From Acidobacteria bacterium RIFCSPLOWO2_02_FULL_67_21 (GTDB taxonomy: Bacteria > Acidobacteriota > Vicinamibacteria > Vicinamibacterales > UBA2999): 64,000 nucleotides of DNA. The translations under genes and the position numbers were made by a program. The stretch is from contig MEKU01000003.1 in NCBI GenBank assembly GCA_001767195.1, positions 20,710 through 84,709 on the forward strand, written 5' to 3'. How positions within the stretch are numbered: the first letter of the stretch is position 1; every line of letters begins with the position of its first letter. This document shows, one piece after another, positions 1 through 64,000 of this stretch. The notes beneath the pieces were generated by a model. The model was not told the DNA's origin, did no database searches, and saw nothing but the letters and a program-made list of their open reading frames with translations.

Positions 1-1661
1 GCATTATTCTCATCGCGGCCATCGCTGAGAATCACAATCGCGTGCCGCCCGGGTACGTCCTTAAGCTGTTCCAGCGAGGTCCATGCGGCATCGTAGAGCG
101 CCGTACCGCCCACGGGCTCGTACTTGGCGATGGCGTCCAGCGATCGCTGGCGCTGTGTTGTCAGCGGGTGTGCCAGCGTCGGCTGATCCGCGAACATGAT
201 TAGGGACAGGCTGTCTTCCGGCCTCACAGCCGCCACGAAATCTGCGGCCGTCCGGCGCACGTCCGCGGCCGCACGACGCATGCTGCCGCTCGCATCAAGG
301 GTCAGCACGATCGAAACCGGTTCGACCGCTTCCTGAAATGTGTCGACGGTCTGAACCACGCCGTTCTCCACCACCTCGAAATCGTCGGGGGAGACTTCCA
401 GGGATTCCCTCGATGCGTTCGCGATCGAGAATTCAATAGTCGGTCGAATCGGCGGAGGTGCCGGCGCCCGGTACCCGGCTCGCGTCCGAACGCGAAGGCC
501 TGCGCCGGCATCGACCGAGATGACGCGCCATGTGCCGTCGCGCTTCTGGTTGATCGGCGTGTACGTAATGAGATATCGGCTGTCCGAGTCGGCTGCCACC
601 GCATGAGCAATCGCCGTCAGCTCGGAGTCACGCCAAGGGAAGTACACGCGGCCACCAGTGCGGCCGGTGAGATCGCGAAGAAGCCGTTCGCCAGGCAGCG
701 TGATACCCGCTACGCCGCCGATGCCGACTGCGTAGACGGTGATCCCTGCGGCCTGCGTACGGGTCAATGCCGTGCCGACGTCGGCCTTGCTATTCTCGTC
801 GAATCCGTCCGTGATCAGAATGATCGCGCGTCGGCCCTGAACACCTTCAAGCAGCCGGACACCTTCGATGATGCCGTCGAGGATTGCGGTCCCGCCGCCC
901 GCGCGCATCGCGCCGATCGCGTCAGCCACAGTCTCGGGGTCGTCGGTCGGGCCTGTAATGGCTCCAATGCGGGCGTTGAACGGCGCGATAATCACCCGAT
1001 CGCCCTTGCGCAGGGTCTGTCCAAATCGCTTGGCGGCGCGGCGCACATCCGCTATCCGCCGCGACATGCTCTCGCTGTTGTCGACGAGAAGCACCACCGT
1101 CGTCGGCATCGTCTCGCGTGCCGCCACGTCGATCGGCTGGACGACGTCATTTTCGCGAACGGTGAACGCGCCGGCTGTGAGCGTCGACACGGGGCGATCT
1201 CTCTCGTCGTACACACCGGCGTCCAGCAGAATCCGCCTGACTTCGGTCAGGTCGACAATCTCGAATGGGGGCAGTACCACGCGGTCGCGCACCACCGCAC
1301 CGGATGGGTCGTCGGCCTCGGCGACGATTTCACGCGCCTCGAACGGGTTTTCGTCTGTCCACTCGACGGCGTACGGAGGACCGTTTTCAACGGTGCCGAC
1401 GAGCACACCATCGACAAGGAACCTAACCCGGATGGCATCTGATTCGTCGGACGCGTTCGACGGCGTCTGCACGCGGGCCACGAGCCGCAGGCGCCCGCCC
1501 AGTCCGGTCCGTCCGAGCGGCGACGTAATCCGCACGGTCGTCGCAACAGCCGCATGGCTGGCGGCTACCGGCGACTGGTGAGCCGCCGGACGCACGACGA
1601 TCGTGGCGACCAGCGCCAGCCCCAGTCCGATACTGCACCGGGTGGGTCGCCGGGCTGTCAT
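1..1661 (-). CDS. vWA domain protein with two von Willebrand factor A domains; 3' end runs off the window
   Basis: Absent from the ORF track because there is no stop inside the window. My translation of the minus strand from ATG 1661..1659 gives MTARRPTRCSIGLGLALVATIVV (signal/TM-like). Two vWA cores follow, with DxSxS MIDAS motifs (VVLLVDNSESM, IVLTLDASGSM) and GGTAI / GGTAL loops. The start overlaps the TGA of the upstream AAA gene. Confidence 0.8.
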   Translation of the reverse strand, partial: MTARRPTRCSIGLGLALVATIVVRPAAHQSPVAASHAAVATTVRITSPLGRTGLGGRLRLVARVQTPSNASDESDAIRVRFLVDGVLVGTVENGPPYAVEWTDENPFEAREIVAEADDPSGAVVRDRVVLPPFEIVDLTEVRRILLDAGVYDERDRPVSTLTAGAFTVRENDVVQPIDVAARETMPTTVVLLVDNSESMSRRIADVRRAAKRFGQTLRKGDRVIIAPFNARIGAITGPTDDPETVADAIGAMRAGGGTAILDGIIEGVRLLEGVQGRRAIILITDGFDENSKADVGTALTRTQAAGITVYAVGIGGVAGITLPGERLLRDLTGRTGGRVYFPWRDSELTAIAHAVAADSDSRYLITYTPINQKRDGTWRVISVDAGAGLRVRTRAGYRAPAPPPIRPTIEFSIANASRESLEVSPDDFEVVENGVVQTVDTFQEAVEPVSIVLTLDASGSMRRAAADVRRTAADFVAAVRPEDSLSLIMFADQPTLAHPLTTQRQRSLDAIAKYEPVGGTALYDAAWTSLEQLKDVPGRHAIVILSDGRDENN

Positions 1662-2962
1662 ACTGCCTCGAGTTCTTCGTCGACGACGAAGTACGTGGCA
1701 CATGCACTCGCCAGGAGCTCGCGTGTCAGTGCACGCGGCTGTCCGCAATACGTGGCCAGCGCGAGCGCGTGCTCAATCAAGTCGCGGGGATGACACCCGC
1801 GCAGCGGGATACCCCTCGAACGCAACTCGTCTGCGACGATCGACTCGGCAAGGCGCCGATCGAACGTCAGATTCCGGTCGCGGCAGTAGTTGGCGAAAAT
1901 CTCGACGAATTCCGCTGTGGTCGGCGAGGTCGCGAGCACCTTGTACTGAATTCGGCGCAGGAACGCTTCATCGACCAGGTCGGCCGGTTTCAAGTTCGTC
2001 GCGAATACGACGAACACCTGAAACGGCACCTCGAACTTCTGGCCCGTCTGCAGCGTGAGGTGATCCACGCGGCTTTCGAGCGGAACGATCCAGCGGTTGA
2101 GCAAGTCGCGCGGGGTCGCATGCTGCCGCCCGAAGTCATCAATGACCAGCACGCCGCCATTCGCCAGCAACTGCAGCGGCGCGCGATAGAAACCCGATTG
2201 TCCGGCCTGTCCAAGCTCCAGCGCATCCAGCGTCAACTCACCGCCGACGGTGACCAAGGGCCGGCGGCACATGACCCACCGTGCGTCGCCTTCTTGCGAG
2301 CGCTCAAGTGCGTGCTCAACGGGGAGCCCGGCGACCGGCTCGTGATTGACCGGGTCGAAGAGCCGGATAATCTGCCCTTCGACTTCGATCGCGTGTGGAA
2401 TGAGCATGTTGCCTTCCAGCACGTTGCGTATCGCCTGGGCGATCACGGTCTTGCCGTTTCCGGGAGGCCCGTACACGAAGAGCGAGTGGCGTGCAGCAAT
2501 GGCTGGCCCGAGCTGGTCGAGCACGCGGCGGCTCAGAACCAGATGTGAAAACGCCTTGCCGATCGCGTCTTGTGTGACGTCGGCGGCAGTCGCCCTGGCG
2601 AGATCGCCCATATACGCGGTGTATTGAACGAGCGGCACCGGAAGGGGGCCGACATAGTGGCTCTGGTCGATGAACAGCGACGCGCGGACGCGCCCGGCGT
2701 CGGTCAGACGGTAGCGGTACGACGGTGCGCCGACGACCGAGCCACCTGCGATCTCGCAATGCTGATCGCGACGAAGCAGTTCGAGAACGGGTTCCACGAT
2801 CTGAAAGCCGACGGCCAGGCGATTCGCCAATTCGACGCCCGTCAGCTCACCCGCAAAGTACAGCGTCTTGGCGACGATCTGAAGAATGAGGTCGCGCGAC
2901 AGTCCCGTATCGTCGAGAGTGGCAGGCGCGTGCAGTCTCGCTCCGGTTTCGCGGCCCGCCAT
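1658..2962 (-). CDS. AAA+ family ATPase with an N-terminal winged-helix-like region, encoded in the tad gene string
   Basis: 434-aa ORF with Walker A GPPGNGKT and Walker B VLVIDDFG. The start ATG shares one nt with the TGA of the TPR gene (2962), and the stop overlaps the vWA gene start. Confidence 0.8.
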   Translation of the reverse strand: MAGRETGARLHAPATLDDTGLSRDLILQIVAKTLYFAGELTGVELANRLAVGFQIVEPVLELLRRDQHCEIAGGSVVGAPSYRYRLTDAGRVRASLFIDQSHYVGPLPVPLVQYTAYMGDLARATAADVTQDAIGKAFSHLVLSRRVLDQLGPAIAARHSLFVYGPPGNGKTVIAQAIRNVLEGNMLIPHAIEVEGQIIRLFDPVNHEPVAGLPVEHALERSQEGDARWVMCRRPLVTVGGELTLDALELGQAGQSGFYRAPLQLLANGGVLVIDDFGRQHATPRDLLNRWIVPLESRVDHLTLQTGQKFEVPFQVFVVFATNLKPADLVDEAFLRRIQYKVLATSPTTAEFVEIFANYCRDRNLTFDRRLAESIVADELRSRGIPLRGCHPRDLIEHALALATYCGQPRALTRELLASACATYFVVDEELEAV

Positions 2963-3855
2963 CAGCGTGTGCCTTCCTGAGCATCGGCAGCCACGCGTGC
3001 CTGAAGCGACCGCCGCGCAATCCGCATGGAGTACGGATTCGCCTGCAGCGCCGACGCGAACTGGCGCGCCGCCGCGCGGTAATCGCGCATGGCCATATGC
3101 AGGATTCCCATGTTGTAGTCGGCGGCCGCGTGGCCGACCCGTGTGAACTCTTCCCGCGCCTTCGCGAGATCGCCGGCTGCCGCATAGGCAAGGCCCAGAT
3201 TGTTCCTCGCCACCGATGACTGGGGGGCCGCGGCGACCGCCCGCCGGCAGGCGTCCACCGCGTCCGGCTGCTCGAGGAGAATCAGCGAGTAACAGAAGTT
3301 GTTCAGCGCGAACGCAGCGTCCGGCTCAAGGGCAATGGCCTGCGCATACCACTGGCGCGCGAGCCGCAGCTGACCTGTAGCCTCGAGCACCGTCCCCAAT
3401 GTATTGGCAGCTACCGCTGACTTCGGCGCGAGGCGAACGGCGCGGTACGCAGCCGGGAGGCCGAGGTGCGGCGTGCCCCAGTCGCGCCAGATTCGCGCCA
3501 GTGCATCAAACGACGCCGGGTCTTTCGGATCCAGATCCGTCGCACGTGTGTAGTGCTCATGCGCCATATCCAAAATCCTGAGCCGGCTGTACTCGCCCGC
3601 GACGCGCCGGTGCGCCTCGGCGCCAGGATTGGACGCCAGCACGAGCAACGCCTGCGACAGCCGTTCGTCGAACGATTCCAGTGTCGGCGACAGCGTCGAC
3701 ACCCGCGCGGCCCGTTCGTGGCCGACGGGTGCCGTGGATGCGCGGGATCCGCCTCGCGCCGCGCAAGCCGACAGGAGCGCGGCAGCGAGGCACGCCAGTG
3801 CCGCCACGGCAGGCCTGCGCCAGGCCGTTGTTGCGGTCCGCCACGCGAGCATCAT
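2962..3855 (-). CDS. TPR-repeat lipoprotein, TadD-like
   Basis: Trimmed from ORF 2962..3963 to MMLAWRTATT at 3855, which has an AGGAAG-like SD upstream. Lipobox LLSAC, then TPR-like repeats (AEYSRLRILDMAHEHYTRATDLDP, ARQWYAQAIALEP, and others). It occupies the usual tadD position after tadC. Confidence 0.7.
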   Translation of the reverse strand: MMLAWRTATTAWRRPAVAALACLAAALLSACAARGGSRASTAPVGHERAARVSTLSPTLESFDERLSQALLVLASNPGAEAHRRVAGEYSRLRILDMAHEHYTRATDLDPKDPASFDALARIWRDWGTPHLGLPAAYRAVRLAPKSAVAANTLGTVLEATGQLRLARQWYAQAIALEPDAAFALNNFCYSLILLEQPDAVDACRRAVAAAPQSSVARNNLGLAYAAAGDLAKAREEFTRVGHAAADYNMGILHMAMRDYRAAARQFASALQANPYSMRIARRSLQARVAADAQEGTR

Positions 3856-3967
3856 CAGTCTTCCTGATTCAGGCGGGCACGACGTCTCATGACGTACAAA
3901 ACCGTCAGGACGGCCACAACGGCCAGCGAGATGAATGATGTTGTGTTGAGTTCCATACTCCAACCTC

Positions 3968-4888
3968 CTAGAGCTCTAGTTCAGGAAAAAACGCCCGTGC
4001 GATCTTCACGACTACCGGACCGAAGCAGACGACGTAGAGCGCGGGGAACAGGCACAGCACCAGCGGAAATACGAGCTTGACGCCGACCTTGTTCGCCCGC
4101 TCTTCCGCGTGCTGGCGGCGCTTCGTACGAGATGTCTCCGCCTGGACGCGAAGGGCATCGCTGACGCTCGTCCCGAAGCGGTCAGTCTGTGAGAGCATTG
4201 AGACCAACGTGCGCACATCCTCGACGCCGGTCCGTTGTGAGAAATTGCGAAAAGCCTCAAGCCGTGCCTTTCCGGCTCGCGTTTCGGTGACGATCATCCG
4301 AAGTTCATCCGCCAATGCGGGGTGCGCGATGTGCAGTTCCTCAGAAGCCTTCGCGAGCGCCTGATCCAACGCGCTTCCCGCTTCGACGCACACCGTCAGC
4401 AGATCGAGAGCGTCTGGGAGCCCGTTCTGAATGGCTTTTTGCCGCATCCCCGTCTTACGGCCGAGGTACAGTCCGGGAGCGGCATATCCGAGGGCGCCAA
4501 CGAAGAGTGCCGGAAGTACCCCGTTTCGAAAGCCGAATATGGTGAGAGCGGCAAGCCCCAGGACGACAGGAAGTAACATCTCCGACAGCGCAAAGACAAC
4601 AACAGCTTTGTAGGCCGGATACCCTGCCCGAGTGAGCCGCCGCTGCAGCCGCGACATGTCCTTCGGGCTTTTCGGGATGAGTCGCGTCAACCGCGCAAGC
4701 ATCGGATCGGGCGCGTCGGCCAATGCGGCGGGGCCGTTCACCATGCCAGAGGCGCTTGCACCAACTACGGCGCGCAACCGCCGATGGGTCGCCGTGTCGT
4801 CGATCAGCCACCGTGATGCCATCGTGGCTGTCACCACAGCCACGAGAACGAAGATGCCGCCTATCGCAATCAGCACTGCAGGCGTCAT
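3968..4888 (-). CDS. tadC: Flp pilus assembly inner-membrane platform protein TadC (T2SS F family)
   Basis: 306-aa polytopic membrane ORF with a T2SSF-type cytoplasmic domain (LPDALDLLTVCVEAGSALDQAL), directly after tadB. Confidence 0.85.
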   Translation of the reverse strand: MTPAVLIAIGGIFVLVAVVTATMASRWLIDDTATHRRLRAVVGASASGMVNGPAALADAPDPMLARLTRLIPKSPKDMSRLQRRLTRAGYPAYKAVVVFALSEMLLPVVLGLAALTIFGFRNGVLPALFVGALGYAAPGLYLGRKTGMRQKAIQNGLPDALDLLTVCVEAGSALDQALAKASEELHIAHPALADELRMIVTETRAGKARLEAFRNFSQRTGVEDVRTLVSMLSQTDRFGTSVSDALRVQAETSRTKRRQHAEERANKVGVKLVFPLVLCLFPALYVVCFGPVVVKIARAFFPELEL

Positions 4889-4891
4889 GAA

Positions 4892-5851
4892 CTAGTACTC
4901 CACTCTCACAATGCGGCGAATGATCAACACGCCGACGGTCTGCAACACGAGAGCACCGACAACCATGTACACACCAAGCGAATCCTCAACCAGGAGACGG
5001 ATATGTTGCGGGGAGACGACGAAGAGCATCGCCGCGATCGCCGGAGGCAAGAACCCCAGGACAAGGCCTGTGATTCGACCATGCGCACTGACCGCGCGCA
5101 CGTGGCGCTTGACCTTGAATCGTTCGCGAATGACCGCCGCCAGGTTATCGAGCACCTCAGACAGATTTCCGCCCATTTCACGCTGGGTGAGCACGGCTGT
5201 CACAAAGAATCGCGCATCGAGGAGAGGCACCCGCTGCCCGAACGCCTTGAGTGCGTCGGAGAGCGGCATCCCATAGCTCTGCTGGTCGTACAGCCGTTTG
5301 AATTCCGATCCGGCCGGCGCAGGGATCTCTTCGGACACCATCTCGAGCGCGGTGGGAAGGGTATGACCGGCGCGCAGTGCCCGCGCCATCATGTCGATCG
5401 CCTCGGGAAACTGCTCTTCGAAGGTTGCGAGCCGCTTGGCGGCCATCCGGCGGACGTGCAGGAGCGGCAGGCATGTGGCGACCGCGGCAATGACGGTGGC
5501 GGCGAGAGCCGAGGCGGTGAAGTAAAAGGCTATCGCCCAGCCGGCGACCAATAGAAACGCCGAGGCGAGGACGACCGTTCCTACGGTATACGAGAGCCCC
5601 GACCGAGACACTACGTCGCGAAGCGGATCGATCGTCCGGCTCGAGCGATTCAGGAAGCGTGCGAGCGGTGCAAATGCGCTCAGGACGTCCGTCCGCTCGA
5701 CCATTGTCACCGCCGCGGCGCGTGACCCTCCGAGCTTGAGACGCTTGCGAACCGCTCGCGTCTCGCCCTGCTCAGGACGGGCGACAAACAGCCAGTACGC
5801 GCCGAAGATGATGGCGAGTACGACGACGAAGACGCCAAGGGCAATCAACAT
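4892..5851 (-). CDS. tadB: Flp pilus assembly inner-membrane platform protein TadB (T2SS F family)
   Basis: 319-aa membrane ORF with a T2SSF-type domain (FPEAIDMMARALRAGHTLPTAL), directly after cpaF. Confidence 0.85.
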   Translation of the reverse strand: MLIALGVFVVVLAIIFGAYWLFVARPEQGETRAVRKRLKLGGSRAAAVTMVERTDVLSAFAPLARFLNRSSRTIDPLRDVVSRSGLSYTVGTVVLASAFLLVAGWAIAFYFTASALAATVIAAVATCLPLLHVRRMAAKRLATFEEQFPEAIDMMARALRAGHTLPTALEMVSEEIPAPAGSEFKRLYDQQSYGMPLSDALKAFGQRVPLLDARFFVTAVLTQREMGGNLSEVLDNLAAVIRERFKVKRHVRAVSAHGRITGLVLGFLPPAIAAMLFVVSPQHIRLLVEDSLGVYMVVGALVLQTVGVLIIRRIVRVEY

Positions 5852-5857
5852 GAGACC

Positions 5858-7183
5858 TCAGGCAACGAGCTTGGTATGCTCGAACATGGAGACCGGAAGC
5901 TGGTGACCAGACGCAGCCAGTTGCTCGGCGCATTTGGGCCGGATGCCTGTGGCCTTGAAGCGCCCGCGCACCCGTCCGTCTTCCCCGATTCCCGTCTTCT
6001 CAAAAAGAAAAATGTCCTGCATGGCGATCACATCGCGCTCCATGCCGGTGATCTCCGTGATCGCGACAACACGCCTCGTGCCATCGGCCTGTCGCGCGAT
6101 CTGCACGACAAGGTCGAGCGCCGAGGCAACCTGCTGACGGATTGCCCTTTCGGGAATATTCAGGTTGGCCATCGCCACCATCGTGTCGAGCCGGTACAGC
6201 GCGTCACGCGAGCTGTTCGCGTGAATGGTCGTCAAGCTGCCGTCATGCCCCGTATTCATCGCCTGAAGCATGTCGAGCGCTTCTTCGCCTCGCACCTCGC
6301 CGACGACGATGCGGTCGGGTCGCATACGCAGGGCGTTGACCACCAGTTCGCGCTGGCGCACGTGCCCTTTCCCTTCAATATTGGCGGGCCGGGTCTCGAG
6401 CCGCACCACATGCCGCTGCCGCAGCATGAGCTCCGCCGCGTCCTCAATCGTCACGACGCGCTCGGTGTTGCCGATGAAGCTCGAGAGCACATTCAACAGC
6501 GTCGTCTTCCCCGCGCCGGTGCCCCCAGACACGATAACGTTCAACCGGCACGAGACTGCGGCATGGAGAAAGTCGAGCATCGGCTGTGTGAGTGAATTGC
6601 GATTGACCAGGTCCTGTGCGCCGAGACGATCTGTACGAAAGCGGCGGATGGACAGCACGGGGCCGTCAAGCGCCAGCGGCGGAATGATGGCGTTGACGCG
6701 GGAACCGTCCTTCAGCCGCGCGTCCACCATCGGGCTCGACTCGTCGATGCGTCTGCCGACGGCGCTGACGATTCGTTCGATGATCTGGAGGAGATGACGA
6801 TCGTCCCGGAAGACGATGTCAGCCTCCTCGAGACGCCCTTCACGCTCGATGTAGACCTGATCGCATCGGTTGACCAGGATGTCCGAGACGGAGGGATCGG
6901 CCAGCAGCGCCTCCAGCGGACCAAGACCGAACAGTTCGTTCAGGACGTCGACGATGAGCAGCTCGCGCTCGGCCAGCGTGAGCGGCAGCTTCTCCTCCTC
7001 ACGTCGAAGCATCCCGAGAATCAGCGTGCGGAGCTCCTGCTCCGCATCCTCGCGTTTCACCTGTGTCAGGCGGTCCAGGTTGAGCCGATTCAGCAGCTCC
7101 GAGTGGATGCGTCCTTTGAGCGCCTGATACTGCGGAACGCGGGTATCGGCGGAGACTGATTGCGTCATTACCGGTGTCGGCAC
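5858..7183 (-). CDS. cpaF: Tad secretion ATPase CpaF/TadA (VirB11-like traffic ATPase)
   Basis: 441 aa with Walker [10 protein letters not shown], then [12 protein letters not shown] and [15 protein letters not shown], all typical of the CpaF/TadA family. Confidence 0.95.
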
Positions 7184-7217
7184 CTGTGTCCTCCTGGGCC
7201 TCTTTCGTCGTGTACCC

Positions 7218-8351
7218 TCACTGCGGCCGCCTCGGCGCGAGCCGTCCGAACAGCCCCTTGCGAGGTGCCGTTGAGCGCTCGTGCGTCGCGCCGGCGAGCC
7301 TGTGAGCGAATGTGGTGAACGCCGCGGATAGATCGTTGTGGTTGTCCAGCGTCAGCGGCCGGCCCTGGTTCATCGCCTGCAGGGCCCGCCGATAGTCGCT
7401 GGGAAAGGTGTGCACGACGTCGCAGCCAGTGGCACGCTGGATGTCCATCGGGCCGATTTCTGCGTGGCTGTCGGGCCGCGTCACAAGCACCTTGACCTTT
7501 TCTTGGCCGTACCGGCGCCTCAGCAATTCCGCAACCCGACTGCCGCTCCTCACACTCGCGAGCTCCTGATTCGCGACCACGAATACGGCGCTGAGCTCGT
7601 CGAGAACGTCGAGGACGGCGGCATCCGAGCGGGGCAGGTCCAGCACCGTGTACCGGTATGCCATTCGCGCAAACGCGATGAACGTGCGGATGCGGTCCTT
7701 GTCCCGATCACGTGACGGCCCGTCCGGAGACGCCAGGAAATCGGTATGCGGTGTCACCTCTGTGACGAGACTGCGGAAGAAGTTCTGGTCCAGGCGGTGC
7801 ACGTTCTGAAGCGCATCCACGACCGAAAACCGCGGCTCGACCCCCAGAAACAGGGCCGCATCGCCCCCCGCCTCGTGAAGATCGATGAGCAGCGTCCTGC
7901 CTGGCTTACTGATCGCCCCAAGCGTCGTCGCCGTATTCACGGACACCGTCGTGGTGCCCACGCCGCCCTTTGCCCCGATAAACCCGAACACCTGACCTGC
8001 GTCCGTCGCCCGGTGTCCCGCGACACGCGCGAGCGCGTTCTGCAGGTCCTCCTGTGTTACGGGAACCGTGAGGACTTCGTTGATGCCGGCGCGCATCGCC
8101 TCGACAAGGAGCGCCGTCTCCAGCGCTGAGACCACGAGCACGATACCGACATCAGGGTGGTGTCGGCGGATCGACGCCACCGCGGACGGAATCGAATTTC
8201 GATCGCGGACATCAATCACGATCGCATCGACCGAACGCCCGGAGCCAGCCGCGGCTGCGGCCTCCAGAGTGACAATCCGGACCTGGGCGCCGCACGCGCG
8301 GACGAGTTCATCGAGCTGGTGGTCTGGCGACGAAACGAGATTCACATGCAT
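7218..8351 (-). CDS. tadZ: TadZ/CpaE pilus localisation protein (receiver-like N-domain plus ParA/MinD-type ATPase)
   Basis: 377 aa with an N-terminal receiver-like fold and the deviant Walker [11 protein letters not shown]. It sits between the tadG-like gene and cpaF. Confidence 0.85.
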
Positions 8352-8365
8352 TACGGGGTTCTCTG

Positions 8366-9601
8366 TTACCTAACGAGTTGAACACTGACGAGAAACGCTT
8401 CGTCCACGTCCACGGCGGGGTTTCCCACAACGAACTCCCCGGGATACATGACGAGATATCCGACGATGTCGCTGCCGGCCATGTGGCTCGCGAAGAATCC
8501 GAGGATATTCACAACGCGGACGCATTGGCCGCCGATAGGGCAGTCGCTCCAATCCTGTGTGATGTTGCGTTTCTGAAAATCGTCCATATCGAACACGGCA
8601 ATCGGAATAATGCGGGGACTAAACGGCCCACAGTCGGGGGCACAGCTGTTGTCGACTGTGTCAGTCGCGTCGTTCCACGTCGCGTACGGATCAGTTGCCT
8701 TCAGCAGATTGAAGCCCTGCTGGGTAGGCCCCACCATTACGCCGGTTTCCGTCGGAAGGTAGTCACCGATGCCGACGGGATTGCCGATGCAGTTCGCAAT
8801 CGCCCACTTGTAATCTTGGGCGCCGCTGTACCATCCACCGTCTCCGTCGGGCAGTTGCGTGGCAAGGAACCACCCCGGCTCAATCCCCGACTCGGATTCG
8901 GAAGGGATTCCCGACTTCATCACGAGCTCGGTCCCGATATCAGCGGGAGTGCCATCCGGGTTGGTGACCTTGTACCCGGTCGAATTGCCGCTGCCCGGCG
9001 GTCCATAGATATCGTGTGGATTCAGTTCGGAGAGGGTCCCTGATACCTTCTTCCAATGGTTGTAGCGTTGAGGGTCGGCAGCCTGCTCGAGCCACTTGTC
9101 AGCCACCGCAAATGGCCGCATGCAGTTGACCGCATTCCCAAACGCGACGCGCGCGGTGGCCGTCGCCCGTACGTCCTGTGACGTCAGGCCGAAGAGGTTC
9201 GCGAAAAAGGTGGGCAGCGCCGTACTGCCGTTGGTGCCGTCGCGAAACGCATCGACCCGCACGCACTTGCTTCCGGCGACAAAAGTAGGACAGTCCCAGC
9301 TCACGGCGATGCCTGGCACCTCGCTGAGCACAAGGTTCGCCTGGGTCGCATTGAACGCGCTGTCGAACGCAGCGCCGTCGGCGGTAGGAGGATCGTCTGT
9401 CTCGTCAAACGCCCGAGCGATCGCTCCGGCGAGCGCACCCGCGTCGGCTGCGTTTTGTGCCTGTCCGCGCGCAAGCCACATCACACCGTGATCGAGCACA
9501 AACGTACTGAAGCCAGTGAGCACGAAGATGGCAATCGCGACGAAGATGAGGGCGGATCCTCTTTCGGAACGAACCCTGCGGGCCAGAGGTCGATGTGTCA
9601 T
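8366..9601 (-). CDS. TadG-like / Tad_N pseudopilin-related protein
   Basis: 411 aa. The N-terminus RGSALIFVAIAIFVLTGFSTFVLDHGVMWLARGQAQNAADAGALAGA matches the TadE/G-like N-terminal helix pattern. The rest is a large secreted domain. Confidence 0.75.
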   Translation of the reverse strand: MTHRPLARRVRSERGSALIFVAIAIFVLTGFSTFVLDHGVMWLARGQAQNAADAGALAGAIARAFDETDDPPTADGAAFDSAFNATQANLVLSEVPGIAVSWDCPTFVAGSKCVRVDAFRDGTNGSTALPTFFANLFGLTSQDVRATATARVAFGNAVNCMRPFAVADKWLEQAADPQRYNHWKKVSGTLSELNPHDIYGPPGSGNSTGYKVTNPDGTPADIGTELVMKSGIPSESESGIEPGWFLATQLPDGDGGWYSGAQDYKWAIANCIGNPVGIGDYLPTETGVMVGPTQQGFNLLKATDPYATWNDATDTVDNSCAPDCGPFSPRIIPIAVFDMDDFQKRNITQDWSDCPIGGQCVRVVNILGFFASHMAGSDIVGYLVMYPGEFVVGNPAVDVDEAFLVSVQLVR

Positions 9602-9606
9602 ATCTC

Positions 9607-11031
9607 CTACTTCGCGAGTTCGGGCGCGTCGATCTGACCGCCGCCTCCCTCGAGCGCCTCGCCGAGGTCCCCGCCCCGAGGCAGGAAACGCCGCTGAAGC
9701 GTGGGCAACGGCGGCACCTCGTCGGGGTTCAGCGGCCGCACCAGAATTGGTGTGATGAGGACGAGCAGTTCAGTCTGTTCCGCGCGCTCGGCCTTGCTCC
9801 GGAAGAGATGGCCGATGATCGGAATCCGCGCGAGCCCGGGGACTTCCTGGACATCGTCCTGCGACAGGTTGTTGAGCAGCCCCGCGATGGCGAATGACTG
9901 GCCGTCACGAAGTTCCACATCCGTCTCCGCGCGCCTCGTCGCGAGCGCCGGGATACGAAATCCCGACAGGACGATCCCGTTCGGGAAATCGAGCGTGCTC
10001 ACTTCCGGCCGCACGCGAAGGCGAATGGTGTCGCCGGCGACCGTAGGCGTGAAATTCAGGCGAACACCGTATTCCTTGTACTCAATCGAGACTGCATTGC
10101 TGATTCCCGAGACGACAGGGATCGGGATTTCACCGCCAGCCAGAAAGCTTGCTTCCTGACCGTTGTAGGCGATGAGATTGGGCTCGGCGAGACTCTGAAA
10201 CAGTCCGCGCCCGCGAAGGGCGCGAATCATGGCGCCAACGTCGTACTTCTGGCTGAAGAGGAAGATGTTGAGAAAGTCCCCGAACGTGAACTCGCCCTTC
10301 GCGCTCGTCACGTCCGCGCCGATATCGCTGCTTGCCTTCGACGACTCCAGCCCGTCAAAGCCAGGCGCCGCGAACTGCTCCGTCGTGGTGCGCCCAAGCG
10401 TGTTCTTGATGCCTGTTGGGCTGGTGAACAGCGAAACGCCGAGCTCCATCAGGGCACGGCGGCTGACTTCAGCAAACCGGACCTGCAGCATCACCTGCTG
10501 ACTGCCGGCGCCGCCGGGAAGCTGCAGGAGGTTGATCACCTTTGATTTCGGCGCCGTGGCCGCGGCGATCTCACCGGAACGCAGTGACACCGCGTTGCTC
10601 GAGGCCCTCCCCGAAAGAATGACGGCGTCGCCGTTTGTGCTGACGCTGATGTCCTCTCCCGGAAACAGCGCCTGCAGCCGCTGCTGGAGCGTCGAGATAC
10701 CCGGATCCACCACGATGTCGTACTGGCGGCGCTCGGTGCCTCCCCAGACGATGAGGCTGATCGTCCCGGGCGCCTTTCCGTCGATCAGCACCTCTCGGGG
10801 CTGTACGACCACCGCGTCGGCGACGGCTGGATCGGTCACCGCAATCCGCGTGATGTCGAAGTCGGTCGGCAGCACGGTCGATCGGCCGGCGGTCAGCGTA
10901 ATCTTCGGGAACGCCGCCGGGCCAGCCTGCTGGGCTCCGATCACGAGGGCAGGCGACCCCATCCCGGTCACGAGCGTCAGCACCACAATCGTCGCAAGTC
11001 GCTTCTGAACCACGGCACGCATCCTCATCAC
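9607..11031 (-). CDS. cpaC: Flp pilus secretin CpaC/RcpA
   Basis: 474 aa with a signal peptide, a BON-like N-domain (ITRIAVTDPAVADAVVV) and a secretin C-domain (GQSFAIAGLL, VPGLARIPIIGHLFRS). Confidence 0.9.
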   Translation of the reverse strand: MMRMRAVVQKRLATIVVLTLVTGMGSPALVIGAQQAGPAAFPKITLTAGRSTVLPTDFDITRIAVTDPAVADAVVVQPREVLIDGKAPGTISLIVWGGTERRQYDIVVDPGISTLQQRLQALFPGEDISVSTNGDAVILSGRASSNAVSLRSGEIAAATAPKSKVINLLQLPGGAGSQQVMLQVRFAEVSRRALMELGVSLFTSPTGIKNTLGRTTTEQFAAPGFDGLESSKASSDIGADVTSAKGEFTFGDFLNIFLFSQKYDVGAMIRALRGRGLFQSLAEPNLIAYNGQEASFLAGGEIPIPVVSGISNAVSIEYKEYGVRLNFTPTVAGDTIRLRVRPEVSTLDFPNGIVLSGFRIPALATRRAETDVELRDGQSFAIAGLLNNLSQDDVQEVPGLARIPIIGHLFRSKAERAEQTELLVLITPILVRPLNPDEVPPLPTLQRRFLPRGGDLGEALEGGGGQIDAPELAK

Positions 11032-11067
11032 GTCGTCACCTGCTCAATGAACTGCGTCTGGGCTTTC

Positions 11068-11949
11068 TCAACGAACGGCATCCAGGACCTTTTCTTCGAC
11101 CCGCTTGGCCGCGCGGATCGTCTCGACGGTATAGGTCGTCCGAACCATCGGCACTACGGGCGGCATCGGGGGCGGCGGGGCGGACGCCGGCTTCGCGCGT
11201 GGCGCGCGCGCGGCTGGAGCCGGTGACGGCGCCGGCCCGAACAGCGTGGCCTTTCGGACGCCAACCGTCGCGCTCGGTTCGACATCAAGTGGATTTCGAA
11301 GCGCGAGCATCAGCTCCCCCTGTGATTGCGCAAGGGCGACCTTCTCCGCGTCCTCCGCGGTGACCATCAGCGTCACGACCGTCGAGCGAATCGGCTTACC
11401 CTCCTGCTTCGCTTCCTCCTGGTCGTACCGTGTTCCCGCACTCAGGACCTGAACATTGCTGACGACAACGCGCGCCATCGTATCGTTCCTGTTGTCGCCT
11501 TCGATGATGGTGAGGACGTCCACACGGGTGCCGGGCACGACGAATCCCGCCACACCGATGACTTCATTGACCTTCACCGACATCGCGCGCATCCCCGGTG
11601 TGATGGTCGGAGGAAGACCGGCGCCGGCCTCCTTCGGGGCAAGTTTGGATTCGGTGAGCGGCTCATTTTCGACAATCGGGACGATCAGCCCACGATCCAC
11701 GACGTCCTCAACACTGGAAAACCCGTGCTGCAGCGGCGTCCTCGCGGGCCAGTCCACCAGCTTCACCGACTCAGCGGTGATCAGCGTGCCGACCGGCATC
11801 GCCGCGGCCGCGACCACGGCGTGCTGGGTCGCGATCTCGACCCGCCGCTCCGGAATGCTCGCGATGGCGGCGTACACGCCGTAGCTGGCGATCGCTGCCG
11901 CACCAACCGCAATGACGAGGACGAGTAGCGTTCTTCTTTGACGATTCAT
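11068..11949 (-). CDS. cpaB: Flp pilus assembly protein CpaB/RcpC (SAF domain)
   Basis: 293 aa with an N-terminal TM helix (LLVLVIAVGAAAIASYGVYAAI), SAF/RcpC-like domains and a Pro/Ala-rich tail. It lies immediately upstream of the secretin. Confidence 0.85.
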   Translation of the reverse strand: MNRQRRTLLVLVIAVGAAAIASYGVYAAIASIPERRVEIATQHAVVAAAAMPVGTLITAESVKLVDWPARTPLQHGFSSVEDVVDRGLIVPIVENEPLTESKLAPKEAGAGLPPTITPGMRAMSVKVNEVIGVAGFVVPGTRVDVLTIIEGDNRNDTMARVVVSNVQVLSAGTRYDQEEAKQEGKPIRSTVVTLMVTAEDAEKVALAQSQGELMLALRNPLDVEPSATVGVRKATLFGPAPSPAPAARAPRAKPASAPPPPMPPVVPMVRTTYTVETIRAAKRVEEKVLDAVR

Positions 11950-11967
11950 CTGATGACCTCACTGCAA

Positions 11968-12441
11968 TCAGGGACACTCTCCGGCGGACGCCTCCGTCCG
12001 CATGATGGACGATGCGCTCAACGTCACTGTGCCCCAGCTGCCGCCGAAGTAACTGGCGATGCCGCTGAGAAAGGTGACTGGATGCGGGTACGACACGTCG
12101 ACGTCGATCGTCCATGCACAGCTCGCTCCGACCGGCAGCGCCACAGGGGCACCAACACTTGCGGTGGCAAGGGACGAATCCAAACCGGCTGCGTCAAGAT
12201 ATTGGTCCACCCTCGTAATCGCATCGTCTGGCTCATAGGTCGGCAGGACCGCAATACGCGCGCCTTCCCGCGCCGCGTTCGTGACGACCTCGTACTGCTG
12301 AAACATGAACCCGAATTCGATGATCCCGAGCACCACGAGCAGCAGGAGTGGAAACGTCAGCGCGAATTCGATCACCTCGGCGCCCTGCTCATCGCGCCAC
12401 GCGCCCGTTCGCAGCCGTCGTTTCAGGGGCGAAGAAACCAT
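11968..12441 (-). CDS. TadE-like pseudopilin
   Basis: Only the C-terminal 157 aa of ORF 11968..12930 are credible: MVSSPLKRRLRTGAWRDEQGAEVIEFALTFPLLLLVVLGIIEFG is the TadE N-terminal motif. The upstream part overlaps the peptidase gene in another frame. An alternative start is at 12474. Confidence 0.75.
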   Translation of the reverse strand: MVSSPLKRRLRTGAWRDEQGAEVIEFALTFPLLLLVVLGIIEFGFMFQQYEVVTNAAREGARIAVLPTYEPDDAITRVDQYLDAAGLDSSLATASVGAPVALPVGASCAWTIDVDVSYPHPVTFLSGIASYFGGSWGTVTLSASSIMRTEASAGECP

Positions 12442-12974
12442 GCCGCCTCCGCCTGCGCCGATGAATAGCGCCATATCGTCACCACCAAGCCAGCGAGTAT
12501 CGGAACTGCATAGGCGAGGCGAGGGCCGCGACTCCCCGCCAGTGATACCTCGGGCAGCGGTCGAAACCCGGCGACTCGCCAATGCATCAGCAAGAGAGAA
12601 ATGTTCGAGAGAGCTTTCCTCAGGTATCCGTGAGACAGGCCGATGACGACTGCGAGCCCCCCCCCGATGATTCCCGTGTAGAGCGCCGTCCATACAACAG
12701 CCGCGGGACCAACCCATGCGCCAATGGCCGCGAGCAGCTTGACGTCGCCCCCTCCCAGCCCTCCGAGGGCGAACGGGATGAAGAACACAGCCGCCCCTGC
12801 CAGCCAGCCGGCAACGGAAACAAGAAGGCCCTCCCCGCGGCCAACCACCGCGTAGAAGAAGAATGCGGCCAGGGCAGCCAGAAGTGTCAGCACATTGGGA
12901 ATCTTTCGCGTCCGGAGATCCGTGACGCATGCCACCGCGGCGATGCCTAGCGCGACTATGTAAGGTGTTTCCAT
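12423..12974 (-). CDS. tadV: A24-family prepilin peptidase CpaA/TadV
   Basis: 183-aa polytopic protein with the two Asp motifs expected of the family (CVTDLRTRKIPN and GGGDVKLL). Confidence 0.85.
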   Translation of the reverse strand: METPYIVALGIAAVACVTDLRTRKIPNVLTLLAALAAFFFYAVVGRGEGLLVSVAGWLAGAAVFFIPFALGGLGGGDVKLLAAIGAWVGPAAVVWTALYTGIIGGGLAVVIGLSHGYLRKALSNISLLLMHWRVAGFRPLPEVSLAGSRGPRLAYAVPILAGLVVTIWRYSSAQAEAAWFLRP

Positions 12975-12980
12975 AAATCC

Positions 12981-13175
12981 TCAGGGTGCGGGGTCATTCG
13001 GAATCCATGCGTTGTAGACAGCTGTTCCCCAGTCGCTGAACACCACACCGATTCGGTCCTGTATCGCGGGTAAGAACGCGATCCCGGCGATCCCGATAAT
13101 CGCCGCCAGCAACCCATACTCGACCAGGTCCTGGCCGATGTCGTTTCGTATCAGGCGACGGATGATATCGGGCAT
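12981..13175 (-). CDS. flp: Flp-family type IVb pilin
   Basis: Trimmed to MPDIIRRLIRNDIGQDLVEYGLLAAIIGIAGIAF (64 aa). It has the Flp G-XXXXEY processing motif followed by a hydrophobic helix. Confidence 0.85.
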   Translation of the reverse strand: MPDIIRRLIRNDIGQDLVEYGLLAAIIGIAGIAFLPAIQDRIGVVFSDWGTAVYNAWIPNDPAP

Positions 13176-13242
13176 GAATCTCCAAAGCTTCTCTTTACAA
13201 AATTGGTGGGGCGGACTGTTGTCCGCCCCACCCAGGAACCTG

Positions 13243-13410
13243 CTAACAGGTGATGGCGGCGCAGAGGCCGTCGAAGTACCCCTGGACCTTGGGACCAATC
13301 GTAAGGATGGTGGCAACCGCGCCCACCGTGATGATCCCCACCAGCAGCCCGTACTCGATCAGGTCCTGACCCGAGTCCTGAGCGACGAACCGAACCAACA
13401 GTGCCCTCAT
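13243..13410 (-). CDS. flp: Flp-family type IVb pilin (second copy, Cys-containing C-terminus)
   Basis: Trimmed to MRALLVRFVAQDSGQDLIEYGLLVGIITVGAVATIL...GLCAAITC (55 aa), with the same G-XXXXEY motif. Confidence 0.85.
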   Translation of the reverse strand: MRALLVRFVAQDSGQDLIEYGLLVGIITVGAVATILTIGPKVQGYFDGLCAAITC

Positions 13411-13582
13411 GAAACATCTCCTCCTGAAACAAGTTCCGCACCCGGCCGCTCGTCGACTCGGGCTCCGGCGCCCACTTGAGCAACGAGGCTGCCACGCCTC
13501 ACGCGGATGACGAGCGACGCTTAGCCGATGCAAGCGAAGCACTTAGTGCCTGCGGCGGCGTGCGCGTTCTTGTCCCTCAGAC

Positions 13583-14089
13583 TCAGGAGTCTGCGTTCTT
13601 GTGGACTTTTCTCTGGTCGACTTCGGTGAGCCGGCGGGGGCGAGTCTGCGCCGGACGTGAGCAATCCGGCTGGTGAGGAGCGATGGTGAGGACGTCGCCC
13701 GGAACGACGCCCGATTCGGCAAGGGTCCCGGCCGGCAGTTCGATGACCGCGTACGCACCCCAGGCGGCCGCACATCGCCACGGCGGAACGGCGGCGCGTA
13801 TTTTCAGCACGCGACCGTCCCGCGCGACGAAGGCGACGTCAATCGGATAGCGCATGCCCCATGTGTGAATGGCGTTCGTGGGCGCAATCACCATCGCCTC
13901 TCCACGTTCGAACGTGTCGGTACGGAGAAGCCCGGTGCGGCGGGTGCGTGAGTCGAAGGCCCCGCGGAGTCGCGAGGCGATGGTGTGGCCCGTCCGTGTA
14001 TTGGTCAACCGGTGCCGCCCACCGGGTTCGCGAACGAGTGGTTCCAGGAACGTCAAAGGCCGAGCGCTCACCCTGCCGTTGAGGTGCAC
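13583..14089 (-). CDS. DUF192-domain protein
   Basis: 168 aa. The core MVIAPTNAIHTWGMRYPIDVAFVARDGRVLKI...AVIELPAGTLAESGVVPGDVL resembles the DUF192 (COG1430) pattern. Start and C-terminal tail are uncertain. Confidence 0.6.
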   Translation of the reverse strand: MHLNGRVSARPLTFLEPLVREPGGRHRLTNTRTGHTIASRLRGAFDSRTRRTGLLRTDTFERGEAMVIAPTNAIHTWGMRYPIDVAFVARDGRVLKIRAAVPPWRCAAAWGAYAVIELPAGTLAESGVVPGDVLTIAPHQPDCSRPAQTRPRRLTEVDQRKVHKNADS

Positions 14090-14131
14090 AACTCGCGCCG
14101 CTCAGCCACTTGGGGCTCGACGTCTAACGAA

Positions 14132-14797
14132 TCAGGAAAGTGTTTGCAGAAGGGCGCGCCACCGCGGCAGGGCATCATCCGTGATCGACGCGCCGCAGAT
14201 CCACGTGGATTCGTCCCGCTCGAGGGTCCAGACAAGCTTTGCTGTCACAGACTGACCGATCGATACAAAATTGAGTACGACGTCTGGCGGCAACGCCCCG
14301 TCCCTGCTTACGCCAACCTCGAAGCCGACACCCCGCTCGCTGACATCCAGCACGCGCCCGGGCTTGTCCACCACGCGTATCGCCACCGGGATCACAAGGC
14401 GCCTCCGCGGTGCTGCTCGTCTCGCCGAATTCGCCGCCCCTTGCCCTTTTGCCTCCTCAAGCATCCGTGCGATCAGACTCAGAAGGGCCTCGGGAGAGAT
14501 CGGCTTCACCACGTAATCGGCTCCCAGACGCCTCGCTTCCGCTTCGAGAGTCGAATCAGTGTGTTCCATGACGACGACAGTCGGAATCGACTTTGGCGCC
14601 ATGGCGAGTACATGCAGCCCGTTCTGCATGCCGACACGAACATCAGTAATCAGGAGATCAGGGTCGGCATCCGTCATGGCCTGCATGGCGGAGGGTACAT
14701 TTCCAACCGTCACCGCCTTATAACCGGCGCCCGCAAGAAGTATCGCGAGCCTTTCGCGGGTTGCCGAATCGTCATCGACGACGAGGATCTTGGACAT
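14132..14797 (-). CDS. Response-regulator receiver fused to a PilZ domain (REC-PilZ paralog A)
   Basis: Trimmed to MSKILVVDDD. The receiver has the acidic pocket, phospho-acceptor LLITDVRV, and KP. The C-terminal PilZ has RAAPR (RxxxR) and DVSERG (DxSxxG). It is a paralog of 22350..23012 and 29831..30493. Confidence 0.85.
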   Translation of the reverse strand: MSKILVVDDDSATRERLAILLAGAGYKAVTVGNVPSAMQAMTDADPDLLITDVRVGMQNGLHVLAMAPKSIPTVVVMEHTDSTLEAEARRLGADYVVKPISPEALLSLIARMLEEAKGQGAANSARRAAPRRRLVIPVAIRVVDKPGRVLDVSERGVGFEVGVSRDGALPPDVVLNFVSIGQSVTAKLVWTLERDESTWICGASITDDALPRWRALLQTLS

Positions 14798-15073
14798 CTT
14801 TTCGACGGTCTCAGAGGGAGGGGTACGAATCATCCTGGAGGCGGGACAACCTGTCAACCCAAGAATCCCGGCTCGATCCGGTGCAGGTTCTGACCCCAGC
14901 CAGAAGAATTATCGGGCCGTGGCCTCTTGAGCAATACCCGTCGGTCCTCTAAGTTCCTGAGCGCCTGCCAGATACAGCCCCCGTGCCACGCAGCCGAGCC
15001 GGCGGCGCTCTGCTTGCTCAAACCAGGGCAACCGCGGCGACACGACGTCGCCGTCAGGAGGCAAAGAGCGCGC

Positions 15074-16117
15074 ATGCGCATACTGATTACCGGCGGCGCG
15101 GGCTTCATCGGCTCGCACCTTGCCGAAACGCTGCTGGACCAGGGGCACGACGTCGCCGTCCTGGACGATTTTTCGACCGGCCAGTTCCAGAACATCCGGC
15201 ATCTGGAGCCGCATCGGCATTTCACGTGGGTGCTGGGCTCGGTGAGGGACGAGCGCGTGGTCGGTCCCCTGGTGCGACGCGCCGATGTGGTCTTCCATCT
15301 GGCCGCGGCGGTCGGTGTCAGGCTGGTCGTCGACGCGCCTATTCACACTATCGACACAAATGTGGGCGGCAGCGAGACGGTGCTCCGGCATGCGAAAGCG
15401 TCCGGAGCCCTCGTGGTGATCGCCTCCACTTCAGAGGTGTACGGAAAAGGGATTCAGCTCCCGTTCCGGGAAGACGCCGACCTTGTGCTGGGCCCGCCCC
15501 ATAAATGCCGCTGGGGGTACGCGGCCAGCAAGCTCATAGACGAATTCCTCGCGCTGGCGTACTGGAAGGAGCACCGCCTTCCCACGATCGTCGTGCGGTT
15601 CTTCAACACCGTTGGACCGCGGCAGAACAGCCGCTATGGAATGGTCTTGCCGAATTTCGTCCGCCAGGCGCTGGCGAACGAGCCGATCACGATTCACGGC
15701 GATGGCTCCCAGACTCGCAGCTTCACCTGGGTGGGCGACGTCGTCGGAGCGCTGACGTCGCTCATGGCCGAGCGGCAGGCATTCGGGCAGGTGTTCAACG
15801 TCGGAAACAATCACGAAGTCGCGATCCGCGATCTCGCACAGATGGTGAAAACCATCGCGCGCAGCAGCTCCGACCTGCACTTCGTACCCTATTCGAAGGT
15901 GTGGGACGCCCACTTCGAGGACATGCCGCGCCGGGTCCCTGATATCACGAAGATCCGGGCCCTGGTGGGATTCGAGCCCAGAGTTCAGCTGCCTGACATT
16001 ATCAAGAGAACGCTCGCATATTGGCGGCGCGCCGACGGGGAGCCGGCTGTTGCCGCATCGCGTCAGGTGCGGTCGCTCGGAACACCCGAGTACGCAGCCA
16101 CTGGAGCCGCGCTGTGA
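15074..16117 (+). CDS. NAD-dependent sugar-nucleotide epimerase/dehydratase (UDP-glucuronate decarboxylase-like SDR)
   Basis: Trimmed to MRILITGGAGFIGSHL (Rossmann GxxGxxG), with the catalytic YAASK (YxxxK) motif. Confidence 0.85.
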   Translation: MRILITGGAGFIGSHLAETLLDQGHDVAVLDDFSTGQFQNIRHLEPHRHFTWVLGSVRDERVVGPLVRRADVVFHLAAAVGVRLVVDAPIHTIDTNVGGSETVLRHAKASGALVVIASTSEVYGKGIQLPFREDADLVLGPPHKCRWGYAASKLIDEFLALAYWKEHRLPTIVVRFFNTVGPRQNSRYGMVLPNFVRQALANEPITIHGDGSQTRSFTWVGDVVGALTSLMAERQAFGQVFNVGNNHEVAIRDLAQMVKTIARSSSDLHFVPYSKVWDAHFEDMPRRVPDITKIRALVGFEPRVQLPDIIKRTLAYWRRADGEPAVAASRQVRSLGTPEYAATGAAL

Positions 16118-16881
16118 AGCGGGGCGTTTGCATGGCCTGCGTCTCGATGGTCTGCCTCGCGGGTGCAGCATCCGCGTTCGCTCAGAGCGGACCGTTTCTC
16201 GAAACGGCCGCGGAAGCGTCTCCCGTGCGCATCGGCGACACAGACACGCTCTGGCAAGTCGCACATGCCGCGGGCGGGGTGCAGCAGGACGGCCGGTACG
16301 GCTGGGTTGTCTCGGCAGACCGGCATCGACGGAATCGCGTGGTGAACTGGTCGTTCGGGGCGCAGGGATTCCGCCGCGCAGGCGCCTGGACGGTGAGCGG
16401 ATCGGCGGCCTTCGTCGACAGGCCTGATTTCCTGTTTCGCCGGTCGCTCGAAGGAGAGGTGTCGCGCACGTTGTTTGGTTCGGTAGTCCTTCACGGCGGG
16501 TATCGCCACCTCGAATTCCCCAGCACCACCGTGCGCATCCTGCAGCCTTCCCTCTCCTGGTATCTCCCGCGCGGCGAGATTCAGGGCCGTGGATTTCTTG
16601 TTCGCAACGACGGTACGGGTACCCGTTCCTCGACCATCCTGGTCCGCAGCTCGATCGATGCGTCCCCGCGCGTGCGCCTCGGCGGTGGGGCAGCGATCGG
16701 GGACCGGATCTTCGATGTCGCCACCTTTGCCGACGTCGAGGCGAGGTCGTGGATCGCGTTCGGATCGATTCGCGTCGCGATGACTCCTCAATGGCACATG
16801 GAGCTCGGGATTGGTGGCGCCCACGAGGACCCGTTGTTTTCGCAGCGCACCCTCTCGCTCCGGCTCAGGAGGACCTTCTAA
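16114..16881 (+). CDS. YaiO-like outer-membrane beta-barrel protein
   Basis: The GTG start at 16114 overlaps the epimerase TGA. Signal peptide ...CLAGAASAFAQS, alternating beta-strand pattern, C-terminal ...LSLRLRRTF ending in Phe. Confidence 0.65.
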   Translation: MKRGVCMACVSMVCLAGAASAFAQSGPFLETAAEASPVRIGDTDTLWQVAHAAGGVQQDGRYGWVVSADRHRRNRVVNWSFGAQGFRRAGAWTVSGSAAFVDRPDFLFRRSLEGEVSRTLFGSVVLHGGYRHLEFPSTTVRILQPSLSWYLPRGEIQGRGFLVRNDGTGTRSSTILVRSSIDASPRVRLGGGAAIGDRIFDVATFADVEARSWIAFGSIRVAMTPQWHMELGIGGAHEDPLFSQRTLSLRLRRTF

Positions 16882-17828
16882 TGGGCCCGCTGCTTGACGC
16901 GCTGCTGCTGACAGCTGTCCTCGGCTGGGTCTGCCTTGCAACGGCAGCACTCCTCGATCGTGCGCGGCACGACCGCCGCGTCAGCCGAATGATCGCCGTG
17001 CGGAATCGTTTGCGGGTCGCGGAAGACGGCGAGCTCGAGCGCATCGCGGGGCGGCTGTCGCTTGCCGATGTCGGCGACCTCGTCTCCGACGACGATCTGC
17101 CTGGGCCGATTGCCGAACGCGTGGCGCAGGCGCTGCTCGCCGGGAAGAATCAGACGCGCATCGTCGAGATGGCGAAAGGCCGAACGACGACACATGTATT
17201 GACGCGAATCAGGGCCGCTCAGATCCTCGTGGCCGCAAGGGCCGGTACCGCCCATTTCGTCCTGGATGGCATGCTGCGCTCCACCCACCGCCAGCTGGCG
17301 ACCGGCGCACTCCGCATGCTGGTGCGGTTGAACGACCGCCGGTCTGCACGGCTGCTCATCCGCGCCCTGGCTGACGGCGTGTTCGCGCGCTCGCGTATCG
17401 CGGCAGCGTTTCATGCGATGTCAGTCGAGCGCGTCGACATGCTGGGTACGCTCTTACGGTCGGACGAAGCGATCGTCCGGTACTGGGGCGCGCGTCTGGC
17501 GCTGTTTCTCGGCGCCACGCAGTGGGCAGACACGATGCGGGGGCTCGTGAACGATCACAACCCGCTCGTCCGGCGCGCCGCCGTGGAAGTGATCGGCGCG
17601 CTCGGTGAAGAGCGAGATGTCAAGGTCGTCATCGAGCTGTTCGACGATCCCGCTCCCGCCGTCCGCGCGCATGCCGTCCGCGCATCGGCTGCGTTCTCAT
17701 CGCCGGGACTCGTCGCCGCCTGGCGCCGCCTGCGGCATGACGAGGCGGCGGTCGTGCGGCTGGCGGCGTCGGATCTTCTGGCCACGCAACCCGCGCATCA
17801 ACATCATGTTGCGCCGCTTCCGGCATAA
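16881..17828 (+). CDS. HEAT/armadillo-like repeat membrane-anchored protein
   Basis: The ATG at 16881 overlaps the preceding TAA (TAATG). N-terminal TM helix, then repeats such as NPLVRRAAVEVIGALG and DPAPAVRAHAVRA typical of HEAT_2/PBS-lyase repeats. Confidence 0.65.
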   Translation: MGPLLDALLLTAVLGWVCLATAALLDRARHDRRVSRMIAVRNRLRVAEDGELERIAGRLSLADVGDLVSDDDLPGPIAERVAQALLAGKNQTRIVEMAKGRTTTHVLTRIRAAQILVAARAGTAHFVLDGMLRSTHRQLATGALRMLVRLNDRRSARLLIRALADGVFARSRIAAAFHAMSVERVDMLGTLLRSDEAIVRYWGARLALFLGATQWADTMRGLVNDHNPLVRRAAVEVIGALGEERDVKVVIELFDDPAPAVRAHAVRASAAFSSPGLVAAWRRLRHDEAAVVRLAASDLLATQPAHQHHVAPLPA

Positions 17829-17831
17829 CCA

Positions 17832-19322
17832 ATGATGACCAGCACCGTACTTGCAGCGTTCGCGTGGTGGGCCTTCCTCATCTGCGCCGTCTACCTTGTG
17901 GCACTCACGGTGTTGCTGCTTGCGATGCTGGTGGTTGCCGTCCGGGAGAACCGGTTACGCGCCGATGAGGCCCGGCTTGACGATTTCGCGACGGTTCGGC
18001 ACTCACCGTTCACCATTCCGGTGAGCATCATCGCTCCTGCCTACAACGAGGAGGCCTGCATTTCCGCATCGATCTCGTCGCTGCTGGCGCTTGACTATCC
18101 GGAGTACGAAGTCATTGTAGTCAACGACGGCTCGCGCGACGGCACGTTCCAGGAGTTGAGACGTCGCTTCGAACTCGAGCCGGTCGAGGTCTACCCCGCG
18201 GACTCGCTGCCGACGTCTGAGATTCGGCAGGTGTATCGCAGCCGCCAGCATCCCCGTCTCACGGTCGTCGACAAAGACAACGGGGGCAAGGCTGATGCAC
18301 TGAACTGCGGGGTCAATCTGGCGCGCTTCCGGTATGTCTGCTGTGTCGACGCGGACACCGTCTATTACCCGCATGCGCTGCTGTCCGGGATGCGTCACAT
18401 CGTGCAGGATCCCCAGCACGTGGTCGGCGTGACGAGCCAGATCGCCCTCAGCCGCCATCCCGAGCGGACGCCACGCACAGAGAGGCTTCGAATCGATCGC
18501 CACCCGATGCTCGTGTTCCAGACGTTCGACTATCTCAGGGCCTTTGCCGCTGCGCGGCTCGCCTGGAGCCGGTGGAACTACATGCTGTGCTCCGTCGGCG
18601 CATTTGCGATCTGGCGGCGCGACATCGTCTCTGAACTCGGCGGATTCTCCACGTCCTTCACCTGCGAAGACATCGAGTTCACCTTCCGCGTGCATGAACA
18701 CTTTCGGTCCACTGGGACACCGTACGCCGTCCTCTCTCTGACGGACATCGTCGGTGTGACCGAGGGCCCTCAGAGCGTCGGGAGCCTCGTCAGCCAGCGC
18801 GCCCGCTGGCAGCGGGTGATCGCGGAAACCGTCTGGCGGTACCGACGGATGTTCTGGAATCCGACGTACGGCGCCGTCGGATTCGCGGGGATGACCTATT
18901 ACGTAGTGGCTGAAGTCCTCGCTCCGCTGTTCCAGATCCTGGCGATCGTCGCGGTGCCGGCCGGCGCTGTCGCCGGCGTCATCGCGTGGCCGGACTTCTG
19001 GCGTGTTCTCGCGACCGTGGCGATTGTCAATGGCATGTTCACCATCGCCGCAATGCTGTTGCAGCAGCGGGCATTCAAAACATTTTCCGCCGCGGACCTC
19101 CGGTACATGATCGCGCTCGGTCCGCTGGAGCTGCTTCTGTACCGCCCCTTCATCATGTTCGCCCAGGTGAAGGGCACGATCGACTTTCTCTTGCGGGATC
19201 GGCGGTGGAACAAGTTCGAGCGGAACCCCAGAGGCGGGGTGTTCTCGCCGGTGTCAGCCTCACGCGGCCTCGGTCTCCTTGAACAAAGGAGTCTTCCAGA
19301 AAATGCTCTGCCTCTCCAATGA
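17832..19322 (+). CDS. Processive family-2 glycosyltransferase (polysaccharide synthase, PgaC/YaiP-like)
   Basis: 496 aa with an N-terminal TM helix and a GT2 core (IIAPAYNEE, VVNDGSRDGT, KADALN, CVDADT). It has the QRARW (QxxRW) motif of processive synthases and C-terminal TM helices. Confidence 0.85.
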   Translation: MMTSTVLAAFAWWAFLICAVYLVALTVLLLAMLVVAVRENRLRADEARLDDFATVRHSPFTIPVSIIAPAYNEEACISASISSLLALDYPEYEVIVVNDGSRDGTFQELRRRFELEPVEVYPADSLPTSEIRQVYRSRQHPRLTVVDKDNGGKADALNCGVNLARFRYVCCVDADTVYYPHALLSGMRHIVQDPQHVVGVTSQIALSRHPERTPRTERLRIDRHPMLVFQTFDYLRAFAAARLAWSRWNYMLCSVGAFAIWRRDIVSELGGFSTSFTCEDIEFTFRVHEHFRSTGTPYAVLSLTDIVGVTEGPQSVGSLVSQRARWQRVIAETVWRYRRMFWNPTYGAVGFAGMTYYVVAEVLAPLFQILAIVAVPAGAVAGVIAWPDFWRVLATVAIVNGMFTIAAMLLQQRAFKTFSAADLRYMIALGPLELLLYRPFIMFAQVKGTIDFLLRDRRWNKFERNPRGGVFSPVSASRGLGLLEQRSLPENALPLQ

Positions 19323-19516
19323 CATTACTACCGGCGCGTGAGAACGGACATGCGATGCAAGTTCTTCATTCAACAAACGTTACATCAGCCAGCACCGGGA
19401 ATGACTGGATGGGCAGGGACTTGCACAGTCACAAGGCGCGTGAGGCTGATGTGCCCACGCGTTCTTGCCCTCTGGCCCGGGGCCGGGGGCGAAATGGAGA
19501 CACGGGAGTCAGACGA

Positions 19517-20071
19517 ATGAATCGCTGGTATTTCGTGCAGGCAGTGCTGGTCGTCGGCGGTCTGAGCGGCGTCGCGTGCGACACATCGTATTCGAGCTCG
19601 AACCCCGGTCCCCTTCTGCCCACTCCGCTCGTCGCGGAGGTGGGCGGCATGTGGAACGGCTCGACGACCCTTTCGAAAGTGGCCGAGGGCGAGTGCGTCG
19701 GCGCGATGCTGCTGCCATTGCTGGGCAGCGTCAGCGCCAATACGATTGCGATTGAGCAAACGGGAACCACCCTCACCGCAAAACTGACATCGGCGGACAC
19801 CGGCCTGGCCTGCGCTTACCGGGGGACGATTTCCCTGAACAACGTGGTCCTCGAGTCCTCCTCGTGCAGCGCGAATCCGGTCAATCAGGTCGTTCAGTGC
19901 CCGAATGGCAGCGTGCGGCAATTGGAATTGATCGGTTCGAGCGTCACCGCGACTGTCGCAGGTGGAATCATGACCGGAACGGTGGCGGATACATTCAACG
20001 TACGCGATGCCGACGAGAAGCCGGTCGCCGGCCTCGTGGTTAACCAGAGTCTGACGACGACGCGACGCTGA
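19517..20071 (+). CDS. Hypothetical lipoprotein
   Basis: Trimmed to MNRWYFVQAVLVVGGLSGVAC (lipobox LSGVAC). No recognisable domain. Confidence 0.55.
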   Translation: MNRWYFVQAVLVVGGLSGVACDTSYSSSNPGPLLPTPLVAEVGGMWNGSTTLSKVAEGECVGAMLLPLLGSVSANTIAIEQTGTTLTAKLTSADTGLACAYRGTISLNNVVLESSSCSANPVNQVVQCPNGSVRQLELIGSSVTATVAGGIMTGTVADTFNVRDADEKPVAGLVVNQSLTTTRR

Positions 20072-20118
20072 CCGATGCGCGTCGACGTGTGTGCAGCCCC
20101 TGCTGCCGGAGGTGCAAG

Positions 20119-20787
20119 ATGCCGTTGCTGAAATCGACATCCCTTGTCTGCTGCTTCCTGGTCACCAGTGCCATGCCCGCGCTGGCTCAAGAGCCGCGGC
20201 CTGCGTCAGCGCCTGCCGAACGTGGCTATTTGATCGGCGGCGGGGGCGCGTCATTCGGTCCGCAGACTGCATCGACCTTCGGCGTCGAGATCGGCGAGAA
20301 GATGGGCCCCGTCCTTCAGGCCTACGTCGCGTTCTCCTACTTCGACGACCTGATGCCCGATGAGGCTCGGAGCAACCTGGTTCTCGCCGCTCAACGCCTC
20401 GAGGCTCTGACCTTGACGCCGTGGGACTTTCACGGCCGGGATCGCGGTCGAGCGTTCACCGCGGGGGCTAAAGTCGCCCTGCCCGGAACGGTGCGGCCTT
20501 ACGTTGGCGGCGGGGTCGGTGCCCTGAACCTGAAGAGAGTCGTCACCGAGCGGTACCTGGGGAATGTGACCGAGAGTTTTCGAGCGCAGTTCGGAACGAC
20601 CGGAGATGTGCTGGACAGCAGCCAGGCCTCAACGACGAAGCCCATGGTCGAAGCTGCGGCGGGAGTCGGACTCATCGCCGGACGTGCGTACCTCGACGTC
20701 GGATATCGCTACCGCCGGGCGTTTCATGCCTTCGAAGGGACGTTCGATTTCTCTCAGTTCACGGTGAGCGCCGGCATCGCCTTCTGA
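20119..20787 (+). CDS. Outer-membrane beta-barrel protein (OmpW/porin-like small barrel)
   Basis: Trimmed to MPLLKSTSLVCCFLVTSAMPALAQ (signal peptide). Alternating strands and a C-terminal FTVSAGIAF ending in Phe. Confidence 0.7.
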   Translation: MPLLKSTSLVCCFLVTSAMPALAQEPRPASAPAERGYLIGGGGASFGPQTASTFGVEIGEKMGPVLQAYVAFSYFDDLMPDEARSNLVLAAQRLEALTLTPWDFHGRDRGRAFTAGAKVALPGTVRPYVGGGVGALNLKRVVTERYLGNVTESFRAQFGTTGDVLDSSQASTTKPMVEAAAGVGLIAGRAYLDVGYRYRRAFHAFEGTFDFSQFTVSAGIAF

Positions 20788-21034
20788 TGGAGCAGACAAA
20801 AGTCTTCCTGTCGGCCGACAAGGACCGCCGAGGAGTCTTCGGTCATGCGTCAGGCAATCACATCGACAAAGATCGATGCGCCGCGACCGCGTCCTTGATG
20901 TACGATCCGCGTTCGTCGGCATTCCATTGGACAGCGACGTGACGGGTTCGATGTCCACTGTGATGTCCCGCAGTTCGCCGTGAACGCCGGTACGGCGTCT
21001 CGCGCGTGATGTTGCAACGGCCCAGATTTCTCCG

Positions 21035-21973
21035 ATGGATGTGTCGAAGGCAGTAGAAGAAGGACCCTCAGGGTTCGGATCGTTCGAACTCTATCCCAGG
21101 CTACGGGAAATACGCAGGGGGTCAACGCGCATCCGGTTGCAGCAGCAGCCCTTCGACATACTGTGCATGATGCTCGACCGCCCCGGGGAGCTCCTGGCAC
21201 GGGACGACATCCGCCTGAAGCTCTGGCCTGAGGGAACGTTTGTGGACTTCGAGCACAGTCTGAACGCGGCGATCAAGCGGCTGCGCTCCGCGCTTGGGGA
21301 TAGCGCGCACAACCCCCGATTCATCGAGACGCTTTCCCGTCGTGGATACCGGTTCATCGGCGCGCTCGCCGACGAGCAGAAGGGTCCGCCAACGCTCCCT
21401 TCATGCGCTCGGCTGGCCGTACTGCCGTTCTCCAACCTCAGCCCGGATCCAGCTCAGGATGTGTTCTGTGATGGCCTGACCGAGGACGTCATTACACAGA
21501 TCGGCCAGCGCTTCCGCGGCCGGGTTGACGTCGTTGCACGACGATCGATCATGGCGTTCAAGGGCAGCACCGATCGCGTGAGTCAGATCGGCGAACACCT
21601 GCAGACCGACTACCTGCTGGAAGGAAGCGTCCGGCGGGATGACGAGCGTCTGCGCATGACCGCACGCCTGGTCGATGCATTAACCGAAACACACCTCTGG
21701 GCCGAGGCATACGAGCGGCCGCTAACGGATCCCCTTTCCGCCCAGTACGAGACTGCGTCTCTCATCGCGGCATCGCTGCTGCTCGAGGCCGCGACGTGGC
21801 TGACCGTCCCGGCACCGAGAGCGATGGGGCAGGTGCGCGCACAGCGTAGCCTTGAGAGATTTGAAACGGGGATGCTCCGCATCGATCCCCATGGAGGGGC
21901 GACCCGGTTGCAACAGCTTGCGCCTACTCGCGTGGATTTTGTCGACCACAGTGCACGGAGGCAGAACCGTTGA
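21035..21973 (+). CDS. Winged-helix (OmpR/CadC-type Trans_reg_C) transcriptional regulator with a TolB-N-like domain
   Basis: F-x-L...L-x-x-G-x-x-V-x-L pattern (FELYPRLREIRRGSTRIRLQQQPFDILCMMLDRPGELLARDDI, AIKRLRSALGD, IETLSRRGYRF), then LAVLPFSNLS...DYLLEGSVRR as in CadC/TolB-N-like modules. Confidence 0.75.
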   Translation: MDVSKAVEEGPSGFGSFELYPRLREIRRGSTRIRLQQQPFDILCMMLDRPGELLARDDIRLKLWPEGTFVDFEHSLNAAIKRLRSALGDSAHNPRFIETLSRRGYRFIGALADEQKGPPTLPSCARLAVLPFSNLSPDPAQDVFCDGLTEDVITQIGQRFRGRVDVVARRSIMAFKGSTDRVSQIGEHLQTDYLLEGSVRRDDERLRMTARLVDALTETHLWAEAYERPLTDPLSAQYETASLIAASLLLEAATWLTVPAPRAMGQVRAQRSLERFETGMLRIDPHGGATRLQQLAPTRVDFVDHSARRQNR

Positions 21974-22006
21974 CGCGGTGCAGGTCCGGCCGAAGGGGGC
22001 CAGGGG

Positions 22007-22258
22007 TTACGGTGCGAATCGCTGTCCGGCCACCGAGGCCACGCGTGCACGCTCATCAGACGACAGCTCAGAAACACTGAATATGTCGGGACTCTTGCCG
22101 AGAGCATCAGAGTCTTCCATGACGGCCGACGCGGTGAACACGTGTCCGCAGCGGTCGCATTGGAACCAATCTTCGGCGTCGTTGCGCATGATTCGAGGCA
22201 ATGGTTCCACATGCTGGCTGTCGCAGGTGACACAGTGCGGGATCCAGGGCGTTTGCAT
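22007..22258 (-). CDS. Four-cysteine zinc-ribbon miniprotein (paralog of 45301..45567)
   Basis: Trimmed from ORF 22007..22441 to MQTPWIPHCVTCDSQHVEPLPRIMRNDAEDWFQCDRCGHVF (83 aa), with CxxC...CxxC. It aligns along its length with the 45301 protein (MQT, C-TC, VE-LPR-M-DD-E-W-CD-CG-VF, FS-S-L). Confidence 0.7.
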   Translation of the reverse strand: MQTPWIPHCVTCDSQHVEPLPRIMRNDAEDWFQCDRCGHVFTASAVMEDSDALGKSPDIFSVSELSSDERARVASVAGQRFAP

Positions 22259-22270
22259 GGGGCGTCCAAT

Positions 22271-22286
22271 TTCAAGCCACGTGCCA
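22271..22286 (-). promoter_or_regulatory. Candidate sigma54-type -24/-12 element TGGCACGTGGCTTGAA
   Basis: Minus strand reads TGGCAC-N5-TTGAAAT, ending 12 nt before the ATG at 22258. The same pattern, TGGTAC-N5-TTGAAAT, precedes the paralog at 45301. The -12 GC is replaced by GA, so this is non-canonical. Confidence 0.35.
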
Positions 22287-22349
22287 GCCGTGTTTCGCAT
22301 TCGTGACGAAGTGCTCCCACCGCCTCCCCCCTGATGAAGAACTCCAGTC

Positions 22350-23012
22350 ATGGCGTACACGATCCTGGTTGTAGACGACGATCCAACGACCCGCCAGGCC
22401 CTCGCGATGCTGGTTGCGGAGGCGGGGTACGAGGTCCTCACGTCCGGCGATGTGCCATCCGCCCTTCACGTGCTGGAGGACAGCCGGCCGGATCTCTTGA
22501 TCACCGACGTCCGGCTTGCCAACCACAATGGCCTCCAGCTCATCGCGATGGCACCCAGACCCATTCCGACGATTGTGCTCACGGGCTTCGCCGATCCCAG
22601 TATCGAAGCCGACGCACGACGGTTGGGGGCGGAATATCGGACCAAGCCGGTTGAGCCGAGTGCCCTGCGCGACCTCATCGCGCGGATGCTCGCACCGGCT
22701 GAACCCTTCAAGGCCCTGACAGGGAGACGCGGCGCCGGCCGCCGCCGTCTGCCAAACTCAGCGTCGGTACGCGTCGGCCAGCATCTCGGACGCGTCGTCG
22801 AGGTAAGCGCCGGAGGCATGCGCATCGAAGTGCATTGCGCTGAGGAGGCGGACCTACCGGACACCCTCGTGCTCCACATCGCTGCGTCAGGCATCAGTGT
22901 CCCGATCGCCATCGTATGGAAACAGCGGCGGGCCGATCGTACCTGGCTGTGCGGTGCGGCGATTACTCACCAGGCGGAGGCGAAGTGGCGCGCCTTTCTG
23001 GCCACACTCTAA
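22350..23012 (+). CDS. Response-regulator receiver fused to a PilZ domain (REC-PilZ paralog B)
   Basis: MAYTILVVDDD, LLITDVRL, TKP. PilZ motifs RGAGR and EVSAGG (Glu in the D/N position). The C-terminal tail WLCGAAI...KWRAFLATL is shared with paralogs A and C. Confidence 0.85.
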   Translation: MAYTILVVDDDPTTRQALAMLVAEAGYEVLTSGDVPSALHVLEDSRPDLLITDVRLANHNGLQLIAMAPRPIPTIVLTGFADPSIEADARRLGAEYRTKPVEPSALRDLIARMLAPAEPFKALTGRRGAGRRRLPNSASVRVGQHLGRVVEVSAGGMRIEVHCAEEADLPDTLVLHIAASGISVPIAIVWKQRRADRTWLCGAAITHQAEAKWRAFLATL

Positions 23013-23458
23013 TCAGCGCGCACTGAGCGACACTACCCTCGGCGATGTTTCCTTCGCGCACCGTGAGCCGCTTCTCCACACGCAGCGGCTTCGATGTCGG
23101 CTTTTAGCATCCGATTCTGTTTTGTCAGCGCGCGCAGATGCCGCAGCAGATCGGCAGTACGTTTTCGGCTGAGCGGACCGTCGTGCAAGTCGCCGCCGCG
23201 ACGCTTCGCCATGACCTGGAACCTCAGCAACATTACCGGTTCGTCAGGCAGCGGGCAAACGGAAAAAGAGCAAAGGGCGACACGATAAATGTCGCTGACA
23301 AAAGTCTGCTCTATGAGGCAGACAACAAACGCACCGGACTTCACTCGTTGACGAGATCGAGCAGCCCACAAGCGCGCCACTGAGGTAACATTCGCATTAA
23401 CATTTCCTCTGCAGTCGCGCAGCGCCTTGATGCCGGTGTCGTAGGCGTTCTCCACAAG

Positions 23459-24460
23459 ATGTCACGCGTCGTAATCATGGATCAGAGTTTCGGCACTCGA
23501 CTTCGGCTCCAGCGTGAACAACAGCAGGTCAGCCTCTCAGCGGTTGCGGCAAAGACGAAGATCAAGCTCTCCTTGCTCGAAGGACTGGAGCGTGACGATG
23601 TGTCTGCCTGGCCGTTCGGCATCTTCCGTCGGGCGCACATCCGTGCCTACGCGGAAGCAGTCGGCCTAGAGTCTGATGCGGCGGTCCATGAGTTCTTGGC
23701 GCTCTATCCTGATCCCGTCGAAGTACTGCCCGCAGGGACTACCGTCTGGCCTGATCCCAAAGAGGAGTTGACGCGTCCGCAGGTTGATTCCGGATTTCGG
23801 CGTCTTGTGACCTCGGTAATGACCGCGGTTCCCACGTTTCTTCAGCGTGTGGACCGCAGCGCTCCCCTTCTTCCCGTTCTTGTTCTTGAGAAGGAACCGG
23901 CGCCTGAACCTGCCAAGCCTGCAGGCACCGAGCTCGCCTCGCAGCGCACCGCCACGGTTGAGCGCGAGCGTCCTGGTGATGTTCCAGTGCTCCCGCGAGT
24001 GGACCTGCTCGCGGTGGCGCAGTTCTGTAACCGGGTCGGACGTGCGCAATGTATGGATGAGGTTGCTGCGGTCCTTCGAGACGCCTCCATGTGCCTTGAC
24101 GCCATCGGTCTCATCGTATGGTGCTGGGACGGCGATACAACCGCCCTGAAACCTCTCTTGGCGTACGGATACTCCGATGCCACTCTCGCGCGATTTGGAT
24201 CGATTCCTCAAGACGAACAGAATGCCGTCGCCGCCGCATTTCGCTCGGCAGAACCATGCGTCGTCACAGGTTCGGACGGTCGCACTGGCGCGCTCGTCGT
24301 CCCGTCCATCGCATCGGGCAAGTGTCTCGGCGCTCTTGCTCTGGAATTTCAGGACAACAAGGAACAATGCCAGCGGGTGCATGCAGCCGCGACCATCCTG
24401 GCCGCGCAGCTGGTGCCGTGGCTCAGATGGCGACCGGTGGCCGACGCGTTGACCGCGTGA
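23459..24460 (+). CDS. HTH (XRE/RodZ-like) plus GAF domain protein
   Basis: N-terminal FGTRLRLQREQQQVSLSAVAAKTKIKLSLLEGLERDD is RodZ/HTH_25-like. The C-terminal ~150 aa (MDEVAAVLRDASMCLDAIGLIVWCWD...GALVVPSIASGKCLGALALEF) is GAF-like. An alternative start is at 23477. Confidence 0.7.
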   Translation: MSRVVIMDQSFGTRLRLQREQQQVSLSAVAAKTKIKLSLLEGLERDDVSAWPFGIFRRAHIRAYAEAVGLESDAAVHEFLALYPDPVEVLPAGTTVWPDPKEELTRPQVDSGFRRLVTSVMTAVPTFLQRVDRSAPLLPVLVLEKEPAPEPAKPAGTELASQRTATVERERPGDVPVLPRVDLLAVAQFCNRVGRAQCMDEVAAVLRDASMCLDAIGLIVWCWDGDTTALKPLLAYGYSDATLARFGSIPQDEQNAVAAAFRSAEPCVVTGSDGRTGALVVPSIASGKCLGALALEFQDNKEQCQRVHAAATILAAQLVPWLRWRPVADALTA

Positions 24461-24986
24461 GGAGCTTCGCGTTACGGCGGGGCTTTTAGGCATTCGACGC
24501 TTTTGAGTCGGCCGTGTTCTATTTCGATGCCCACCCTCCCGGAGCTTGGATGACCCGAAACCGTATCCATCGGTGTGGCAACAACTTCTCGGCGCTGGCT
24601 CCGCGGCATCCCAATTGCCGTAGTGCGCGCATCCGGCACGCGGATGACCATCCTAACTATTGTTGGACGTCGACCTCAGATGCCGCCGAATCGTGCGCGC
24701 ATCGCCACGGCGCACCTCCAGGCTGCAATTGCGCATCTCAACAATGAGGCACAGCGCCGCGTACTGAACGCCCTGCCAGGAAACGCGGGCGGTGCCGACG
24801 AGCTGCGATTGATTGTCCGGGCGTTGTGTGACGTTGTGGATGCACTTCAGCCGTCGCGCTCCGAGGCGCGGCGAGACACCGCCTGAATTAGATACTACCT
24901 GGGAACATGCTTATCCGTTGGTGCTCGGTTGTTGCCGGTTGGGCCGAATATTGTTCGTTACGTATGACTCATCTCTTCAACTGCAT

Positions 24987-26169
24987 ATGACTCAGAAGCT
25001 GTCGATGTCGCCTGCGAACCCACCACTCATCGTTGGAGAGAGCCCCGCGATACAGACTCTTCGCAATGACATCGCGCGGGCCGCCCGTTCGAAAGCCAAG
25101 GTGCTCATCCTCGGGGAGACGGGCGTTGGAAAGGAAGTCGTCGCGCGATGTATCCATGCGGGAAGCGACCGGCGCAATCAGTCGTGGGTCGCGGTGAACT
25201 GCAACGGTATTCCAGAGACGCTGCTCGAGTCCGAATTGTTTGGGCACGTGCGTGGAAGTTTTACGGGGGCATTTCGCGACAAGATTGGCCTCGTCCAGCA
25301 GGCGAACCACGGAACGCTCTTTCTCGACGAAGTCGGCGAAATGAGCCAGCGAATGCAGGCGGTGCTGCTGCGGTTCATGGAGACCGGCGAGGTGCAGCAA
25401 GTGGGCGCCCACTCTGCCGCGACCTATGCCGCCGTGCGGTTGATTGCCGCCACGAACCGCGAACTATATGCGCAGGTTGCGGCTGGCGCCTTCCGTGCAG
25501 ATCTGTACTACCGCCTCAACGTCATTCTCATCCGCGTGCCGCCACTCCGCGACCGCGGCGACGATGTGCTGCTGCTGCTGCTGCTGCTGCTGCACTATGC
25601 TCAATCAGGCCGCCCAGCTGCACGGCCTGCATTGTCCCGGGCTATCGCCCGATGCGGTCGCATCGCGTATGGCGTATCCGTGGCCAGGTAACGTCCGAGA
25701 ATTGAAGAACGTCGCTGAGCGCCTCGTGTTGAAGGAATCGAACGCATTGACAACAGCAGACGTCCCGACCGAAATCCGCCGCGGGCCCGCCCGCTTCGCC
25801 GCCGGTCACACGTACCAACCGGAGGCGCCGCCGATCGCTTCACCAGCCAGCAACGTCGTAACGGAGCGCATGGAGCAAGCCTGGCAGCGCATACGAGCCG
25901 GTGAGGATTTTTGGACGGTGGTGCAACCGGCCTTCAAGGCGCGGGAGTTCACACGAAGCGATCTTGTCTCGTTGATCGATCGCGGACTGCACGAGGCGGG
26001 CGGGAGCTATCGCGAGCTCTTGAAAGTGTTTCATCTTCCATCGGAGGAGTGCAAGCGCTTCCACTCCTTTCTCTATCAACAGCAGTGCAACCTTCCTGTC
26101 TCACAATACCGACAACAGCGTCGGCCCAGGGCGTCCGACGAATCGAAGGGCGATCAGAAGGCCTCATGA
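24987..26169 (+). pseudogene. Sigma54-dependent activator (bEBP) lacking an N-terminal sensory domain; reading frame broken at about 25599
   Basis: Two ORFs (24813..25691 and 25444..26169) together align end to end with the intact paralog 30526..31689. They carry Walker [15 protein letters not shown] (GAFTGA variant), [11 protein letters not shown] and a Fis-like C-terminal HTH. Frame 0 matches up to ...LLLLHY; frame +1 matches from LNQAAQLHGL. One extra nt lies near 25599, 6 nt after a (CTG)8 tract. An alternative start is at 25005. Confidence 0.8.
25569..25592 (+). repeat. Perfect (CTG)8 trinucleotide tract inside the bEBP coding sequence
   Basis: Read directly: GTG then CTG x8, encoding poly-Leu (DVLLLLLLLLHY). 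The paralog has only LLLLE at the same place. Confidence 0.95.
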
Positions 26170-26231
26170 AGATCCTAAGACTGATGGGCGCAGCGACCCC
26201 TGTTCTCGTGCCAACGGTCCGCCATCGCCAC

Positions 26232-26543
26232 CTAACCCGCGGTCATGATTGTCTGAGGGGGTGAGTCTGCGGGTCTCCATTGCCGCAGGGCGGCAACGGC
26301 CTGCTCGACGGTAGCCACCAACGGAAGTCGTAGCAGCAGGTCGACGCCGGGATGTCTGTCGGAAGAGACCTGCAGCCACCAGGCGTCTCCATCTCGGTGC
26401 ACACCGACGACAAGCGCTTTCCACGGTCGATCGTCCTCAAAGACGCGTTCGTCGAGAGCGGCGATCACCCGGTCGAGGCGGTGGCTGACACGCGAATCTG
26501 CGGGAAGAACCATGTCGTCCAGCGTTTGTTTTTCAACCCTCAT
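26232..26543 (-). CDS. Hypothetical protein
   Basis: 103-aa ORF with high third-position GC, no overlap with better genes, no recognisable domain and no clear SD. Confidence 0.35.
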   Translation of the reverse strand: MRVEKQTLDDMVLPADSRVSHRLDRVIAALDERVFEDDRPWKALVVGVHRDGDAWWLQVSSDRHPGVDLLLRLPLVATVEQAVAALRQWRPADSPPQTIMTAG

Positions 26544-26727
26544 GCCGACGCCGCGTCACGTCTCGACGTTCCGTAAATGCTTGTTCCTATTGAGATCAGG
26601 CATCTTCCGACGACATCTGAATGTCAGAAGTCACACGTTCGGGAGTTATCAGGCTCTCAGGAGTCCGACTGTTGTCCGGCGGTTGTCGTGATTTCTGAAT
26701 TCCGCCACAACGTCGTTCGTAGTCTAA

Positions 26728-26997
26728 AGTGCAGTCAGGAGGCACAGCAGTCCGGCGATGAGAGGTTGCACTCGACGCGAGAGGCCGGTCAGCGAGATCG
26801 CTTCCGAGGCAACGCCGGATTCGGCACGGTTGGTCGCGCCCGAGGTTGTCCGATCCGTCGATGCCCGGAGTGCGGCCGCCGCGTCTCGGAACTCCCGAGC
26901 GGCTTCCGCCACCTGACTCGAAATACTCTGCTCGAATGCGTCGAGTCTCGTCTGCGGTGCACGAGGGAATCGTGCGCGGCGCGCGTGCGTCGGCATA
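26728..26997 (-). pseudogene. Fragment of a paralog of the RskA-like gene 45667..46836
   Basis: About 270 nt align at roughly 90 percent identity with 46190..46461 (encoding [20 protein letters not shown]...RRVQPLIAGLLCLL). Similarity stops exactly at the IS630 end (cggcaTA) on one side and near 26728 on the other. Confidence 0.85.
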
Positions 26998-28006
26998 AGC
27001 GGATTTCATGAGCCCATAGACGCCGAGCAGCGGCAATGCCGACAAGTAGTGGCGGCACTCGCCGGCTCGAAGCGCGGCAACGACGCGCCGATGTGGCCCA
27101 CAAGAGCTCGCGGGTGCGGTAGCGCGCCTTCCGCAGGATCGCTTTCAGCTTCGCAAACGCGTGCTCGATCGGATTCAGATCCGGACTGTATTTCGGGAAT
27201 ACCAGAGACTCGCGCCGGCGCTCTCAATCGCACGGCGAACCGCCGGACTCTTGTGACACGACAGATTGTCCAGGATGACGATATCGCCAGGCGCCAGCGT
27301 CGGGACCAGGATCTGCTCGATGTAGGCGAGGAAGCTGGGTCCGGCGAGGGATCCATCAAAGACGGCGGGCGCGGTGAGGCCCGCCGTCACGCCCAGAGCG
27401 ACCAGACACGTCGTGGTGCGCCAGCGTCCGTCGGACGCGTGGTCGGTCACCCGCGCGCCGTAGCGCCGCACGAGATCGGTCCGCACCCCGCTTTCATCTA
27501 AATTTAGGAAATACCAGGCGTGTGGGATCGAGCGTCGGCGCGGCCGCCTGCCACACCGTGCGGGCGAGCGCCACGTCAGCGCGATCGTGTTCGGACGCGC
27601 GTACCGTTCTTCTTAAACCGGAAGCCGAGCTGCTTGATTGGTCCGGCTGAGCGTGGGAAGACTGGCCGGGGTCCGCAGCGCCTCCTGCAATTCGGCCAGC
27701 GTGCGATCCGGCTGCTTGCGGATCAACGCTTCCAGCTGCGCGAGTTGGGCGTGGAGGATCGGCGTGCGCCAGGGCGTTTGCTTGCGCGGCGCGATCTCAC
27801 CCGTCTCGCGGCGCCGCTGCTTCAACCGATCGACCCACCCCCGACTGACGGAGTACTTCTCAGCGAGCTCGTCGGACGCGAGGCCGGCATCCGCGTCGCG
27901 CAGCACCCGCAGTCGGAGATCCATGGAGTACGCGGCCATCGGCACCTCCTGCGCGCCAGGAGTACCGCGACCGCGCACTAACCTTAGGTACGAGCACAAT
28001 CCGCTT
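26998..28006 (-). mobile_element. IS630-family insertion sequence with a degenerate (multiply frameshifted) transposase
   Basis: An N-terminal HTH ORF starts at 27939 (MAAYSMDLRLRVLRDADAGL...). DDE_3-type pieces lie in other frames ([53 protein letters not shown]). Terminal inverted repeats are AGCGGATT (26998-27005) and AATCCGCT (27998-28005), flanked by TA, the usual IS630 target. Confidence 0.85.
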
Positions 28007-28821
28007 TAGGGGCCGCCTTCTACGGCGAGCACGATCCGGTAGGGGACCGGAGAGGCGGCCCTGACTGCTGGTGTGAACGTGAATTGCTTTGCGCGGCTGA
28101 GCAACATCGCGTCGTTCATGGTCCGTGAAGGTGCCAGCAGCCGCACCCGTTCGACGATGCCCGTAGCTGATACCCACAGTTCAATGAGGCTCCTGCTCGA
28201 CAGGCCGAGTCCGGTGGCTCGCGGAGGCACGAACCCGCGCGACAGCAACTGTGGAGGCACGACGTCGACGTCGTCCTGCGAATAGGTACGGCCCTCGTCA
28301 GCTCGTACCGGCGAAGCCGCCGGCTCCGCCAGCTGACCCGCACTCGAAAGGGCGTCATCGACGTCACCAATCGTAGGGCCTGACGGCACCACGGCATGCT
28401 GCTGGATCGCGAGTGTGGGCGTGGGTGTCACCGAGCTGTGGCCTTCGGTTACGACGGACTGCGGCCGGGCTGTGGTGCGAGTTTCTGGAAGCCGGACGGG
28501 CGCCACGGGGCCTTCTCCCTGCGGCGGAAGGAGGATGTCGGGGCCCGTGGGCACTGCGGTGGCGGCAGCTGCCTCTGCGGGGGTGCTGGGTGAGGGCCGA
28601 CGGTGCATCCACCAGTTGTAGCTCACAAGGCTTACAACGGCGACGATCGCCAGACCTGCGGCAACAATCCACGCCAGCGGGCGATGCCGCGGTGTCAGCC
28701 CGGACTCGTCTTCCGCCACCGATGGAAGGTCGGGCGTACGGGGAAGTGCTTGTTCAGAGCCTGTCTCCAGAGACAGGAAAGGAACCCGGGAGGTGGGCGG
28801 CCAGGCGAAATCTTCCCGCAT
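28006..28821 (-). CDS. TonB C-terminal-domain-like membrane-anchored protein
   Basis: TM helix LAWIVAAGLAIVAVVSLVSY, a Pro-rich linker, and a C-terminal segment (VVPPQLLS...IELWVSATGIVERVRLL...AKQFTFTPAV) resembling TonB_C. The start is uncertain (28821 chosen; the ORF extends to 28986). The stop codon TAA sits on the IS630 junction. Confidence 0.55.
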   Translation of the reverse strand: MREDFAWPPTSRVPFLSLETGSEQALPRTPDLPSVAEDESGLTPRHRPLAWIVAAGLAIVAVVSLVSYNWWMHRRPSPSTPAEAAAATAVPTGPDILLPPQGEGPVAPVRLPETRTTARPQSVVTEGHSSVTPTPTLAIQQHAVVPSGPTIGDVDDALSSAGQLAEPAASPVRADEGRTYSQDDVDVVPPQLLSRGFVPPRATGLGLSSRSLIELWVSATGIVERVRLLAPSRTMNDAMLLSRAKQFTFTPAVRAASPVPYRIVLAVEGGP

Positions 28822-28989
28822 TGCCGAACGGCTGAGCAACGAGCGTACCACGCTGTTCTTCCGCTGGGCGTGCGTAGCGCGCCGCGGAACGCACGGTAAG
28901 TGCTTCCCCAGGCAGACATCTGACTGGCTGTGCTCGACTTGAACTTCGGGTGGCGCTAGCGACCAAAGCGGAACCGCAACAGCCACCAG

Positions 28990-29159
28990 CGCCCACCGCT
29001 GCTCCCCGCGCAGACTCCAGCGGCGCTGATCGTCTCGCGGCGGACGCCCGTCGTCTGCTGGATACGCGACAGCGTCCAGCCGAGACGGCCCAGTCCGAGG
29101 ATTTGCTGCTGCTTCGTGTCGTCTGCGGTCGGGAACCTACTTGAGGGATTGGCTGGCAT
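28990..29159 (-). pseudogene. Remnant of an IS21-family istA N-terminal HTH
   Basis: DDTKQQQILGLGRLGWTLSRIQQTTGVRRETIS parallels DDHKQQEIRALGRLGGTLSRIQEATGVRRETIG of the istA copy at 38537. The frame is lost afterwards. Confidence 0.65.
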
Positions 29160-29569
29160 GCAATCTGCTCCATCGGCAGATGAGAACAGACAACCCTCAT
29201 GGAGCCGTTCCTCAGCACCACCGTGTTCGTGGGCCCAGCATTCATCGCTGTAGCGGCCAGTCGGGCCATCCTCAGCCTCGTGCTGCGCGTGATAACAACA
29301 GCTGCGTTGAGCGAGGCAGACCCAGGAGCGTCCGCCGCGAGAGTGTGACGGCCACCAGGCTCCTCGTCATTCGTCCTTTACAGCATTCATCGTCACTGCA
29401 CACTATTTCGGGGGTGCGCCCTGCGCGCCGATCGATCAAAAGAAGGCAACAGACGACACGGGGATGTGACGAGGACCTGCTGCACGCAATTTGTCATTAG
29501 GGCGTCACTTTCGTTACTTCACCCTCTCACCGCCGAGAGGATTGATCCACTGGTGCTGAGACACTTGAC

Positions 29570-29585
29570 TGGCATTTGAGTTGCT
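29570..29585 (+). promoter_or_regulatory. Sigma54-type promoter TGGCATTTGAGTTGCT
   Basis: Matches TGGCAC-N5-TTGCW at 11 of the 12 specified positions, with exact GG/GC spacing. It lies 28 nt upstream of an SD-preceded ATG (29614) and next to a sigma54 activator gene. Confidence 0.65.
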
Positions 29586-29613
29586 AGCCAGCGATCACGA
29601 GGGAGGACACCTG

Positions 29614-29763
29614 ATGGAGTTCGCTATTTACGTTGCAGGCGGAACCCTCGTCATCCTCGGGATCGTGCGACGGACGGCACGCGCGCCTCGAGCGCGCATC
29701 AATGTCACTCCGTTGAGCGACCAGTGGCTTGCCGAGCAGAGACTGACGCGACACAGCTGGTAG
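29614..29763 (+). CDS. Small single-pass membrane protein (49 aa)
   Basis: MEFAIYVAGGTLVILGIVRRTARAPRARINVTPLSDQWLAEQRLTRHSW. A strong SD (GGGAGGA) lies 7 nt upstream. It sits between the sigma54 promoter and REC-PilZ C. Confidence 0.55.
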   Translation: MEFAIYVAGGTLVILGIVRRTARAPRARINVTPLSDQWLAEQRLTRHSW

Positions 29764-29830
29764 GTTGCGACGGTACGTGCGGACAGCATGCCGACCATCG
29801 GGAACCGCGAGCTACCAGCGTGAGAGCCAT

Positions 29831-30493
29831 ATGGGTCAGACCATCCTGATTGTTGAGGACGATCCGAGCACGTGCGAAGCCGAGGTCGGGTTACTGGCGG
29901 AGGCGGGCTATGACACGATCACCGCCAGCACTGTCCCATCAGCCCTCGAAATTCTGAAGACACGCCGCCCCGACCTGCTGCTCACGGACGTCCGGCTCGA
30001 CGCCTACAACGGCCTGCAACTGATCGCAATGGCGCCAGAACCGATCCCCGCGATCGTGCTCACTGGGTATGACGATCCGAGTCTCAAGGCAGAAGCGCAG
30101 CGGATGGGCGCCGAGTACCTGGTCAAGCCCGTGACGCCGACCGTCCTGCGTGAGGTCGTTGCCCGCAAGTTGGCAAGTGCGGCGCAGGCTGGCGTCTTCC
30201 GTGAGGCCAGACGCGCGCCCCGGCGACGTGTTGTGATGCCCCTTTCGGTGCAGGCGGGCACCCATGTGGCACATCTGATCGATATCAGCGCCGGTGGATT
30301 ACGCCTCGAAATACGTTGTGTGCCGGGCCAAGGGTTACCGCCATCCATATCGGTCCGGTTTGTTGCGTTCGACGTCTCTCTACGCGTCGCGGTCGTCTGG
30401 AAGCGGCGCCTCAACGACACCACGTGGATGTGCGGTGCCGCGATTGACCCAAGCGATAAGCCCCAGTGGCAACGGGTGCTCGCTACTGTCTGA
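29831..30493 (+). CDS. Response-regulator receiver fused to a PilZ domain (REC-PilZ paralog C)
   Basis: MGQTILIVEDD, LLLTDVRL, VKP. Canonical PilZ motifs RRAPR and DISAGG. Tail WMCGAAI...QWQRVLATV. Confidence 0.85.
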   Translation: MGQTILIVEDDPSTCEAEVGLLAEAGYDTITASTVPSALEILKTRRPDLLLTDVRLDAYNGLQLIAMAPEPIPAIVLTGYDDPSLKAEAQRMGAEYLVKPVTPTVLREVVARKLASAAQAGVFREARRAPRRRVVMPLSVQAGTHVAHLIDISAGGLRLEIRCVPGQGLPPSISVRFVAFDVSLRVAVVWKRRLNDTTWMCGAAIDPSDKPQWQRVLATV

Positions 30494-30525
30494 ACGGTGC
30501 CGCGTGCCGTCAGGTGGCGCCGGGA

Positions 30526-31689
30526 CTACGACGGACCGGTCCAGGACGTCTTCGGTCCCATGTACACGGGTATCGATGATCGCCTGCGTAGGTTGCGATA
30601 GGGGGCGACGGGAAGGTTCGCGCGCTGCTGGTATAAGAACGCATGAAACCGCTTGTAGTCTGACGGGGGGAGGTGAAAGAGCCTGAGCATGTCGCGGTAG
30701 TGGCCGCATGTCTCCTGAAGCGCGCGATCGATTATGCTGACCAGTTCTGCTCGTGTCAGCTCCCGTGTCTTGAACGCTTCATGCACGACGGCCCAGAAAT
30801 CTTCCCCGCTTTCAAGGCGCGCCCAAAGCTGCTGCGCCTGTTCGGTCATGCCGGTGTCCGCCATCATCGGCCGCGGCACCGAGTCCTCCGACGGCAGCGC
30901 ACCGACAATGACGCCTGTGGCGCTGGTGCCACGGATTTCGAGTTGCAGGTCCTCGGGCATTAGGGGCCCCACTCGATCCTGCAGCACGAGCCGCTCTGCT
31001 ACATTGCGCAACTCGCGGACGTTGCCCGGCCACGCGTACGTCAAGAGCAACCGGGCGGCGTCCTCGCTCAACGACGGCATCGGCAAATCATGAGCCCGAG
31101 CAGCGCACTGCAGGTAGTGTTCAAGGAGCAAGAGGACATCTTCGCCCCGCTCCCGCAGTGGGGGAACCTGGATCCGAATGAGATTGAGACGGTAATACAG
31201 GTCCTCGCGGAATGCGCCTGCGTCAATCTGGGCCCTCAGATCGCGGTTCGTGGCCGTGATCAGCCGCACATCCGTGCGGAGCGTGCCGGAATCCGACCCC
31301 ACCCGCTGCACTTCCCCCGTTTCCGCAAATCGCAGCAGCATCGCCTGCATCCGCAGACTCATTTCCCCCAACTCGTCAAGGAAGAGTGTGCCTCCGTTGG
31401 CCTGCTGGATGAGCCCCACTTTGTCGCGAAAGGCCCCCGTGAAACTGCCGCGCACATGACCAAAAAGTTCCGATTCGAGGAGAGTTTCGGGAATCCCGCT
31501 GCAGTTCACCGCCACAAACGGACAGCCCGCACGGGCGCCATGCATGTGGACCAGTCGAGCGACCACCTCTTTGCCAACGCCCGTTTCGCCGAGGATCAGC
31601 ACCTTCGCGTGGCTGCGCGCGGCTAGCGCCACCTCGGCGCGTAGTCTCTTTATCATGACACTTGCGCCGAGCAGTGATGGCCCTTGCAT
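30526..31689 (-). CDS. Sigma54-dependent activator (bEBP) consisting only of an AAA+ core and a C-terminal HTH
   Basis: The start ATG at 31689 lies 5 nt after AGAGAGG. Walker A GETGVGKE is about 30 aa from the N-terminus. Also [17 protein letters not shown] and a Fis-like HTH ([30 protein letters not shown]). No receiver, GAF, PAS or V4R region. Confidence 0.9.
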
Positions 31690-31798
31690 CAGCACCTCTC
31701 TTGTGAAGACCTTCCGACGGGAAGAGTTAGGATGAACGCCAGAGTTTCGCTCTTGAGACAGCCCAGATCAATCACGAAATGATGCCTTGTCAGTCATT

Positions 31799-31826
31799 AC
31801 ATCCTTGTGATCACATCCTTGTGATC
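31799..31826. repeat. Tandem 2 x 14 bp repeat ACATCCTTGTGATC, creating the palindrome TGTGATCACA
   Basis: Read directly. It lies about 110-140 nt upstream of the bEBP start, in a lower-GC intergenic region. Confidence 0.9.
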
Positions 31827-32220
31827 GGAGCCGCGGGGTATGCGCACATCCGCACACACCACCGGCTGCGGAAATCATCTCTTTCGGCGTGGGCGCTCAC
31901 AGCGACCGTGTCGCAATGTCCGGGGCCCCGGTCCCGCCCAGTCAACCTACACGTTCAATGATGTTGCGGGTTTGGGCGGCTTCTTACGGGATTACCTGAA
32001 GAGCCTTGAACAGGGAACGGCTGGGTCCCTGCATGCCGCGGTGGATCGTCCGACAGAAGACTGCCAGTCCGCTGGCGGTGTGTGATGCGGATCGACGCCT
32101 CGTCGTCTCACAGCCCTTGCTGGCGAACGACGTGAAACGAGGACGGCCCACCGGTCGACAGGTCGACGTCCGCACCGGTCGCCCTTCGGCCAGCAACGGC
32201 GTCTGACGAAACCTCTCTGT

Positions 32221-32520
32221 TCAGGTATCGATCAGGAATCGGCACTCGTCGAACCGCACCGCGGCGACTCCTGCCGGTGTGGTGCGCACCACATCGGCGA
32301 CACACACAAGTTGGCCTGGTGGCATCGAGCCGAGCCACACCGGCGTCGAAAACACCACCTCAATGGATGCGCCGGGTTCAAGATTGGCCGGCGCAAACAT
32401 GGCGCCGGACTCGCTGATATTGATCACTCGGGCCTGCGTCCACTCGGCCTGACCGGGGCGACGGTACAGGAGCGGGACGGTCAACGTGAGGCGGGTCGCA
32501 CGCGACTGCTCGATCTGCAC
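32221..32520 (-). CDS. Stand-alone PilZ domain protein
   Basis: Trimmed to the GTG at 32520, which has GAGAGG upstream. NISESG matches (D/N)xSxxG. The N-terminal arginine motif is degenerate (RATR). It lies just downstream of the HD-GYP gene. Confidence 0.65.
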   Translation of the reverse strand: MQIEQSRATRLTLTVPLLYRRPGQAEWTQARVINISESGAMFAPANLEPGASIEVVFSTPVWLGSMPPGQLVCVADVVRTTPAGVAAVRFDECRFLIDT

Positions 32521-32540
32521 GGCCGAACCTCTCTTACGAC

Positions 32541-34148
32541 TCAGCCGATTGGCGGAGGTCCAAGCGGATAATGGAGCGCCCCGATCTGACAGAGCCGGAT
32601 GAATTCGCTCACGAGATCGCGGCGCCGCCACCCAATTTCTGCCTCATGGGCTAGTACGTGACACGCGGCCTCCGGCCCTTGGGCCGCTCGGTACGGCCGG
32701 ACTGTGGTCAGCGCATCATACGCATCGACAATCCCGACCATCTGCGCCAGTAATGAAACATCTTCACCGGAGATTCCGTCTGGATAGCCGCTGCCATCCA
32801 GGCGTTCATGGTGCTGGCGAATAATCGGTCGCACCAGCCGAAGCGTCTTCAGGTCCTGGCAGAGATGCTCCCCGATTTGCGTATGCCGTTTCATGACATC
32901 AGGCTCAGCGGATGTCAGCGGGCCGGCTTTGAGCAGGATCGCGTCCGGCAATGCGACCTTGCCAAGATCATGCAGCACTCCCCCGCGCCTGAGGGCCACC
33001 ACCTCGTCCGATGCGAGTCCGAGGTGCGTCCCAAAGATGCCTGCATACTGGGTCATCCGATCGCAATGGCCGGCGGTGTACGGATCCCGCGCTTCGATGG
33101 TGCGCGCCAGGGTTGCCAAGATCGTGTCCGCGGAATCGAGGTCATCGGTGTAGCGCTTCAGGCGAATCAACGACCGCACTTTCTGGATCAGTTCGCCGGA
33201 GCAAACCGGCGTGCACAGCACGTCGGTTGCCACGGCCTCGATGCCGAGGAGTCGCGCCTCCTCGTTCCTGTCGCCGATCAGCACGACCGGCACGAACCGG
33301 GCCAGTGGATCATCCCTCAGCCGCGCACACAGCTCCGCGCCAGCGCTCCCGGCGTCGCTGATCACCACGTCTGGCGTCCGCTGCCGAACAATCTCCAACG
33401 CCTCCCGCTGGTCCTGAGCAGCGTGCACGACGTAACCGCAGGCATGCAGCAGCCCGCCAACCCGCGCTCGGTTGTGAACGTCGCCCACCACCACGATCGT
33501 TCCAGCTGGGTGGTTGCCCCCGTCCGATGATCGTGGACCAGAACGCACGCCGGCGCCGTGGAGCGTCGTCTGTGCCACGGGTCTGGGTCTGCTCTGCCCG
33601 TCCATTCGAGGGCGATGCCGGGGGACCTGGTTGGCGTGCGGATCGATGAGGAGCCGAAGCGCATACCCACTCGGCATGCCCGTCGCCGCGCTGGAAGACA
33701 TGATCCGGTACACCGCGGCCATGACGTATCCCCTCCGCAGTGCGGCCGGTAGATTCGCACGATCGTGTTCGGTGGGCTCCAGATGAAGATGGACCAGGCG
33801 GTGCAGCGGAATGAAGGCGGCTCCCCGGCATTCGACAAAGACGTCATATTCACTGACGTTCCGGGTGATCACAGGCACGTGGCGCACCGCACCCCGACCG
33901 TCTCGCCACCGGAGCCACCCGGGGACGGCAATTCGGTGCCGCTGCCCACGGCGGGACTGGTACGGGGCCGGCGCTGACGAACCGACGTCCATCGGTCCAC
34001 CACGGCGCGCAGAGAGAGGCCTTTCGGGAGCCCGCTCGCCGTCGGACTCGGGCATCACCATTCGAACGCTTTTCCGTCGTTTCCGCACGTGACCGGCTGC
34101 TGTGGACATGCATCTCGGGTGTCCGCGGAACGGCGGACCGGACACCAT
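32541..34148 (-). CDS. PilZ-like plus receiver plus HD-GYP domain protein (putative c-di-GMP phosphodiesterase)
   Basis: HD-GYP core HDLGK...HHERLDGSGYP. Central receiver (DVVISDAGS...). N-terminal RRGQR...NVSEYD is PilZ-like. The start codon is uncertain. Confidence 0.85.
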   Translation of the reverse strand: MVSGPPFRGHPRCMSTAAGHVRKRRKSVRMVMPESDGERAPERPLSARRGGPMDVGSSAPAPYQSRRGQRHRIAVPGWLRWRDGRGAVRHVPVITRNVSEYDVFVECRGAAFIPLHRLVHLHLEPTEHDRANLPAALRRGYVMAAVYRIMSSSAATGMPSGYALRLLIDPHANQVPRHRPRMDGQSRPRPVAQTTLHGAGVRSGPRSSDGGNHPAGTIVVVGDVHNRARVGGLLHACGYVVHAAQDQREALEIVRQRTPDVVISDAGSAGAELCARLRDDPLARFVPVVLIGDRNEEARLLGIEAVATDVLCTPVCSGELIQKVRSLIRLKRYTDDLDSADTILATLARTIEARDPYTAGHCDRMTQYAGIFGTHLGLASDEVVALRRGGVLHDLGKVALPDAILLKAGPLTSAEPDVMKRHTQIGEHLCQDLKTLRLVRPIIRQHHERLDGSGYPDGISGEDVSLLAQMVGIVDAYDALTTVRPYRAAQGPEAACHVLAHEAEIGWRRRDLVSEFIRLCQIGALHYPLGPPPIG

Positions 34149-34232
34149 TGGTATGAATCGGCCCCAGGCGCTATGGGTGTAATCGGCGCTCCGGGAGGCA
34201 GGGCGGCGCCGATCAGCCGATCAGTGGGAGGG

Positions 34233-34745
34233 TTATATGTCTTGTGCGCGATCACTGGAGGCAGGATGCGTCGTCAGCTGCCCCTCACAGGTGCCGCCGA
34301 GCGAGCGGGCCAGCACATGAAGCATGGTCCGAAGCGATTCGTACCCGTTCGGGCCCACGGCGCGTTGTATGTGCTGCTCCATCTGGCGGTCGAATACCAT
34401 CATTAGACGAATCACCGCCTGCCCGCGCAATGTGGCAACGATGAGAGGCAGCCGCCCGGGGGCGCTGGGCTTACGTTGCACATACTGAGCCCGCTCGAGT
34501 TCGTCAACGAGCGCGCCCATCGCCGCTTTGCCGAGACCAGCCCGCGACGCCAGCAGCGCAACGGGCGTCCCCTTCGGATCAAGGTGTGTAAGCACGGCCC
34601 CGTGACGGGGATGCACGTCCGTGTACCCGGCCCCGTGCAACGCACTCGTCAGCCGCGGCCAGAGCGTCCGAACCGCACTGAGCAGCAGCATGCGTGTGGA
34701 CATGTCACCCATTGTGATGAGTTCGTGTAATCGCGTTCTCTTCAA
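34233..34745 (-). CDS. MarR-family transcriptional regulator
   Basis: 170 aa with a winged-helix core LLASRAGLGKAAMGALVDELERAQYVQRKPSAPGRLPLIV, typical of MarR. Confidence 0.8.
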   Translation of the reverse strand: MKRTRLHELITMGDMSTRMLLLSAVRTLWPRLTSALHGAGYTDVHPRHGAVLTHLDPKGTPVALLASRAGLGKAAMGALVDELERAQYVQRKPSAPGRLPLIVATLRGQAVIRLMMVFDRQMEQHIQRAVGPNGYESLRTMLHVLARSLGGTCEGQLTTHPASSDRAQDI

Positions 34746-35146
34746 TTCGCCACGATGACCCGTTCAACGTCTCCCAATTCGGCCATCAACGGCGCCCCTT
34801 CGGCCTATCACGAACCGTACGTGTCGCGTGGCGTAGCCCTCCCAACCGTTTCCGTCGAGCGACATCCATCGCCGTGCCACGGTCAACGATGGCTCATCGG
34901 ATCCATGTCGATCTCTCGCCGCGCGCGTCGGGGTGTGGCGCAACAGCGGACGCGAGGAAGCGAAGCAGCGTCCTCGCGATAACGAGAAAGACGACAAGAC
35001 GGATTCGAAGATACTCACCATCGCATCTCGCTGCAATAGGGAAGATGCGGGGGCGGTGGTCTATCGCCTTTGTCTACCCGATGGCAGACTTTTGTCTGAC
35101 AGAGCATTGCCGCGGGATCAGGCACTGGGCATCCAGACGCTGAGAC

Positions 35147-36031
35147 CTACTTGACGACCCGACCACGCTTGCGTCCCGGCCGCGCGGATCCCGCAAATTC
35201 GTCCAGCCGGGCTACGATCGTTGCGAAGCTCCGCCAATTGTCGGTCTGCTGTTTCCCTTGATGACGCCTTTTCTTGTTTGCTCGTCTAGTTGCCATCGGT
35301 TCCAACTGAGTACTATGCGGCGTAACTTCGTCGCTTGGTTGACCGCTTGAAACGAAGCGGCGCGCATCACCCGCCCTCGTGCCTGAGGCGACCTTCGTGG
35401 CTTCCGTCGCCTGGTGGTCAACTGCGACACCGATCGCCTTCATGTCCGCTTCATTCGGCGTCTCTTGGTTCGACTCTCGGTTGTGAAGATGCTCGTTTCC
35501 GAGTGGCGTATCGGCGGCGGTCCGGGCAGCTTCCGCAGCTACGCGGCGGGCCTCGGCGGCTCTCCCATCTGCCGCTATCCGGGCGACTTCCTCGGCAGCG
35601 CGCTGCTCCTGCTGCATTCTCGCCTCGGCAGCCGCCCTAGCGGCCGTTGCGACGGCACGCCGCTCTTCAGCCACAAGTGCCTCGGCCGCGGCTTTGGCGC
35701 CGCGTTCCTCGGCGGCCTTCGCGTCCGCGATGATTCCCGCGGCTTGCTGCTCGTCGGCGATGCATGCTTCAGCTGAGACCCGAGCGACGTTGTGGACCGC
35801 CTGCCGCTCGTGCATGGTTTTGGCCTCCGCCGCCGAAGACGTTGCCTGGCGCTCTTCCACCGCACGATCGACCGCCCCCGTGAGACTGGCCGGGGTCGCG
35901 CGAGGCTTTTGCGGTGGCTTCGGCTCTGCCACGCCCTCGCGATCATAGGCGGAGCCCGCTTCACGGACCTCGTCACTCGGCGCGAGCGCCCATTCTCCAT
36001 ACCGCGATGTTCGCCACGTGGTCATGCGCAT
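35147..36031 (-). CDS. Ala/Glu/Arg-rich low-complexity (coiled-coil-like) protein with a basic C-terminus
   Basis: 294-aa ORF with degenerate A-A-E-x-R repeats and a Lys/Arg-rich tail (RRANKKRRHQGK...GRKRGRVVK). No recognisable family. Confidence 0.45.
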   Translation of the reverse strand: MRMTTWRTSRYGEWALAPSDEVREAGSAYDREGVAEPKPPQKPRATPASLTGAVDRAVEERQATSSAAEAKTMHERQAVHNVARVSAEACIADEQQAAGIIADAKAAEERGAKAAAEALVAEERRAVATAARAAAEARMQQEQRAAEEVARIAADGRAAEARRVAAEAARTAADTPLGNEHLHNRESNQETPNEADMKAIGVAVDHQATEATKVASGTRAGDARRFVSSGQPSDEVTPHSTQLEPMATRRANKKRRHQGKQQTDNWRSFATIVARLDEFAGSARPGRKRGRVVK

Positions 36032-36402
36032 CGGTCTTCGCGAATGACCGGCGATCTCTGTCAGAGAGACGCCAGGTTTTCAACAGCCGAAAATAAGATC
36101 ATGGTCCTGAAGACAAGAGACTGACGACAGGATGAATATCAGTTGTACAAATGGTCGCGAAGATCATGAATCCGACAACGCATCGGAGTAGGCGTGCGGC
36201 TCACCGCAGGTCGTCGTCTCGATGCCGTTAGTCGCCAAGTACGACAGAGCCTGGCGCCGTGGCCAGAAATCATCAGAGCTTTCCGAGTAGAATCCGGCGA
36301 CGCCAGCCGGATCTTGAGCACGCGCCATGAGCACATTCGTGTTGCCACGGTTTCACATCGCCGACCTCTGAGGAGGAACAATGAGAATGTTCGCAAAAGA
36401 CA

Positions 36403-37002
36403 GTGTTAGCCGCTGTGATGCTCACCGCAACGCTTGCGACCAGCCGAGACGCGTTTGCGCAGTCTGAGAACGACTGTACGAGTTTGCTGAGCTACACCGA
36501 CCTGAAGAACGCAATGGGGATCGCCGCCGCAGGCGCCGGCTCCGGCATCACCTGTGCGAACCGGGGTTTTGGGAACCCGATGTGGGGACCCGTCGTGAAT
36601 CGCGACGGAGTTGTCTGCGTCGTCGTGTTCACAGGGACGACACGCGACGACCAATGGCCAGGCAGCAGAGTCATCTCTGCGCAGAAGGCCACTACTGCGA
36701 ACGCGTTCAGCCTGAACAGTCTGGCATTGTCCACGGCGAACCCATATCGACTGGTGCAGCCAGGCCACAGTCTCTTCGGGCTGCCAGAAAGCAATCCCGT
36801 TGACACTGACGTTGCCTACAAGGGACCGAGCGCACCTACGGACAACCCAACGACGCCATGGTGGGGCCAAAGAATCGGTGGTGTGAATGTCTTTGGCGGG
36901 GGCTTGGCGCGCTCCAAAGACGGTCAGGTAATCGGCGGATTAGGCGTCAGCGGCGATACGTCATGCCGTAAGCTTCCCCGATCGATTGACAGTCGAAGGT
37001 AG
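36403..37002 (+). pseudogene. GlcG/HbpS-like (DUF336) secreted protein, apparently damaged at both ends
   Basis: Signal-like LAAVMLTATLATSRDAFAQ and the family pattern GGLGVSGDTSC near the end. The usual C-terminal helix is replaced by RKLPRSIDSRR-stop. A perfect AGGAGG plus ATG (36381) sits upstream but in a different frame. Confidence 0.5.
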
Positions 37003-37944
37003 ACTGCTCCGGGTCTGCTATTGAAATTGAAGTGGGCTACCGCTCACCCGATCCGGTCGGCTGGCGGCTGTTGATCCCTGGGTGACTCCCGCAGGACAAA
37101 CGTCACTCACCTCCCATCTAGCGGGAGGTTCGGGTGGCATTTCTAGAGATCGGCAGAAACACTCCTGGAATTTCAGAGAGTTCCGCACGGAAGGAGATGC
37201 GGCGGTTGCTGATTACCATGCGGTTAAGGCCATCTTTGCATCTGGGCGTCGTCTGGCAGGGGCTTTGCTCGGCCAGGATTCAGGCGTGATGAACTCTCTT
37301 CAAAGCGTGTGCGCGTTCCAAAGGGGGATTACCATCGACGGCGTCGCGGCACGGCAATCCGCGCCCAGTCACGCCGGGGACACTCCCCTCCGCTGGCTTG
37401 GGCTCCTTGCAGCGGCGCTATCAGGCATCCTTAGCGGCTCACTGCTCGTGACGATCGGATGGTTCGTGAGTTCGTGGCGTGGCGGTCGAATCGTCGGACT
37501 TGTTTTGGTGGGACTTGGGGCGGCCGGCCCCATACTCACTGTGGCCGCAGTTACCGCAGTTCAGACCGCACCAAAACTCCAGCGTCCATAAACTCGGTGC
37601 CGCGAATCCTGCTGAACCACGCAACTGACGCCGATTCGAAGAACAGCGCGATCTCGCTCCAACTTGGAACGATCAGGGACGCCAACGCCCGTTGCATTCG
37701 ACGACACCCTCAAGTAATCCGTTAATCACGTCACCTATCTACCGTAATCGGGTGCCCTTCGCTCGAAACGTGCCCATAACGTTTCAGCGATTCTGTGACC
37801 GGCATCGAGGTCCGCCACGACCCCCCTTCGTCGATGGCTTGCCGCTTTCAGCTCCCACTTCTTGCGGGCGTAGAACGCAGCGATGATCTTCTAAGATCCA
37901 GCAAGTCTGCGTCTTGCGGCGTCGACGACACTCGACAAGACGAT

Positions 37945-38625
37945 TGCTCCTACCGAGCGTGAGCACGAAGAGCCGCGTGCGTCGGTACTGGCCCGTCTGC
38001 GGGTGGCGCACCATCGGGCCGTCGCCGTAGTCGACCTGGCCTTCCTCGCCGGGCGCCGTGGTGATCACCACCCGTGCCTCCGCCGCCGTCGTCCCGCGGA
38101 GCGTCTGCACAAAGCGCCGGACACTGGCATACCGCGCGCGCAAGCCGTGATCGTCGACGAGGTCCTGCCAGATCGCCATCGCGTTGCGTCCGCGCCCGAG
38201 CGCCTCGGCGACGAGCTCTCGGTACGGCTCGCATGCGCTCGCACTCGGCGCACGGCCCGGACGCGCGGCCGGAGCTGAGTCGGTGGACACCTCCGCCCAC
38301 CCTGGTGGCCGGTTTTGGGGCCTCCGAGTCGGTGGACACCTCCTCGGAAATTGCCGGTTTTGGTTCTGATTCGCTGGAACGACCGCGGCCCCGTACCGGA
38401 ATGCCGGCCGCTTTCAGGTAGCCGCCGATCGTCTCGCGGCGGACGCCGGTCGCCTCCTGGATGCGGGACAGCGTCCCGCCCAAACGCCCCAGCGCGCGGA
38501 TTTCCTGCTGTTTGTGGTCGTCCAAGACGTTGCTCATGCCAGCGACGGAACCTGCGTTCCGTGCCCGCGTCAACGTCTCGGCCGGGTCAGTTAATTGCCG
38601 GTTTTGGGTGTCCACCGAGGGGTGG
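37945..38625 (-). mobile_element. istA: Truncated IS21-family element (left end plus frameshifted 5' part of istA)
   Basis: istA starts at 38537 (MSNVLDDHKQQEIRALGRLGGTLSRIQEATGVRRETIGGYLKAAGI). It continues in another frame (EPYRELVAEALGRGRNAMAIWQDLVDDHG...QVDYGDGPMV...TRLFVLTLG) and stops matching near 37945. Terminal repeat block at 38570-38622. Confidence 0.75.
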
Positions 38626-39349
38626 TTGCGGGCGTCGCGGACGCCAGTGGGATTGAACTTCTTTCATCCCAAATGGTTGAGAACCTGCAGCCGGGGTGGC
38701 AACCTTCACCCATCAGCCACACCAATCGTCGACAAAGACATTTCACGGATAAGTCTGATTGTCTCCAGATTCCTGAGTCGGCCTCACGCCACGCGTCATG
38801 GTTTGCAGCAGCACTCGCGATGGCAGCGCCATTGCTCACAACCCTTCTGTGGCCGATTGCATTTCCGATATCAAGCGTCGCATGGCGTTGCTCGAACTGT
38901 TATCCATAACGGATGCGGCAGACGCACGCCGCCGCCGTCGCCATGTTAGTTCTTCAGGGACGCCCGATCGACATGAACAGGTACCAGCGATCGTAGCGGC
39001 GTACGTGCAAATGAGGCTGAGCGAATTGCATGAACGGGAAATGCTTCGCCACGCAAGGGAATCATGAACAAGCTGCTGCGGCTGTGTCTCGCGTGCATTT
39101 CTATCTGGCATCGTGAACGCGAAGATTGGCTGATGGAAGGCGGGATGCCGCGGTGAGAGCGTCCAGCACGATTTCTACTCACGCCAGCATGGGCCACACG
39201 GACTGATATTCATCACTTGCACCCCTCCATCCGCGCGAGAGTGCCGAGCATACGCCGCTCGCGCTCTCGCGTCCCGCCTCGGGAGTGTTCCGCGCGAATC
39301 CCATCGAGCCCACATGTGGGGACTGTCTCCCGATTCGGCTGCGCATGTG

Positions 39350-39925
39350 CAATAATCATCCGTTTCATGTCGACGTGCTCATCGTCGACGAGCTGGGCTT
39401 CGTGCCCTTTGACCGCCCCGGGGGCGAGCTGCTCTTCAATCTGCTCACCGACCGCTATGAGCGCCGCGCCACCGTCGTCACGACCAATCTTGCCTTCGCC
39501 GAATGGGTCACCGTCTTCGCCGGCGACGAGAAGCTGACGACCGCCCTGCTGGACCGCTTGGCGCATCACGCGACCGTGCTCACCACCAAAGGCAAGAGCT
39601 ATCGCATGCGCAAGCGCCGCAACCGCGAGGAGCCGTCGTGATCCCGTCGAGCGACCGTGGTCACCTCGTCACGTCCATCTTCGCCGTACACGGTGGGCGC
39701 TCGCCGGCCCAGGCCGGCTCACGCTGCCTGGAAGATCCCGAAGGAGGGATCAGATGTTTTGTCGTCAGGTCAGGACCACGTAGAATGAACCGCCCTCAGG
39801 TGGATCACTTTCCGAGCGGCGCGCGCAGATTACAGGCTCCTCCCGCGCGTCAACGTCTCGGCCGCGGTCAGTTAATTGCCGGTTTTGAGGTGTCGATTAA
39901 TTGCCGGTTTTGGGTGTCCACCGAG
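39350..39925 (+). mobile_element. istB: IS21-family remnant: 3' part of istB plus the right terminal repeat block
   Basis: VLIVDELGFVPFDRPGGELLFNLLTDRYERRATVVTTNLAFAEWVTVFAGDEKLTTALLDRLAHHATVLTTKGKSYRM is the IstB C-terminal half (stop at 39641). 39849-39925 repeats the 38570-38622 block, with AATTGCCGGTTTTG duplicated. Confidence 0.75.
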
Positions 39926-40175
39926 GCGATCGACCGTGACGGACACACGACGCTCTACGGCCGTGCAGCTTCCGTTTGGTGAAACCTTCTTTTGCGCTGG
40001 GTTATAAGGCCTGAACGCGTCCGCATTGCATGCCGCTTCGTTCTCGCTGCTCTATCGATGGATTGCCGTGCCTGGCACTGATCCGATTCGGTGGACGGTT
40101 TAGTTACGCTGTTTGAGTCTCCGTAGTTCTGTCTTGTTTCCATGCAAACGACGAGGACCGGCTTGTGGGAATGTG

Positions 40176-40235
40176 GGAATCTCGCGTGGTGTGCGAGATT
40201 TCCAAGTCCCTGTGGAAACCGTTCTTGGGTTTCCA
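40176..40235. repeat. Two adjacent 7-nt-loop stem-loops sharing GGAAA/TTTCC arms
   Basis: GGAATCTCGC-gtggtgt-GCGAGATTTCC (40176-40203) and TGGAAACC-gttcttg-GGTTTCCA (40213-40235). They are flanked by TGTGGGAA (40164-40179) and TTTCCACA (40247-40254). Confidence 0.6.
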
Positions 40236-40661
40236 TAGGGACGTCATTTCCACAGCCGTCTGGTCCGTGCGCGTCAGCGCGCCCGGAATTCAGGGATGCT
40301 GTACCCCTGTCGGCTCGTCGATCATCGTTCCTGGCGCCTCCTACGCGGCCGTTGTGATCGGCCGATCCATCTGATCGCTCACCGGCGGTTTCCCCGAGTC
40401 CCTGGTGGGCGCGTGCTTCGCGTCCACAGGGACGACGGCGTCCGCGCCTTAGGCCGCCGCGCGCCGCTCGAACGCCGCCGGACTGATCTGGCCCAGCGTT
40501 GAGTGTCGCCGCCGTTGGTTATAGAACACTTCGATGTATCGAACTTATGTGGCCGGTTTAGTCCAAGTTCGATTATGTTGGCGTCGTACTTATGTGGCGG
40601 CGCGCGGATTGTCGCCGTGAAATCGGCAGTGATTCTCATTGTGCCGTCACATAAGGAAGGG

Positions 40662-41685
40662 CTACAGACTCCGAAGAAAGGTGAGGAGGTCCCGGTTGTC
40701 CTTCCAGATCGGCGGTCCACTATCGTCCGGCTGGACGGCGCAGGTCGCGAGTGCCTTGGCCTTGGTGGCGAGGTCGATCTCGGCATAGATGTTCGTGGTT
40801 TCGATCGAGACGTGGCCAAGCCACGCGCGGATGGTGTTGATATCGACGCCGGCCCGGAGCAAGTGGGTCGCGGTCGTGTGCCGAATCGTGTGGGGGCTCA
40901 CGCGCTTGCGCTGAAGACTCGGCATGTGAGATGCGGCGTGCCGCGCGTGCCGCGCCACGAGATCATGCACACCGAATCGCGTCATCGCACGAGCGCGTCG
41001 GTTGACGAAGACCGGCGCCGTCGCCAGCCGATCGGCGATCAGCGTGTTCAGGACCGTCGCTGTGTTCGTCCACAGTGGACACCGCCGCACTTTCGATCCC
41101 TTGCCCAGGAGTCGGACTGAGGCGGGATGCGTATCCGGACAGATCGAGGTCACCGATGGTGACGTTGGCGACTTCGGTGGCACGCGCGCCGGAGTTGTAG
41201 AGGAAGAGGAGCACCGCGTAGTCGCGGAAACCCTGTCGCGTCGTGCGGTCAGGCGCGTCGAGCAGCGCGTCCATCTCTGGTTTTTCGAGGTAACAGACGG
41301 CGTCGCGCATCGCTCTCTTGAACGGAATCCGACAGACGTCGGTACACCATGGCAGATGTTCGGGGCTGCGTTCGCCGATGTACCGGGCCAGCGAGTGGAG
41401 CGCGGCTAATCGTTGATTTCGTGTCGCGACACCGCAGTGGCGCGTGCTTTCGAGGTGGCTGAGGAATCGGCGGATGCTGTCTGCCGTCGCGTGACTGATG
41501 GTCAGTCGATCGACGGTGGCCTTCGTGGTGGCCGCGAGGAATGGGATCAAGAGGCACAGGGTGTCCCGATAGCTGCGCTGCGTGTTCGACGCGAAGTTGC
41601 GCTCGCCGACCAGGTACTCCAGCAGGAAACGCCGTACCCATGGGCCCAGCATATCGGTGTCACGCACGGGACACCTCCAGGGCAT
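40662..41685 (-). pseudogene. Tyrosine recombinase, third gene of the trio (RitC-like), frameshifted near 41120-41145
   Basis: ORF 40963..41685 supplies the N-terminal SAM-like domain up to ...SGARATEVANVTIGDLDL. ORF 40662..41183, in another frame, supplies ...VRLLGKGSKVRRCPLW...HTIRHTTATHLL...LGHVSIETTNIYAEI. Confidence 0.75.
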
Positions 41686-42583
41686 AGCGCTCGAAACGGC
41701 GATTCGCCTGCTCGAGGAGTTCGGGAATCATCGTGAGATACCGCTGCGTCGAGACCATCCGGCGATGACCGAGGTAGGTTGACAGATGCGGCACAAGACG
41801 TTGGACATCTGCACCTTCGCGGTACCACGCCACCAGCCGGTTCACCGCGAAGGAATGCCGCAGGTCATGCAGCCGAGCACGGCCATCGATGCCCGCACGT
41901 GCGCGCAGGTGCACGAAATTCAGCCGTGCCATCGGGATGGTGATCGCCGTGCTCCGAGTGGTGATGAAAAACGGCGCGTCGGCTTCCCGTGCCGGACCGC
42001 GCGGCGCGCGCGCCGCGTGGGTGATCAGGCGATCGAGGAGGGTGGGACCGAGTGGCAGCGCGCGTGCCTTGAAAAACTTCGTCTCGCGAATCAGCAGCAC
42101 GCCAGCCTCCAGGTCGACGTCGCCGCGCGTGAGGTTCACAGCTTCGCTGATGCGCAGCCCGGCGCCGTAGAGGAGGAGCAGGAGCACTCGAAACGTCGGA
42201 GCTGCGATCTGACACCCTCGCCGGGCCTGATTGCTATCGATCGCGGCGAGCAACCGGCGCAGCTCGTCGTCATCATAGATGTGTGGCACAAACGTCGATA
42301 CGATGCGGGGCACGACCGTGGGCACCGGTGTCTGCGTGATGCGGCCTCGGGCGATCCAGTGGCGATAGAAGGCGCGGAGGGTGCGATGTTTGTTGAGCCA
42401 CGTCGTAGTCATGCGCCCGCGCCCTGATAGAAAGGCGGACACGGCATCGGGCGCTACGTCGGCGAGTTGCACATCACCGACGTGGCGACGAAACGCCTGC
42501 AAGATTTGGCGTTGGCTCCGAAAGCGCATGCCCATCGACTGCTTGAGATCGACGTAATGAGTGATCGCATCCGCCAGCCTCAT
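41660..42583 (-). CDS. Tyrosine recombinase, second gene of the trio (RitB-like)
   Basis: 307 aa with LLLLYGAGLRISEA, HDLRHSFAVNRL and LGHRRMVSTQRYL. The start overlaps the stop of the first gene by 4 nt. Confidence 0.85.
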   Translation of the reverse strand: MRLADAITHYVDLKQSMGMRFRSQRQILQAFRRHVGDVQLADVAPDAVSAFLSGRGRMTTTWLNKHRTLRAFYRHWIARGRITQTPVPTVVPRIVSTFVPHIYDDDELRRLLAAIDSNQARRGCQIAAPTFRVLLLLLYGAGLRISEAVNLTRGDVDLEAGVLLIRETKFFKARALPLGPTLLDRLITHAARAPRGPAREADAPFFITTRSTAITIPMARLNFVHLRARAGIDGRARLHDLRHSFAVNRLVAWYREGADVQRLVPHLSTYLGHRRMVSTQRYLTMIPELLEQANRRFERYALEVSRA

Positions 42584-43827
42584 CGCAGCCCTCCGAGATC
42601 GAAACGGGCCACTTCTCGAAGACCGGGGAAGTCGACTTTGGCGTAGATGGCGGTCGCGTCCGCACTCTGATGGCCGAGGTGGTCACCGATGTCCTTCAAT
42701 GACCAGCCTTCGGCAAGTAATCGCGTCGCACACGCGTGGCGCAAGGCGTGCGGCCCGTGATGCCGCGTCTGCACGCCGCGCGCGAGCAGCGGCTGACTCG
42801 CGAGGCTCCAGAGCCCGGCGCAGGAGAGCGGCCGGTACGGGGCGAGCAACGTGAGAAACACGTGTCGCCACTCACATCGCGCACGGACGGTGGCGATGTA
42901 GCGCACCAGCGCCCCACCCGTTTCGTTGGTCAGAGGATACACGTGCACGTCCTGCCGCTTGGACCGACGCACGCGAATGAGGTTGTGCTCCCAGTCGAGA
43001 TCGTCCAGCGTCAGCCGCGCGACTTCACCGACGCGAAATCCGTAGGTGGCAAACAGCAGCAGTGCGGCCCGGCGCCGAATGTCGGCCGGACGATTCGTGT
43101 CGTACCGCCGGATCATGGTCATCACGTCGGCCCACGACGGTCCCGCCGGCAGCGTTTCATGATCGAAGAGTCGCGGACCAGTAATGGTCACTGCAATGCC
43201 GGCCCGACACTGCTGCGTCGCTTCCGCATAGCGAAAGAACGCGCGCAGCGCCTGGGCGGCAATCGCGATCGATCGCCGACTCCACGTGCCCTTCCCCTTC
43301 ACGGCGAGAAAATCATCGACGTCCTGAATCGTCACGTCGGCAAACGGCCGATCGAGGCGCGCGTACCACGCGAGGAAGGTCCCCGTTTTCCATCGATGCG
43401 ACTGGATCGAGGCCGGCGCCAGCCCTTGCGCGTCCGTCATGTCGGCGGTGAAATCGTCGAGCACGGTCTGGAATGGAGGCACGGTCGGTGGTATCTCGCT
43501 CCAGCGGCCCAGATACCGGAGCCACTGTTCCGCCCAGTACCGAAAGTTCCGGATTGACAGCCGGCGACTCGTGCTGTGATGGCGCCGCAGTTGATGCGCG
43601 GCCCAACGCCGCGCCGCGGCCTGCACGACCGCTGCCTCCAAGGGGCCTGTGCCGGAGAGATCGAGACGGGTCGCGATGACGATCAGTTCGCACGCGACGG
43701 CTCTCAGGGTGTCGCGCGCGTACCCGAGGCCCTTCAAGTGAACGAGAAAGCGTCGTCGCTCTTCAGAAAACGGGCTTTCGCACTGGCGGGAACGAGCGAT
43801 GGGACCGGCGAATAATTCCTCAAACAT
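42580..43827 (-). CDS. Tyrosine recombinase, first gene of the trio (RitA-like)
   Basis: 415 aa with the catalytic region HGPHALRHACATRLL...LGHQSADATAIYAKV (R/H-x-x-R/Y pattern). Confidence 0.85.
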   Translation of the reverse strand: MFEELFAGPIARSRQCESPFSEERRRFLVHLKGLGYARDTLRAVACELIVIATRLDLSGTGPLEAAVVQAAARRWAAHQLRRHHSTSRRLSIRNFRYWAEQWLRYLGRWSEIPPTVPPFQTVLDDFTADMTDAQGLAPASIQSHRWKTGTFLAWYARLDRPFADVTIQDVDDFLAVKGKGTWSRRSIAIAAQALRAFFRYAEATQQCRAGIAVTITGPRLFDHETLPAGPSWADVMTMIRRYDTNRPADIRRRAALLLFATYGFRVGEVARLTLDDLDWEHNLIRVRRSKRQDVHVYPLTNETGGALVRYIATVRARCEWRHVFLTLLAPYRPLSCAGLWSLASQPLLARGVQTRHHGPHALRHACATRLLAEGWSLKDIGDHLGHQSADATAIYAKVDFPGLREVARFDLGGLR

Positions 43828-43959
43828 CGGCGGACTCCTTTCAACGGAATCCGCAATTCTGAGCCTGGTACTTATGTGGACTTCGCCGCGGGCTCGCCTC
43901 GCAGCCGTTGCGCAACCGGCGGCCGTTCACCACATAACTGCGGCGCCAACATAATCGAA

Positions 43960-44721
43960 CAACTCCATCTTCGCGTCCCCATGGCTGTCGAAGTGCTCGC
44001 CGAGCTCGCTCTTGACCGTCGAGAAGAAACTTTCCATCACCGCGTTGTCGTAGCAGTTGCCGCGCCGGCTCATGCTGCACACGATACCGCGCGTGTCCAG
44101 GCGTGCCTGGTAATCCTCGCTCGCGTAGGTGCAGCCCTGGTCGGAGTGATGGAGTAGGCCGATCTCGGGACACCGCCGTTTGAGCGCCATCTCCAGGGCT
44201 TTGAGCGTCAGATGCCGGTCGTTCACGGCGCTGACGGCCCAGCCGACGATGAATCGCGAGAACAGATCCAGGATCGCCGCGAGGTAGAGCTTGCCACTGC
44301 TGCCGATGACGAACTCGGTCGTGTCCCCGACCCAGCGCTGATTCGGTGCCTCCGCCTCGAACCGCCGGTCCAAGAGATTCGCGGCGACCGGCTGATCGTG
44401 ATCACTCATCGTGGTGCACTTGTACCGCTTCCGGGCCCGCGCCTTGAGGCCCTCCTCCTGCATCAACCGCACGACGCGCTTGCGGCTGACCGGCTCCTGC
44501 TGCTCGAGGAGGTCCTTGTGGATGCGCGGGCTGCCGTACCGGTGCTTGCTCTCATCGAACGCGGCCCGCACCAGGACTTTCAATCGCCGGTCGTCCCGCG
44601 CGTGCGTCGACTCCGGTCGGCCTTGAGCGGCATAGAAGCCACTCGGGGACACCTGCAGGGTCTGACAGAGCACCGTGACCGGGAACTCGGCCTTCTCCGC
44701 GGCGATCCAGGCAAACGTCAC
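43960..44721 (-). pseudogene. IS3-family transposase OrfB (DDE integrase core), interrupted by the RIT element
   Basis: NQRWVGDTTEF...LAAILDLFSRFIVGW...HSDQGCTYAS...SMSRRGNCYDNAVMESFF (DDE/rve pattern). After ELFDY the ORF reads into the RIT inverted repeat and stops at 43927. The last 28 codons lie at 40450..40535. Confidence 0.85.
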
Positions 44722-45033
44722 GCCTGGTGCCTGGCGAAGAAGGCCGCGGCTTTTTTAGGATGTCACGCTCCATCCGCAACTCGCGGACTTCTTTGCGCAG
44801 CCGGGCCAACTCCGCCCGTTCCTCGGTCGTCAGGCCCGTCTTCCCCTGGCTCCGATCTGCACGCGCCTGTCGCCCCACTTCGCCAGCGACGAGGGCGTCA
44901 GGTCCAACTCGCGGGCGACGGCGCCGACCGTCTTGCCCTCCTCCAACACCAGCCGGACCGCGCCGACCATGAACTCGTCAGAAAACTGCCGGCGTGGCCG
45001 CCGGCTCGCGCTGCGCTTGGCCATTCGGGACAT
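44718..45033 (-). pseudogene. IS3-family OrfA (HTH) with two single-nt frame breaks
   Basis: MSRMAKRSASRRPRRQFSDEFMVGAVRLVLEEGKTVGAVARELDLTPSSLAKW in frame 0. GRQARADRSQGKTGLTTEERAELARLRKEVRELRMERDILKK in the next frame. AAAFFARHQA-stop in the third. The breaks coincide with a G-run near 44880 and the A6 run near 44750. Confidence 0.75.
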
Positions 45034-45270
45034 CGTATCCACCTTTCGGAAGATGTCCACGAAACCGGATCAAGCCCAATGTGCCCCTGCATCCATTCGA
45101 AGGAGCGATTGCCAACTCACACTCGCGCTCTGAATCGAACGTGCGAGGTGCCCACTCAGGCTCACTGATGTCATTTTCCCACTGGACGCCATTCACGCCC
45201 CGTCGTTCTGCTGAACGCTTACTGCGCCATGACGGATTTGTGATCGTGGTGATGGTCGTCTGAAGCTTTC

Positions 45271-45286
45271 TGGTACCCGGTTTGAA
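45271..45286 (+). promoter_or_regulatory. Candidate sigma54-type -24/-12 element TGGTACCCGGTTTGAA
   Basis: TGGTAC-N5-TTGAAAT ends 14 nt before the ATG at 45301. The same motif and spacing occur upstream of the paralog at 22258, while the spacer and flanks differ. Confidence 0.35.
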
Positions 45287-45300
45287 ATGATGGTCGGTGC

Positions 45301-45567
45301 ATGCAGACGCTATCCATCCTTGAATGTCTCACCTGCGGAAGCGCACGCGTGGAACGATTGCCTCGAGTTATGAGCGACGACCTCGAAGAGTGGTGCGAAT
45401 GCGACGCCTGCGGCCGCGTATTCGCCGTGCCGGTTGCCGAAGGAGACCAAGAGGTTCCAGAAGGTATTCTGGAGATGTTCAGTTGTTCTGACCTGACGGC
45501 TGACGATTACGGATTTGTCGCTTCACTGCGACGACAACGCCGAATCGGGCATCAGCCGAGGGAATGA
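45301..45567 (+). CDS. Four-cysteine zinc-ribbon miniprotein (paralog of 22007..22258)
   Basis: MQTLSILECLTCGSARVERLPRVMSDDLEEWCECDACGRVF..., 88 aa, with CxxC...CxxC. Confidence 0.7.
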   Translation: MQTLSILECLTCGSARVERLPRVMSDDLEEWCECDACGRVFAVPVAEGDQEVPEGILEMFSCSDLTADDYGFVASLRRQRRIGHQPRE

Positions 45568-45666
45568 CCGCCCCGCCACTTCGGCCTTCGCATGGTTGCC
45601 ACCGGACACGCTGCCCCACCTAGGAACGTTTCCGCAAGGACAGCAACCAGAGCGGGCGCTGTGTTT

Positions 45667-46836
45667 CTACGAGGCCACCAGGACGGTTCCCGCTGGTTTG
45701 GCACTGCCACTCGCCTGCTCCCACGTCACCATGACACCTGTCACGACTCCAGCTAATTCCGGGGGCGCGTCGAAGGCCGAAGTAAACCGTCCCTGACCGT
45801 CTGGCGACACGAAGCCGAGGCTGAGCGAGCCACGCGAGGTGACGAGCCAGGCTTGACCGATCTGTCCGGGCGGCGCAGGCGGAAGGCGGGTGGCCGTCAG
45901 CACGAGACCGCGCGACGGGCTCCACAGTGCCTGACCACTTGCCGCAGGGGCTCCGCGTTCTCCTCTGAGCTCGAAGCGCTGCAGGTCGGCGGCGGCGAGC
46001 ACATGGACCACCCGCTCGGTTCTGGCTGCAGCCGATGCGGCGTCAGCGGTCGCCGACCGAAATGCTTCCCGCACCAATCCTATTTCCGTTGTGACGACCT
46101 GACGAACCTGGAGTGTCTCTTGTTCAGCGGCAGCCGCACGTTGGCCTGCCTCGCTCACGCGGGAATAGAGATACACACTGAAGATCAGCAGTGCAATCAG
46201 GAGGCACAACAGCCCGGCGATGAGGGGTTGCACTCGACGCGAGAGGCCGGTCAGCGAGATCGCTTCCGAGGCAACGCCGGATTCGGCACGGTTGGTCGCG
46301 CCCGAGGTTATCCGATCCGTCGATGCCCGGAGTGCGGCCGCCGCGTGTCGGAACTCCCGAGCGGCTTCCGCCACCTGACTCGAAATACTCTGCTCGAATG
46401 CGTCGAGTCTCGCCTGCGCGTGCACGAGGGAATCGTGCGCGGCCCGCGTGGCGTCGGCATATGTCTTACTCAACTCCGCGCCTCGGGCTTCCAGCACGCG
46501 AATGGGCTCCTCATGCAGCTGCCTGAGCGCTTCCCATTCACGTTGAAGCCGAAGCTCTAAATCATCGATGCGACGCGCCGACTCCTCGATCAGTCGCCGC
46601 TCCGTGTCCGTCCATCGCCCAACGAGGCGGTCGAACTCCGTCGTTGCGTCGTGAACGGCCGCAGCGCGGGTCAGCGCCGTCAGAAGCATGGCGCCCTGAT
46701 CGACCTGTGCGGCCAATGCGTCCTGACGATCTCGGACGTGCTCGTCGTCCCAGGTGTTTTGGGACTCCGCCCCTATCTCGCCGGAGAATCGACGCTGGTC
46801 GTCGATTGCCTCGTCGCGACGCGTTGGAACGGCCAT
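45667..46836 (-). CDS. Membrane protein with a cytoplasmic coiled coil, one TM helix and an RskA-like (anti-sigma-K C-terminal type) periplasmic domain
   Basis: 389 aa. TM helix PLIAGLLCLLIALLIFSVYLY. The C-terminal ALWSPSRGLVLTATRLPPAPPGQIGQAWLVTSRGSLSLGFVSPDGQG resembles the RskA C-domain pattern. The N-terminus has heptad-like repeats and no zf-HC2 motif. Confidence 0.6.
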   Translation of the reverse strand: MAVPTRRDEAIDDQRRFSGEIGAESQNTWDDEHVRDRQDALAAQVDQGAMLLTALTRAAAVHDATTEFDRLVGRWTDTERRLIEESARRIDDLELRLQREWEALRQLHEEPIRVLEARGAELSKTYADATRAAHDSLVHAQARLDAFEQSISSQVAEAAREFRHAAAALRASTDRITSGATNRAESGVASEAISLTGLSRRVQPLIAGLLCLLIALLIFSVYLYSRVSEAGQRAAAAEQETLQVRQVVTTEIGLVREAFRSATADAASAAARTERVVHVLAAADLQRFELRGERGAPAASGQALWSPSRGLVLTATRLPPAPPGQIGQAWLVTSRGSLSLGFVSPDGQGRFTSAFDAPPELAGVVTGVMVTWEQASGSAKPAGTVLVAS

Positions 46837-47324
46837 CGCTGTCTATCATAGGCCCGCTGGACTAACGTCGCGCTTGAAATGCATTGTTGACCTTCGTCCC
46901 GGGTTGATTCCCCGTAGTGCCGTCGCACGCCCGCTCCCGAGCCGAACCTCCTCGATTACTCCTCATAGGGTTGACCAAACATCACAGCTCCAGCTGCTAC
47001 ACCTTGCCTACCGGAGGGCGAAAAGATGGCGACCCTGTACACGGAGTTCGGCGTTTCCCGGAAGACCAAACCGTCGGAGCCTCCAGCCTCAGGAAATCGG
47101 TAGAGCACCTTACTATATCTGTCCCCGGAGGCAGAATTCTGTGCCAGTCGGCGGATGATCCGGAGCTCCTTGAAATCGGTAACCGCCGCTCGGCCGCGCA
47201 CTTACGGAGTGGAATGAACGATGGCAAATCTCTTGCAGGATGAGCTTGACTGCCCCGTTGGTCAACACGGTTGCCGGTTTGCGACGGGATGCTTACCACC
47301 GGCACATTGAGCGTGAGCGTTCCT

Positions 47325-49541
47325 ATGAATACCGGCCGCATCATTCGAACAGCCGCCGTCGTGGTCGCGATGGCGTTCGTTGGCAACGCCCTGTTGGGCC
47401 CGGTCACTGGCATGGCCCAGGTGCAGAGCAGCCGCCAGCCGACGGTGATGCAACCCAACCGCACCGACGTCTCTCAGCCCGTGCGTGACCTTCCAGTACG
47501 GCCGTCGAGGCCCGTGATTCTCGGCTCGATCTTCGAGCGCCCGTTCAAGCTCTTGCCGAATCGTCGGGGTAGCCCCGAAACCGATGTCTTCGATGGCGCG
47601 GTACAGAGCGTTGGCCCTGGCGTCGGTACTCCGACCGTCCTGAACGGCACCGAAGGCATCGGCAATGCAAACGGCGTGCTGCCGCCAGACCCCAACGGCG
47701 CCATAGGGCCAAACCACTATGTCCAGATCGTGAATCTCTCGTACGCCGTTTATGCGCGTGACCCAGCTGATCCCCAGCACTTGACGAAGGTGTACGGGCC
47801 TGTCGACAACAGTACGCTCTGGAGCGGCTTTGGCGGTCCCTGTGAGAACAATAACGACGGCGATCCGATCGTGCTCTACGACCAGTTGGCCGATCGGTGG
47901 CTGCTGAGCCAGTTTGCGCTGCCGAACTTTCCGTCGGGTCCGTTCTACGTCTGTATCGCCGTCTCGCAAACGGGCGATCCCCTGGGCGCGTACTACCGGT
48001 ACGAATACACCTACAGTCAGTCCATTCTGAACGACTATCCGAAGTTCGGCGTGTGGCCCGACGGGTATTACATGACGGCGAACCAGTTTCAGTGCGTCTT
48101 CATCTTTTGCTCGTGGGCGGGCCAGGGGGTGGTCGCTTTCGAACGGGAGCAGATGCTTCAGGGCGGTCCCGCGCGTGGCGTCGGCTTCAGCCTCTATTCG
48201 ATGGATCCGAATCTCGGAGGCATGCTGCCTGTCGACCTGGATGGCCAGCAAGTGCCACCCGTCGGCATGCCGGCCCCCTTTGTGCAAGTCGACGATGACG
48301 ACTGGGGCTACTCGCCCGATCAGCTCCAACTGTGGGAGTTTCACGTCACCTGGAAGGGCGATCTGCGGAAGACGTCGACGTTCCGCCACGTGGCCAATCT
48401 CCCAACGGCGGCCTTCAACTCGAACATGTGCGGGTACGTCCGGAATTGCATCCCGATGAAGGACGGGACACCCGTCGACGCCATTTCCGACCGGCTGATG
48501 TTCCGGCTCCAGTACCGGAACTTCGGAGCTCATCAGACCCTCGTCGTGAATCACACGGTGGACGTGGATGGGACCGATCGTGCCGGCATCCGCTGGTACG
48601 AGCTGCGCAACGCGGGCGGCGGCTGGAGCACTTACCAACAGGGCACGTATGCACCCGCCACCGACAGCGACCATCGTTGGATGGGCAGCATCGCCATGAA
48701 TGGAGCTGGCGATCTTGCGCTGGGCTACTCGCGGTCGAGCGCGACGACGTATCCGTCCGTCGCGGTGACCGGTCGGCTGGACGGCGACAGCGCGGGCGCC
48801 ATGACGCAGGGAGAGAGCACGCTCGTGGCCGGTAGTGGGTCCCAAACACACAGTTCCGGCCGGTGGGGCGACTATAGCGCCATGACGGTGGACCCGCGTG
48901 ACGACTGTACGTTCTGGTACACGCAGGAGTACTACGCCACGACGAGCGTGGCATCGTGGCAGACAATTATCGGCTCGGTCAAGCTGCGTGACTGCGGCGT
49001 CCTGCCTCCCACGGACACCGAGTCCCCAACGGTTTCCATTGCTGCGCCTGCCGGGAACTCCACCGTGTCAGGCACAGTCCTGGTGGCAGCGGACGCCACC
49101 GACAATGTGGGCGTGACGAGCGTCGAGTTCTACGTAGACGGCAGTCCCGAGGCGACCGTGGGTTTCCCCTATCAATGGTCCTGGGATACCACCCAGGTCG
49201 CCGACGGACCGCACGGCCTGGAAGCGAAGGCCTACGACGCCGCGGGCAACTCGGCCACGTCCGACCCGATGTCGGTCGGCGTCGACAATAGCACTCCCGC
49301 GGCCATCACGCTGTCGGTGAGCGCATACAAGGTGAGGGGGCAGCAAAAGGCAGACCTGACCTGGAGCCGCGCGACTTCCAGCGAGGTCAACGTCTACCGG
49401 GGTGGCGCCGTCGTCGCGACAACGGCCAACGATGGCGCCTACACGGACAACATCGACCAGAGAGGTGGAGGCAGCTACACGTACAAAATCTGTGAAGCGG
49501 GCACGAGCACCTGCTCGAACGACGCGGTTGCGAGTTTCTGA
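47325..49541 (+). CDS. Large secreted protein with C-terminal Ig-like and FN3-like domains
   Basis: Trimmed to MNTGRIIRTAAVVVAMAFVGNALLGPVTGMAQ (signal peptide). The C-terminus has ESPTVSIAAPAGNSTVSGTVLVAADATDNVGVTSVEFYVDG (bacterial Ig-like) and a final KADLTWS...YTYKICEAGTSTCSN module. The long antisense ORF is compositional. Confidence 0.75.
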   Translation: MNTGRIIRTAAVVVAMAFVGNALLGPVTGMAQVQSSRQPTVMQPNRTDVSQPVRDLPVRPSRPVILGSIFERPFKLLPNRRGSPETDVFDGAVQSVGPGVGTPTVLNGTEGIGNANGVLPPDPNGAIGPNHYVQIVNLSYAVYARDPADPQHLTKVYGPVDNSTLWSGFGGPCENNNDGDPIVLYDQLADRWLLSQFALPNFPSGPFYVCIAVSQTGDPLGAYYRYEYTYSQSILNDYPKFGVWPDGYYMTANQFQCVFIFCSWAGQGVVAFEREQMLQGGPARGVGFSLYSMDPNLGGMLPVDLDGQQVPPVGMPAPFVQVDDDDWGYSPDQLQLWEFHVTWKGDLRKTSTFRHVANLPTAAFNSNMCGYVRNCIPMKDGTPVDAISDRLMFRLQYRNFGAHQTLVVNHTVDVDGTDRAGIRWYELRNAGGGWSTYQQGTYAPATDSDHRWMGSIAMNGAGDLALGYSRSSATTYPSVAVTGRLDGDSAGAMTQGESTLVAGSGSQTHSSGRWGDYSAMTVDPRDDCTFWYTQEYYATTSVASWQTIIGSVKLRDCGVLPPTDTESPTVSIAAPAGNSTVSGTVLVAADATDNVGVTSVEFYVDGSPEATVGFPYQWSWDTTQVADGPHGLEAKAYDAAGNSATSDPMSVGVDNSTPAAITLSVSAYKVRGQQKADLTWSRATSSEVNVYRGGAVVATTANDGAYTDNIDQRGGGSYTYKICEAGTSTCSNDAVASF

Positions 49542-49950
49542 TTGGGAGCTTGCTATTTGTCCGAAATCAAGGGAGGACAGTTCGAGAGAATTCTAATGAC
49601 ATAAGGGCGTGTCTGGTCCATTGTGAGCTCTTGGAGCGAGCGCCCAGCCCCAGCCGGTCTAACTGGACGGTGGTGTCGGAGATGGAAGTCCGCAGCCTGG
49701 AGGAGTACGCGGAAACGTCACGAAAGTCGATGGAGATGCCGGAGTTCCAGGATGCGATGAAGGGCTATCACGTACTGATCGATCACGGGCGGCGTGAGAC
49801 TTACATGCTGGAACAATGACCGAGCATCGCACTTCCGCTCTCATGTCGCCGGAATGGCAGAAGCCTCACAGCGGCGACCGACGTGACGCCGATCCCGGGT
49901 TGGTGTTGTTACATGAACCGTGCACAATCGGCACGATCAGAGGTCGTGTC

Positions 49951-50637
49951 ATGGTTCCGGCTGCGGTGCTCGTTGTCCTGCTATTCATGTCCGTGCCTGC
50001 GCGCGCACAGGCGCCGTACACCACAGCCGCTGTGGGTGTGGACGTCGCTCGTTTCGACCGCGTAGAAGCTGCCGGCGTCTCTGACGTGGAGGCGGGCGGA
50101 GAAGCCATTGCGTTTGCCTTGCGACTCGGCACGGCCATCGGCAACCAATGGGGCGTCGAGCTGGCACTCACGCGCCCATCCGAGGTCACACATGAGAGCC
50201 GGCAGGGATACCCGATTCCTCTGACGATCAGCGTTGGGGCACGTCAAACAGCCCCCATCGACGCGACGGGCCTCGTGATCCCTGTGGTCGAGTCGCGGAT
50301 TCGGATGCAGCGACGGAACACAACCCTCGATGCCATGGCCTGGGTGGCACAGAGGGCCGGCGCTCGCGCCGACCTCGTCTATCTCGCCGGCATAGCGTTC
50401 TCGCGGATCACCGAGGATGTCGACTTCGCGTTCACCGGGCGTCCGGTCGCTCTTATCCTGCCCACGTCCACACGCACGACGATGTACGCCGTCGGACCAG
50501 TGGTGGGCGCGGAAGGACGGATTCGCCTGACCGATCACGTCATCCTGGTACCCGGAATCCGACTTCAGGCGCTCGGTGGGAATGGCAGGCATGGTTGGCT
50601 CTTGCGTGCAGCAGCGGGACTCGGGTGGCGCTTTTGA
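49951..50637 (+). CDS. Outer-membrane beta-barrel protein
   Basis: Trimmed to MVPAAVLVVLLFMSVPARAQA (signal peptide, AGAGG SD upstream). Alternating strand pattern and C-terminal AAGLGWRF ending in Phe. Confidence 0.65.
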   Translation: MVPAAVLVVLLFMSVPARAQAPYTTAAVGVDVARFDRVEAAGVSDVEAGGEAIAFALRLGTAIGNQWGVELALTRPSEVTHESRQGYPIPLTISVGARQTAPIDATGLVIPVVESRIRMQRRNTTLDAMAWVAQRAGARADLVYLAGIAFSRITEDVDFAFTGRPVALILPTSTRTTMYAVGPVVGAEGRIRLTDHVILVPGIRLQALGGNGRHGWLLRAAAGLGWRF

Positions 50638-50874
50638 GCGTGAGATTCTCATCGAGGCCGACGTTCTGAACATTTCGGTGGTTATCGGCATCATAGACGT
50701 CGTGGCGGGACTATTAAACAAATCACCCCAGGCTCCAACCGCGCCGCTGCTGCATGTCGGACGCCATGGCCTGCAGCGACTTCTGCAGACTTCAGGGAAA
50801 TGGCCGGCTTCGTTGACCATCCCGCCGAGCTGGCCGCCCATCCTCCGCGCTTCGCGCACCTAAAACGCCGCGAG

Positions 50875-51390
50875 CTACAGTCCCAGGCCGCGCAGCATCT
50901 TCGCCGTCGTGATGATCTGCCCGGCATGCCGCGTGGCGTGTTCGGCGGCGTGAAACAGCAGGCCGTGCACGGTCGCCGGCAACTGCGCGCGGCCGACGCC
51001 GCGGACGGCTTGCAGATCCGCGTCCGGTGTGGCCGCCAGCTGCCGGAGCGCCCCATCGACTCCGGCCTTCCACGCCCTCAGGAGCTCGTCGGCGGAGGGC
51101 CGTGGCTCCCCCGGCCTGCGCTCGGCGGCGAGCGCCGCCTTCTGCGCGTCCGACAGCGCGGCGCCGCGCGCATATGTCAGCAGACGATCGGTCGCACCAG
51201 CCAGGTGCATCAGGTGAAACCCGATCGAGGCGGCGCCGCCCGGCTGCAGCCAGAGCTGTGCGTCGGAGAGGCCGGCGACCGGCGCCACGACGTCTTCGGC
51301 GGCGGCCACAAACGCATGGGCCGCCGGCTGCAGCGGATCGGGAATGCCGGCCCCGGGGCCGCGCAACCAGGCTTCAGGTTCTGAGCTCAT
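50875..51390 (-). CDS. DinB-family (DinB_2-like) metal-dependent protein
   Basis: Only the last 171 aa of ORF 50875..52137 are credible: MSSEPEAWLRGP...IGFHLMHLAGATDRLL...LLFHAAEHATRHAGQI (His triad pattern). The start shares one nt with the xerC stop. Confidence 0.7.
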   Translation of the reverse strand: MSSEPEAWLRGPGAGIPDPLQPAAHAFVAAAEDVVAPVAGLSDAQLWLQPGGAASIGFHLMHLAGATDRLLTYARGAALSDAQKAALAAERRPGEPRPSADELLRAWKAGVDGALRQLAATPDADLQAVRGVGRAQLPATVHGLLFHAAEHATRHAGQIITTAKMLRGLGL

Positions 51391-52415
51391 CACTCGTCTC
51401 CGTGTCTCCTGGCCCCCTCGCCCCCTCGTAACGCGCGCGGATGCGCCTTCCGGTACACCTCCAGCAGCTGCGCCGCGTTCACGTGCGTGTATCGCTGCGT
51501 GGTCGAGAGCTGCACGTGGCCGAGCAGCTCCTGAATCGCGCGCAGGTCGGCGCCCCGCTGGAGCAGATGCGTCGCAAACGAATGCCGCAGCGCGTGCGGA
51601 CTGATGCCGAAGCGCGTGCTGCACCCCGACACGTAGCGCGCGACGAGCCGCTGCACGCTCCGCCCCGTCAGGCGACTCCCGCGCGCGTTGACAAACACGG
51701 GGTCGTCGCCGCCGGGTCCCGCCTTCGCCGCTCCGCGGCTTCGGCGAGGCAAGCTTTGGGCTTTGGGATTTGGGCTTTGGGATCTGGGATTTGACGGCGC
51801 CTTCAGGCGCAGCACCGCGCGATCCTGATACCACGCGCGCAGCGCGCGTTGAGCGTTCGTGTTGAACGGCACGAGCCGCTCCTTTCCGCCCTTGCCCGCC
51901 ACACGCACAATCCGCCCGTGCAGATCGACATCCTCGACGTCGAGACCGACGAGCTCGCTGAGGCGCAGGCCCGACGCGTAGAACAGCTCGAGGATCGCGC
52001 GATCGCGACGGCCGAGCGGATCCGACGTATCGGGTGCGTCGAGCAGGCGCGACATCTCGTCCACGCTGAGGTGGGCCGGGACCTTCTGCTCGCGCCTGGG
52101 GGACACCGCGAGCGCCGCCGGGTCGCTCTTCACCCATCCCTCGCGCCGGAGAAACCGGACGAAGCTCCGAAGCGCCGACAGCTTGCGCGCCACCGACGCC
52201 CGCGACCGCCCCTGGCGGTACAGCTCGGCCATGAACGCGCGAATCAGCGCGAGATCGAGATCCCTCGGCCGAAGTTGCGCCGCCGGCCTCTCCAGATGCC
52301 GCCCCGCGAACGCGATCAGCTGCGACAGGTCGCTGTCGTAGGCCGACACCGTGTTGGCGGACGTGTTGCGGTTCAGGCGGAGGTGATCGAGAAATGCGTG
52401 GAGCTGAGGCTGCAT
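51390..52415 (-). CDS. xerC: Tyrosine recombinase XerC/XerD family, with a low-complexity insertion
   Basis: Trimmed to MQPQLHAFLDHLRLNRNTSANTVSAYDSDL. Also ELFYASGLRLSEL, HALRHSFATHLL and LGHVQLSTTQRYTHV. Insert: KAPSNPRSQSPNPKAQSLPRRSRGAAKAGPGGD. Confidence 0.85.
   Translation of the reverse strand: MQPQLHAFLDHLRLNRNTSANTVSAYDSDLSQLIAFAGRHLERPAAQLRPRDLDLALIRAFMAELYRQGRSRASVARKLSALRSFVRFLRREGWVKSDPAALAVSPRREQKVPAHLSVDEMSRLLDAPDTSDPLGRRDRAILELFYASGLRLSELVGLDVEDVDLHGRIVRVAGKGGKERLVPFNTNAQRALRAWYQDRAVLRLKAPSNPRSQSPNPKAQSLPRRSRGAAKAGPGGDDPVFVNARGSRLTGRSVQRLVARYVSGCSTRFGISPHALRHSFATHLLQRGADLRAIQELLGHVQLSTTQRYTHVNAAQLLEVYRKAHPRALRGGEGARRHGDE
51754..51795. repeat. Six tandem heptanucleotide units (consensus NTTTGGG) inside xerC
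   Basis: Read directly: ctttggg ctttggg atttggg ctttggg atctggg atttgac. It encodes SNPRSQSPNPKAQS on the minus strand. Confidence 0.9.
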
Positions 52416-52431
52416 CACGTAGTGCCCGGCT

Positions 52432-53823
52432 TTAGCCGGGCTGAAGCCCGGCACTACGTACGAACTTCTCCTCGTCCATCCACGCATCCAGCTCCCGCAG
52501 CGCCCGTTCCGCGATTGCCGTCTTGCGATCCCTGGTGCGCCGCGGGGCCGCCTCGTCTGGCGGCGCGATAATGCCGAAGGTGATGTTGGTCGGCTGGTAG
52601 TGTCCCGGATCGGCGTGCGAGACGTAATGCGCCAGCGCGCCAATGGCCGTCGTCCGCGGCGCCACGCGCGGCGTGCCGCCGAGCGCGAGCGCGGCGGCGT
52701 TGCGGCCAGCCATCAGCCCTGACGCCGCCGATTCGACGTAGCCTTCGACGCCCGACATCTGGCCGGCGAAGAGCAGGTCGGCGCGGCGGCGGGTCTGCCA
52801 CGTGTCGCGGAGCACCCGCGGGCCGTTGACGTACGTGTTCCGGTGGACCATGCCGAAGCGCACGAATTCAGCCTGCTCCAGCCCGGGGATCAGCTTGAGC
52901 ACCCGCGCCTGCTCGCCCCATTTCAACTGGGTTTGAAACCCGACCAGGCTGTAGTGGTCGCCGGCAATATTGTCCTGCCGCAGCTGAACGACGGCGTACG
53001 ACGGGCGGTCGGTTCGAGGATCGACGAGCCCGACCGGCTTCATCGGGCCGAATCGCAACGTGTCGTGGCCGCGGTGGGCCATCACCTCGATGGGCAAACA
53101 GCCTTCGAAGAACCGCTCCTTGTCGAAGTCGTGGACCGTGGCCGATTCGGCTGTCACGAGCGCATCCCAGAACCGGTCGTACTCCTCCTTCGTCATCGGG
53201 CAGTTCAGGTAGTCGCCGTCGCTGGCATCAGGCGGACCTGAAGGTCCGCCTCTACGGACATCCCCGAGGCTCCGGTCCCATCGCGAGGCGCGGAAGATGC
53301 GCGTCATGTCGATGCTGTCGGCCAGCACGATCGGACTGATGGCGTCGTAGAAGTACAGGTGCTCGCCCCCGACGAAGGCGGCGATTGCCGCAGACAGCGC
53401 GTCCGAGGTCAGCGGCCCGGTGGCGACGACGAGCGGGTACATGGACGGATCGTCGGGAAGCCGTTCGACTTCCTCGCGCACGATCGAGATCGAGGGGTGC
53501 GCGGAGATGGCGTCGGTGATCGCCTGCGAGAACCCCTCCCGATCCACCGCGAGCGCGGCGCCTGCGGGAACGCGATTCGCGTCGGCCGCCCGCATCACGA
53601 GCGACCCGAGCCGGCGCATCTCCTCCTTCAGCAGCCCGACGGCGTTATCCAGCTTGTCGCCACGGAACGAGTTCGAGCAGACCAGCTCGGCGAGGCGATC
53701 GGTCTTGTGCACCGCGGTGGGACGCACCGGGCGCATTTCGTGAAGCACGACGCGGACGCCGCGCGACGCCGCCTGCCATGCCGCCTCGGACCCTGCGAGT
53801 CCGCCCCCGACGATGTGAATCAT
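52432..53823 (-). CDS. trmFO: Methylenetetrahydrofolate-tRNA-(uracil-5-)-methyltransferase TrmFO (Gid)
   Basis: Trimmed to MIHIVGGGLAGSEAAWQAA (FAD GxGxxG). Also CSNSFR, YLNCPMTKEEY and FAGQMSGVEGYVESAASG, typical of TrmFO. Confidence 0.9.
   Translation of the reverse strand: MIHIVGGGLAGSEAAWQAASRGVRVVLHEMRPVRPTAVHKTDRLAELVCSNSFRGDKLDNAVGLLKEEMRRLGSLVMRAADANRVPAGAALAVDREGFSQAITDAISAHPSISIVREEVERLPDDPSMYPLVVATGPLTSDALSAAIAAFVGGEHLYFYDAISPIVLADSIDMTRIFRASRWDRSLGDVRRGGPSGPPDASDGDYLNCPMTKEEYDRFWDALVTAESATVHDFDKERFFEGCLPIEVMAHRGHDTLRFGPMKPVGLVDPRTDRPSYAVVQLRQDNIAGDHYSLVGFQTQLKWGEQARVLKLIPGLEQAEFVRFGMVHRNTYVNGPRVLRDTWQTRRRADLLFAGQMSGVEGYVESAASGLMAGRNAAALALGGTPRVAPRTTAIGALAHYVSHADPGHYQPTNITFGIIAPPDEAAPRRTRDRKTAIAERALRELDAWMDEEKFVRSAGLQPG
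53231..53250. repeat. REP-like perfect palindrome GGCGGACCTGAAGGTCCGCC, located inside the trmFO coding sequence
   Basis: Identical 20-mer plus a shared CTCT tail at 59500-59523, where it is intergenic. 9-bp arms with a 2-nt centre. Confidence 0.9.
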
Positions 53824-53824
53824 G

Positions 53825-56587
53825 TCAGGCGCCGGCGGCTTTGCGCCGGGCGGCGCGCGGCGCGGGCGCCGCGGCGGCGCCACGGCGACGGCCGCCGGCC
53901 CTCCGCGGTGAGGGCGCCGCGTTGCGGCGCGCCTCCAGCAACTCGACGGCCTGCTCGAACGTGACCGCATCGGGGCTGGTCCCCCTCGGAATCGACGCGT
54001 TGACGGTTCCGTCGGTGACGTACGGGCCGTATCGCCCGGCCAGCAGGCGCAGCGTCGCGCCGTCCCGGGTCAGCTCCCGGAGCACCTTCTTCTGCGCCGA
54101 CTGCCGCCGGCGCGACTGCTTCGGCGCCCGCAGCAGGGCGAGCGCCGCATCGAACGAGACGTTGAACACGTCCTGGTCCGATTCAAGCGATCGGAACTCG
54201 TCGTTGTGCTTCACATAGGGGCCGAACCGGCCGACGTTGGTGGTGATCGGCTCGTTGTCGTCCGGATGCAGGCCGACCACGCGCGGCAGCGACAGCAGCC
54301 TGAGCGCCTCCTCCAGCGTCACGGTCGAATCCGTCATTCCCGCCTGCAGCGACGCGCGCTTCGGCTTCGGCGCCGGCACCGCCTTCACCTTCTTACTTCT
54401 GACTGTGGACTTCTGACTTGGTTCAGGCGTCTCGCCGAGCTGCACGTACGCGCCGTACCGCCCGCTCATCACATACACCTGCTGGCCCGTCGCCGGATCG
54501 ACGCCGAGGCTTCTCGGCCCTTCCGCCTTGACGCGGACGAGCTCGAGCGCGCGGTCGGCGGTGAGATCCGCGGGCGCCACGTCCTCCGGCAGCGATGCGG
54601 TACGCCCCGGACCGCCCTCGCCCACCTGCACGAACGGCCCGAAGCGGCCGATCCGCACGCGGACCGGCTCGCCGGACTCCGGGTCAGTACCGAGGTCGAG
54701 CAGCGGATAGTCCGCCTGCTGCTCGCCGCGTTCGACGGCCGGCAGCAGGCCCCGGTGCTTCTTGTCGCCGAAGTAGAACTGACGGAGAAACGCCACCGAC
54801 TCGCGCTCGCCGCGGGAGATCTCGTCGAGATCGTCCTCCATCTCGGCAGTGAAGTCGCTTTCAACGAAGTCGCCGAAGTGCTCGCGGAGCAGTTTGGTGA
54901 CCGCGAACGCGGTGAAGCTGGGCACGAGCGCCTTGCCCTGCCGAAACACGTAGCCGCGGCGGACGATGGTGGCAATCGTCGGCGCGTACGTCGACGGACG
55001 GCCGATGCCGAGCCGCTCCAGCTCCTTGATGAGCGAAGCCTCGGTAAATCGCGCCGGAGGCGACGTCTCATGCCGCTTCGGCTCGACCCCGGCCAGCGTC
55101 ATCGCAGCGCCGGCCGCCGGCGCCGCCTGATCCGCATGGACCCGGTCGCCCACCTGGCACTGCGGGAGGATCGCCTCCTGCTCCTCGAGCTCCGCGGCCG
55201 GATCGTCGCTGCCCTCGACGTACGCGCGGCGGAATCCGGCAAACTCGATCGCCTTGCCGCCGGCGGTGAACACCGCGGTCTCGCCGCCGTCGGCCTGCGC
55301 CGACAGTTCGAGCGTGGTGCGCAGCACGCGCGCGTCCACCATCTGCGACGCCATCGTCCGCTTCCAGACCAGGTCGTAGACCTTCAGGTCGTCCGGATCC
55401 ACGATCCCTTCGAGCTGCGACGGCGCGAGACGGAAGTCGGTGGGCCGGATCGCCTCGTGGGCCTCCTGGGCATTCTTGACCTTCGTCTGATACCGCCGCG
55501 GGCCGTCGTGGTACTCCGCGCCGAACAGCTCGCGGATGACGCGCGCCGATTCCTGCAGCGCCTTGTCGGACAGCGTTGTCGAATCGGTGCGGTGATAGGT
55601 GATGAGGCCTTCCATCTCGCCGTTGCCGATGTCGACGCCCTGGAACAGCCGCTGCGCCGCCTGCATGGTCCGTTCGGTGGAGTACCCCAGCTTGCGGCTC
55701 GCCTCCTGGGTCAGCGTCGACGTCGTAAACGGCGGCGCGGGCCGCTCCACGCCCGGCTTCTGCTCCACCGCGCTGACGGTCCAGGGCACGTTGCGGCGGA
55801 CGGCGTCGGCGAGCGCGCGGGTGGCCGCCTCGTCCAGCAGCCGCGCCTGGCCGCCGCGAAGCGCGCCGGTGCCCGCATCGAAATCCTTGCCGGTGGCGAC
55901 GCGCCGGTCGCCAACGCGCACGAGCGTCGCCGTGAACTCACGGCCGTCGCCGCGCAGCGAGGCCTCGAGGTCCCAGTACACCGCGGCTCGAAACGCCCGC
56001 CGCTCTTCCTCGCGCTCGACGATCAGGCGCACGGCGACGCTCTGCACGCGCCCCGCGCTCAACCCGGTCTGCACCTTCTTCCACAGCAGCGGCGACAGCG
56101 TGTAGCCGTAGAGCCGGTCGAGGATGCGGCGGCTCTCCTGCGCGCGGACGAGGTTCTCGTCGAGGCGGCCCGGGTGATCGAGCGCCTCCTTCACGGCGTC
56201 CTCGGTGATCTCGTGGAAGACGATGCGGCGCACCGGCACCTTCGGCTTGAGCACCTGCGTCAGATGCCAGCTGATCGACTCGCCCTCGCGATCGGGGTCG
56301 GTCGCCAGCAGCACCTCCGACGCGTCCTTCAACGCGGTCTTGAGGTGCGCCACCTGCTTCTTCTTGTCGCCGGGGACAACGTAATAGGGCTTGAACTCGC
56401 GCTCGACATCCACGCCGAGGCGCCCCCACTCCTGGTCCTTGATCTCCTTGGGGACCTCCGCCGCCGACTCCGGCAGATCGCGGATGTGGCCGTAGCTCGC
56501 CTCGACGCGGTACTTCGAGCCGAGAAATCGGCCGAGCGTCTTCGCCTTGGCCGGCGATTCAACGATGACCAGCGGCTTTCCAGCCAT
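53825..56587 (-). CDS. topA: DNA topoisomerase I
   Basis: 920 aa with Toprim PLVIVESPAKAKT and core motifs. The C-terminus has four Cys-free GR(F/Y)G(P/A)(F/Y)V repeats and a basic tail. Confidence 0.95.
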   Translation of the reverse strand: MAGKPLVIVESPAKAKTLGRFLGSKYRVEASYGHIRDLPESAAEVPKEIKDQEWGRLGVDVEREFKPYYVVPGDKKKQVAHLKTALKDASEVLLATDPDREGESISWHLTQVLKPKVPVRRIVFHEITEDAVKEALDHPGRLDENLVRAQESRRILDRLYGYTLSPLLWKKVQTGLSAGRVQSVAVRLIVEREEERRAFRAAVYWDLEASLRGDGREFTATLVRVGDRRVATGKDFDAGTGALRGGQARLLDEAATRALADAVRRNVPWTVSAVEQKPGVERPAPPFTTSTLTQEASRKLGYSTERTMQAAQRLFQGVDIGNGEMEGLITYHRTDSTTLSDKALQESARVIRELFGAEYHDGPRRYQTKVKNAQEAHEAIRPTDFRLAPSQLEGIVDPDDLKVYDLVWKRTMASQMVDARVLRTTLELSAQADGGETAVFTAGGKAIEFAGFRRAYVEGSDDPAAELEEQEAILPQCQVGDRVHADQAAPAAGAAMTLAGVEPKRHETSPPARFTEASLIKELERLGIGRPSTYAPTIATIVRRGYVFRQGKALVPSFTAFAVTKLLREHFGDFVESDFTAEMEDDLDEISRGERESVAFLRQFYFGDKKHRGLLPAVERGEQQADYPLLDLGTDPESGEPVRVRIGRFGPFVQVGEGGPGRTASLPEDVAPADLTADRALELVRVKAEGPRSLGVDPATGQQVYVMSGRYGAYVQLGETPEPSQKSTVRSKKVKAVPAPKPKRASLQAGMTDSTVTLEEALRLLSLPRVVGLHPDDNEPITTNVGRFGPYVKHNDEFRSLESDQDVFNVSFDAALALLRAPKQSRRRQSAQKKVLRELTRDGATLRLLAGRYGPYVTDGTVNASIPRGTSPDAVTFEQAVELLEARRNAAPSPRRAGGRRRGAAAAPAPRAARRKAAGA

Positions 56588-56598
56588 GCGCGTTCACA

Positions 56599-57621
56599 CT
56601 AACACGGGGCCGCCGACCTCATGAAACGGCCGCCGCCGACCCGCTGCACAAACCCCTGCAGCTCGAGCTCGAGCAGCCTGGGCAGCAAACGTGCGGCATC
56701 GACGCCCGCAAGCGAGGCCAGCTGGTCCAGATCGTACGCCTCCCCCACGTGCATGACGCGAAGGAGCGGCTCGCGGGCCGCCCGCGCGGGCGCGCCTGTT
56801 CGGGGCGCCGCGGCGCCCTCTGGCGGCCACCCCAGTTCCTCCACGATATCGTCCGCACGCTCCACAATCTTTGCGCCGTCGCGAATTAGGGCGTGCGCCC
56901 CGCGGTTGCGCCCGCTGAGGACGTTGCCGGGCACCGCCATCACCTCGCGACCCTGTTCCAGCGCGCAGGCGGCGGTGATGAGCGACCCCGACCGCTCCGA
57001 TGCCTCGACCACGACGACCGCGCGCGACAGGCCGCTGATCAACCGGTTGCGGAGCGGGAAGTGGAACGCCAGCGGCGGCGTGCCCGGTGGATACTCGCTG
57101 AGCACGAGGCCGCGCTCGGCAATCGCGCCGGCCAGCGGGGCGTGCTCGTGCGGGTAGATGCGATCCACACCGGAACCGAGCACGGCAATCGTGCGACCGG
57201 TCCGCAGCGCGCCCCGGTGCGCCGCCGAGTCGACGCCGCGCGCCAGGCCGCTGACGACGGCGACGCCGCGCGCCGCGAGATCCTCGGCGAGCCGCCCGGC
57301 CGTTTCGAGCGCCACCGCCGAGGCGGCGCGCGAGCCGACGATGGCGACCGCCGGCTGGCGCAGGGCCTCGAGCGGACCGCGGAACCAGAGCGCAGGCGGC
57401 GCGTCCGGAATCGCGAGCAGCGCCGCCGGAAACTCCGAGGCGTTCCACGGCAGCACGCCGATCCCCTCCATGGCCGCGCGACGGCGCACGTCGCGCGCAC
57501 GTGCGAGGAGCGGCGCGGCGCGCGCCAGCAGCGCCGGATCGGACGCGCGGAGCCGCGCCGTGAGATCGACGCGAGGCAAATCGGGAACGAGCGACAGCGC
57601 GACAGCCTCATCCATCGTCAT
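56599..57621 (-). CDS. dprA: DNA-processing protein DprA (Smf)
   Basis: Trimmed to MTMDEAVALSL. Also IVGSRAAS, SGLARGVDSAAHRGAL and a C-terminal winged-helix-like domain. Confidence 0.85.
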   Translation of the reverse strand: MTMDEAVALSLVPDLPRVDLTARLRASDPALLARAAPLLARARDVRRRAAMEGIGVLPWNASEFPAALLAIPDAPPALWFRGPLEALRQPAVAIVGSRAASAVALETAGRLAEDLAARGVAVVSGLARGVDSAAHRGALRTGRTIAVLGSGVDRIYPHEHAPLAGAIAERGLVLSEYPPGTPPLAFHFPLRNRLISGLSRAVVVVEASERSGSLITAACALEQGREVMAVPGNVLSGRNRGAHALIRDGAKIVERADDIVEELGWPPEGAAAPRTGAPARAAREPLLRVMHVGEAYDLDQLASLAGVDAARLLPRLLELELQGFVQRVGGGRFMRSAAPC

Positions 57622-57857
57622 TGAGGGCTCCCTGCGGGCGTGGCGCCCGGCTGCGCTGGCAGGTCGGAACGTCTGAAGACACCAAAGGCCGGAGCCTCCG
57701 CGTGACGCTGCACAGCGGCGGCATCCGGCCTCGATGTCCTGATTATAAGCAGCCGGCTCGCACGTTCGCAACGCGGCCGTGACGCATTACGGAAACAGCG
57801 GCCGGGCAGCGCGGCGGCGAACCGTATCTTTGGGCCTGAAATTGAACGATGGTGCGC

Positions 57858-57873
57858 TGGTACACGCCTTGCT
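57858..57873 (+). promoter_or_regulatory. Candidate sigma54 promoter TGGTACACGCCTTGCT
   Basis: Matches TGGCAC-N5-TTGCW with one substitution and exact spacing. It lies 76 nt upstream of the TPR gene start (57949), in the dprA-TPR intergenic region. Confidence 0.45.
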
Positions 57874-57948
57874 CGGCCGTAGTAAGCTATTGAAATATCG
57901 ACCACTTGCCCTCGACCGAGTGACTGACTAACATCAGGGCCTTCCACC

Positions 57949-58302
57949 ATGCGTCCCTCCTGGCTGCTCGCGGCGCTGCTCCTGACCCTCGGCTCGGCCC
58001 CGCTCGCGGCCGACGCACGGAGCGACGCCCACAAGCAGGTCGAGTTCGGGATCGCCGTGGCGCAGCGCGGGCTGTGGCGCGAGGCGATCTACCGCTGGGA
58101 GCGGGCCGTTCAGATCGATCCCTCGTACGCCGCGGCGCACAACAACCTGGCCATCGCGTACGAGCACGAGGGCGAGCTCGACAAGGCGCGCACTGCGTAC
58201 GAGAAGGCGATCGAGCTCGAGCCGAACAATACGTTCATCAAGCAGAACTACGAGCTGTTCAAGGAAATCAATGACCGCACCACTCGCCAGGACACTCAGT
58301 AG
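57949..58302 (+). CDS. Small secreted TPR-repeat protein
   Basis: Signal peptide MRPSWLLAALLLTLGSAPLAA. Two or three TPR units (AAAHNNLAIAYEHEGELDKARTAYEKAIELEPNN). Confidence 0.8.
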   Translation: MRPSWLLAALLLTLGSAPLAADARSDAHKQVEFGIAVAQRGLWREAIYRWERAVQIDPSYAAAHNNLAIAYEHEGELDKARTAYEKAIELEPNNTFIKQNYELFKEINDRTTRQDTQ

Positions 58303-59029
58303 CCTGGCGGCGGTCGCGATGACCGCAGCCTGCAGCAGCTACTACGAGATTCCGATTGAGACGCCGATCAGGCCCAAGCTCGACGTGTCGGCGTTTCAGC
58401 GGGTCTTCGTCGCCGGCTTCATCGCCGGCGGCAGCGAGGACGTCGACGGGAACCTCGAGACGACCCGGCTGCTCCGCAGCCAGCTGCGCACCAAGTCGGA
58501 GCTGCGCGTCATCGATGCCGACGTCCTCCCCCTCATGGAGGTGGCGCTCGAGAACCGCGAGGCCCCAACCGGCCCGGCCGAGCCGGCGGCGGGCGCGATC
58601 AGGGACGACGATGATCTGGAGCAGTACGAGCACGTGTTCGCCAACGTGGAGTACTGGAAGCGGATCGGCGAGGAATTTCAGCAGCCGCTCATCGTGACCG
58701 GCACCGTGATGTTCGCGCCGCAGGCGCGCTCGGGAATCGTGCAGCGCGACCAGGAGGTCTACGACTCGTTCGGGCGCCGCCGCGTGGTGCCGGTCCGGAC
58801 CTATATGGAGCGGAAGGGGTTCGTGCTGCGGCCGCGGTTCATCTTCATCGACGGCCGCAGCGGGACCGTGCTGCACTCCGAGAACTACCGGGAAGAGATC
58901 CTGTACAACACCAACCAGACCTCCCCGGCGCTCTCCTCGTACTTCGAGCTGATGGACCGGCTGATCCCGAGCTTTCTCAGCACGCTGAGCAGCCAGCACA
59001 TCCGAGGCACCCGCATCCTTCTGCAGTAG
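58271..59029 (+). CDS. Hypothetical lipoprotein
   Basis: MTAPLARTLSSLAAVAMTAAC (lipobox). 252 aa. It overlaps the TPR gene end by 32 nt. No recognisable domain. Confidence 0.65.
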   Translation: MTAPLARTLSSLAAVAMTAACSSYYEIPIETPIRPKLDVSAFQRVFVAGFIAGGSEDVDGNLETTRLLRSQLRTKSELRVIDADVLPLMEVALENREAPTGPAEPAAGAIRDDDDLEQYEHVFANVEYWKRIGEEFQQPLIVTGTVMFAPQARSGIVQRDQEVYDSFGRRRVVPVRTYMERKGFVLRPRFIFIDGRSGTVLHSENYREEILYNTNQTSPALSSYFELMDRLIPSFLSTLSSQHIRGTRILLQ

Positions 59030-59185
59030 GGCGGGTCCCGCGAAGCGTCTCGCTCCATCGCGAGCGGACCCGCCGATTGCCAGCGTCGCTGCCAAGGGGG
59101 GCTTCCATTGGCAGCGAAGTCGGGATAAGCTAACTTCTTTGTGCGCGCCGATTTCCGGCCCGCAGTGCACCCCGAGGAACCGACC

Positions 59186-59500
59186 GTGTACGCGATCATT
59201 CAGGCCCGCGGCAGGCAACTGAAGGTGACGCCAGGCGCTATTGTCGAGATCGACGGCCCCCCGGCCGAGGGCGGCGCTGAGCTGACCTTCGACCAGGTGC
59301 TGCTCGTCGAGAAGGACGCCGGCGACGTGGTGGCCGGGGCCCCGTATGTGGCCAACGCCCGCGTGCTCGGGGTGGTCGCCGGCGAGGCACGCGGGCCCAA
59401 GCTGCGGGTGTTCAAGAAGAAGCGGCGCAAGGGGTTCCGGAAGACGCGGGGCCACCGCAGCGTCTTCACCCGCGTGCGGATTACCGAAATTCAGATGTAG
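59186..59500 (+). CDS. rplU: 50S ribosomal protein L21
   Basis: Trimmed to the GTG at 59186: VYAIIQARGRQLKVTPG...KVFKKKRRKGFRKTRGHR (104 aa). Confidence 0.95.
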   Translation: MYAIIQARGRQLKVTPGAIVEIDGPPAEGGAELTFDQVLLVEKDAGDVVAGAPYVANARVLGVVAGEARGPKLRVFKKKRRKGFRKTRGHRSVFTRVRITEIQM

Positions 59501-59555
59501 GCGGACCTGAAGGTCCGCCTCTCCGACGCGTAGCGCCGGGTCTTCAGACCCGGCG
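59500..59555 (+). repeat. Two REP-like hairpins between rplU and rpmA
   Basis: GGCGGACCTGAAGGTCCGCC (59500-59519, same as 53231-53250) and CGCCGGGTC-ttca-GACCCGGCG (59534-59555). No U-tract follows, and rpmA follows with its own SD. Confidence 0.8.
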
Positions 59556-59567
59556 GGGGAATCAGCA

Positions 59568-59825
59568 ATGGCTCATAAGAAAGGTCAAGGCAGCTCACGG
59601 AACGGCCGCGACAGCAACTCGCAGCGGCTCGGGGTGAAGCGGCACGACGGCAATACCGTGACCGGCGGGTCGATCCTCGTGCGCCAGAAGGGACGCCGCT
59701 TCGAGCCCGGCCTTAACGTCGGCCTCGGCAAGGACCACACCCTCTTCGCCAAGATCGACGGCAAAGTGCGGTTCGAGGATCACGGCCGGCGCGGCCGCCG
59801 CATCTCGATCATTCCTGTCCAATAA
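59568..59825 (+). CDS. rpmA: 50S ribosomal protein L27
   Basis: [25 protein letters not shown]..., 85 aa. Confidence 0.95.
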
Positions 59826-59830
59826 ACAAC

Positions 59831-59895
59831 ACTCCCAACTTCACAACTTCCAACTCCCAATTCACTGGGGCGTTGGGAGTTGGCATTTTGGGAGT
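59831..59895 (+). terminator. Nested inverted repeat (possible terminator or attenuator) between rpmA and obg
   Basis: The inner stem CAACTCCCAA (59851-60) pairs with TTGGGAGTTG (59873-82) around a 12-nt loop. The outer ACTCCCAA (59831-38) pairs with TTGGGAGT (59888-95). TTTT lies within the descending arm. Confidence 0.5.
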
Positions 59896-59898
59896 TGA

Positions 59899-61721
<1,823 letters not shown>

Positions 61722-62039
61722 GACCACCCGTCCACGAGCGGCGGCGGCGCGCCGGACGCCGCGGCTTCCCCGCACGGTGACCGGCGCGGTGCAGGCGGCC
61801 CTGAGCAAGAAGGCGCGGGACGTCGTCGTCCTGGACTTGCGCAAGACGGGCGGGTTCACCGATTACTTCGTCATCGCCACCGGCGGCAATCCGCGCCAGA
61901 TTCAGGCGGTGGCCGACGCCGTGAAGGAGACGTTGAAGAAGGACTTCGGCGAGCGGCCGGCGGTGGCCGAAGGGGTTGAAACGTCCGAATGGATCCTCCT
62001 CGACTACTTCAACTTCGTCATGCACGTCTTCAGCCCGGA

Positions 62040-62855
62040 GTGCCGGGCGTTCTACGCGCTCGAGCGGCTCTGGGGCGGCGCCGAGCGGCACGATTTTGCC
62101 GAACCGGCGTAGATGCACTGCTGGCGGCGCTGCTGGCGCCGCCGTGCGTCGTGTGCGCCGCCCCGCTCGATGCGCCGCTCGACGGCCCGGTCTGCGCCCT
62201 CTGCTGGCGCCGCGTGCGGCCGCCGGCGCCGCCGCTCTGCCGGACGTGCGGTGATCCGCTGCCGTCGTGGCGGATCATCAGTGCCGCGCTCGAGCACTGC
62301 CCCCGATGCCGGCGCGCTCCGGGTGCGGTCAGCGCGGCCCGCTCGGCCGGCGAATACGACGGGGCACTGCGCGCCATCATGCACGCATTCAAGTACGAAC
62401 GTCGCCGCGGCCTGGCCAGGCCGCTGGCCGCGCTGATGCGCGAGGCCGGGCGGGACGTGCTGCGCGACGCCGACTGCGTCGTGCCGATCCCGCTGCATCC
62501 GTGGCGGCGGCTGCGCCGCGGGTTCAACCAGGCGGACGATCTCGCCCGGCAGCTCGGGCCGCCCGTTGTCCGCCTGCTGTGGCGCACGGCGCAGACGCCG
62601 GCCCAGACCGGGCTGCCGGCCGCCGCACGGCGCCGGAACGTCCGCGACGCATTCCGCCTCTCGCCGCTCCTGACGCGGGCGGCCCGCGATCGATGGCTCG
62701 GCGATTGTGTCGTGGTGCTGGTGGACGACGTGCGCACCACCGGCGCGACGCTCGACGCGTGCGCGACGGTGCTGCGGCGCGCGGGGGCGCGGGAGGTGCG
62801 GGCGCTCACGGCCGCGAGCGCGATCCTCCGCGCTACATCTGGAAGAAGCGCGTGA
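62040..62855 (+). CDS. comF: ComF-family phosphoribosyltransferase-like protein
   Basis: N-terminal Cys pairs (CVVC...CALC, CRTC...CPRC) and the C-terminal PRTase motif [14 protein letters not shown]. The start is uncertain; the GTG at 62040 is the first plausible in-frame start. Confidence 0.75.
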
Positions 62856-64000
62856 CCTTGACGACGAACGAGCGGTTCTGGATGTCGGGGACCCCGCGGC
62901 TGAGCGTCGTCCGGCCGTCGCTGTAGACGACGAACAGCTCGCTGCCGGGCGTGTATTCCCAGCGGAAGCGGGCGTTGGTCGACACGGCATCGGTCCGTGA
63001 CTGGTACTGCACCAGTCCCGACACGAACATGCGTGGCGACAACGTGTACGTGATGCGCGTGATACCCAGGTTCTCGTTCCCCTTCGCCCACGGCAGGTCG
63101 ATCCGGTTCCAGGAGATCGTCGGCTCGACGTACAGCTGAGGCGAGAATTCGATCCGGCTGCGCCAGCTCAGCTCGCGCCGTGTGCCTTCATAGAAGCCTC
63201 CGTACCGCACGCTCGCGGTGCCGCTGAGCTTCCGCTGCGGCCCGAAGGTGTACGCGCCGCGGAACTGGCGGAAGACGAAGTCGCCCACCGGCACGCGGAC
63301 ATCCTTGGCCACGAGGAACGGCTCGTCGATCGATTCCCGCGTCCGCAGCATGTCGAACTGCATGTTGTCGCCGCTGTTGAGATCGACGCGCACGAAGGCC
63401 AGTTGGTCGCGAGTCTGGAGATGCTGTCGGTCCGGGTCGGTAAAGTAATCGACCTCAATGGTGTACGAGAGCTTGCGGACTCCGGGCAGGTTTCTCGGCC
63501 GCGGCTCGAAGGCAAACCTCGCGCGCGATCGCACGTATCCCTCGGGACGCTGCACGAACCCGACCTCGGGATTGAAGTTGCTGCCGGCGGCGGTCTGCTC
63601 GATATCAACGGTCCACCGGTCGGGGTTCCAGGCAAACCGCGACCGGTACGCGAGGTCGTCCCCGTGGCGCCCTGGCGTCTCCGACTTCGCGATGAAGTTG
63701 ATGAACCCGACGTTCTCGTAGAAGTTCAGGACGGCGTCTGCGCCGTAGACGTAGTTGTGCGTCGCGCCGGACGCCGGGTTCCGGGTCGTGCTGATCACGC
63801 CGATGCGGCTGCGGCGCAGGAACTCCCGCTGCACGCGCACGGCGGTAAAGTCTGTGGTTACCGCCCCCACTGATGGCTCTTCGCCGGTGCGGATGGCCAT
63901 GGCCCCCACCCGGTACTTGCCGCTCCGGCCGAGCAGCCGCGTGCCGCCCAGAATGGGCACGACCGTGCCGTTCTCGATGCCGATGCGGCGGCTGAAGAAG
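62833..64000 (-). CDS. DUF5916-like outer-membrane/carbohydrate-binding family protein, 5' end outside the window
   Basis: The frame stays open to position 64000 ([23 protein letters not shown]...). A long beta-rich C-terminal region ends ...[12 protein letters not shown]. Confidence 0.6.

What the first reader, a model, noticed from the sequence alone, without database searches (positions are those of the whole stretch)
22007..31695. Repeated module: REC-PilZ hybrid next to a sensor-less sigma54 activator, a possible c-di-GMP/phosphorylation gate on sigma54 transcription
Three paralogous ~220-aa proteins (14132-14797 minus, 22350-23012 plus, 29831-30493 plus) fuse a complete receiver to a PilZ domain. 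The receiver has the acidic pocket, the LL(I/L)TDVR(L/V) acceptor and KP. The PilZ domain carries RxxxR and (D/E)xSxxG. All three share the tail W-x-CGA-x-I...W-x-x-x-L-x-T. Two of them sit beside paralogous bacterial enhancer-binding proteins (24987-26169 and 30526-31689). These begin only ~30 aa before Walker A and have GSFTGA and a Fis-like HTH, but no REC, GAF, PAS or V4R input domain. Established knowledge: input-less bEBPs such as PspF and HrpR/HrpS are controlled in trans by a partner protein, and PilZ domains bind c-di-GMP. Inference: the REC-PilZ proteins could be the missing trans-acting input modules, integrating phosphorylation and c-di-GMP. An HTH-GAF protein, zinc-ribbon miniproteins and a small membrane protein may be further components or targets. 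I do not recognise this as a described system.
Basis: partly seen in the sequence, partly recalled or inferred. Interest (0 to 1): 0.8.

Follow-up and report, generated by a model that had tools for sequence, protein, structure and literature searches.

The report
PilZ partner proteins for sensor-less sigma54 activators
A soil acidobacterium carries small proteins, each joining a phosphorylation receiver to a c-di-GMP-binding PilZ domain, beside sigma54 transcription activators that lack any sensor, and relatives keep the two genes together or fuse them, so this looks like an undescribed way for c-di-GMP to control sigma54-dependent genes.

Summary
Three REC-PilZ paralogues (39-50% identical) and one intact input-less sigma54 activator, bEBP2, are as described. 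Corrections:
- bEBP1 carries a 1-nt frameshift in all four assemblies of this species, so it is probably a pseudogene.
- bEBP1 is separated from REC-PilZ2 by an HTH_25 gene.
- REC-PilZ3 and bEBP2 are convergent, not co-transcribed.
- The "Fis-like HTH" matches no known model.

The interpretation survived both refutation tests I could run.
1. The short N-termini are real. An upstream stop bounds the bEBP2 ORF, and the best 120 relatives listed are all 354-435 aa.
2. Co-location recurs outside this species in six further independent contigs (seven with the window). Three are bEBP->REC-PilZ operons and three are convergent pairs. All fall in the one REC-PilZ clade that holds the window's paralogues.

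Four protein clusters, 55-82% identical to one another, are natural fusions of this short bEBP with this PilZ type, without REC.

Sigma54-type promoters are enriched in the window (8 seen, 1.5 expected). One precedes the Flp pilin gene and one precedes the REC-PilZ3 operon.

Direct binding, c-di-GMP binding and the sign of regulation are untested. Most short bEBPs and many REC-PilZ genes are unpaired. Verdict: a new variant of partner-controlled bEBPs.

The parts
29831..30493 (+). REC-PilZ3: receiver plus PilZ, 220 aa, immediate convergent neighbour of bEBP2
   Evidence: Pfam Response_reg E 3.9e-17 and PilZ E 1e-6. Motifs E9/D10, D53, T78, K99-P100, RxxxR and DxSxxG are present. It is identical to P0011 of MAG GCA_001767515.1.
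30526..31695 (-). bEBP2: intact input-less sigma54 activator, 389 aa. AAA+ is residues 9-258, a disordered linker is 258-280, and a conserved five-helix C-terminal domain is 285-356.
   Evidence: Pfam Sigma54_activat E 4.4e-63 and AAA_lid_14. The ORF is bounded upstream. AF2 pLDDT is 83, with the C-terminal domain about 95. GSFTGA is invariant. The C-terminal domain has no Pfam, PDB or NCBIfam match.
22350..23012 (+). REC-PilZ2: receiver plus PilZ, 220 aa, followed by the HTH_25 gene
   Evidence: Pfam Response_reg E 1.8e-16 and PilZ E 4.9e-5. The AF2 model has pLDDT 83: a (beta-alpha)5 receiver, a disordered RxxxR linker at 117-129, a beta-barrel and a C-terminal helix. The receiver half matches solved receivers.
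14132..14797 (-). REC-PilZ1: third paralogue, first gene upstream of the Tad/Flp pilus cluster. Its receiver lacks the conserved Thr (Met78).
   Evidence: Pfam Response_reg E 7.5e-15. PilZ scores E 5.6e-4, below the curated cut-off. Met at the T78 column. Downstream genes are DUF192, Flp pilins, prepilin peptidase, TadE, RcpC, secretin, TadG, a REC-like protein (weak Response_reg hit; a CpaE/TadZ role is my inference), the CpaF-type ATPase (T2SSE) and two T2SSF genes (TadB/TadC).
24987..25691 (+). bEBP1, 5' part (AAA+ core) in frame 1, running into a premature stop after the frameshift
   Evidence: ORF 24813-25691 has Sigma54_activat E 4.7e-64 at residues 73-240. Sequence read.
25597..26169 (+). 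bEBP1, 3' part (AAA+ lid plus conserved C-terminal domain) in the +1 frame. The repaired protein is 60% identical to bEBP2. Probable pseudogene.
   Evidence: AAA_lid_14 E 8.7e-14 on ORF 25444-26169. The frameshift is shared by the window, L001, L002 and L003. Identity.
23459..24460 (+). HTH_25 (RodZ-type HTH) protein with a weak GAF-like C-terminal half. HTH_25 genes follow REC-PilZ in a sister clade.
   Evidence: HTH_25 E 9e-15. GAF E 0.0087, below the cut-off. The REC-PilZ plus HTH_25 pair occurs in L004, L005, L093 and L094.
26232..26543 (-). Conserved 103-aa protein of unknown function, associated with REC-PilZ genes
   Evidence: jackhmmer finds relatives beside REC-PilZ in L005, L088, L092, L093, L094 and L169, E 1e-26 to 4e-33. 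No Pfam or NCBIfam match.
29614..29763 (+). 49-aa membrane miniprotein, first gene of the putative operon with REC-PilZ3
   Evidence: ORF with a GAGGGAGGA ribosome-binding site, 29 nt after the sigma54-type site. No Pfam match.
29570..29585 (+). Sigma54-type -24/-12 site TGGCATTTGAGTTGCT, upstream of the miniprotein/REC-PilZ3 genes
   Evidence: One mismatch to TGGCAC-N5-TTGCW. The window has 8 such sites against 1.52 +/- 1.18 expected, and 0 of 100 shuffles reach 8.
13479..13494 (-). Sigma54-type site TGGCAGCCTCGTTGCT, 68 nt upstream of the Flp pilin start (13410)
13243..13410 (-). Flp pilin gene (55 aa), candidate target of the activators
   Evidence: Translation MRALLVRFVAQDSGQDLIEYGLL... 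lies downstream of the site. Tad genes are next to it.
22007..22258 (-). 83-aa CxxC...CxxC zinc-ribbon miniprotein, divergent from REC-PilZ2, preceded by a sigma54-like site at 22271-22286
   Evidence: Zn_ribbon_8 E 0.0037, weak. Site. An unrelated zinc-ribbon protein follows bEBP-REC-PilZ in L169 and L170.
32221..32631 (-). Stand-alone PilZ protein upstream of bEBP2. The ORF is as listed; the gene called in sister assemblies is 99 aa.
   Evidence: PilZ E 1.1e-5. Gene calls in L001 and L002.
32541..34148 (-). REC-HD-GYP protein, a predicted c-di-GMP phosphodiesterase. A bEBP plus REC-HD-GYP pair recurs in L004.
   Evidence: HD_5 E 1.7e-30 and Response_reg E 1.8e-8. L004 genes.

Best explanation
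The locus encodes a two-part transcription switch. The output part is a short sigma54 activator: an AAA+ motor plus a conserved helical, probably DNA-binding, C-terminal domain, with no sensor of its own. The input part is a REC-PilZ protein whose PilZ domain docks on the activator.

c-di-GMP binding to the RxxxR/DxSxxG site changes that contact. Where the receiver is intact, phosphorylation of Asp53 changes it too. The contact in turn changes the activator's ability to assemble, hydrolyse ATP and open sigma54 promoters.

In this genome the working pair is REC-PilZ3/bEBP2. The REC-PilZ2/bEBP1 pair has decayed. Likely targets are the sigma54-type promoters in the window, including those before the Flp pilin gene and before the REC-PilZ3 operon itself.

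Shown here: the domain architectures, motif conservation, conserved adjacency, natural fusions and promoter enrichment.

Inferred: physical contact, c-di-GMP binding, the role of phosphorylation and the target genes. The sign of regulation is also inferred. My guess is that c-di-GMP relieves inhibition and so turns on adhesion genes.
For: (1) Architectures and motifs.

(2) The activator family is uniformly input-less. The best 120 relatives listed (60-99% identical) are all 354-435 aa.

(3) The two genes are immediate neighbours in seven independent contigs.
- Operons bEBP->REC-PilZ, with a gap of 30 nt or less or overlapping reading frames: L092, L169, L170.
- Convergent pairs: the window, L087, L174 and the P0034 contig.
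- In L004 the two genes lie 6.3 kb apart.

(4) All bEBP-linked REC-PilZ proteins form one clade together with the window's three paralogues.

(5) Rosetta-stone fusions. P0391 (496 aa), P0392 (490 aa), P0394 (491 aa) and the fragments P0244 and P0393 are this short bEBP (62% identical to bEBP2) with a C-terminal PilZ of exactly this family. That PilZ is 50% identical to the PilZ halves of L085 and L087. RRxPR, (E/D)xSxxG, W-x-CG and QW are kept. The fusion proteins are 55-82% identical to one another, so the fusion is old and maintained.

(6) In M. xanthus, MXAN_2902 is an enhancer-binding protein with a fused PilZ domain (PMC8316039).

(7) Sigma54-type sites are enriched in the window: 8 seen against 1.5 expected, and 0 of 100 shuffles reach 8. 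They sit at sensible distances before genes.

(8) Established knowledge: bEBP AAA+ cores without regulatory domains are constitutively active, and known ones are held in check by partner proteins (PspA for PspF, HrpV for HrpS).
Against: - No biochemical or structural evidence of contact. No complex prediction could be run.
- The pairing is not general. Fifteen REC-PilZ loci from other clades, and L085 from the same clade, show no bEBP in the flanks held.
- The contigs of three close short bEBPs have no REC-PilZ within 8 kb.
- REC-PilZ1 heads a Tad pilus cluster and has no bEBP beside it.
- In the window the best pair is convergent, not co-transcribed.
- Operon-type partners have Glu at the acceptor position, and the fusions have no receiver. 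Phosphorylation therefore cannot be essential to the mechanism.
- No sigma54-type site was found near the paired genes in other loci.
- No shared upstream activator sequence was found in the window.
- The presence of rpoN in the genome was not checked.
Confidence: 0.55

Rival explanations
1. Same regulon, no contact. The REC-PilZ proteins are c-di-GMP adaptors that act on envelope machines such as the Tad pilus ATPase or the exopolysaccharide synthase, as YcgR, PilZ/FimX or Alg44 do. The bEBPs merely control transcription of the same adhesion functions. The genes cluster because they belong to one biofilm island.
For: REC-PilZ1 is the first gene before the Tad/Flp cluster. An exopolysaccharide cluster, a stand-alone PilZ and a REC-HD-GYP gene lie in the same 20 kb. 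L087 has Wzz/Poly_export genes and two single PilZ genes beside a short bEBP. Many REC-PilZ loci have no bEBP.
Against: Covalent fusions of this PilZ type to this bEBP, kept over 55-82% identity, are hard to explain without joint action on one molecule. The three tight bEBP->REC-PilZ operons sit in unrelated neighbourhoods: a Peptidase_M50 gene upstream, and no pilus or EPS genes.
Confidence: 0.2
2. Regulator and target. The bEBP simply activates transcription of the neighbouring REC-PilZ gene. The REC-PilZ product then signals elsewhere and does not feed back on the activator.
For: A sigma54-type site lies 29 nt before the miniprotein/REC-PilZ3 genes, next to bEBP2.
Against: No such site lies near REC-PilZ in the other paired loci. 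In three loci the two genes are co-transcribed in the order bEBP->REC-PilZ. Fusion proteins exist.
Confidence: 0.1
3. The family is a general plug-in regulator for sensor-less DNA-binding proteins, and in this locus the live partner of REC-PilZ2 is the HTH_25 protein rather than a bEBP. The bEBP link is only one of several partnerships.
For: A sister clade always has REC-PilZ followed by an HTH_25 gene and the 103-aa gene: L005, L093 and L094, partly L004 and L088. The window has the same order, REC-PilZ2 then HTH_25, with the frameshifted bEBP1 between HTH_25 and the 103-aa gene.
Against: This does not conflict with the main explanation for REC-PilZ3/bEBP2. The sister-clade HTH_25 proteins carry hydrophobic, membrane-like C-termini and may not be transcription factors.
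Confidence: 0.1
4. Chance juxtaposition of two abundant signalling families in a gene-rich regulatory island.
For: Both families are large, and the window has several other signalling genes.
Against: Immediate adjacency recurs in seven independent contigs, confined to one clade. Fusions exist. No member of this bEBP family (score above 260 bits) appears in 1.55 Mb of control loci.
Confidence: 0.03

Closest known systems
PspF/PspA and HrpS/HrpV (input-less bEBPs controlled in trans by a partner protein)
   Same: The activator is an AAA+ core plus a C-terminal domain, with no N-terminal sensor. bEBP2 aligns with PspF residues 8-241 at E 7e-57. A candidate regulatory partner is encoded next to it.
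   Different: The partner is unrelated to PspA or HrpV. It is a receiver-PilZ protein, so the predicted signals are c-di-GMP and phosphorylation, not membrane stress or a secretion checkpoint. No NCBIfam PspF model reaches its cut-off (245 bits against 443). Inhibition by binding is not shown.
FleQ, VpsR, FlrA (bEBP-type regulators that bind c-di-GMP directly)
   Same: c-di-GMP would control a sigma54-type activator that governs adhesion or motility genes. bEBP2 aligns with the FleQ AAA+ domain at E 3e-64.
   Different: There the nucleotide binds the activator's own AAA+ domain, and the protein has an N-terminal domain. Here the predicted receptor is a separate, or C-terminally fused, PilZ domain. 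I did not test whether bEBP2 keeps the FleQ c-di-GMP-contact residues.
MXAN_2902 of Myxococcus xanthus (enhancer-binding protein with a fused PilZ domain)
   Same: A PilZ domain and a sigma54 activator sit in one polypeptide, like the fusions P0391, P0392 and P0394 found here (PMC8316039).
   Different: According to that paper its PilZ domain is predicted not to bind c-di-GMP, and binding was not studied. The PilZ domains here keep RxxxR and (D/E)xSxxG. I did not compare the sequences, so homology of the fusion event is untested. No trans-acting REC-PilZ partner is described there.
PixA of Myxococcus xanthus (PilZ-receiver response regulator)
   Same: A single protein joins a c-di-GMP-binding PilZ domain and a phosphorylatable receiver (PMC8316039).
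   Different: The domain order is reversed (PilZ then REC). PixA regulates cell polarity and reversals, is an orphan gene and has no bEBP link.
NtrC1/DctD/NtrC (receiver fused to the AAA+ activator)
   Same: A receiver domain would gate a sigma54 AAA+ motor. Many of the nearest non-family receiver matches in the genome scan are NtrC-type REC-AAA+ proteins.
   Different: Here the receiver is on a different polypeptide, is followed by PilZ rather than a coiled-coil linker, and is dispensable in the fused and Glu53 variants.

Membership tests
CheY-like receiver (REC) domain | (beta-alpha)5 fold | tested here: met
   AF2 model of REC-PilZ2, residues 1-115, pLDDT 83-95. Foldseek matches to the PhoP, Spo0F and DivK receivers, TM(target) 0.82-0.91, E about 1e-8.
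CheY-like receiver (REC) domain | Acidic pocket, phospho-acceptor Asp, conserved Thr/Ser and Lys | tested here: met
   D/E9, D10, D53, T78 and K99-P100 are present in REC-PilZ2 and REC-PilZ3. REC-PilZ1 has Met at position 78. The relatives L090, L092, L169 and L170 have Glu at position 53.
CheY-like receiver (REC) domain | Phosphorylation by a cognate histidine kinase | not testable with these tools
   No kinase gene was among the window ORFs scanned with Pfam. A hybrid kinase is adjacent in the P0034 contig, and a GAF kinase is nearby in L004.
PilZ domain (c-di-GMP receptor) | RxxxR and (D/N)xSxxG motifs | tested here: met
   R127xxxR131 and D/E151-x-S153-x-x-G156 are present in all three paralogues. 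They are invariant or nearly so in the family and kept in the fusion proteins.
PilZ domain (c-di-GMP receptor) | Pfam PF07238 above the curated score | tested here: inconclusive
   29.4 and 24.0 bits for REC-PilZ3 and REC-PilZ2 (cut-off 22.5), but 20.6 bits for REC-PilZ1.
PilZ domain (c-di-GMP receptor) | Beta-barrel preceded by a flexible RxxxR linker and followed by a C-terminal helix | tested here: inconclusive
   AF2 predicts six strands at 132-205, a helix at 207-219 and a disordered stretch at 117-129. The fold search was dominated by the receiver half, so the barrel was not matched to a solved PilZ.
PilZ domain (c-di-GMP receptor) | Binds c-di-GMP | not testable with these tools
   Needs DRaCALA, ITC or similar.
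Bacterial enhancer-binding protein (sigma54 activator) | Sigma54-interaction AAA+ domain with Walker A/B, arginine fingers and sensor II | tested here: met
   Sigma54_activat E 4.4e-63. The domain aligns with NifA and ZraR through [23 protein letters not shown] and WPGNVREL.
Bacterial enhancer-binding protein (sigma54 activator) | GAFTGA sigma54-contact loop | tested here: inconclusive
   The loop reads GSFTGA, invariant in 42 family members. The Phe and Thr are kept. The functional effect of Ala->Ser was not assessed.
Bacterial enhancer-binding protein (sigma54 activator) | C-terminal Fis-type HTH (Pfam HTH_8) | tested here: not met
   No HTH_8 hit at E<=1. A profile of the domain finds nothing in PDB sequences at E<=10. 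A confident five-helix domain is predicted, so DNA binding is plausible but unproven.
Bacterial enhancer-binding protein (sigma54 activator) | Sigma54 (-24/-12) promoters to act on; rpoN in the genome | tested here: inconclusive
   Promoter-like sites are enriched: 8 seen against 1.5 expected. rpoN lies outside the window and was not looked for.
Partner-controlled input-less bEBPs (PspF/PspA type) | No N-terminal regulatory domain | tested here: met
   A stop bounds the ORF. The AAA+ domain begins at residue 9. Relatives are 354-435 aa.
Partner-controlled input-less bEBPs (PspF/PspA type) | Partner protein that binds the AAA+ domain and controls ATPase | not testable with these tools
   Only indirect support: adjacency in seven contigs and four fusion clusters.
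Partner-controlled input-less bEBPs (PspF/PspA type) | Membership of the PspF equivalog | tested here: not met
   TIGR02974 scores 245 bits against a cut-off of 443. No NCBIfam equivalog is reached.

The most novel reading that the evidence does not exclude
This PilZ family is a detachable c-di-GMP 'sensor subunit' for transcription factors that have no sensor of their own. It works in trans as REC-PilZ (with or without a live phospho-acceptor), or fused to the C-terminus of a short sigma54 activator. In a sister clade it may work with HTH_25 proteins. That would be the first PilZ-mediated control of a sigma54 AAA+ activator, and a new logic in which a second messenger and a two-component signal converge on the activator through a third protein.
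Probability: 0.4. Interest if true: 0.75.

Novelty: new variant of a known kind. Interest (0 to 1): 0.62.

Why it matters
c-di-GMP is known to reach sigma54 activators only by binding the activator itself (FleQ, FlrA, VpsR). Input-less activators are known to be held by dedicated inhibitors (PspA, HrpV). A PilZ protein acting as the exchangeable input of such an activator would join the two themes. It would give the large, unexplained population of sensor-less bEBPs in Acidobacteriota a candidate control mechanism. It would also add transcription by sigma54 to the list of PilZ outputs.

The locus also suggests what is controlled. Sigma54-type promoters precede the Flp pilin gene and small envelope proteins, so the switch would link c-di-GMP to Tad-pilus adhesion in an abundant but poorly studied soil order. 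The natural series (full receiver, Glu53 pseudo-receiver, receiver-less fusion) offers ready-made variants for experiments.

Tried and rejected
(1) I took the 400-aa bEBP1 gene in sister assembly L001 as evidence that the frameshift was an assembly error. Alignment showed that L001 has a run of N that shifts the frame artificially. Rejected.

(2) I looked for a shared upstream activator sequence before the eight sigma54-type sites (10-mers, one mismatch). Nothing exceeded shuffled controls.

(3) I looked for sigma54-type sites beside REC-PilZ/bEBP pairs in 21 other loci. None was in a meaningful position.

(4) I tested whether the small convergent genes after unpaired short bEBPs (L171, L173) are the conserved 103-aa protein or a PilZ. 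They show no homology and no Pfam hit. L173's 85-aa protein only resembles PilZ by eye.

(5) I looked for a PilZ domain in the long N-terminal extension of the REC-HD-GYP ORF. No hit at E<=1.

(6) A fold search on the REC-PilZ model meant to confirm the PilZ barrel was dominated by receiver hits and was uninformative for the barrel.

Three paired contigs (L169, L170 and the P0034 contig) and L174 were found by matching contig lengths between the two hit lists, which is a biased selection.

(9) No sigma70-type promoter or terminator signal stood out in 21900-32700.

Full report
SOURCE AND CONTEXT

The window is 99.9% identical to contig MELD01000076.1 of the MAG 'Acidobacteria bacterium RIFCSPLOWO2_12_FULL_67_14' (GCA_001767515.1). 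Close relatives are labelled Vicinamibacterales. The finding sits in a region rich in adhesion and c-di-GMP genes:
- a complete Tad/Flp pilus cluster on the minus strand from about 14.1 kb down to about 1.7 kb;
- an exopolysaccharide-type cluster at 14.9-20.8 kb, with an epimerase, a HEAT protein, a 496-aa GT2 synthase and an outer-membrane barrel;
- a stand-alone PilZ gene and a REC-HD-GYP gene at 32.2-34.1 kb;
- IS630 transposase fragments at 27.2-28.0 kb.

OBSERVATION

The three REC-PilZ proteins are real and 39-50% identical to each other. In an alignment of 27 family members the following are invariant or nearly so:
- receiver residues D9, D10, D53, T78, K99 and P100;
- PilZ motifs R127xxxR131 and DxS153xxG156;
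- the family-specific W190, W199, C201-G202 and W213.

An AlphaFold2 model of REC-PilZ2 (pLDDT 83) shows a receiver, a disordered linker carrying RxxxR, a beta-barrel and a C-terminal helix. The receiver half matches solved receivers.

bEBP2 is a complete sigma54 AAA+ activator that starts eight residues before the domain. It cannot be extended upstream, because the ORF is closed by a stop.

- bEBP1 is split by one extra base just after a (CTG)8 run. The lesion is shared by all four assemblies of this species. The apparently intact copy in L001 is produced by a gap of Ns.
- bEBP1 lies about 2 kb from REC-PilZ2, beyond an HTH_25 gene.
- REC-PilZ3 and bEBP2 are convergent.
- REC-PilZ1 lacks the conserved receiver Thr.
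- The C-terminal 'Fis-like HTH' matches no Pfam model, no PDB sequence and no NCBIfam equivalog. It is, however, predicted as a very confident five-helix domain and is highly conserved.
- The GAF assignment is weak.

THE TWO FAMILIES

The REC-PilZ family is large: 806 clusters at E<=1e-3 among the candidates scored, and the best 120 listed are proteins of about 212-261 aa.

The activator family is also large and strikingly uniform. The best 120 clusters are 60-99% identical over 88-99% of bEBP2, all are 354-435 aa, and all have only the sigma54 and lid domains. GSFTGA replaces GAFTGA in all 42 members aligned.

A profile of the C-terminal domain finds 1010 representative proteins. Most full-length ones are short. 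A few carry GAF, kinase/STAND or unknown N-terminal regions.

DO THE GENES TRAVEL TOGETHER?

In scans and look-ups, 27 loci from other organisms hold a full-length REC-PilZ. The NJ tree also includes the three extra look-up loci and three database proteins.

The proteins that neighbour a short bEBP all fall in one clade, which also holds the three window paralogues. Within it:
- L092, L169 and L170 have bEBP->REC-PilZ operons, with gaps of 30 nt or less or overlapping reading frames;
- L087, L174 and the P0034 contig have the same convergent arrangement as the window;
- L085 has none.

A sister clade instead has REC-PilZ followed by an HTH_25 gene and a conserved 103-aa gene, the window's 26232-26543. 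In L004 this group lies 6.3 kb from a short bEBP plus REC-HD-GYP pair. Deeper clades show no recurrent partner.

From the activator side, three close relatives on long contigs have no REC-PilZ within 8 kb. The partnership is therefore clade-specific, not universal.

No member of this bEBP family (score above 260 bits) appears in 1.55 Mb of unrelated control loci.

FUSIONS

The C-terminal-domain profile picked up P0244, a fragment in which that domain is followed by a PilZ domain. Its cluster mate P0391 (496 aa) is a full short bEBP, 62% identical to bEBP2. It ends in a PilZ domain 50% identical to the PilZ halves of the bEBP-linked REC-PilZ clade, and it has no receiver.

A search with P0391 found P0392 (490 aa), P0394 (491 aa, from an NCBI Vicinamibacterales MAG, with precomputed Pfam hits to both PilZ and Sigma54_activat) and the fragment P0393. 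These proteins are 55-82% identical to P0391. All keep RRxPR, (E/D)xSxxG, W-x-CG and QW.

A fusion maintained over that divergence is the classical sign that two proteins act on each other. It points to the PilZ domain, not the receiver, as the part that belongs with the activator. Consistent with that, all three operon-type REC-PilZ proteins have Glu in place of the acceptor Asp.

The literature offers one precedent for a PilZ-bEBP fusion, MXAN_2902, whose PilZ domain is unstudied (PMC8316039). It offers one PilZ-receiver protein, PixA, with reversed domain order and a polarity function. Searches found no description of a REC-PilZ/bEBP system.

TARGETS

Sites matching TGGCAC-N5-TTGCW with at most one mismatch number 8 in the window, against 1.52 +/- 1.18 in shuffles, and none of 100 shuffles reaches 8. 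They lie:
- 68 nt before the Flp pilin start;
- 29 nt before the 49-aa membrane miniprotein that precedes REC-PilZ3;
- just before the zinc-ribbon miniprotein;
- just before a TonB_C-like membrane protein;
- before four other genes further downstream.

I found no shared enhancer motif and no equivalent sites in other loci. Assigning these promoters to bEBP2 is therefore inference.

MECHANISM

Best-supported model: the short activator is the output, and the PilZ domain, free as REC-PilZ or fused, is its c-di-GMP-sensing input. The receiver adds a phosphorylation input where it is intact.

By analogy with PspA/PspF, HrpV/HrpS and c-di-GMP/FleQ, the contact should control oligomerisation or ATPase activity. 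The sign is unknown. I guess that c-di-GMP switches on adhesion genes.

Rivals:
- shared regulon without contact;
- simple regulator-target adjacency;
- HTH_25 as the real partner of REC-PilZ2;
- chance.
All are weakened mainly by the fusions and operons, but they are not excluded for individual paralogues, notably REC-PilZ1 at the Tad cluster.

VERDICT

This is a new variant of partner-controlled sigma54 activators, and to my searches it is undescribed. It is computationally well motivated but entirely untested at the bench.

Noticed in passing
window 25570-25600: bEBP1 carries a perfect (CTG)8 run encoding eight leucines, immediately before the 1-nt frameshift. The paralogue bEBP2 has four leucines there. 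I do not know whether the repeat has anything to do with the lesion.
   Followed up: partly
L092, L169, L170, L090 (REC-PilZ genes): All three REC-PilZ proteins co-transcribed with a short bEBP, and also L090, have Glu instead of the phospho-acceptor Asp53. They are pseudo-receivers or phosphomimics. L110 and L111 have Ser and Gly at that position.
   Followed up: partly
window 26232-26543 (-); L005, L088, L092, L093, L094, L169: A 103-aa protein with no database family recurs next to REC-PilZ genes in six other loci. The overlapping 74-aa ORF on the other strand (26352-26576), called as a gene in sister assemblies, has no relatives outside the species and is probably spurious.
   Followed up: partly
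L169 1806-5338 and L170 6054-9284: A conserved block: Peptidase_M50 (site-2 protease type), short bEBP, Glu53 REC-PilZ, then a 122-aa CxxC...CxxC zinc-ribbon protein.
   Followed up: no
window 40963-43827 (-): Three tandem, overlapping tyrosine-recombinase genes (240, 307 and 415 aa) resembling a 'recombinase in trio' element. Next to them are an rve integrase (43927-44721) and an IstB fragment (39285-39641).
   Followed up: no
window 26728-26997 and 46190-46461: A 272-nt stretch is repeated at 96-97% identity between the region after bEBP1 and a site 19 kb downstream. It may be a MITE or an IS end. IS630 transposase fragments lie at 27175-27999.
   Followed up: no
window ~50000-64000: G+C rises from about 0.62 to about 0.70 at 50 kb, and third-position G+C rises to 0.8-0.9. 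This could be a boundary between an island-like region and core genome, or a chimeric join.
   Followed up: no
window 13479-13494 (-) and 13243-13410 (-): The Flp pilin gene of the Tad cluster has a sigma54-type promoter. A 16-nt palindrome, CAGACTCCTGAGTCTG, lies about 85 nt further upstream and is a candidate enhancer site.
   Followed up: partly
window 32541-34148 (-): The REC-HD-GYP ORF has an N-terminal extension of about 200 aa with PilZ-like strings (RGQRHR, NVSEYD) but no Pfam hit. Sister assemblies call much shorter genes (318-393 aa), and L003 has it frameshifted.
   Followed up: partly
L087 3892-5903: A second short bEBP (355 aa) is flanked by two stand-alone PilZ genes (102 and 103 aa) and precedes Poly_export/Wzz polysaccharide-export genes. 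So short bEBPs also pair with single-domain PilZ proteins, as does bEBP2 in the window (PilZ at 32221-32631).
   Followed up: no
window 47222-47237 (+) and 57858-57873 (+): Further sigma54-type sites precede a 756-aa secreted protein with Big_7 Ig-like domains, and a TPR-like lipoprotein gene (my reading of the translation, not checked against Pfam).
   Followed up: no

Follow-up and report, generated by a model that had tools for sequence, protein, structure and literature searches.

Canonical sigma-54 promoters, e.g. glnAp2, nifH and Pu, follow the consensus TGGCAC-N5-TTGCW and are activated by enhancer-binding proteins (bEBPs). The Psp system of enterobacteria comprises PspF, PspA, PspB/PspC and PspG; PspF is a bEBP without an N-terminal sensor domain and is controlled in trans. 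The bEBPs linked to c-di-GMP include FleQ and VpsR. In Myxococcus xanthus, MXAN_2902 is a bEBP carrying a fused PilZ domain predicted to lack c-di-GMP binding, and PixA, a PilZ-receiver response regulator encoded by an orphan gene, regulates motility polarity (PMC8316039).

The locus described here lies in a stretch of 64 kb, referred to as the window, and shares features with each of these systems. Its -24/-12 element resembles glnAp2, nifH and Pu in that GG and GC are 10 nt apart, 10 of 11 consensus positions agree, the element is intergenic, oriented and gene-proximal, and a conserved element is found about 100 nt upstream, the usual place of an enhancer. It differs in that the start site here is predicted, and in that some elements of the same family lie 16–18 nt from the ATG, i.e. 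are near-leaderless. The likeness to Psp consists of a sensor-less bEBP, which would need control in trans, and of sigma-54 promoters driving small single-pass membrane proteins, and a soluble partner could connect the membrane protein to the bEBP. However, the C-terminus of the bEBP has no recognisable Fis-type helix-turn-helix (HTH), and the neighbouring soluble protein, of REC-PilZ type, is a putative c-di-GMP receptor. The miniprotein was also considered as a PspB homologue and this was rejected, as hhalign comparison of the family profile with E. coli PspB gave a probability of 0.6%. Neither PspB nor PspC of Pfam or NCBIfam matched the window miniprotein, a weak match to NCBIfam PspB (E 0.017) was obtained for one of 43 family members, and no PspA-like gene was found among the neighbouring genes examined.

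A single protein, MXAN_2902, combines a PilZ domain and an AAA+ sigma-54-type activator, which at our locus are encoded by neighbouring genes. In contrast to MXAN_2902, FleQ and VpsR, the PilZ domain of our locus is carried by a separate response-regulator protein, and its coupling to the bEBP is putative. PixA is similar in being a response regulator that stands alone, has a single PilZ and a single receiver domain and lacks a DNA-binding output, but its order is PilZ-REC rather than REC-PilZ, and PixA has not been reported to be linked with a miniprotein or a bEBP. We regard MXAN_2902 and PixA as precedents for a link between REC-PilZ and bEBP, not as evidence for such a link here. What appears to be new is the cargo of the promoter, a conserved and unannotated family of membrane proteins of about 48 residues. 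The family has its own regulatory signals, a predicted sigma-54 promoter plus box in subfamily 1 and an apparently sigma-70-like leaderless promoter in subfamily 2, and it is tied by neighbourhood to REC-PilZ proteins, themselves neighbours of a distinctive sensor-less bEBP. It adds a clear example to the small membrane proteins that act as regulators, a list that is growing, and offers a testable entry to the connection of c-di-GMP, two-component and sigma-54 regulation in uncultured soil Acidobacteria.

The predicted sigma-54 promoter, TGGCATTTGAGTTGCT, occupies positions 29570–29585 of the plus strand, with GG at 29571–29572 and GC at 29583–29584. The one disagreement with TGGCAC-N5-TTGCW among the 11 specified positions is a T for C at -21, and the promoter type itself is textbook. 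The element is intergenic and points toward the miniprotein gene, the distance from its end to the ATG at 29614 being 29 nt. Between the two lies a strong Shine-Dalgarno sequence (SD), GGGAGGA (29601–29607), which begins 16 nt past the element and ends 6 nt short of the ATG. The canonical GG/GC spacing with one deviation from the consensus, the SD and the start codon had all been pointed out in an earlier note on this DNA, and each could be read directly from the sequence. Standard sigma-54 promoter geometry, with C29584 taken as -12, predicts a transcription start on the plus strand at 29594–29598 (near 29596) and a leader of about 17–20 nt that bears the SD. No sigma-70-like promoter was called in a scan of 28700–30700, with a scanner threshold that misses the conserved TTGATC-N17-TATTTT of subfamily 2. 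An Rfam scan of 28800–30000 gave no match, and hence no known leader RNA or riboswitch. Insertion-sequence remnants flank the region.

We compared the frequency of the motif in the window with its chance level. With at most one mismatch, TGGCAC-N5-TTGCW occurs eight times against 1.52 expected, and none of 100 shuffles reached eight. As about 1.5 matches are expected by chance per 64 kb, a lone match is unremarkable; the window as a whole is enriched. Both GG and GC are kept in seven of the eight matches, and at least four of them stand ahead of plausible start codons. From these data consensus-like sigma-54 promoters appear to be in use by this genome, with TGGCATTTGAGTTGCT among the better-placed examples. 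The window contains two bEBP genes with GAFTGA-like loops, and rpoN is absent from it.

The open reading frame at 29614–29763 of the plus strand translates to MEFAIYVAGGTLVILGIVRRTARAPRARINVTPLSDQWLAEQRLTRHSW (49 aa), with an N-terminal transmembrane (TM) helix, a basic stretch and a conserved C-terminal helix (...TPLSDQWLAEQR...). A word-indexed protein search returned the identical protein only, and the orphan status that this implied was overturned by exhaustive phmmer against 1.84 billion representatives, which found five relatives of 47–52 aa (best E 4.5e-12, 60% identity). A profile search extended the family to at least 49 proteins, mostly of 45–60 aa, with five longer calls of up to 97 aa. 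Common to the family are the N-terminal hydrophobic helix, the basic stretch and the near-invariant C-terminal motif (D/N)VxPVS(E/D)(R/Q)WLAEQR. S35, W38 and L39 are invariant, and R23, A40, E41 and R43 are identical in >85% of members. The GC content by codon position (0.62/0.52/0.72) is similar to that of the REC-PilZ C gene (0.69/0.48/0.72). The earlier note had proposed a single-pass membrane peptide, and the phmmer and profile searches bear out that this is a real gene of a conserved family.

No significant match to Pfam, NCBIfam or PDB was obtained for any of 43 members, the best being scattered single matches with E ≥0.001. A tblastn search of a plasmid collection gave no match, and a literature search on the motif WLAEQR found no paper. 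From these comparisons we conclude that the family of about 48-residue membrane proteins is real, conserved and so far undescribed. An AF2 model made with the family alignment has helices at 2–23 and 36–48 (pLDDT 75). Positive charges follow the TM helix, and by the positive-inside rule we infer a bitopic membrane protein, N-out/C-in, whose conserved helix would be cytoplasmic. A partner in the cytoplasm presumably docks at this helix, PxSxxWLAEQR. The miniprotein gene is uncalled in the NCBI record of this genome, and gene callers often skip members of the family.

Having established the family, we examined whether the promoter element accompanies it. The exact locus is present in copies (L001–L012 and L029) that are 99.7–100% identical, with differences only outside the promoter and the ORF; at ≥99.7% identity the locus itself gives no selection signal. 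Matches to the window comprise contig MELD01000076.1 of Acidobacteria bacterium RIFCSPLOWO2_12_FULL_67_14 (GCA_001767515.1) as well as near-identical metagenome contigs. Contigs with more distant family members were therefore compared, and 60 nt upstream of 10 gene starts were searched for GG-N10-GC elements with at most two mismatches. In six of the 10, such an element lies no more than 35 nt from the start codon, where about 0.05 would be expected (P = 2e-11 with a background of 354 kb; 3e-9 when the orthologous pair L109-1/L124-1 is counted once). Besides TGGCATTTGAGTTGCT of the window, with its ATG 29 nt from the motif end, these are TGGCACCACTGTTGCC of L109 mini-2 (33 nt), AGGCACAGCGGTTGCT of L109 mini-1 and GGGAACAGCCGTTGCT of L124 mini-1 (16 nt each), GGGCACGAGCGTTGCC of L110 (18 nt) and AGGCACGGCCGTTGCC of L118/L120 (27 nt). 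An SD is present where this distance is 27–33 nt and absent at 16–18 nt; L109 mini-2 and L118 have GGAGG at the place matching the window SD. The three motifs just 16–18 nt from the ATG imply leaders of 5–7 nt, which is near-leaderless and unusual.

Alignment of the window with L109 and L124 by blastn did not extend beyond the coding region's 3' half, and the elements have different N5 spacers. Unalignable flanks together with differing spacers indicate that the elements are conserved for their own sake. The earlier note had called the motif a sigma-54-type promoter, and the equivalent elements before homologous genes on unrelated contigs argue that it is one. The element is missing from four of the 10 gene starts. 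No such element precedes the L031 gene, L124 mini-2 follows mini-1 at a distance of 56 nt and is probably operonic, L126 has a near-miss with TTGT instead of TTGC, and the L127 gene is preceded by a sigma-70-like TTGAAA-N17-CATACT.

When the family HMM was run on six-frame translations of all REC-PilZ loci, it brought out a second subfamily, with members of about 50 aa (...RFELG(T/S)VSQQWLLGH(R/K)). In 15 non-redundant loci of distinct sequence (19 contigs before de-duplication), its genes come directly 3' of REC-PilZ and share its strand. They are preceded by a conserved CTTGAT/CTTGCG-N17-TAT(T/G)(T/G)T, with a GTG start about 9 nt further on. This element appears to be a sigma-70-like, near-leaderless promoter, a reading based on conservation alone for an element below the scanner threshold. 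As the second subfamily seems to use a sigma-70-like promoter, sigma-54 control is a subfamily trait, and the predicted sigma-54 promoter is a property of miniprotein subfamily 1.

We then asked what lies upstream of the sigma-54-type elements. A box, GCAATTTGTCA, at 29486–29496 of the plus strand (roughly -110 to -100 relative to the predicted start) is a candidate enhancer site for a bEBP. The pattern [GC]CAA-N2-4-TGT[AC][AT] is present in all six sigma-54-type miniprotein promoters, 54–86 nt upstream of the -24 element; the individual distances are 73 nt in the window and in L118, 72 nt in L109-2, 86 nt in L110, 54 nt in L109-1 and 55 nt in L124-1. A count over about 707 kb of sequence, both strands included, gave 21 occurrences, six of which are the promoter boxes. 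Since the pattern was set after seeing the data, in sequences anchored on the -24 element, it is tentative, and we consider the assignment of GCAATTTGTCA as an enhancer possible but somewhat less than probable. The earlier note had instead suggested the dyad CCTCTC-N6-GAGAGG as an activator site. The dyad is present, at 29523–29540 rather than 29524–29541 and below the length reported by the repeat finder. Reading of the five other sigma-54-type miniprotein promoter regions revealed no counterpart at the equivalent position, and we rejected the dyad as an enhancer.

The next gene, REC-PilZ C (220 aa; 29831–30493, plus strand), matches Response_reg (E 4e-17) and PilZ (E 1e-6) of Pfam. The PilZ score of 29.4 bits compares with a Pfam cut-off of 22.5, and the motifs RxxxR (RRAPRRR) and DxSxxG (DISAGG) were read from the translation; the protein is a putative c-di-GMP receptor. 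It follows the miniprotein gene directly as had been noted, with a gap of 67 nt rather than 68 nt (start codon 29831–29833), and its homologues align from residue 1. A long hairpin on the plus strand (29755–29822) begins at the stop codon of the miniprotein gene, ends 9 nt short of the REC-PilZ C start and has no U tract. The region 29740–29850 has a folding energy of -41.1 kcal/mol (z = -2.2), and no canonical terminator was called in the scan of 28700–30700. The hairpin could be an attenuator, a terminator or a stabiliser. The L118 miniprotein gene is likewise trailed by a strong hairpin.

About 260 homologues of REC-PilZ C were found at E ≤1e-10, and 80 metagenome loci plus three more were examined. 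A GTDB genome scan with REC-PilZ C returned generic receiver domains only. None of about 78 other REC-PilZ homologues has a sigma-54-like motif in the 450 nt upstream; the single match, against about 3.9 expected, was that of the same-strain copy. Operons with bEBP and REC-PilZ in tandem have a distinct conserved upstream region with no sigma-54 motif. The closest miniprotein homologues, L109 and L124, have no REC-PilZ gene after them, and no bEBP was found within 3–4 kb of the miniprotein gene in L110, L118, L126 or L127. The earlier note had taken the promoter as the best direct evidence in the window that the bEBP/REC-PilZ modules operate on sigma-54 promoters. In that form the claim finds no support for REC-PilZ modules in general, because other REC-PilZ homologues have no such motif and miniprotein and promoter also occur far from REC-PilZ and bEBP. 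The motif, very probably a real sigma-54 promoter, belongs to the conserved miniprotein family and not to the REC-PilZ gene that is next in line here.

The miniprotein, REC-PilZ and sensor-less bEBP genes nevertheless form a non-random neighbourhood. A miniprotein gene is near REC-PilZ in 17 of 75 non-redundant loci, and the same type of sensor-less bEBP adjoins REC-PilZ in 25 of the 75; the two associations overlap only in the window. On the evidence of gene order, REC-PilZ is the hub of two neighbourhood links, one to the miniprotein and one to the sensor-less bEBP. Miniprotein-like sequences lie 1.2–1.5 kb from the two closest homologues of REC-PilZ C, intact in L031 and possibly degenerate in L023.

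The convergent gene on the minus strand (30526–31695) encodes a bEBP of 389 aa, annotated from Pfam and NCBIfam, with an AAA+ domain, a GSFTGA loop and a conserved C-terminal domain. Its match to Sigma54_activat of Pfam (E 4e-63) begins at residue 9, counted on the longest possible ORF, and the protein therefore has no N-terminal sensor domain, in agreement with what the earlier note had said of this neighbour. Homologues of 389–430 aa with 55–75% identity share the C-terminal domain; those adjoining REC-PilZ are mostly arranged in tandem, upstream of it, and some face it convergently, like the one in the window. A Fis-type HTH was rejected for the C-terminal domain, which has no Pfam match and one match only in PDB (E 0.1). 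A single-sequence AF2 model of this domain had a pLDDT of 61, too low for a fold search. In the window, a span of 17 kb contains two bEBPs from a single family along with three REC-PilZ paralogues and the miniprotein gene.

In the mechanism that we propose, sigma-54 RNA polymerase would bind GG (29571–72) and GC (29583–84) as a closed complex, which an AAA+ enhancer-binding protein, maybe bound at the box GCAATTTGTCA about 100 nt upstream, would open by ATP hydrolysis. The transcript would begin near 29596 with a 17–20 nt leader containing the SD GGGAGGA, and the product would be a bitopic membrane protein whose N-terminus is outside and whose C-terminus is inside, with its PxSxxWLAEQR helix turned toward a cytoplasmic partner.

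We consider it highly probable that TGGCATTTGAGTTGCT functions as a sigma-54 promoter and that the miniprotein gene it drives is real. If it were instead a chance consensus match, some other signal would transcribe the gene; the roughly 1.5 such matches expected per 64 kb and the insertion-sequence remnants on the flanks are compatible with this, but five other family members have the element in the same place although their flanks cannot be aligned, and no alternative sigma-70-like promoter was found. A chance match thus seems very improbable. How far the transcript extends is a more evenly balanced question. Transcription may read through the hairpin into REC-PilZ C, and we give such co-transcription an even chance. 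The promoter could also serve the miniprotein only, in which case the hairpin at 29755–29822 would terminate or strongly attenuate transcription and REC-PilZ C would be expressed from its own unrecognised promoter or by weak read-through. This would agree with the stand-alone miniprotein units with their own promoter found elsewhere, with REC-PilZ homologues that have no sigma-54 promoter and with the stable hairpin after the stop codon, there being a strong hairpin in L118 too. However, the hairpin has no U tract, the terminator scan was negative, no sigma-70-like promoter was seen in the 67-nt gap or within the miniprotein gene, and the two genes are co-oriented with a short gap. Transcription of the miniprotein gene by itself is therefore conceivable, although we lean against it.

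The activator is the other point at which readings diverge. Tentatively, and at somewhat less than even odds, we name the neighbouring sensor-less bEBP as the candidate activator of the TGGCATTTGAGTTGCT promoter. Activation by a bEBP encoded elsewhere, with the convergent bEBP having other targets and no local loop, comes close to an even prospect. L110, L118/L120 and L124 have no bEBP in the 3 kb of flanking DNA read, the bEBP–REC-PilZ tandem loci have no miniprotein gene, and sequence searches recognised no DNA-binding domain in the C-terminus of the bEBP, the structure model being of low confidence. Against a distant activator stand the clustering of two bEBPs, three REC-PilZ paralogues and the miniprotein gene in 17 kb, and the neighbourhood links of REC-PilZ to both the miniprotein and this type of bEBP. 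The earlier note had also raised a possible autoregulatory loop. Being convergent, the bEBP gene is not transcribable from the TGGCATTTGAGTTGCT promoter and so not directly autoregulated by it; as a hypothesis, any loop would have to pass through REC-PilZ C acting on the bEBP. The most elaborate form of the neighbouring-activator reading would be one undescribed module of soil Acidobacteria, in which the miniprotein docks REC-PilZ through its invariant cytoplasmic helix, REC-PilZ is a detached sensor of the bEBP that integrates phosphorylation and c-di-GMP, and the bEBP activates the miniprotein promoter. We regard this as unlikely; if true, it would be a Psp-like feedback circuit tying c-di-GMP and membrane state to sigma-54 transcription.

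Four other matches to TGGCAC-N5-TTGCW in the window stand before identifiable genes. One lies 69 nt 5' of a Tad locus that opens with two Flp-type pilin genes, ahead of the first of them, and another 88 nt 5' of a gene for a secreted Ig-domain protein. A third is 76 nt 5' of a TPR lipoprotein gene, and the fourth, divergent from TGGCATTTGAGTTGCT, is 14 nt 5' of a gene for a 271-aa membrane protein.

In the closest relatives, the homologous loci L109 and L124, two miniprotein genes are arranged in tandem (401–559 and 720–866 in L109; 1921–2076 and 2133–2282 in L124), and the window holds only the second gene of this pair. Each of the two genes in L109 is preceded by its own σ54 element; in L124 such an element precedes the first gene only. 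We also identified a second subfamily of miniproteins, about 50 aa long and with the signature ...RFELG(T/S)VSQQWLLGH(R/K), which is encoded directly downstream of REC-PilZ homologues at L063, L064, L066, L067 (e.g. 2948–3141), L074, L076–L079, L082, L083, L091, L093, L098 and L106. A conserved TTGATC/TTGCGC-N17-TATTTT element precedes these genes. As the GTG start codon is situated about 9 nt past this element, the sequence suggests that the second-subfamily mRNA is leaderless. ORFs of about 38 aa were found on the opposite strand at L087, L094, L096, L103, L104, L105 and L108, convergent with REC-PilZ and about 80–100 nt past its gene. The miniprotein HMM matched the TM and basic part of these ORFs weakly (E 0.005–0.4), and they could constitute a third small-ORF class or noise.

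The DNA upstream of the predicted miniprotein promoter contains a hydrophobic 49-codon ORF (29199–29348, +) with a tblastx match of 49% identity in L124 (1667–1783). The match is syntenic in that it also lies upstream of the miniprotein genes; as the opposite frame scores about equally in tblastx, the ORF is considered putative coding sequence only. Fragments of an IS630-type transposase (DDE_3) and a helix-turn-helix remnant are also present just upstream of the miniprotein locus (27175–27999 and 28956–29159, both −), and we conclude that mobile elements have rearranged this region.

Several other σ54-like motifs were found in the window. The motif TGGTACGCTCGTTGCT (28835–28850, −) is located 14 nt ahead of the ATG of a gene (28006–28821) for a membrane protein of 271 aa, one end of which is weakly TonB-C-like; the start of this gene varies by gene caller (271, 281 or 326 aa). 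This motif and the miniprotein promoter would form a divergent pair of σ54 promoters about 735 bp apart. A pair of Flp-type pilin genes (13243–13410 and 12981–13175, both −) heads a Tad pilus locus including TadE (11968–12930) and a secretin (9607–11031), and the σ54-like motif TGGCAGCCTCGTTGCT (13479–13494, −) lies 69 nt ahead of the first gene of this pair; the gene for the paralogue REC-PilZ A (14138–14788, −) is just upstream of this locus. Four further motifs with one mismatch are all on the forward strand. Those at 47222–47237 and 57858–57873 precede genes for a secreted Ig-domain protein (47325–49541) and a TPR lipoprotein (57949–58302), respectively, while short unannotated ORFs follow those at 37254–37269 and 38821–38836.

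Tandem bEBP–REC-PilZ operons at L038, L042, L043, L045, L049 and L052 share a highly conserved region, CTTTCATATTGTAGAAAGTCTGCCTG-N3-CAGGCAGACTT, about 30–110 nt upstream of the bEBP start, in which two inverted repeats are found. This region is probably an operator or promoter and lacks a σ54 motif. In the second sensor-less bEBP gene of the window (24813–26169, +), a one-base frameshift just past a (CTG)9 leucine tract (repeat 25567–25593) splits the reading frame. A single 400-aa gene is called at this position in another assembly of the same population; the split could mark a pseudogene, represent a polymorphism or stem from an error in the assembly.

Upstream of the bEBP gene convergent with REC-PilZ C, and on its strand, are genes for a stand-alone PilZ protein (32221–32631, −) and a REC-HD-GYP-type (HD_5) protein (32541–34148, −). 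The neighbourhood is a cluster of c-di-GMP signalling genes, and in L024/L025, too, a REC-HD_5 gene is found near a REC-PilZ homologue. Cytoskeleton-type genes also recur near the miniprotein, REC-PilZ and bEBP modules: L127 has an HTH_25 (RodZ-like) gene (4001–4794) that overlaps the stop codon of the miniprotein gene, the window has another HTH_25 gene (23459–24460) flanked by REC-PilZ B and bEBP B, and L124 has a bactofilin gene (1012–1572) upstream of its miniprotein genes.

Follow-up and report, generated by a model that had tools for sequence, protein, structure and literature searches.

How a recombinase-in-trio (RIT) element came to lie within a transposase gene, at a site resembling its own terminus, is the question raised by this locus. 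The element occupies positions 40539-43960 of the window (the whole 64,000-nucleotide stretch of DNA that was analysed) on the minus strand, in the gene order ritA, ritB, ritC. RIT elements are widespread and have been reported from many phyla. No experiment has reproduced their movement (PMC10214605, Table 1), and in a 2023 comparison of tyrosine-recombinase transposons the entries for RIT target specificity and mode of movement read 'not tested' (PMC10214605). From the junction in the window and those of its relatives, we propose that the element was probably integrated into an IS3-family orfB by tyrosine-recombinase site-specific recombination, through a core of 8-bp arms around a 6-bp overlap (8-6-8).

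The preliminary description had recognized three overlapping tyrosine recombinase genes of 415, 307 and about 340 aa, each with an R-H-R-Y signature, and had assigned them to the RIT architecture; both readings hold. In the ORF list and by Pfam, ritA (42580..43827, minus strand, 415 aa) and ritB (41660..42583, minus strand, 307 aa) are intact, while ritC (40662..41685, minus strand) carries a +1 frameshift within 41134-41139 and is found in two reading frames (41685..40963 and 41183..40662), with a joined product of 340 aa, or 334 aa if the start is the GTG at 41667. The ritA/ritB overlap is ATGA (42580-42583), and that of ritB and ritC would be 8 nt if ritC begins at this GTG, as in the related loci L056 and L088; consecutive RIT genes characteristically overlap by 4-8 bp (ATGA type). 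RitA, RitB and RitC all match PF00589. In RitA, R265, K290, H360, R363 and H386 are invariant across 25 homologues, and Y395 is conserved in at least 90% of them. The catalytic boxes read from the translations are GLRISE, HDLRH and LGH...RY in RitB, and GARATE, HTIRH and LGH...IY in RitC, where the frameshift falls between box I and box II and so splits the signature. An extra conserved C-terminal helix is a RIT feature of RitC; about 40 residues follow the catalytic Tyr in the RitC of the window (IYAEIDLATK...DLLTFLRSL), versus about 20-25 in RitA and RitB.

Each of the three proteins has its best match at the corresponding position of the two reference trios used for blastp, PHG134/135/136 of plasmid pHG1 and one trio of Mesorhizobium: 7e-28 and 9e-125, respectively, for RitA, 8e-42 and 6e-95 for RitB, and 2e-58 and 2e-135 for RitC, with cross-position matches at 1e-14 or weaker. 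Identity to the pHG1 trio is 29-37%. The best NCBIfam matches of the recombinases are XerC and XerD, all below cut-off; Rit proteins have been classed as Xer-like simple tyrosine recombinases (PMC8138268). Two consecutive core-binding domains are a RitA feature (Smyshlyaev 2021), and an AlphaFold2 model of RitA (pLDDT 81.7) predicts a helical domain at residues 1-106, which may be a first core-binding domain, and another at 120-203 followed by the catalytic domain; the Pfam SAM-like matches span 123-203 only.

The interrupted gene is the orfB of an IS3-family element, split between ...ELFDY and IEVFYN... as had been read from the sequence. Its 5' part (43961..44721, minus strand; NF033516 transpos_IS3, 4.8e-89; rve and HTH_21) ends ...HGDAKMELF(DY), and its 3' part (40449..40538, minus strand) reads Y-IEVFYNQRRRHSTLGQISPAAFERRAAA-stop, with IEVFYNQRRRHSTLGQISPAAFERRAAA and the stop at 40533-40449; in the rejoined halves, full matches to rve, rve_3 (2-67 of 67) and rve_2 span the junction. 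The orfA region (44552..45060, minus strand; HTH_Tnp_1 domain) includes an A AAA AAG slippery site at about 44752-44758 and is frameshifted at a C-run (44873-44876), where locus L002 is one base longer (at about 44874). The window contains one copy each of the RIT and the IS3, and no second copy of either.

The resemblance between target and element lies in 9 nt common to the IS3 target GTTCGATTAC and the RIT terminus GTTCGATTATG. As had been noticed, the IS3 sequence at the junction also resembles the inner part of the other RIT end: GTTCGATTA is common to GAGTTGTTCGATTA (IS3 plus RIT end) and AAGTTCGATTATG (inner left end). In L004, a related IS3 that is intact (455-1700) carries GTTCGACTACATCGAAG unbroken, so that part of the junction motif is native to the IS3. 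This similarity could have belonged to the IS3 only, with the RIT ends lying elsewhere. However, the CGATTATGTTGG terminus also ends RITs outside IS3 (L056, L057, L059, L064, L091 and a clade found in IS66) and recurs at window position 40567, distal to the IS3, which argues that the ends do not lie elsewhere. In the window, the IS3 sequence at the left junction is short of one T (GATTAC to GATAC), the L004 junction being CGATTAC. No empty copy of exactly this IS3 was found, and the empty site was deduced from relatives that are 76-79% identical.

Repeat searching of the window paired 40567-40597 with 43930-43960 (31 nt, 90%), and alignment of the ends extended both repeats inward. The ritC-side inverted repeat (40567..40657, plus strand) comprises an internal overlap GTTCGA (40567-72), a terminal arm TTATGTTGG (40573-81), TTATGTGG (40590-97) and an inner motif CACATAAG (40648-55). 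The ritA-side repeat (43870..43960, minus strand) comprises TTATGTGG (43872-79), CCACATAA (43930-37), a terminal arm CCAACATAA (43946-54) and, outermost, a TCGAAC overlap (43955-60). Since the inner motif at 40648-40655 has its inverted copy at 43872-43879, each end measures about 91 nt, which bears out the imperfect inverted ends of about 100 bp with sub-repeats described earlier. Inclusive of both inverted repeats, the unit measures 3394 bp. Within the window, GTTCGATTATGTTGGCG is confined to the two repeat ends (0.18 expected at up to 3 mismatches), and ACTTATGTGG-like motifs number 4 against 0.76 expected. The outermost TCGAAC is the right copy of a direct repeat whose left copy (40539..40544) may mark the overlap, or crossover region, of a hybrid core site. 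The inserted DNA is thus 40545-43960 or, equivalently, 40539-43954.

Between the left direct-repeat copy and the ritC-side inverted repeat lies further DNA that the preliminary description had taken for an extra 32 nt (40536-40567) carrying a third repeat copy. The segment exists, but it spans 40545-40566 when aligned by eye with L004, L091 and 13 further loci, and, judged by these relatives, it would be no stray third repeat but an integral, family-wide second core site. In it, an arm TTATGTGG (40545-40552) is followed by 10 nt of spacer (CCGGTTTAGT) and by CCAA, the truncated counterpart of the arm CCACATAA in relatives. We read it as a degenerate version of TTATGTGG-TCGA-CCACATAA, the palindrome that related RITs, including the pHG1 archetype, have at one end.

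Comparison with relatives separates two kinds of RIT end. In a pattern scan of metagenomes that gave 28 loci, type-2 ends have the form ...CCAACATAATCG-NNN-TTATGTGG-N4-CCACATAA-N'N'N'-YGAYYAY-target, and type-1 ends the form ...CCAACATAATCG-NNN-target. All type-2 junctions in identifiable genes (11/11, flanks read by eye) face the 3' part of the target, and at least 10 distinct type-1 junctions, likewise from flank reading, all face the 5' part, except in L070 and L067, which are without any palindrome and whose flush ritC-side ends adjoin the IS3 3' part. Four loci have their type-2 end beside ritA, and at least 8 have it beside ritC. The arm-N4-arm palindrome occurs at exactly one end in at least 14 loci of the window's lineage and in 4 other lineages, always at the same length and never with further RIT sequence attached. 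The same architecture, with other arm sequences, was found in 11 of 19 distant RIT loci by palindrome scan, in the pHG1 archetype, which adjoins the IS66 PHG142, in the Mesorhizobium p_3 RIT and in one Desulfatiglandales chromosome, which holds four 99.97%-identical RIT copies in both orientations with a CAGATG 6-bp repeat. Flanking 6-bp repeats also accompany L071 (TGCCGA), L043 (CAGATG) and L087, where the copies differ by one base (CGCATC and CGCACC), and the 8-6-8 anatomy with such repeats would fit five lineages. The stand-alone contig L088, 3390 bp long, starts with TTCGATTATG and finishes with CATAATCGAA, the form in which a multi-copy unit assembles.

That the element integrates site-specifically into a mimic of its own site, as first proposed from the window, is supported by independent insertions at the same codon. 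The L004 RIT lies in an IS3 at the codon interrupted in the window, in reversed orientation, and a third IS3 variant is interrupted in L089/L090. Targets extend beyond IS3: a sister clade inserts in an IS66 transposase between K(Y/F)(A/C/S) and DHLPLYRQ (DDE_Tnp_IS66, 5e-65), and insertions were also seen at the 3' end of a tyrosine recombinase gene and in an IS66 transposase after (L/I)(D/S)NN. YGAYYAY is common to non-IS3 targets. The insertions could instead be one old, vertically inherited IS3::RIT composite with GTTCGATTA coincidental or peculiar to the IS3, as the decay of the copy, the junction shared by L001, L002 and L082 (with wider context shared by L001 and L002) and the nativeness of GTTCGA(Y)TAC to IS3 would allow, but this is extremely improbable and already largely refuted, given a RIT far more conserved than its IS3 hosts (90.8% versus 77.5% identity between the window and L004) in opposite orientations, the same codon interrupted in three IS3 variants, YGAYYAY in non-IS3 targets, and the CGATTATGTTGG terminus at 40567 and in non-IS3 contexts.

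In the mechanism we propose, the RIT site would be a Xer/dif-like core in which 8-bp inverted arms, CAACATAA and TTATGTGG, surround a 6-bp overlap of sequence TCGNNN (TCGAAC in the window). On excision, two of these cores would face each other head to head, 4 nt apart, giving the predicted junction IR...CCAACATAA-TCGAAC-TTATGTGG-TCGA-CCACATAA-GTTCGA-TTATGTTGG...IR. Integration would be a crossover of one of the two cores, inside its 6-bp overlap, with a target whose sequence imitates that overlap and the first arm bases (consensus NNN-YGA-YYAY; in the IS3, GTT-CGA-TTAC, coding LFDY). The product would have one end flush with the target, while the other would retain the unused core together with the outer arm of the used one, which would be the 'extra' segment, and a 6-bp direct repeat would bracket the whole insertion. 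Because either core would be usable, both orientations would occur, and because the overlap is asymmetric, the palindrome would always lie on the same target side. The intermediate may be circular or a hairpin, and roles are presumably divided among RitA, RitB and RitC; neither a circular nor a hairpin junction was seen, and none of the scanned contigs links a complete pair of cores to the two inverted repeats.

Some loci fit this scheme less readily. The internal and junction overlaps of the window match (AAC, GTT), whereas 8 of 13 type-2 ends have an internal-core NNN that does not complement the junction NNN, and L041 differs across its entire internal overlap (TAATGG versus CATCTG); strict homology between element and target overlaps is thus not always kept, and the model would need an added assumption, such as donor-derived coupling sequences by analogy with Tn554. 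L070 and L067 need a secondary deletion to fit, and opposite orientations could arise from in-situ inversion between the inverted repeats instead of use of either core.

The same recombination sites might act in another form. A folded single-stranded substrate could present one duplex core as a palindromic hairpin, such that one strand exchange inserts the element and replication completes the process, as with integron attC or CTX-phage attP(+) and XerCD. Very stable hairpins in intact relatives (L004, -16.8 kcal/mol, z -6.2; L071, -15.8, z -4.7) and symmetric changes in both palindrome halves of L044 (TATCTG, CAGATA) point this way; folded as single-stranded DNA, the segment in the window gives -8.3 kcal/mol (z -1.9). 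The Xer-like character of Rit proteins (PMC8138268) also counts for this route, and Nielsen et al. observed exonuclease-protected RIT DNA, detected no circle junctions and proposed hairpin intermediates (PMC5737581). On the other hand, the 3.4-kb element encodes no rolling-circle or conjugation function as a source of single strands, and 6-bp repeats at both junctions are equally compatible with ordinary double-strand exchange. The integrated anatomy would be the same under both routes, so the present data do not discriminate between them; we consider the single-strand route unlikely. We think it very improbable that the extra segment is the scar of a second RIT end, left by tandem or nested insertion and later deletion, with the true element confined to 40567-43960. 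Blastn homology between the window and L004 RITs does run exactly from 40567 to 43960, the segment contains the TTATGTGG motif of the inverted repeats, and complex RIT arrays exist, as in pHG1 (PMC3414803). However, the constant length of the palindrome at one end across loci and lineages and the exact closure of the IS3 frame around inverted repeat plus palindrome speak against a scar, and a random scar would not be expected to face one target side always.

For the integration through an 8-6-8 core that we favour, the copy in the window is a decayed witness. The +1 insertion in ritC, called relative to the intact ritC of L070, L056 and L003, is identical in three independent assemblies (L001, L002, L082) and is therefore real; the weak palindrome is likewise the same in all three, and the exact RitA protein was found only on contigs sharing the window's context. 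Placement at several sites, a sign of RIT mobility, is seen among relatives, which lie in different IS3 hosts and as four copies in one chromosome. Half an arm is missing from the internal core (CCACATAA to CCAA), where the spacer has also lengthened from 4 to 10 nt. With the frameshift, the truncated core arm and the 1-nt junction deletion, this copy is probably immobile, complementation in trans aside; the immobility suspected earlier from the frameshift is strengthened by the two lesions in the sites. The copy itself is a relic without functional importance.

RITs and their insertion in transposase genes were already known, with an IS66 tnpA as the site of ritA1B1C1 in strain CH34 and a Tn6049-like transposase as that of a RIT in A. 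ferrooxidans (PMC2864759, PMC3414803); an IS3 orfB target, between LFDY and IE, was not found reported for RITs in the literature searched. The core-site model is the interesting part here, and comparison with relatives suggests how this little-studied family chooses its targets. The window junction and about 40 related ones yield a core site (8-bp arms, 6-bp overlap), an expected excision junction and a target consensus, which provide a basis for excision PCR and for in-vitro recombination or binding assays. Target sequences suggest that some RIT lineages may specialise on conserved IS3 and IS66 transposase motifs; RIT insertion inactivates these elements, and RITs may ride on them. Whether RITs family-wide use a head-to-head double 8-6-8 core as attachment site, integrating into core mimics in conserved codons of other mobile elements' genes as parasites of transposons, we regard as evenly poised. 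If so, they would benefit from landing sites that are multi-copy, dispensable and move horizontally, and could travel inside a disabled insertion sequence.

Among known systems, the closest are the RITs of Cupriavidus metallidurans CH34 and C. necator pHG1 (Van Houdt 2009, 2012; Janssen 2010; Ricker 2013), which share the A-B-C order, overlapping genes in their own subfamilies, a size of about 3.4-3.5 kb, terminal inverted repeats and a one-end palindrome. The pHG1 copy also has a core-N4-core junction with IS66 adjoining, but its arm is CGGCATAA where that of the window's lineage is CCACATAA, and, unlike these elements, the window copy is defective; its host is probably a bacterium akin to Gemmatimonadota or Acidobacteriota. 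Xer/dif and CTX phage combine simple Xer-like recombinases with two short inverted arms around a 6-bp centre, as proposed for RITs, and in CTX phage two inverted dif-like sites pair as a hairpin. In contrast, RITs encode their own recombinases, three of them, would target any core-mimicking sequence rather than dif, and bear extra sub-repeats about 20 and about 80 nt inward from their ends. Tn554, the strand-biased circularizing elements (SE) and GInt also have tyrosine recombinase genes in a row and make no classical target duplication. In Tn554-type elements a 6-bp donor-flank sequence travels to the next site (PMC10214605), overlap homology not being needed, and the non-matching internal overlaps of RITs (L041 and the 8 of 13 type-2 ends) look similar. 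These elements differ in recombinase subfamilies, whereas RITs are without a TnpC, Srap or Tfp partner and have long inverted repeats, a putative head-to-head double core and no cargo. Finally, RITs resemble the integron attC x attI reaction in its imperfect palindromic site, Xer-related recombinase and relaxed partner-site requirement, but they are without a cassette array, single-strand use is putative, and their palindrome is perfect, with no extrahelical bases.

The recombinase-in-trio (RIT) element at 40539-43960 lies on the minus strand, as do its three open reading frames: ritA (43827..42580, 415 aa), ritB (42583..41660, 307 aa) and ritC, which is spread over two frames (41685..40963 and 41183..40662). 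The ritA and ritB frames overlap at an ATGA, and ritC, if its start is the GTG at 41667 by analogy with its relatives, shares 8 nt with ritB. All three products match the Pfam Phage_integrase catalytic domain, with an additional match to a SAM-like N-terminal domain for RitA and the first ritC piece. Sub-threshold similarity to XerC/XerD was the only result from NCBIfam, and the Rit proteins are thus simple Xer-like tyrosine recombinases. The preliminary description had recognized a RIT architecture in these overlapping genes, and that assignment is supported by comparison with two reference trios: PHG134-136 of the Cupriavidus necator plasmid pHG1, which PMC3414803 and PMC2864759 call a RIT, and a trio from a Mesorhizobium plasmid. 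The best counterpart of each protein was the one in the same position (pHG1 and Mesorhizobium, respectively: RitA, 7e-28 and 9e-125; RitB, 8e-42 and 6e-95; RitC, 2e-58 and 2e-135), with cross-type matches to both trios at 1e-14 or weaker. In an AlphaFold2 model of RitA (pLDDT 81.7), helical domains at residues 1-106 and 120-203 precede the catalytic domain; this predicted arrangement, with the first domain as a candidate for the core-binding fold, agrees with the two core-binding domains reported for RitA (PMC8138268).

The frameshift previously noted in the third recombinase gene was located, by alignment with intact ritC of three relatives, to one surplus base within 41134-41139. Three metagenome contigs from independent assemblies (L001, L002 and L082) have the identical lesion, so a sequencing error was ruled out and the frameshift is real. 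Over 6–7 kb, L001 differs from the window by three mismatches and L002 by one indel. An exact look-up of RitA returned the same locus only, in two metagenome assemblies.

The IS3-family orfB gene that hosts the element, also on the minus strand, has its 5′ part to the right (NF033516, 4.8e-89; ending ...AKMELFDY) and its 3′ part, reading IEVFYNQRRRHSTLGQISPAAFERRAAA*, to the left. Rejoining them yields complete rve, rve_3 and rve_2 matches that span the joint; thus IS3 lost no codons, and the proposed split between ELFDY and IEVFYN stands. A related intact IS3 in L004, an Acidobacteriota MAG, reads atggagttGTTCGACTACatcgaagtg without interruption. The right junction is ...CGCCAACATAATCGAAC|AACTCCATC and the left is CTTCGATGTA|TCGAAC-TTATGTGG-CCGGTTTAGT-CCAA-GTTCGATTATGTTGGCG..., the latter short of one T of GATTAC, with TCGAAC present as a direct repeat (40539-44 and 43955-60). 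The IS3 target GTTCGATTAC and the RIT terminus GTTCGATTATG have nine bases in common, confirming that the junction resembles the end of the element. Among inverted repeats in the region, the strongest pairs 40567-40597 with 43930-43960 (31 nt, 90%). When the ends of two relatives were aligned with these, they revealed a conserved ~33-nt terminal block, an ~50-nt end-specific stretch and a conserved inner CACATAAG, so that each of the imperfect inverted ends, earlier put at ~100 bp, measures ~91 nt. Each end contains the 8-mer TTATGTGG/CCACATAA three times when the terminal variant CCAACATAA is included, a frequency far above chance expectation. Searches for terminal inverted repeats of the IS3 itself (~40200-40470 and 45040-45300) gave 7–9-nt chance matches only, and the window contains no second RIT or IS3 copy and no empty IS3 site.

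A degenerate palindrome at the left, ritC-side junction (40545-40566) was tried as IS3 sequence and rejected, as the IS3 reading frame closes without it. This segment does carry a copy of the motif, as first described, but it is not extra, since L004 has a perfect palindrome in the equivalent place. The L004 RIT, 90.8% identical to that of the window in a genome scan, sits inside another IS3-family orfB (host IS3 77.5% identical) at the same codon, ...AKMALFDY|IEVFYN, inverted relative to its host, and its IEVFYN-side junction reads CTCGATGTAATCGAAC-TTATGTGG-TCGA-CCACATAA-GTTCGATTATGTTGGCG. A metagenome scan for CCACATAA-N8-CCAACATAATCG added 28 further loci and two types of end. Outward from the inverted repeat, a type-1 end is flush with the target (...CCAACATAATCG-NNN-target), and a type-2 end contains the palindrome (...CCAACATAATCG-NNN-TTATGTGG-N4-CCACATAA-N′N′N′-YGAYYAY-target). 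Both ends of one element are visible in L071, where a TGCCGA(T) repeat surrounds the inverted repeat and palindrome. The type-2 end is ritA-side in L004, L064, L084 and L085, and ritC-side in the window, L059, L061, L062, L065, L066, L071 and L081. When flanks and translations were read in identifiable genes, the type-2 end abutted the 3′ part of the target at 11 of 11 junctions and the type-1 end the 5′ part at all of at least 10 distinct junctions; the anatomy and statistics of the junctions are, in this respect, direct observations.

The sole exception to this polarity is the palindrome-less class of L070 and L067, whose flush ritC-side ends continue straight into the IS3 3′ part (ATAATCGAAGTGTTC). 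Their palindrome may have been lost through secondary deletion between two ATCGAA repeats, which would leave the element locked in place. In L070 the element is flush at both ends, and TTACA is missing from the IS3 of the two palindrome-less copies. The 3390-bp contig L088, which starts with TTCGATTATG and ends with CATAATCGAA, is the form in which a multi-copy unit assembles. Loci L056 and L057 (RitA 82% and 75% identical; end regions at ~700-790 in L056, and at ~4100-4190 and 5940-6240 in L057) lack the whole ritA-side inverted repeat, their homology ending ~40 nt upstream of ritA, and each provided one usable junction. L057 also has an internal deletion that removes the last part of ritB and the first part of ritC; on the ritC side, the element borders, at ...TTRAV|R, on the 3′ end of a glucan phosphorylase gene.

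Targets were read in the same way. IS3 orfB is hit in three diverged variants (window, L004/L069 and L089/L090), and the hosts of L067 and L070, outside this variant assignment, are also IS3 orfB. A sister clade with RitC 55–60% identical (L058, L060-L063, L065, L066, L068, L071-L076, L078-L081 and L083-L085) lies repeatedly in IS66-family transposase genes at K(Y/F)(A/C/S)|DHLPLYRQ, in both orientations and always with the palindrome on the DHLPLYRQ side. Further targets are one gene type reading ...DY(I/M)(H/Q)LY... (L059 and L091) and the 3′ end of another tyrosine recombinase gene (L064, 1819-2117; ...MIYTHVLNQGG / ...MIYTHVLNQGGRSVRSPLD*). In all of these, YGAYYAY directly follows the variable triplet, and the element's own version is CGATTAT. 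The L064 RIT (RitA 69% identical) interrupts the recombinase gene right at its catalytic-tyrosine motif. The insertion in L091 (~1650-1800; RitA P0005, 87% identical) is at ...CDYIHLYRGDGKALSESLERIQRTA... and that in L059 (704-860; partial RitC ~90% identical) at ...TDYMQLYDGNADTLRQSLHRIQATA.... A RadC-domain fragment lies ~1.1 kb from the L091 insertion; RIT insertions into radC are on record for Cupriavidus and Bordetella. Among 53 loci with distant RitA relatives, searched by tblastn for IS3 and IS66, IS66-like DNA adjoined only L006, L025, L041, L043, L044 and L053, and targeting of transposases is thus true of some RIT lineages, not all.

The window copy itself is best seen as an immobilized relic. 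Its internal core has CCAA in place of CCACATAA and a spacer of 10 nt versus 4 nt, and its hybrid core has lost one T; together with the ritC frameshift, these lesions strengthen the earlier suggestion that the copy may be immobile. In the window and L001, a C-run (44873-44876) is the site of a frameshift in the IS3 orfA. This lesion is polymorphic in the population because L002 has one base more at ~44874. A slippery site, A AAA AAG, is present at ~44752-44758; by our own reading there is a one-base frame change between it and the orfB start (44721), which would be a further orfAB lesion. The region is a nest of insertion sequences in decay. Immediately to the left of the interrupted IS3 is an IS21-family IstB fragment (39285-39641; PF01695 on the equivalent L001 gene), and TTAATTGCCGGTTTTG(A/G)GGTGTC motifs, which resemble IS21 terminal repeats, recur near 38560-38600 and 39872-39925.

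Comparable junctions occur in other RIT lineages. In the pHG1 archetype, CCGGCATAA-CGCGGT-TCATGCCG-CTAG-CGGCATGA-ACCGCG precedes the target, the IS66 gene PHG142. The Mesorhizobium RIT has CACATTA-GGCATC-AAATGTG-N6-CACATTT, with flanking 6-mers CGCATC and CGCACC, and Desulfatiglandales RITs have CGGCATTA-CATCTG-TTATGCCG-CTCG-CGGCATAA-CAGATG before the target, with CAGATG as the 6-bp repeat. The Desulfatiglandales chromosome OY759599.1 carries four copies (L041-L044), 99.97% identical, in near-identical IS66-family hosts hit at ...PLDNN|ICERA in both orientations; the palindrome is ritA-side in L041 and ritC-side in L043 and L044. At the internal core the overlap reads TAATGG in L041 and CATCTG or TATCTG in L043 and L044, differences that may record earlier donor sites. 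Matching changes are found in both palindrome halves of L044. Of 19 distant RIT loci put through a simple palindrome scan, 11 carried a palindrome at one of their two ends, with both sides represented, and from these comparisons the palindromic junction architecture appears to be family-wide. In L087 (7286-8608), the Mesorhizobium huakuii RIT directly adjoins a group II intron reverse transcriptase gene.

Insertion of RITs into IS66, Tn6049-like transposase and radC genes was already known (PMC2864759, PMC3414803), and palindromes at their ends were noted by earlier authors without interpretation (PMC3414803, PMC5737581). The searchable literature describes no IS3 target, core site or target mimicry for RITs; the main RIT paper, Ricker et al. 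2013, falls outside that scope and could pre-date our description of core and target. In a comparative table from 2023, both the target specificity and the movement of RITs are given as not tested (PMC10214605). The interest of the window element is moderate, and comes from a testable model of the site.

In this model, the arms CAACATAA and TTATGTGG (the reverse complement of CCACATAA) are inverted repeats, 7/8 identical, around a 6-bp spacer TCGNNN, the same layout as Xer/dif-type core sites. Integration would join one core to a target resembling it, through a crossover in the 6-bp overlap; for the target sequence GAGTTGTTCGATTACATCGAAG, YGAYYAY is expected to be needed and the palindrome to fall on the ATCGAAG side. 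Recombination between the two hybrid sites flanking an integrated RIT would restore the IS3 site GTTCGATTAC and release a molecule whose junction holds two complete head-to-head cores, predicted as IR-CCAACATAA-TCGNNN-TTATGTGG-N4-CCACATAA-NNNCGA-TTATGTTGG-IR, where IR is the terminal inverted repeat. The model accounts for the flush end, the end with a core and half a core, the 6-bp direct repeat, and free orientation with fixed polarity; its intermediate, the places of cleavage and the way in which RitA, RitB and RitC share the work are inferred. A folded single-strand pathway, by analogy with integron attC or CTX phage, is a rather less probable route that would produce the same integrated anatomy. 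As hairpins, the palindromes of intact relatives are very stable, at −16.8 and −15.8 kcal/mol, but that of the window is not (−8.3 kcal/mol). As for crossover between a core and its mimic, the NNN of the internal core is often unlike that of the junction, and the L041 overlap is wholly different, mismatches that argue against a strict need for overlap identity and recall the carry-over of Tn554/SE elements, which carry 6 bp derived from the donor (PMC10214605).
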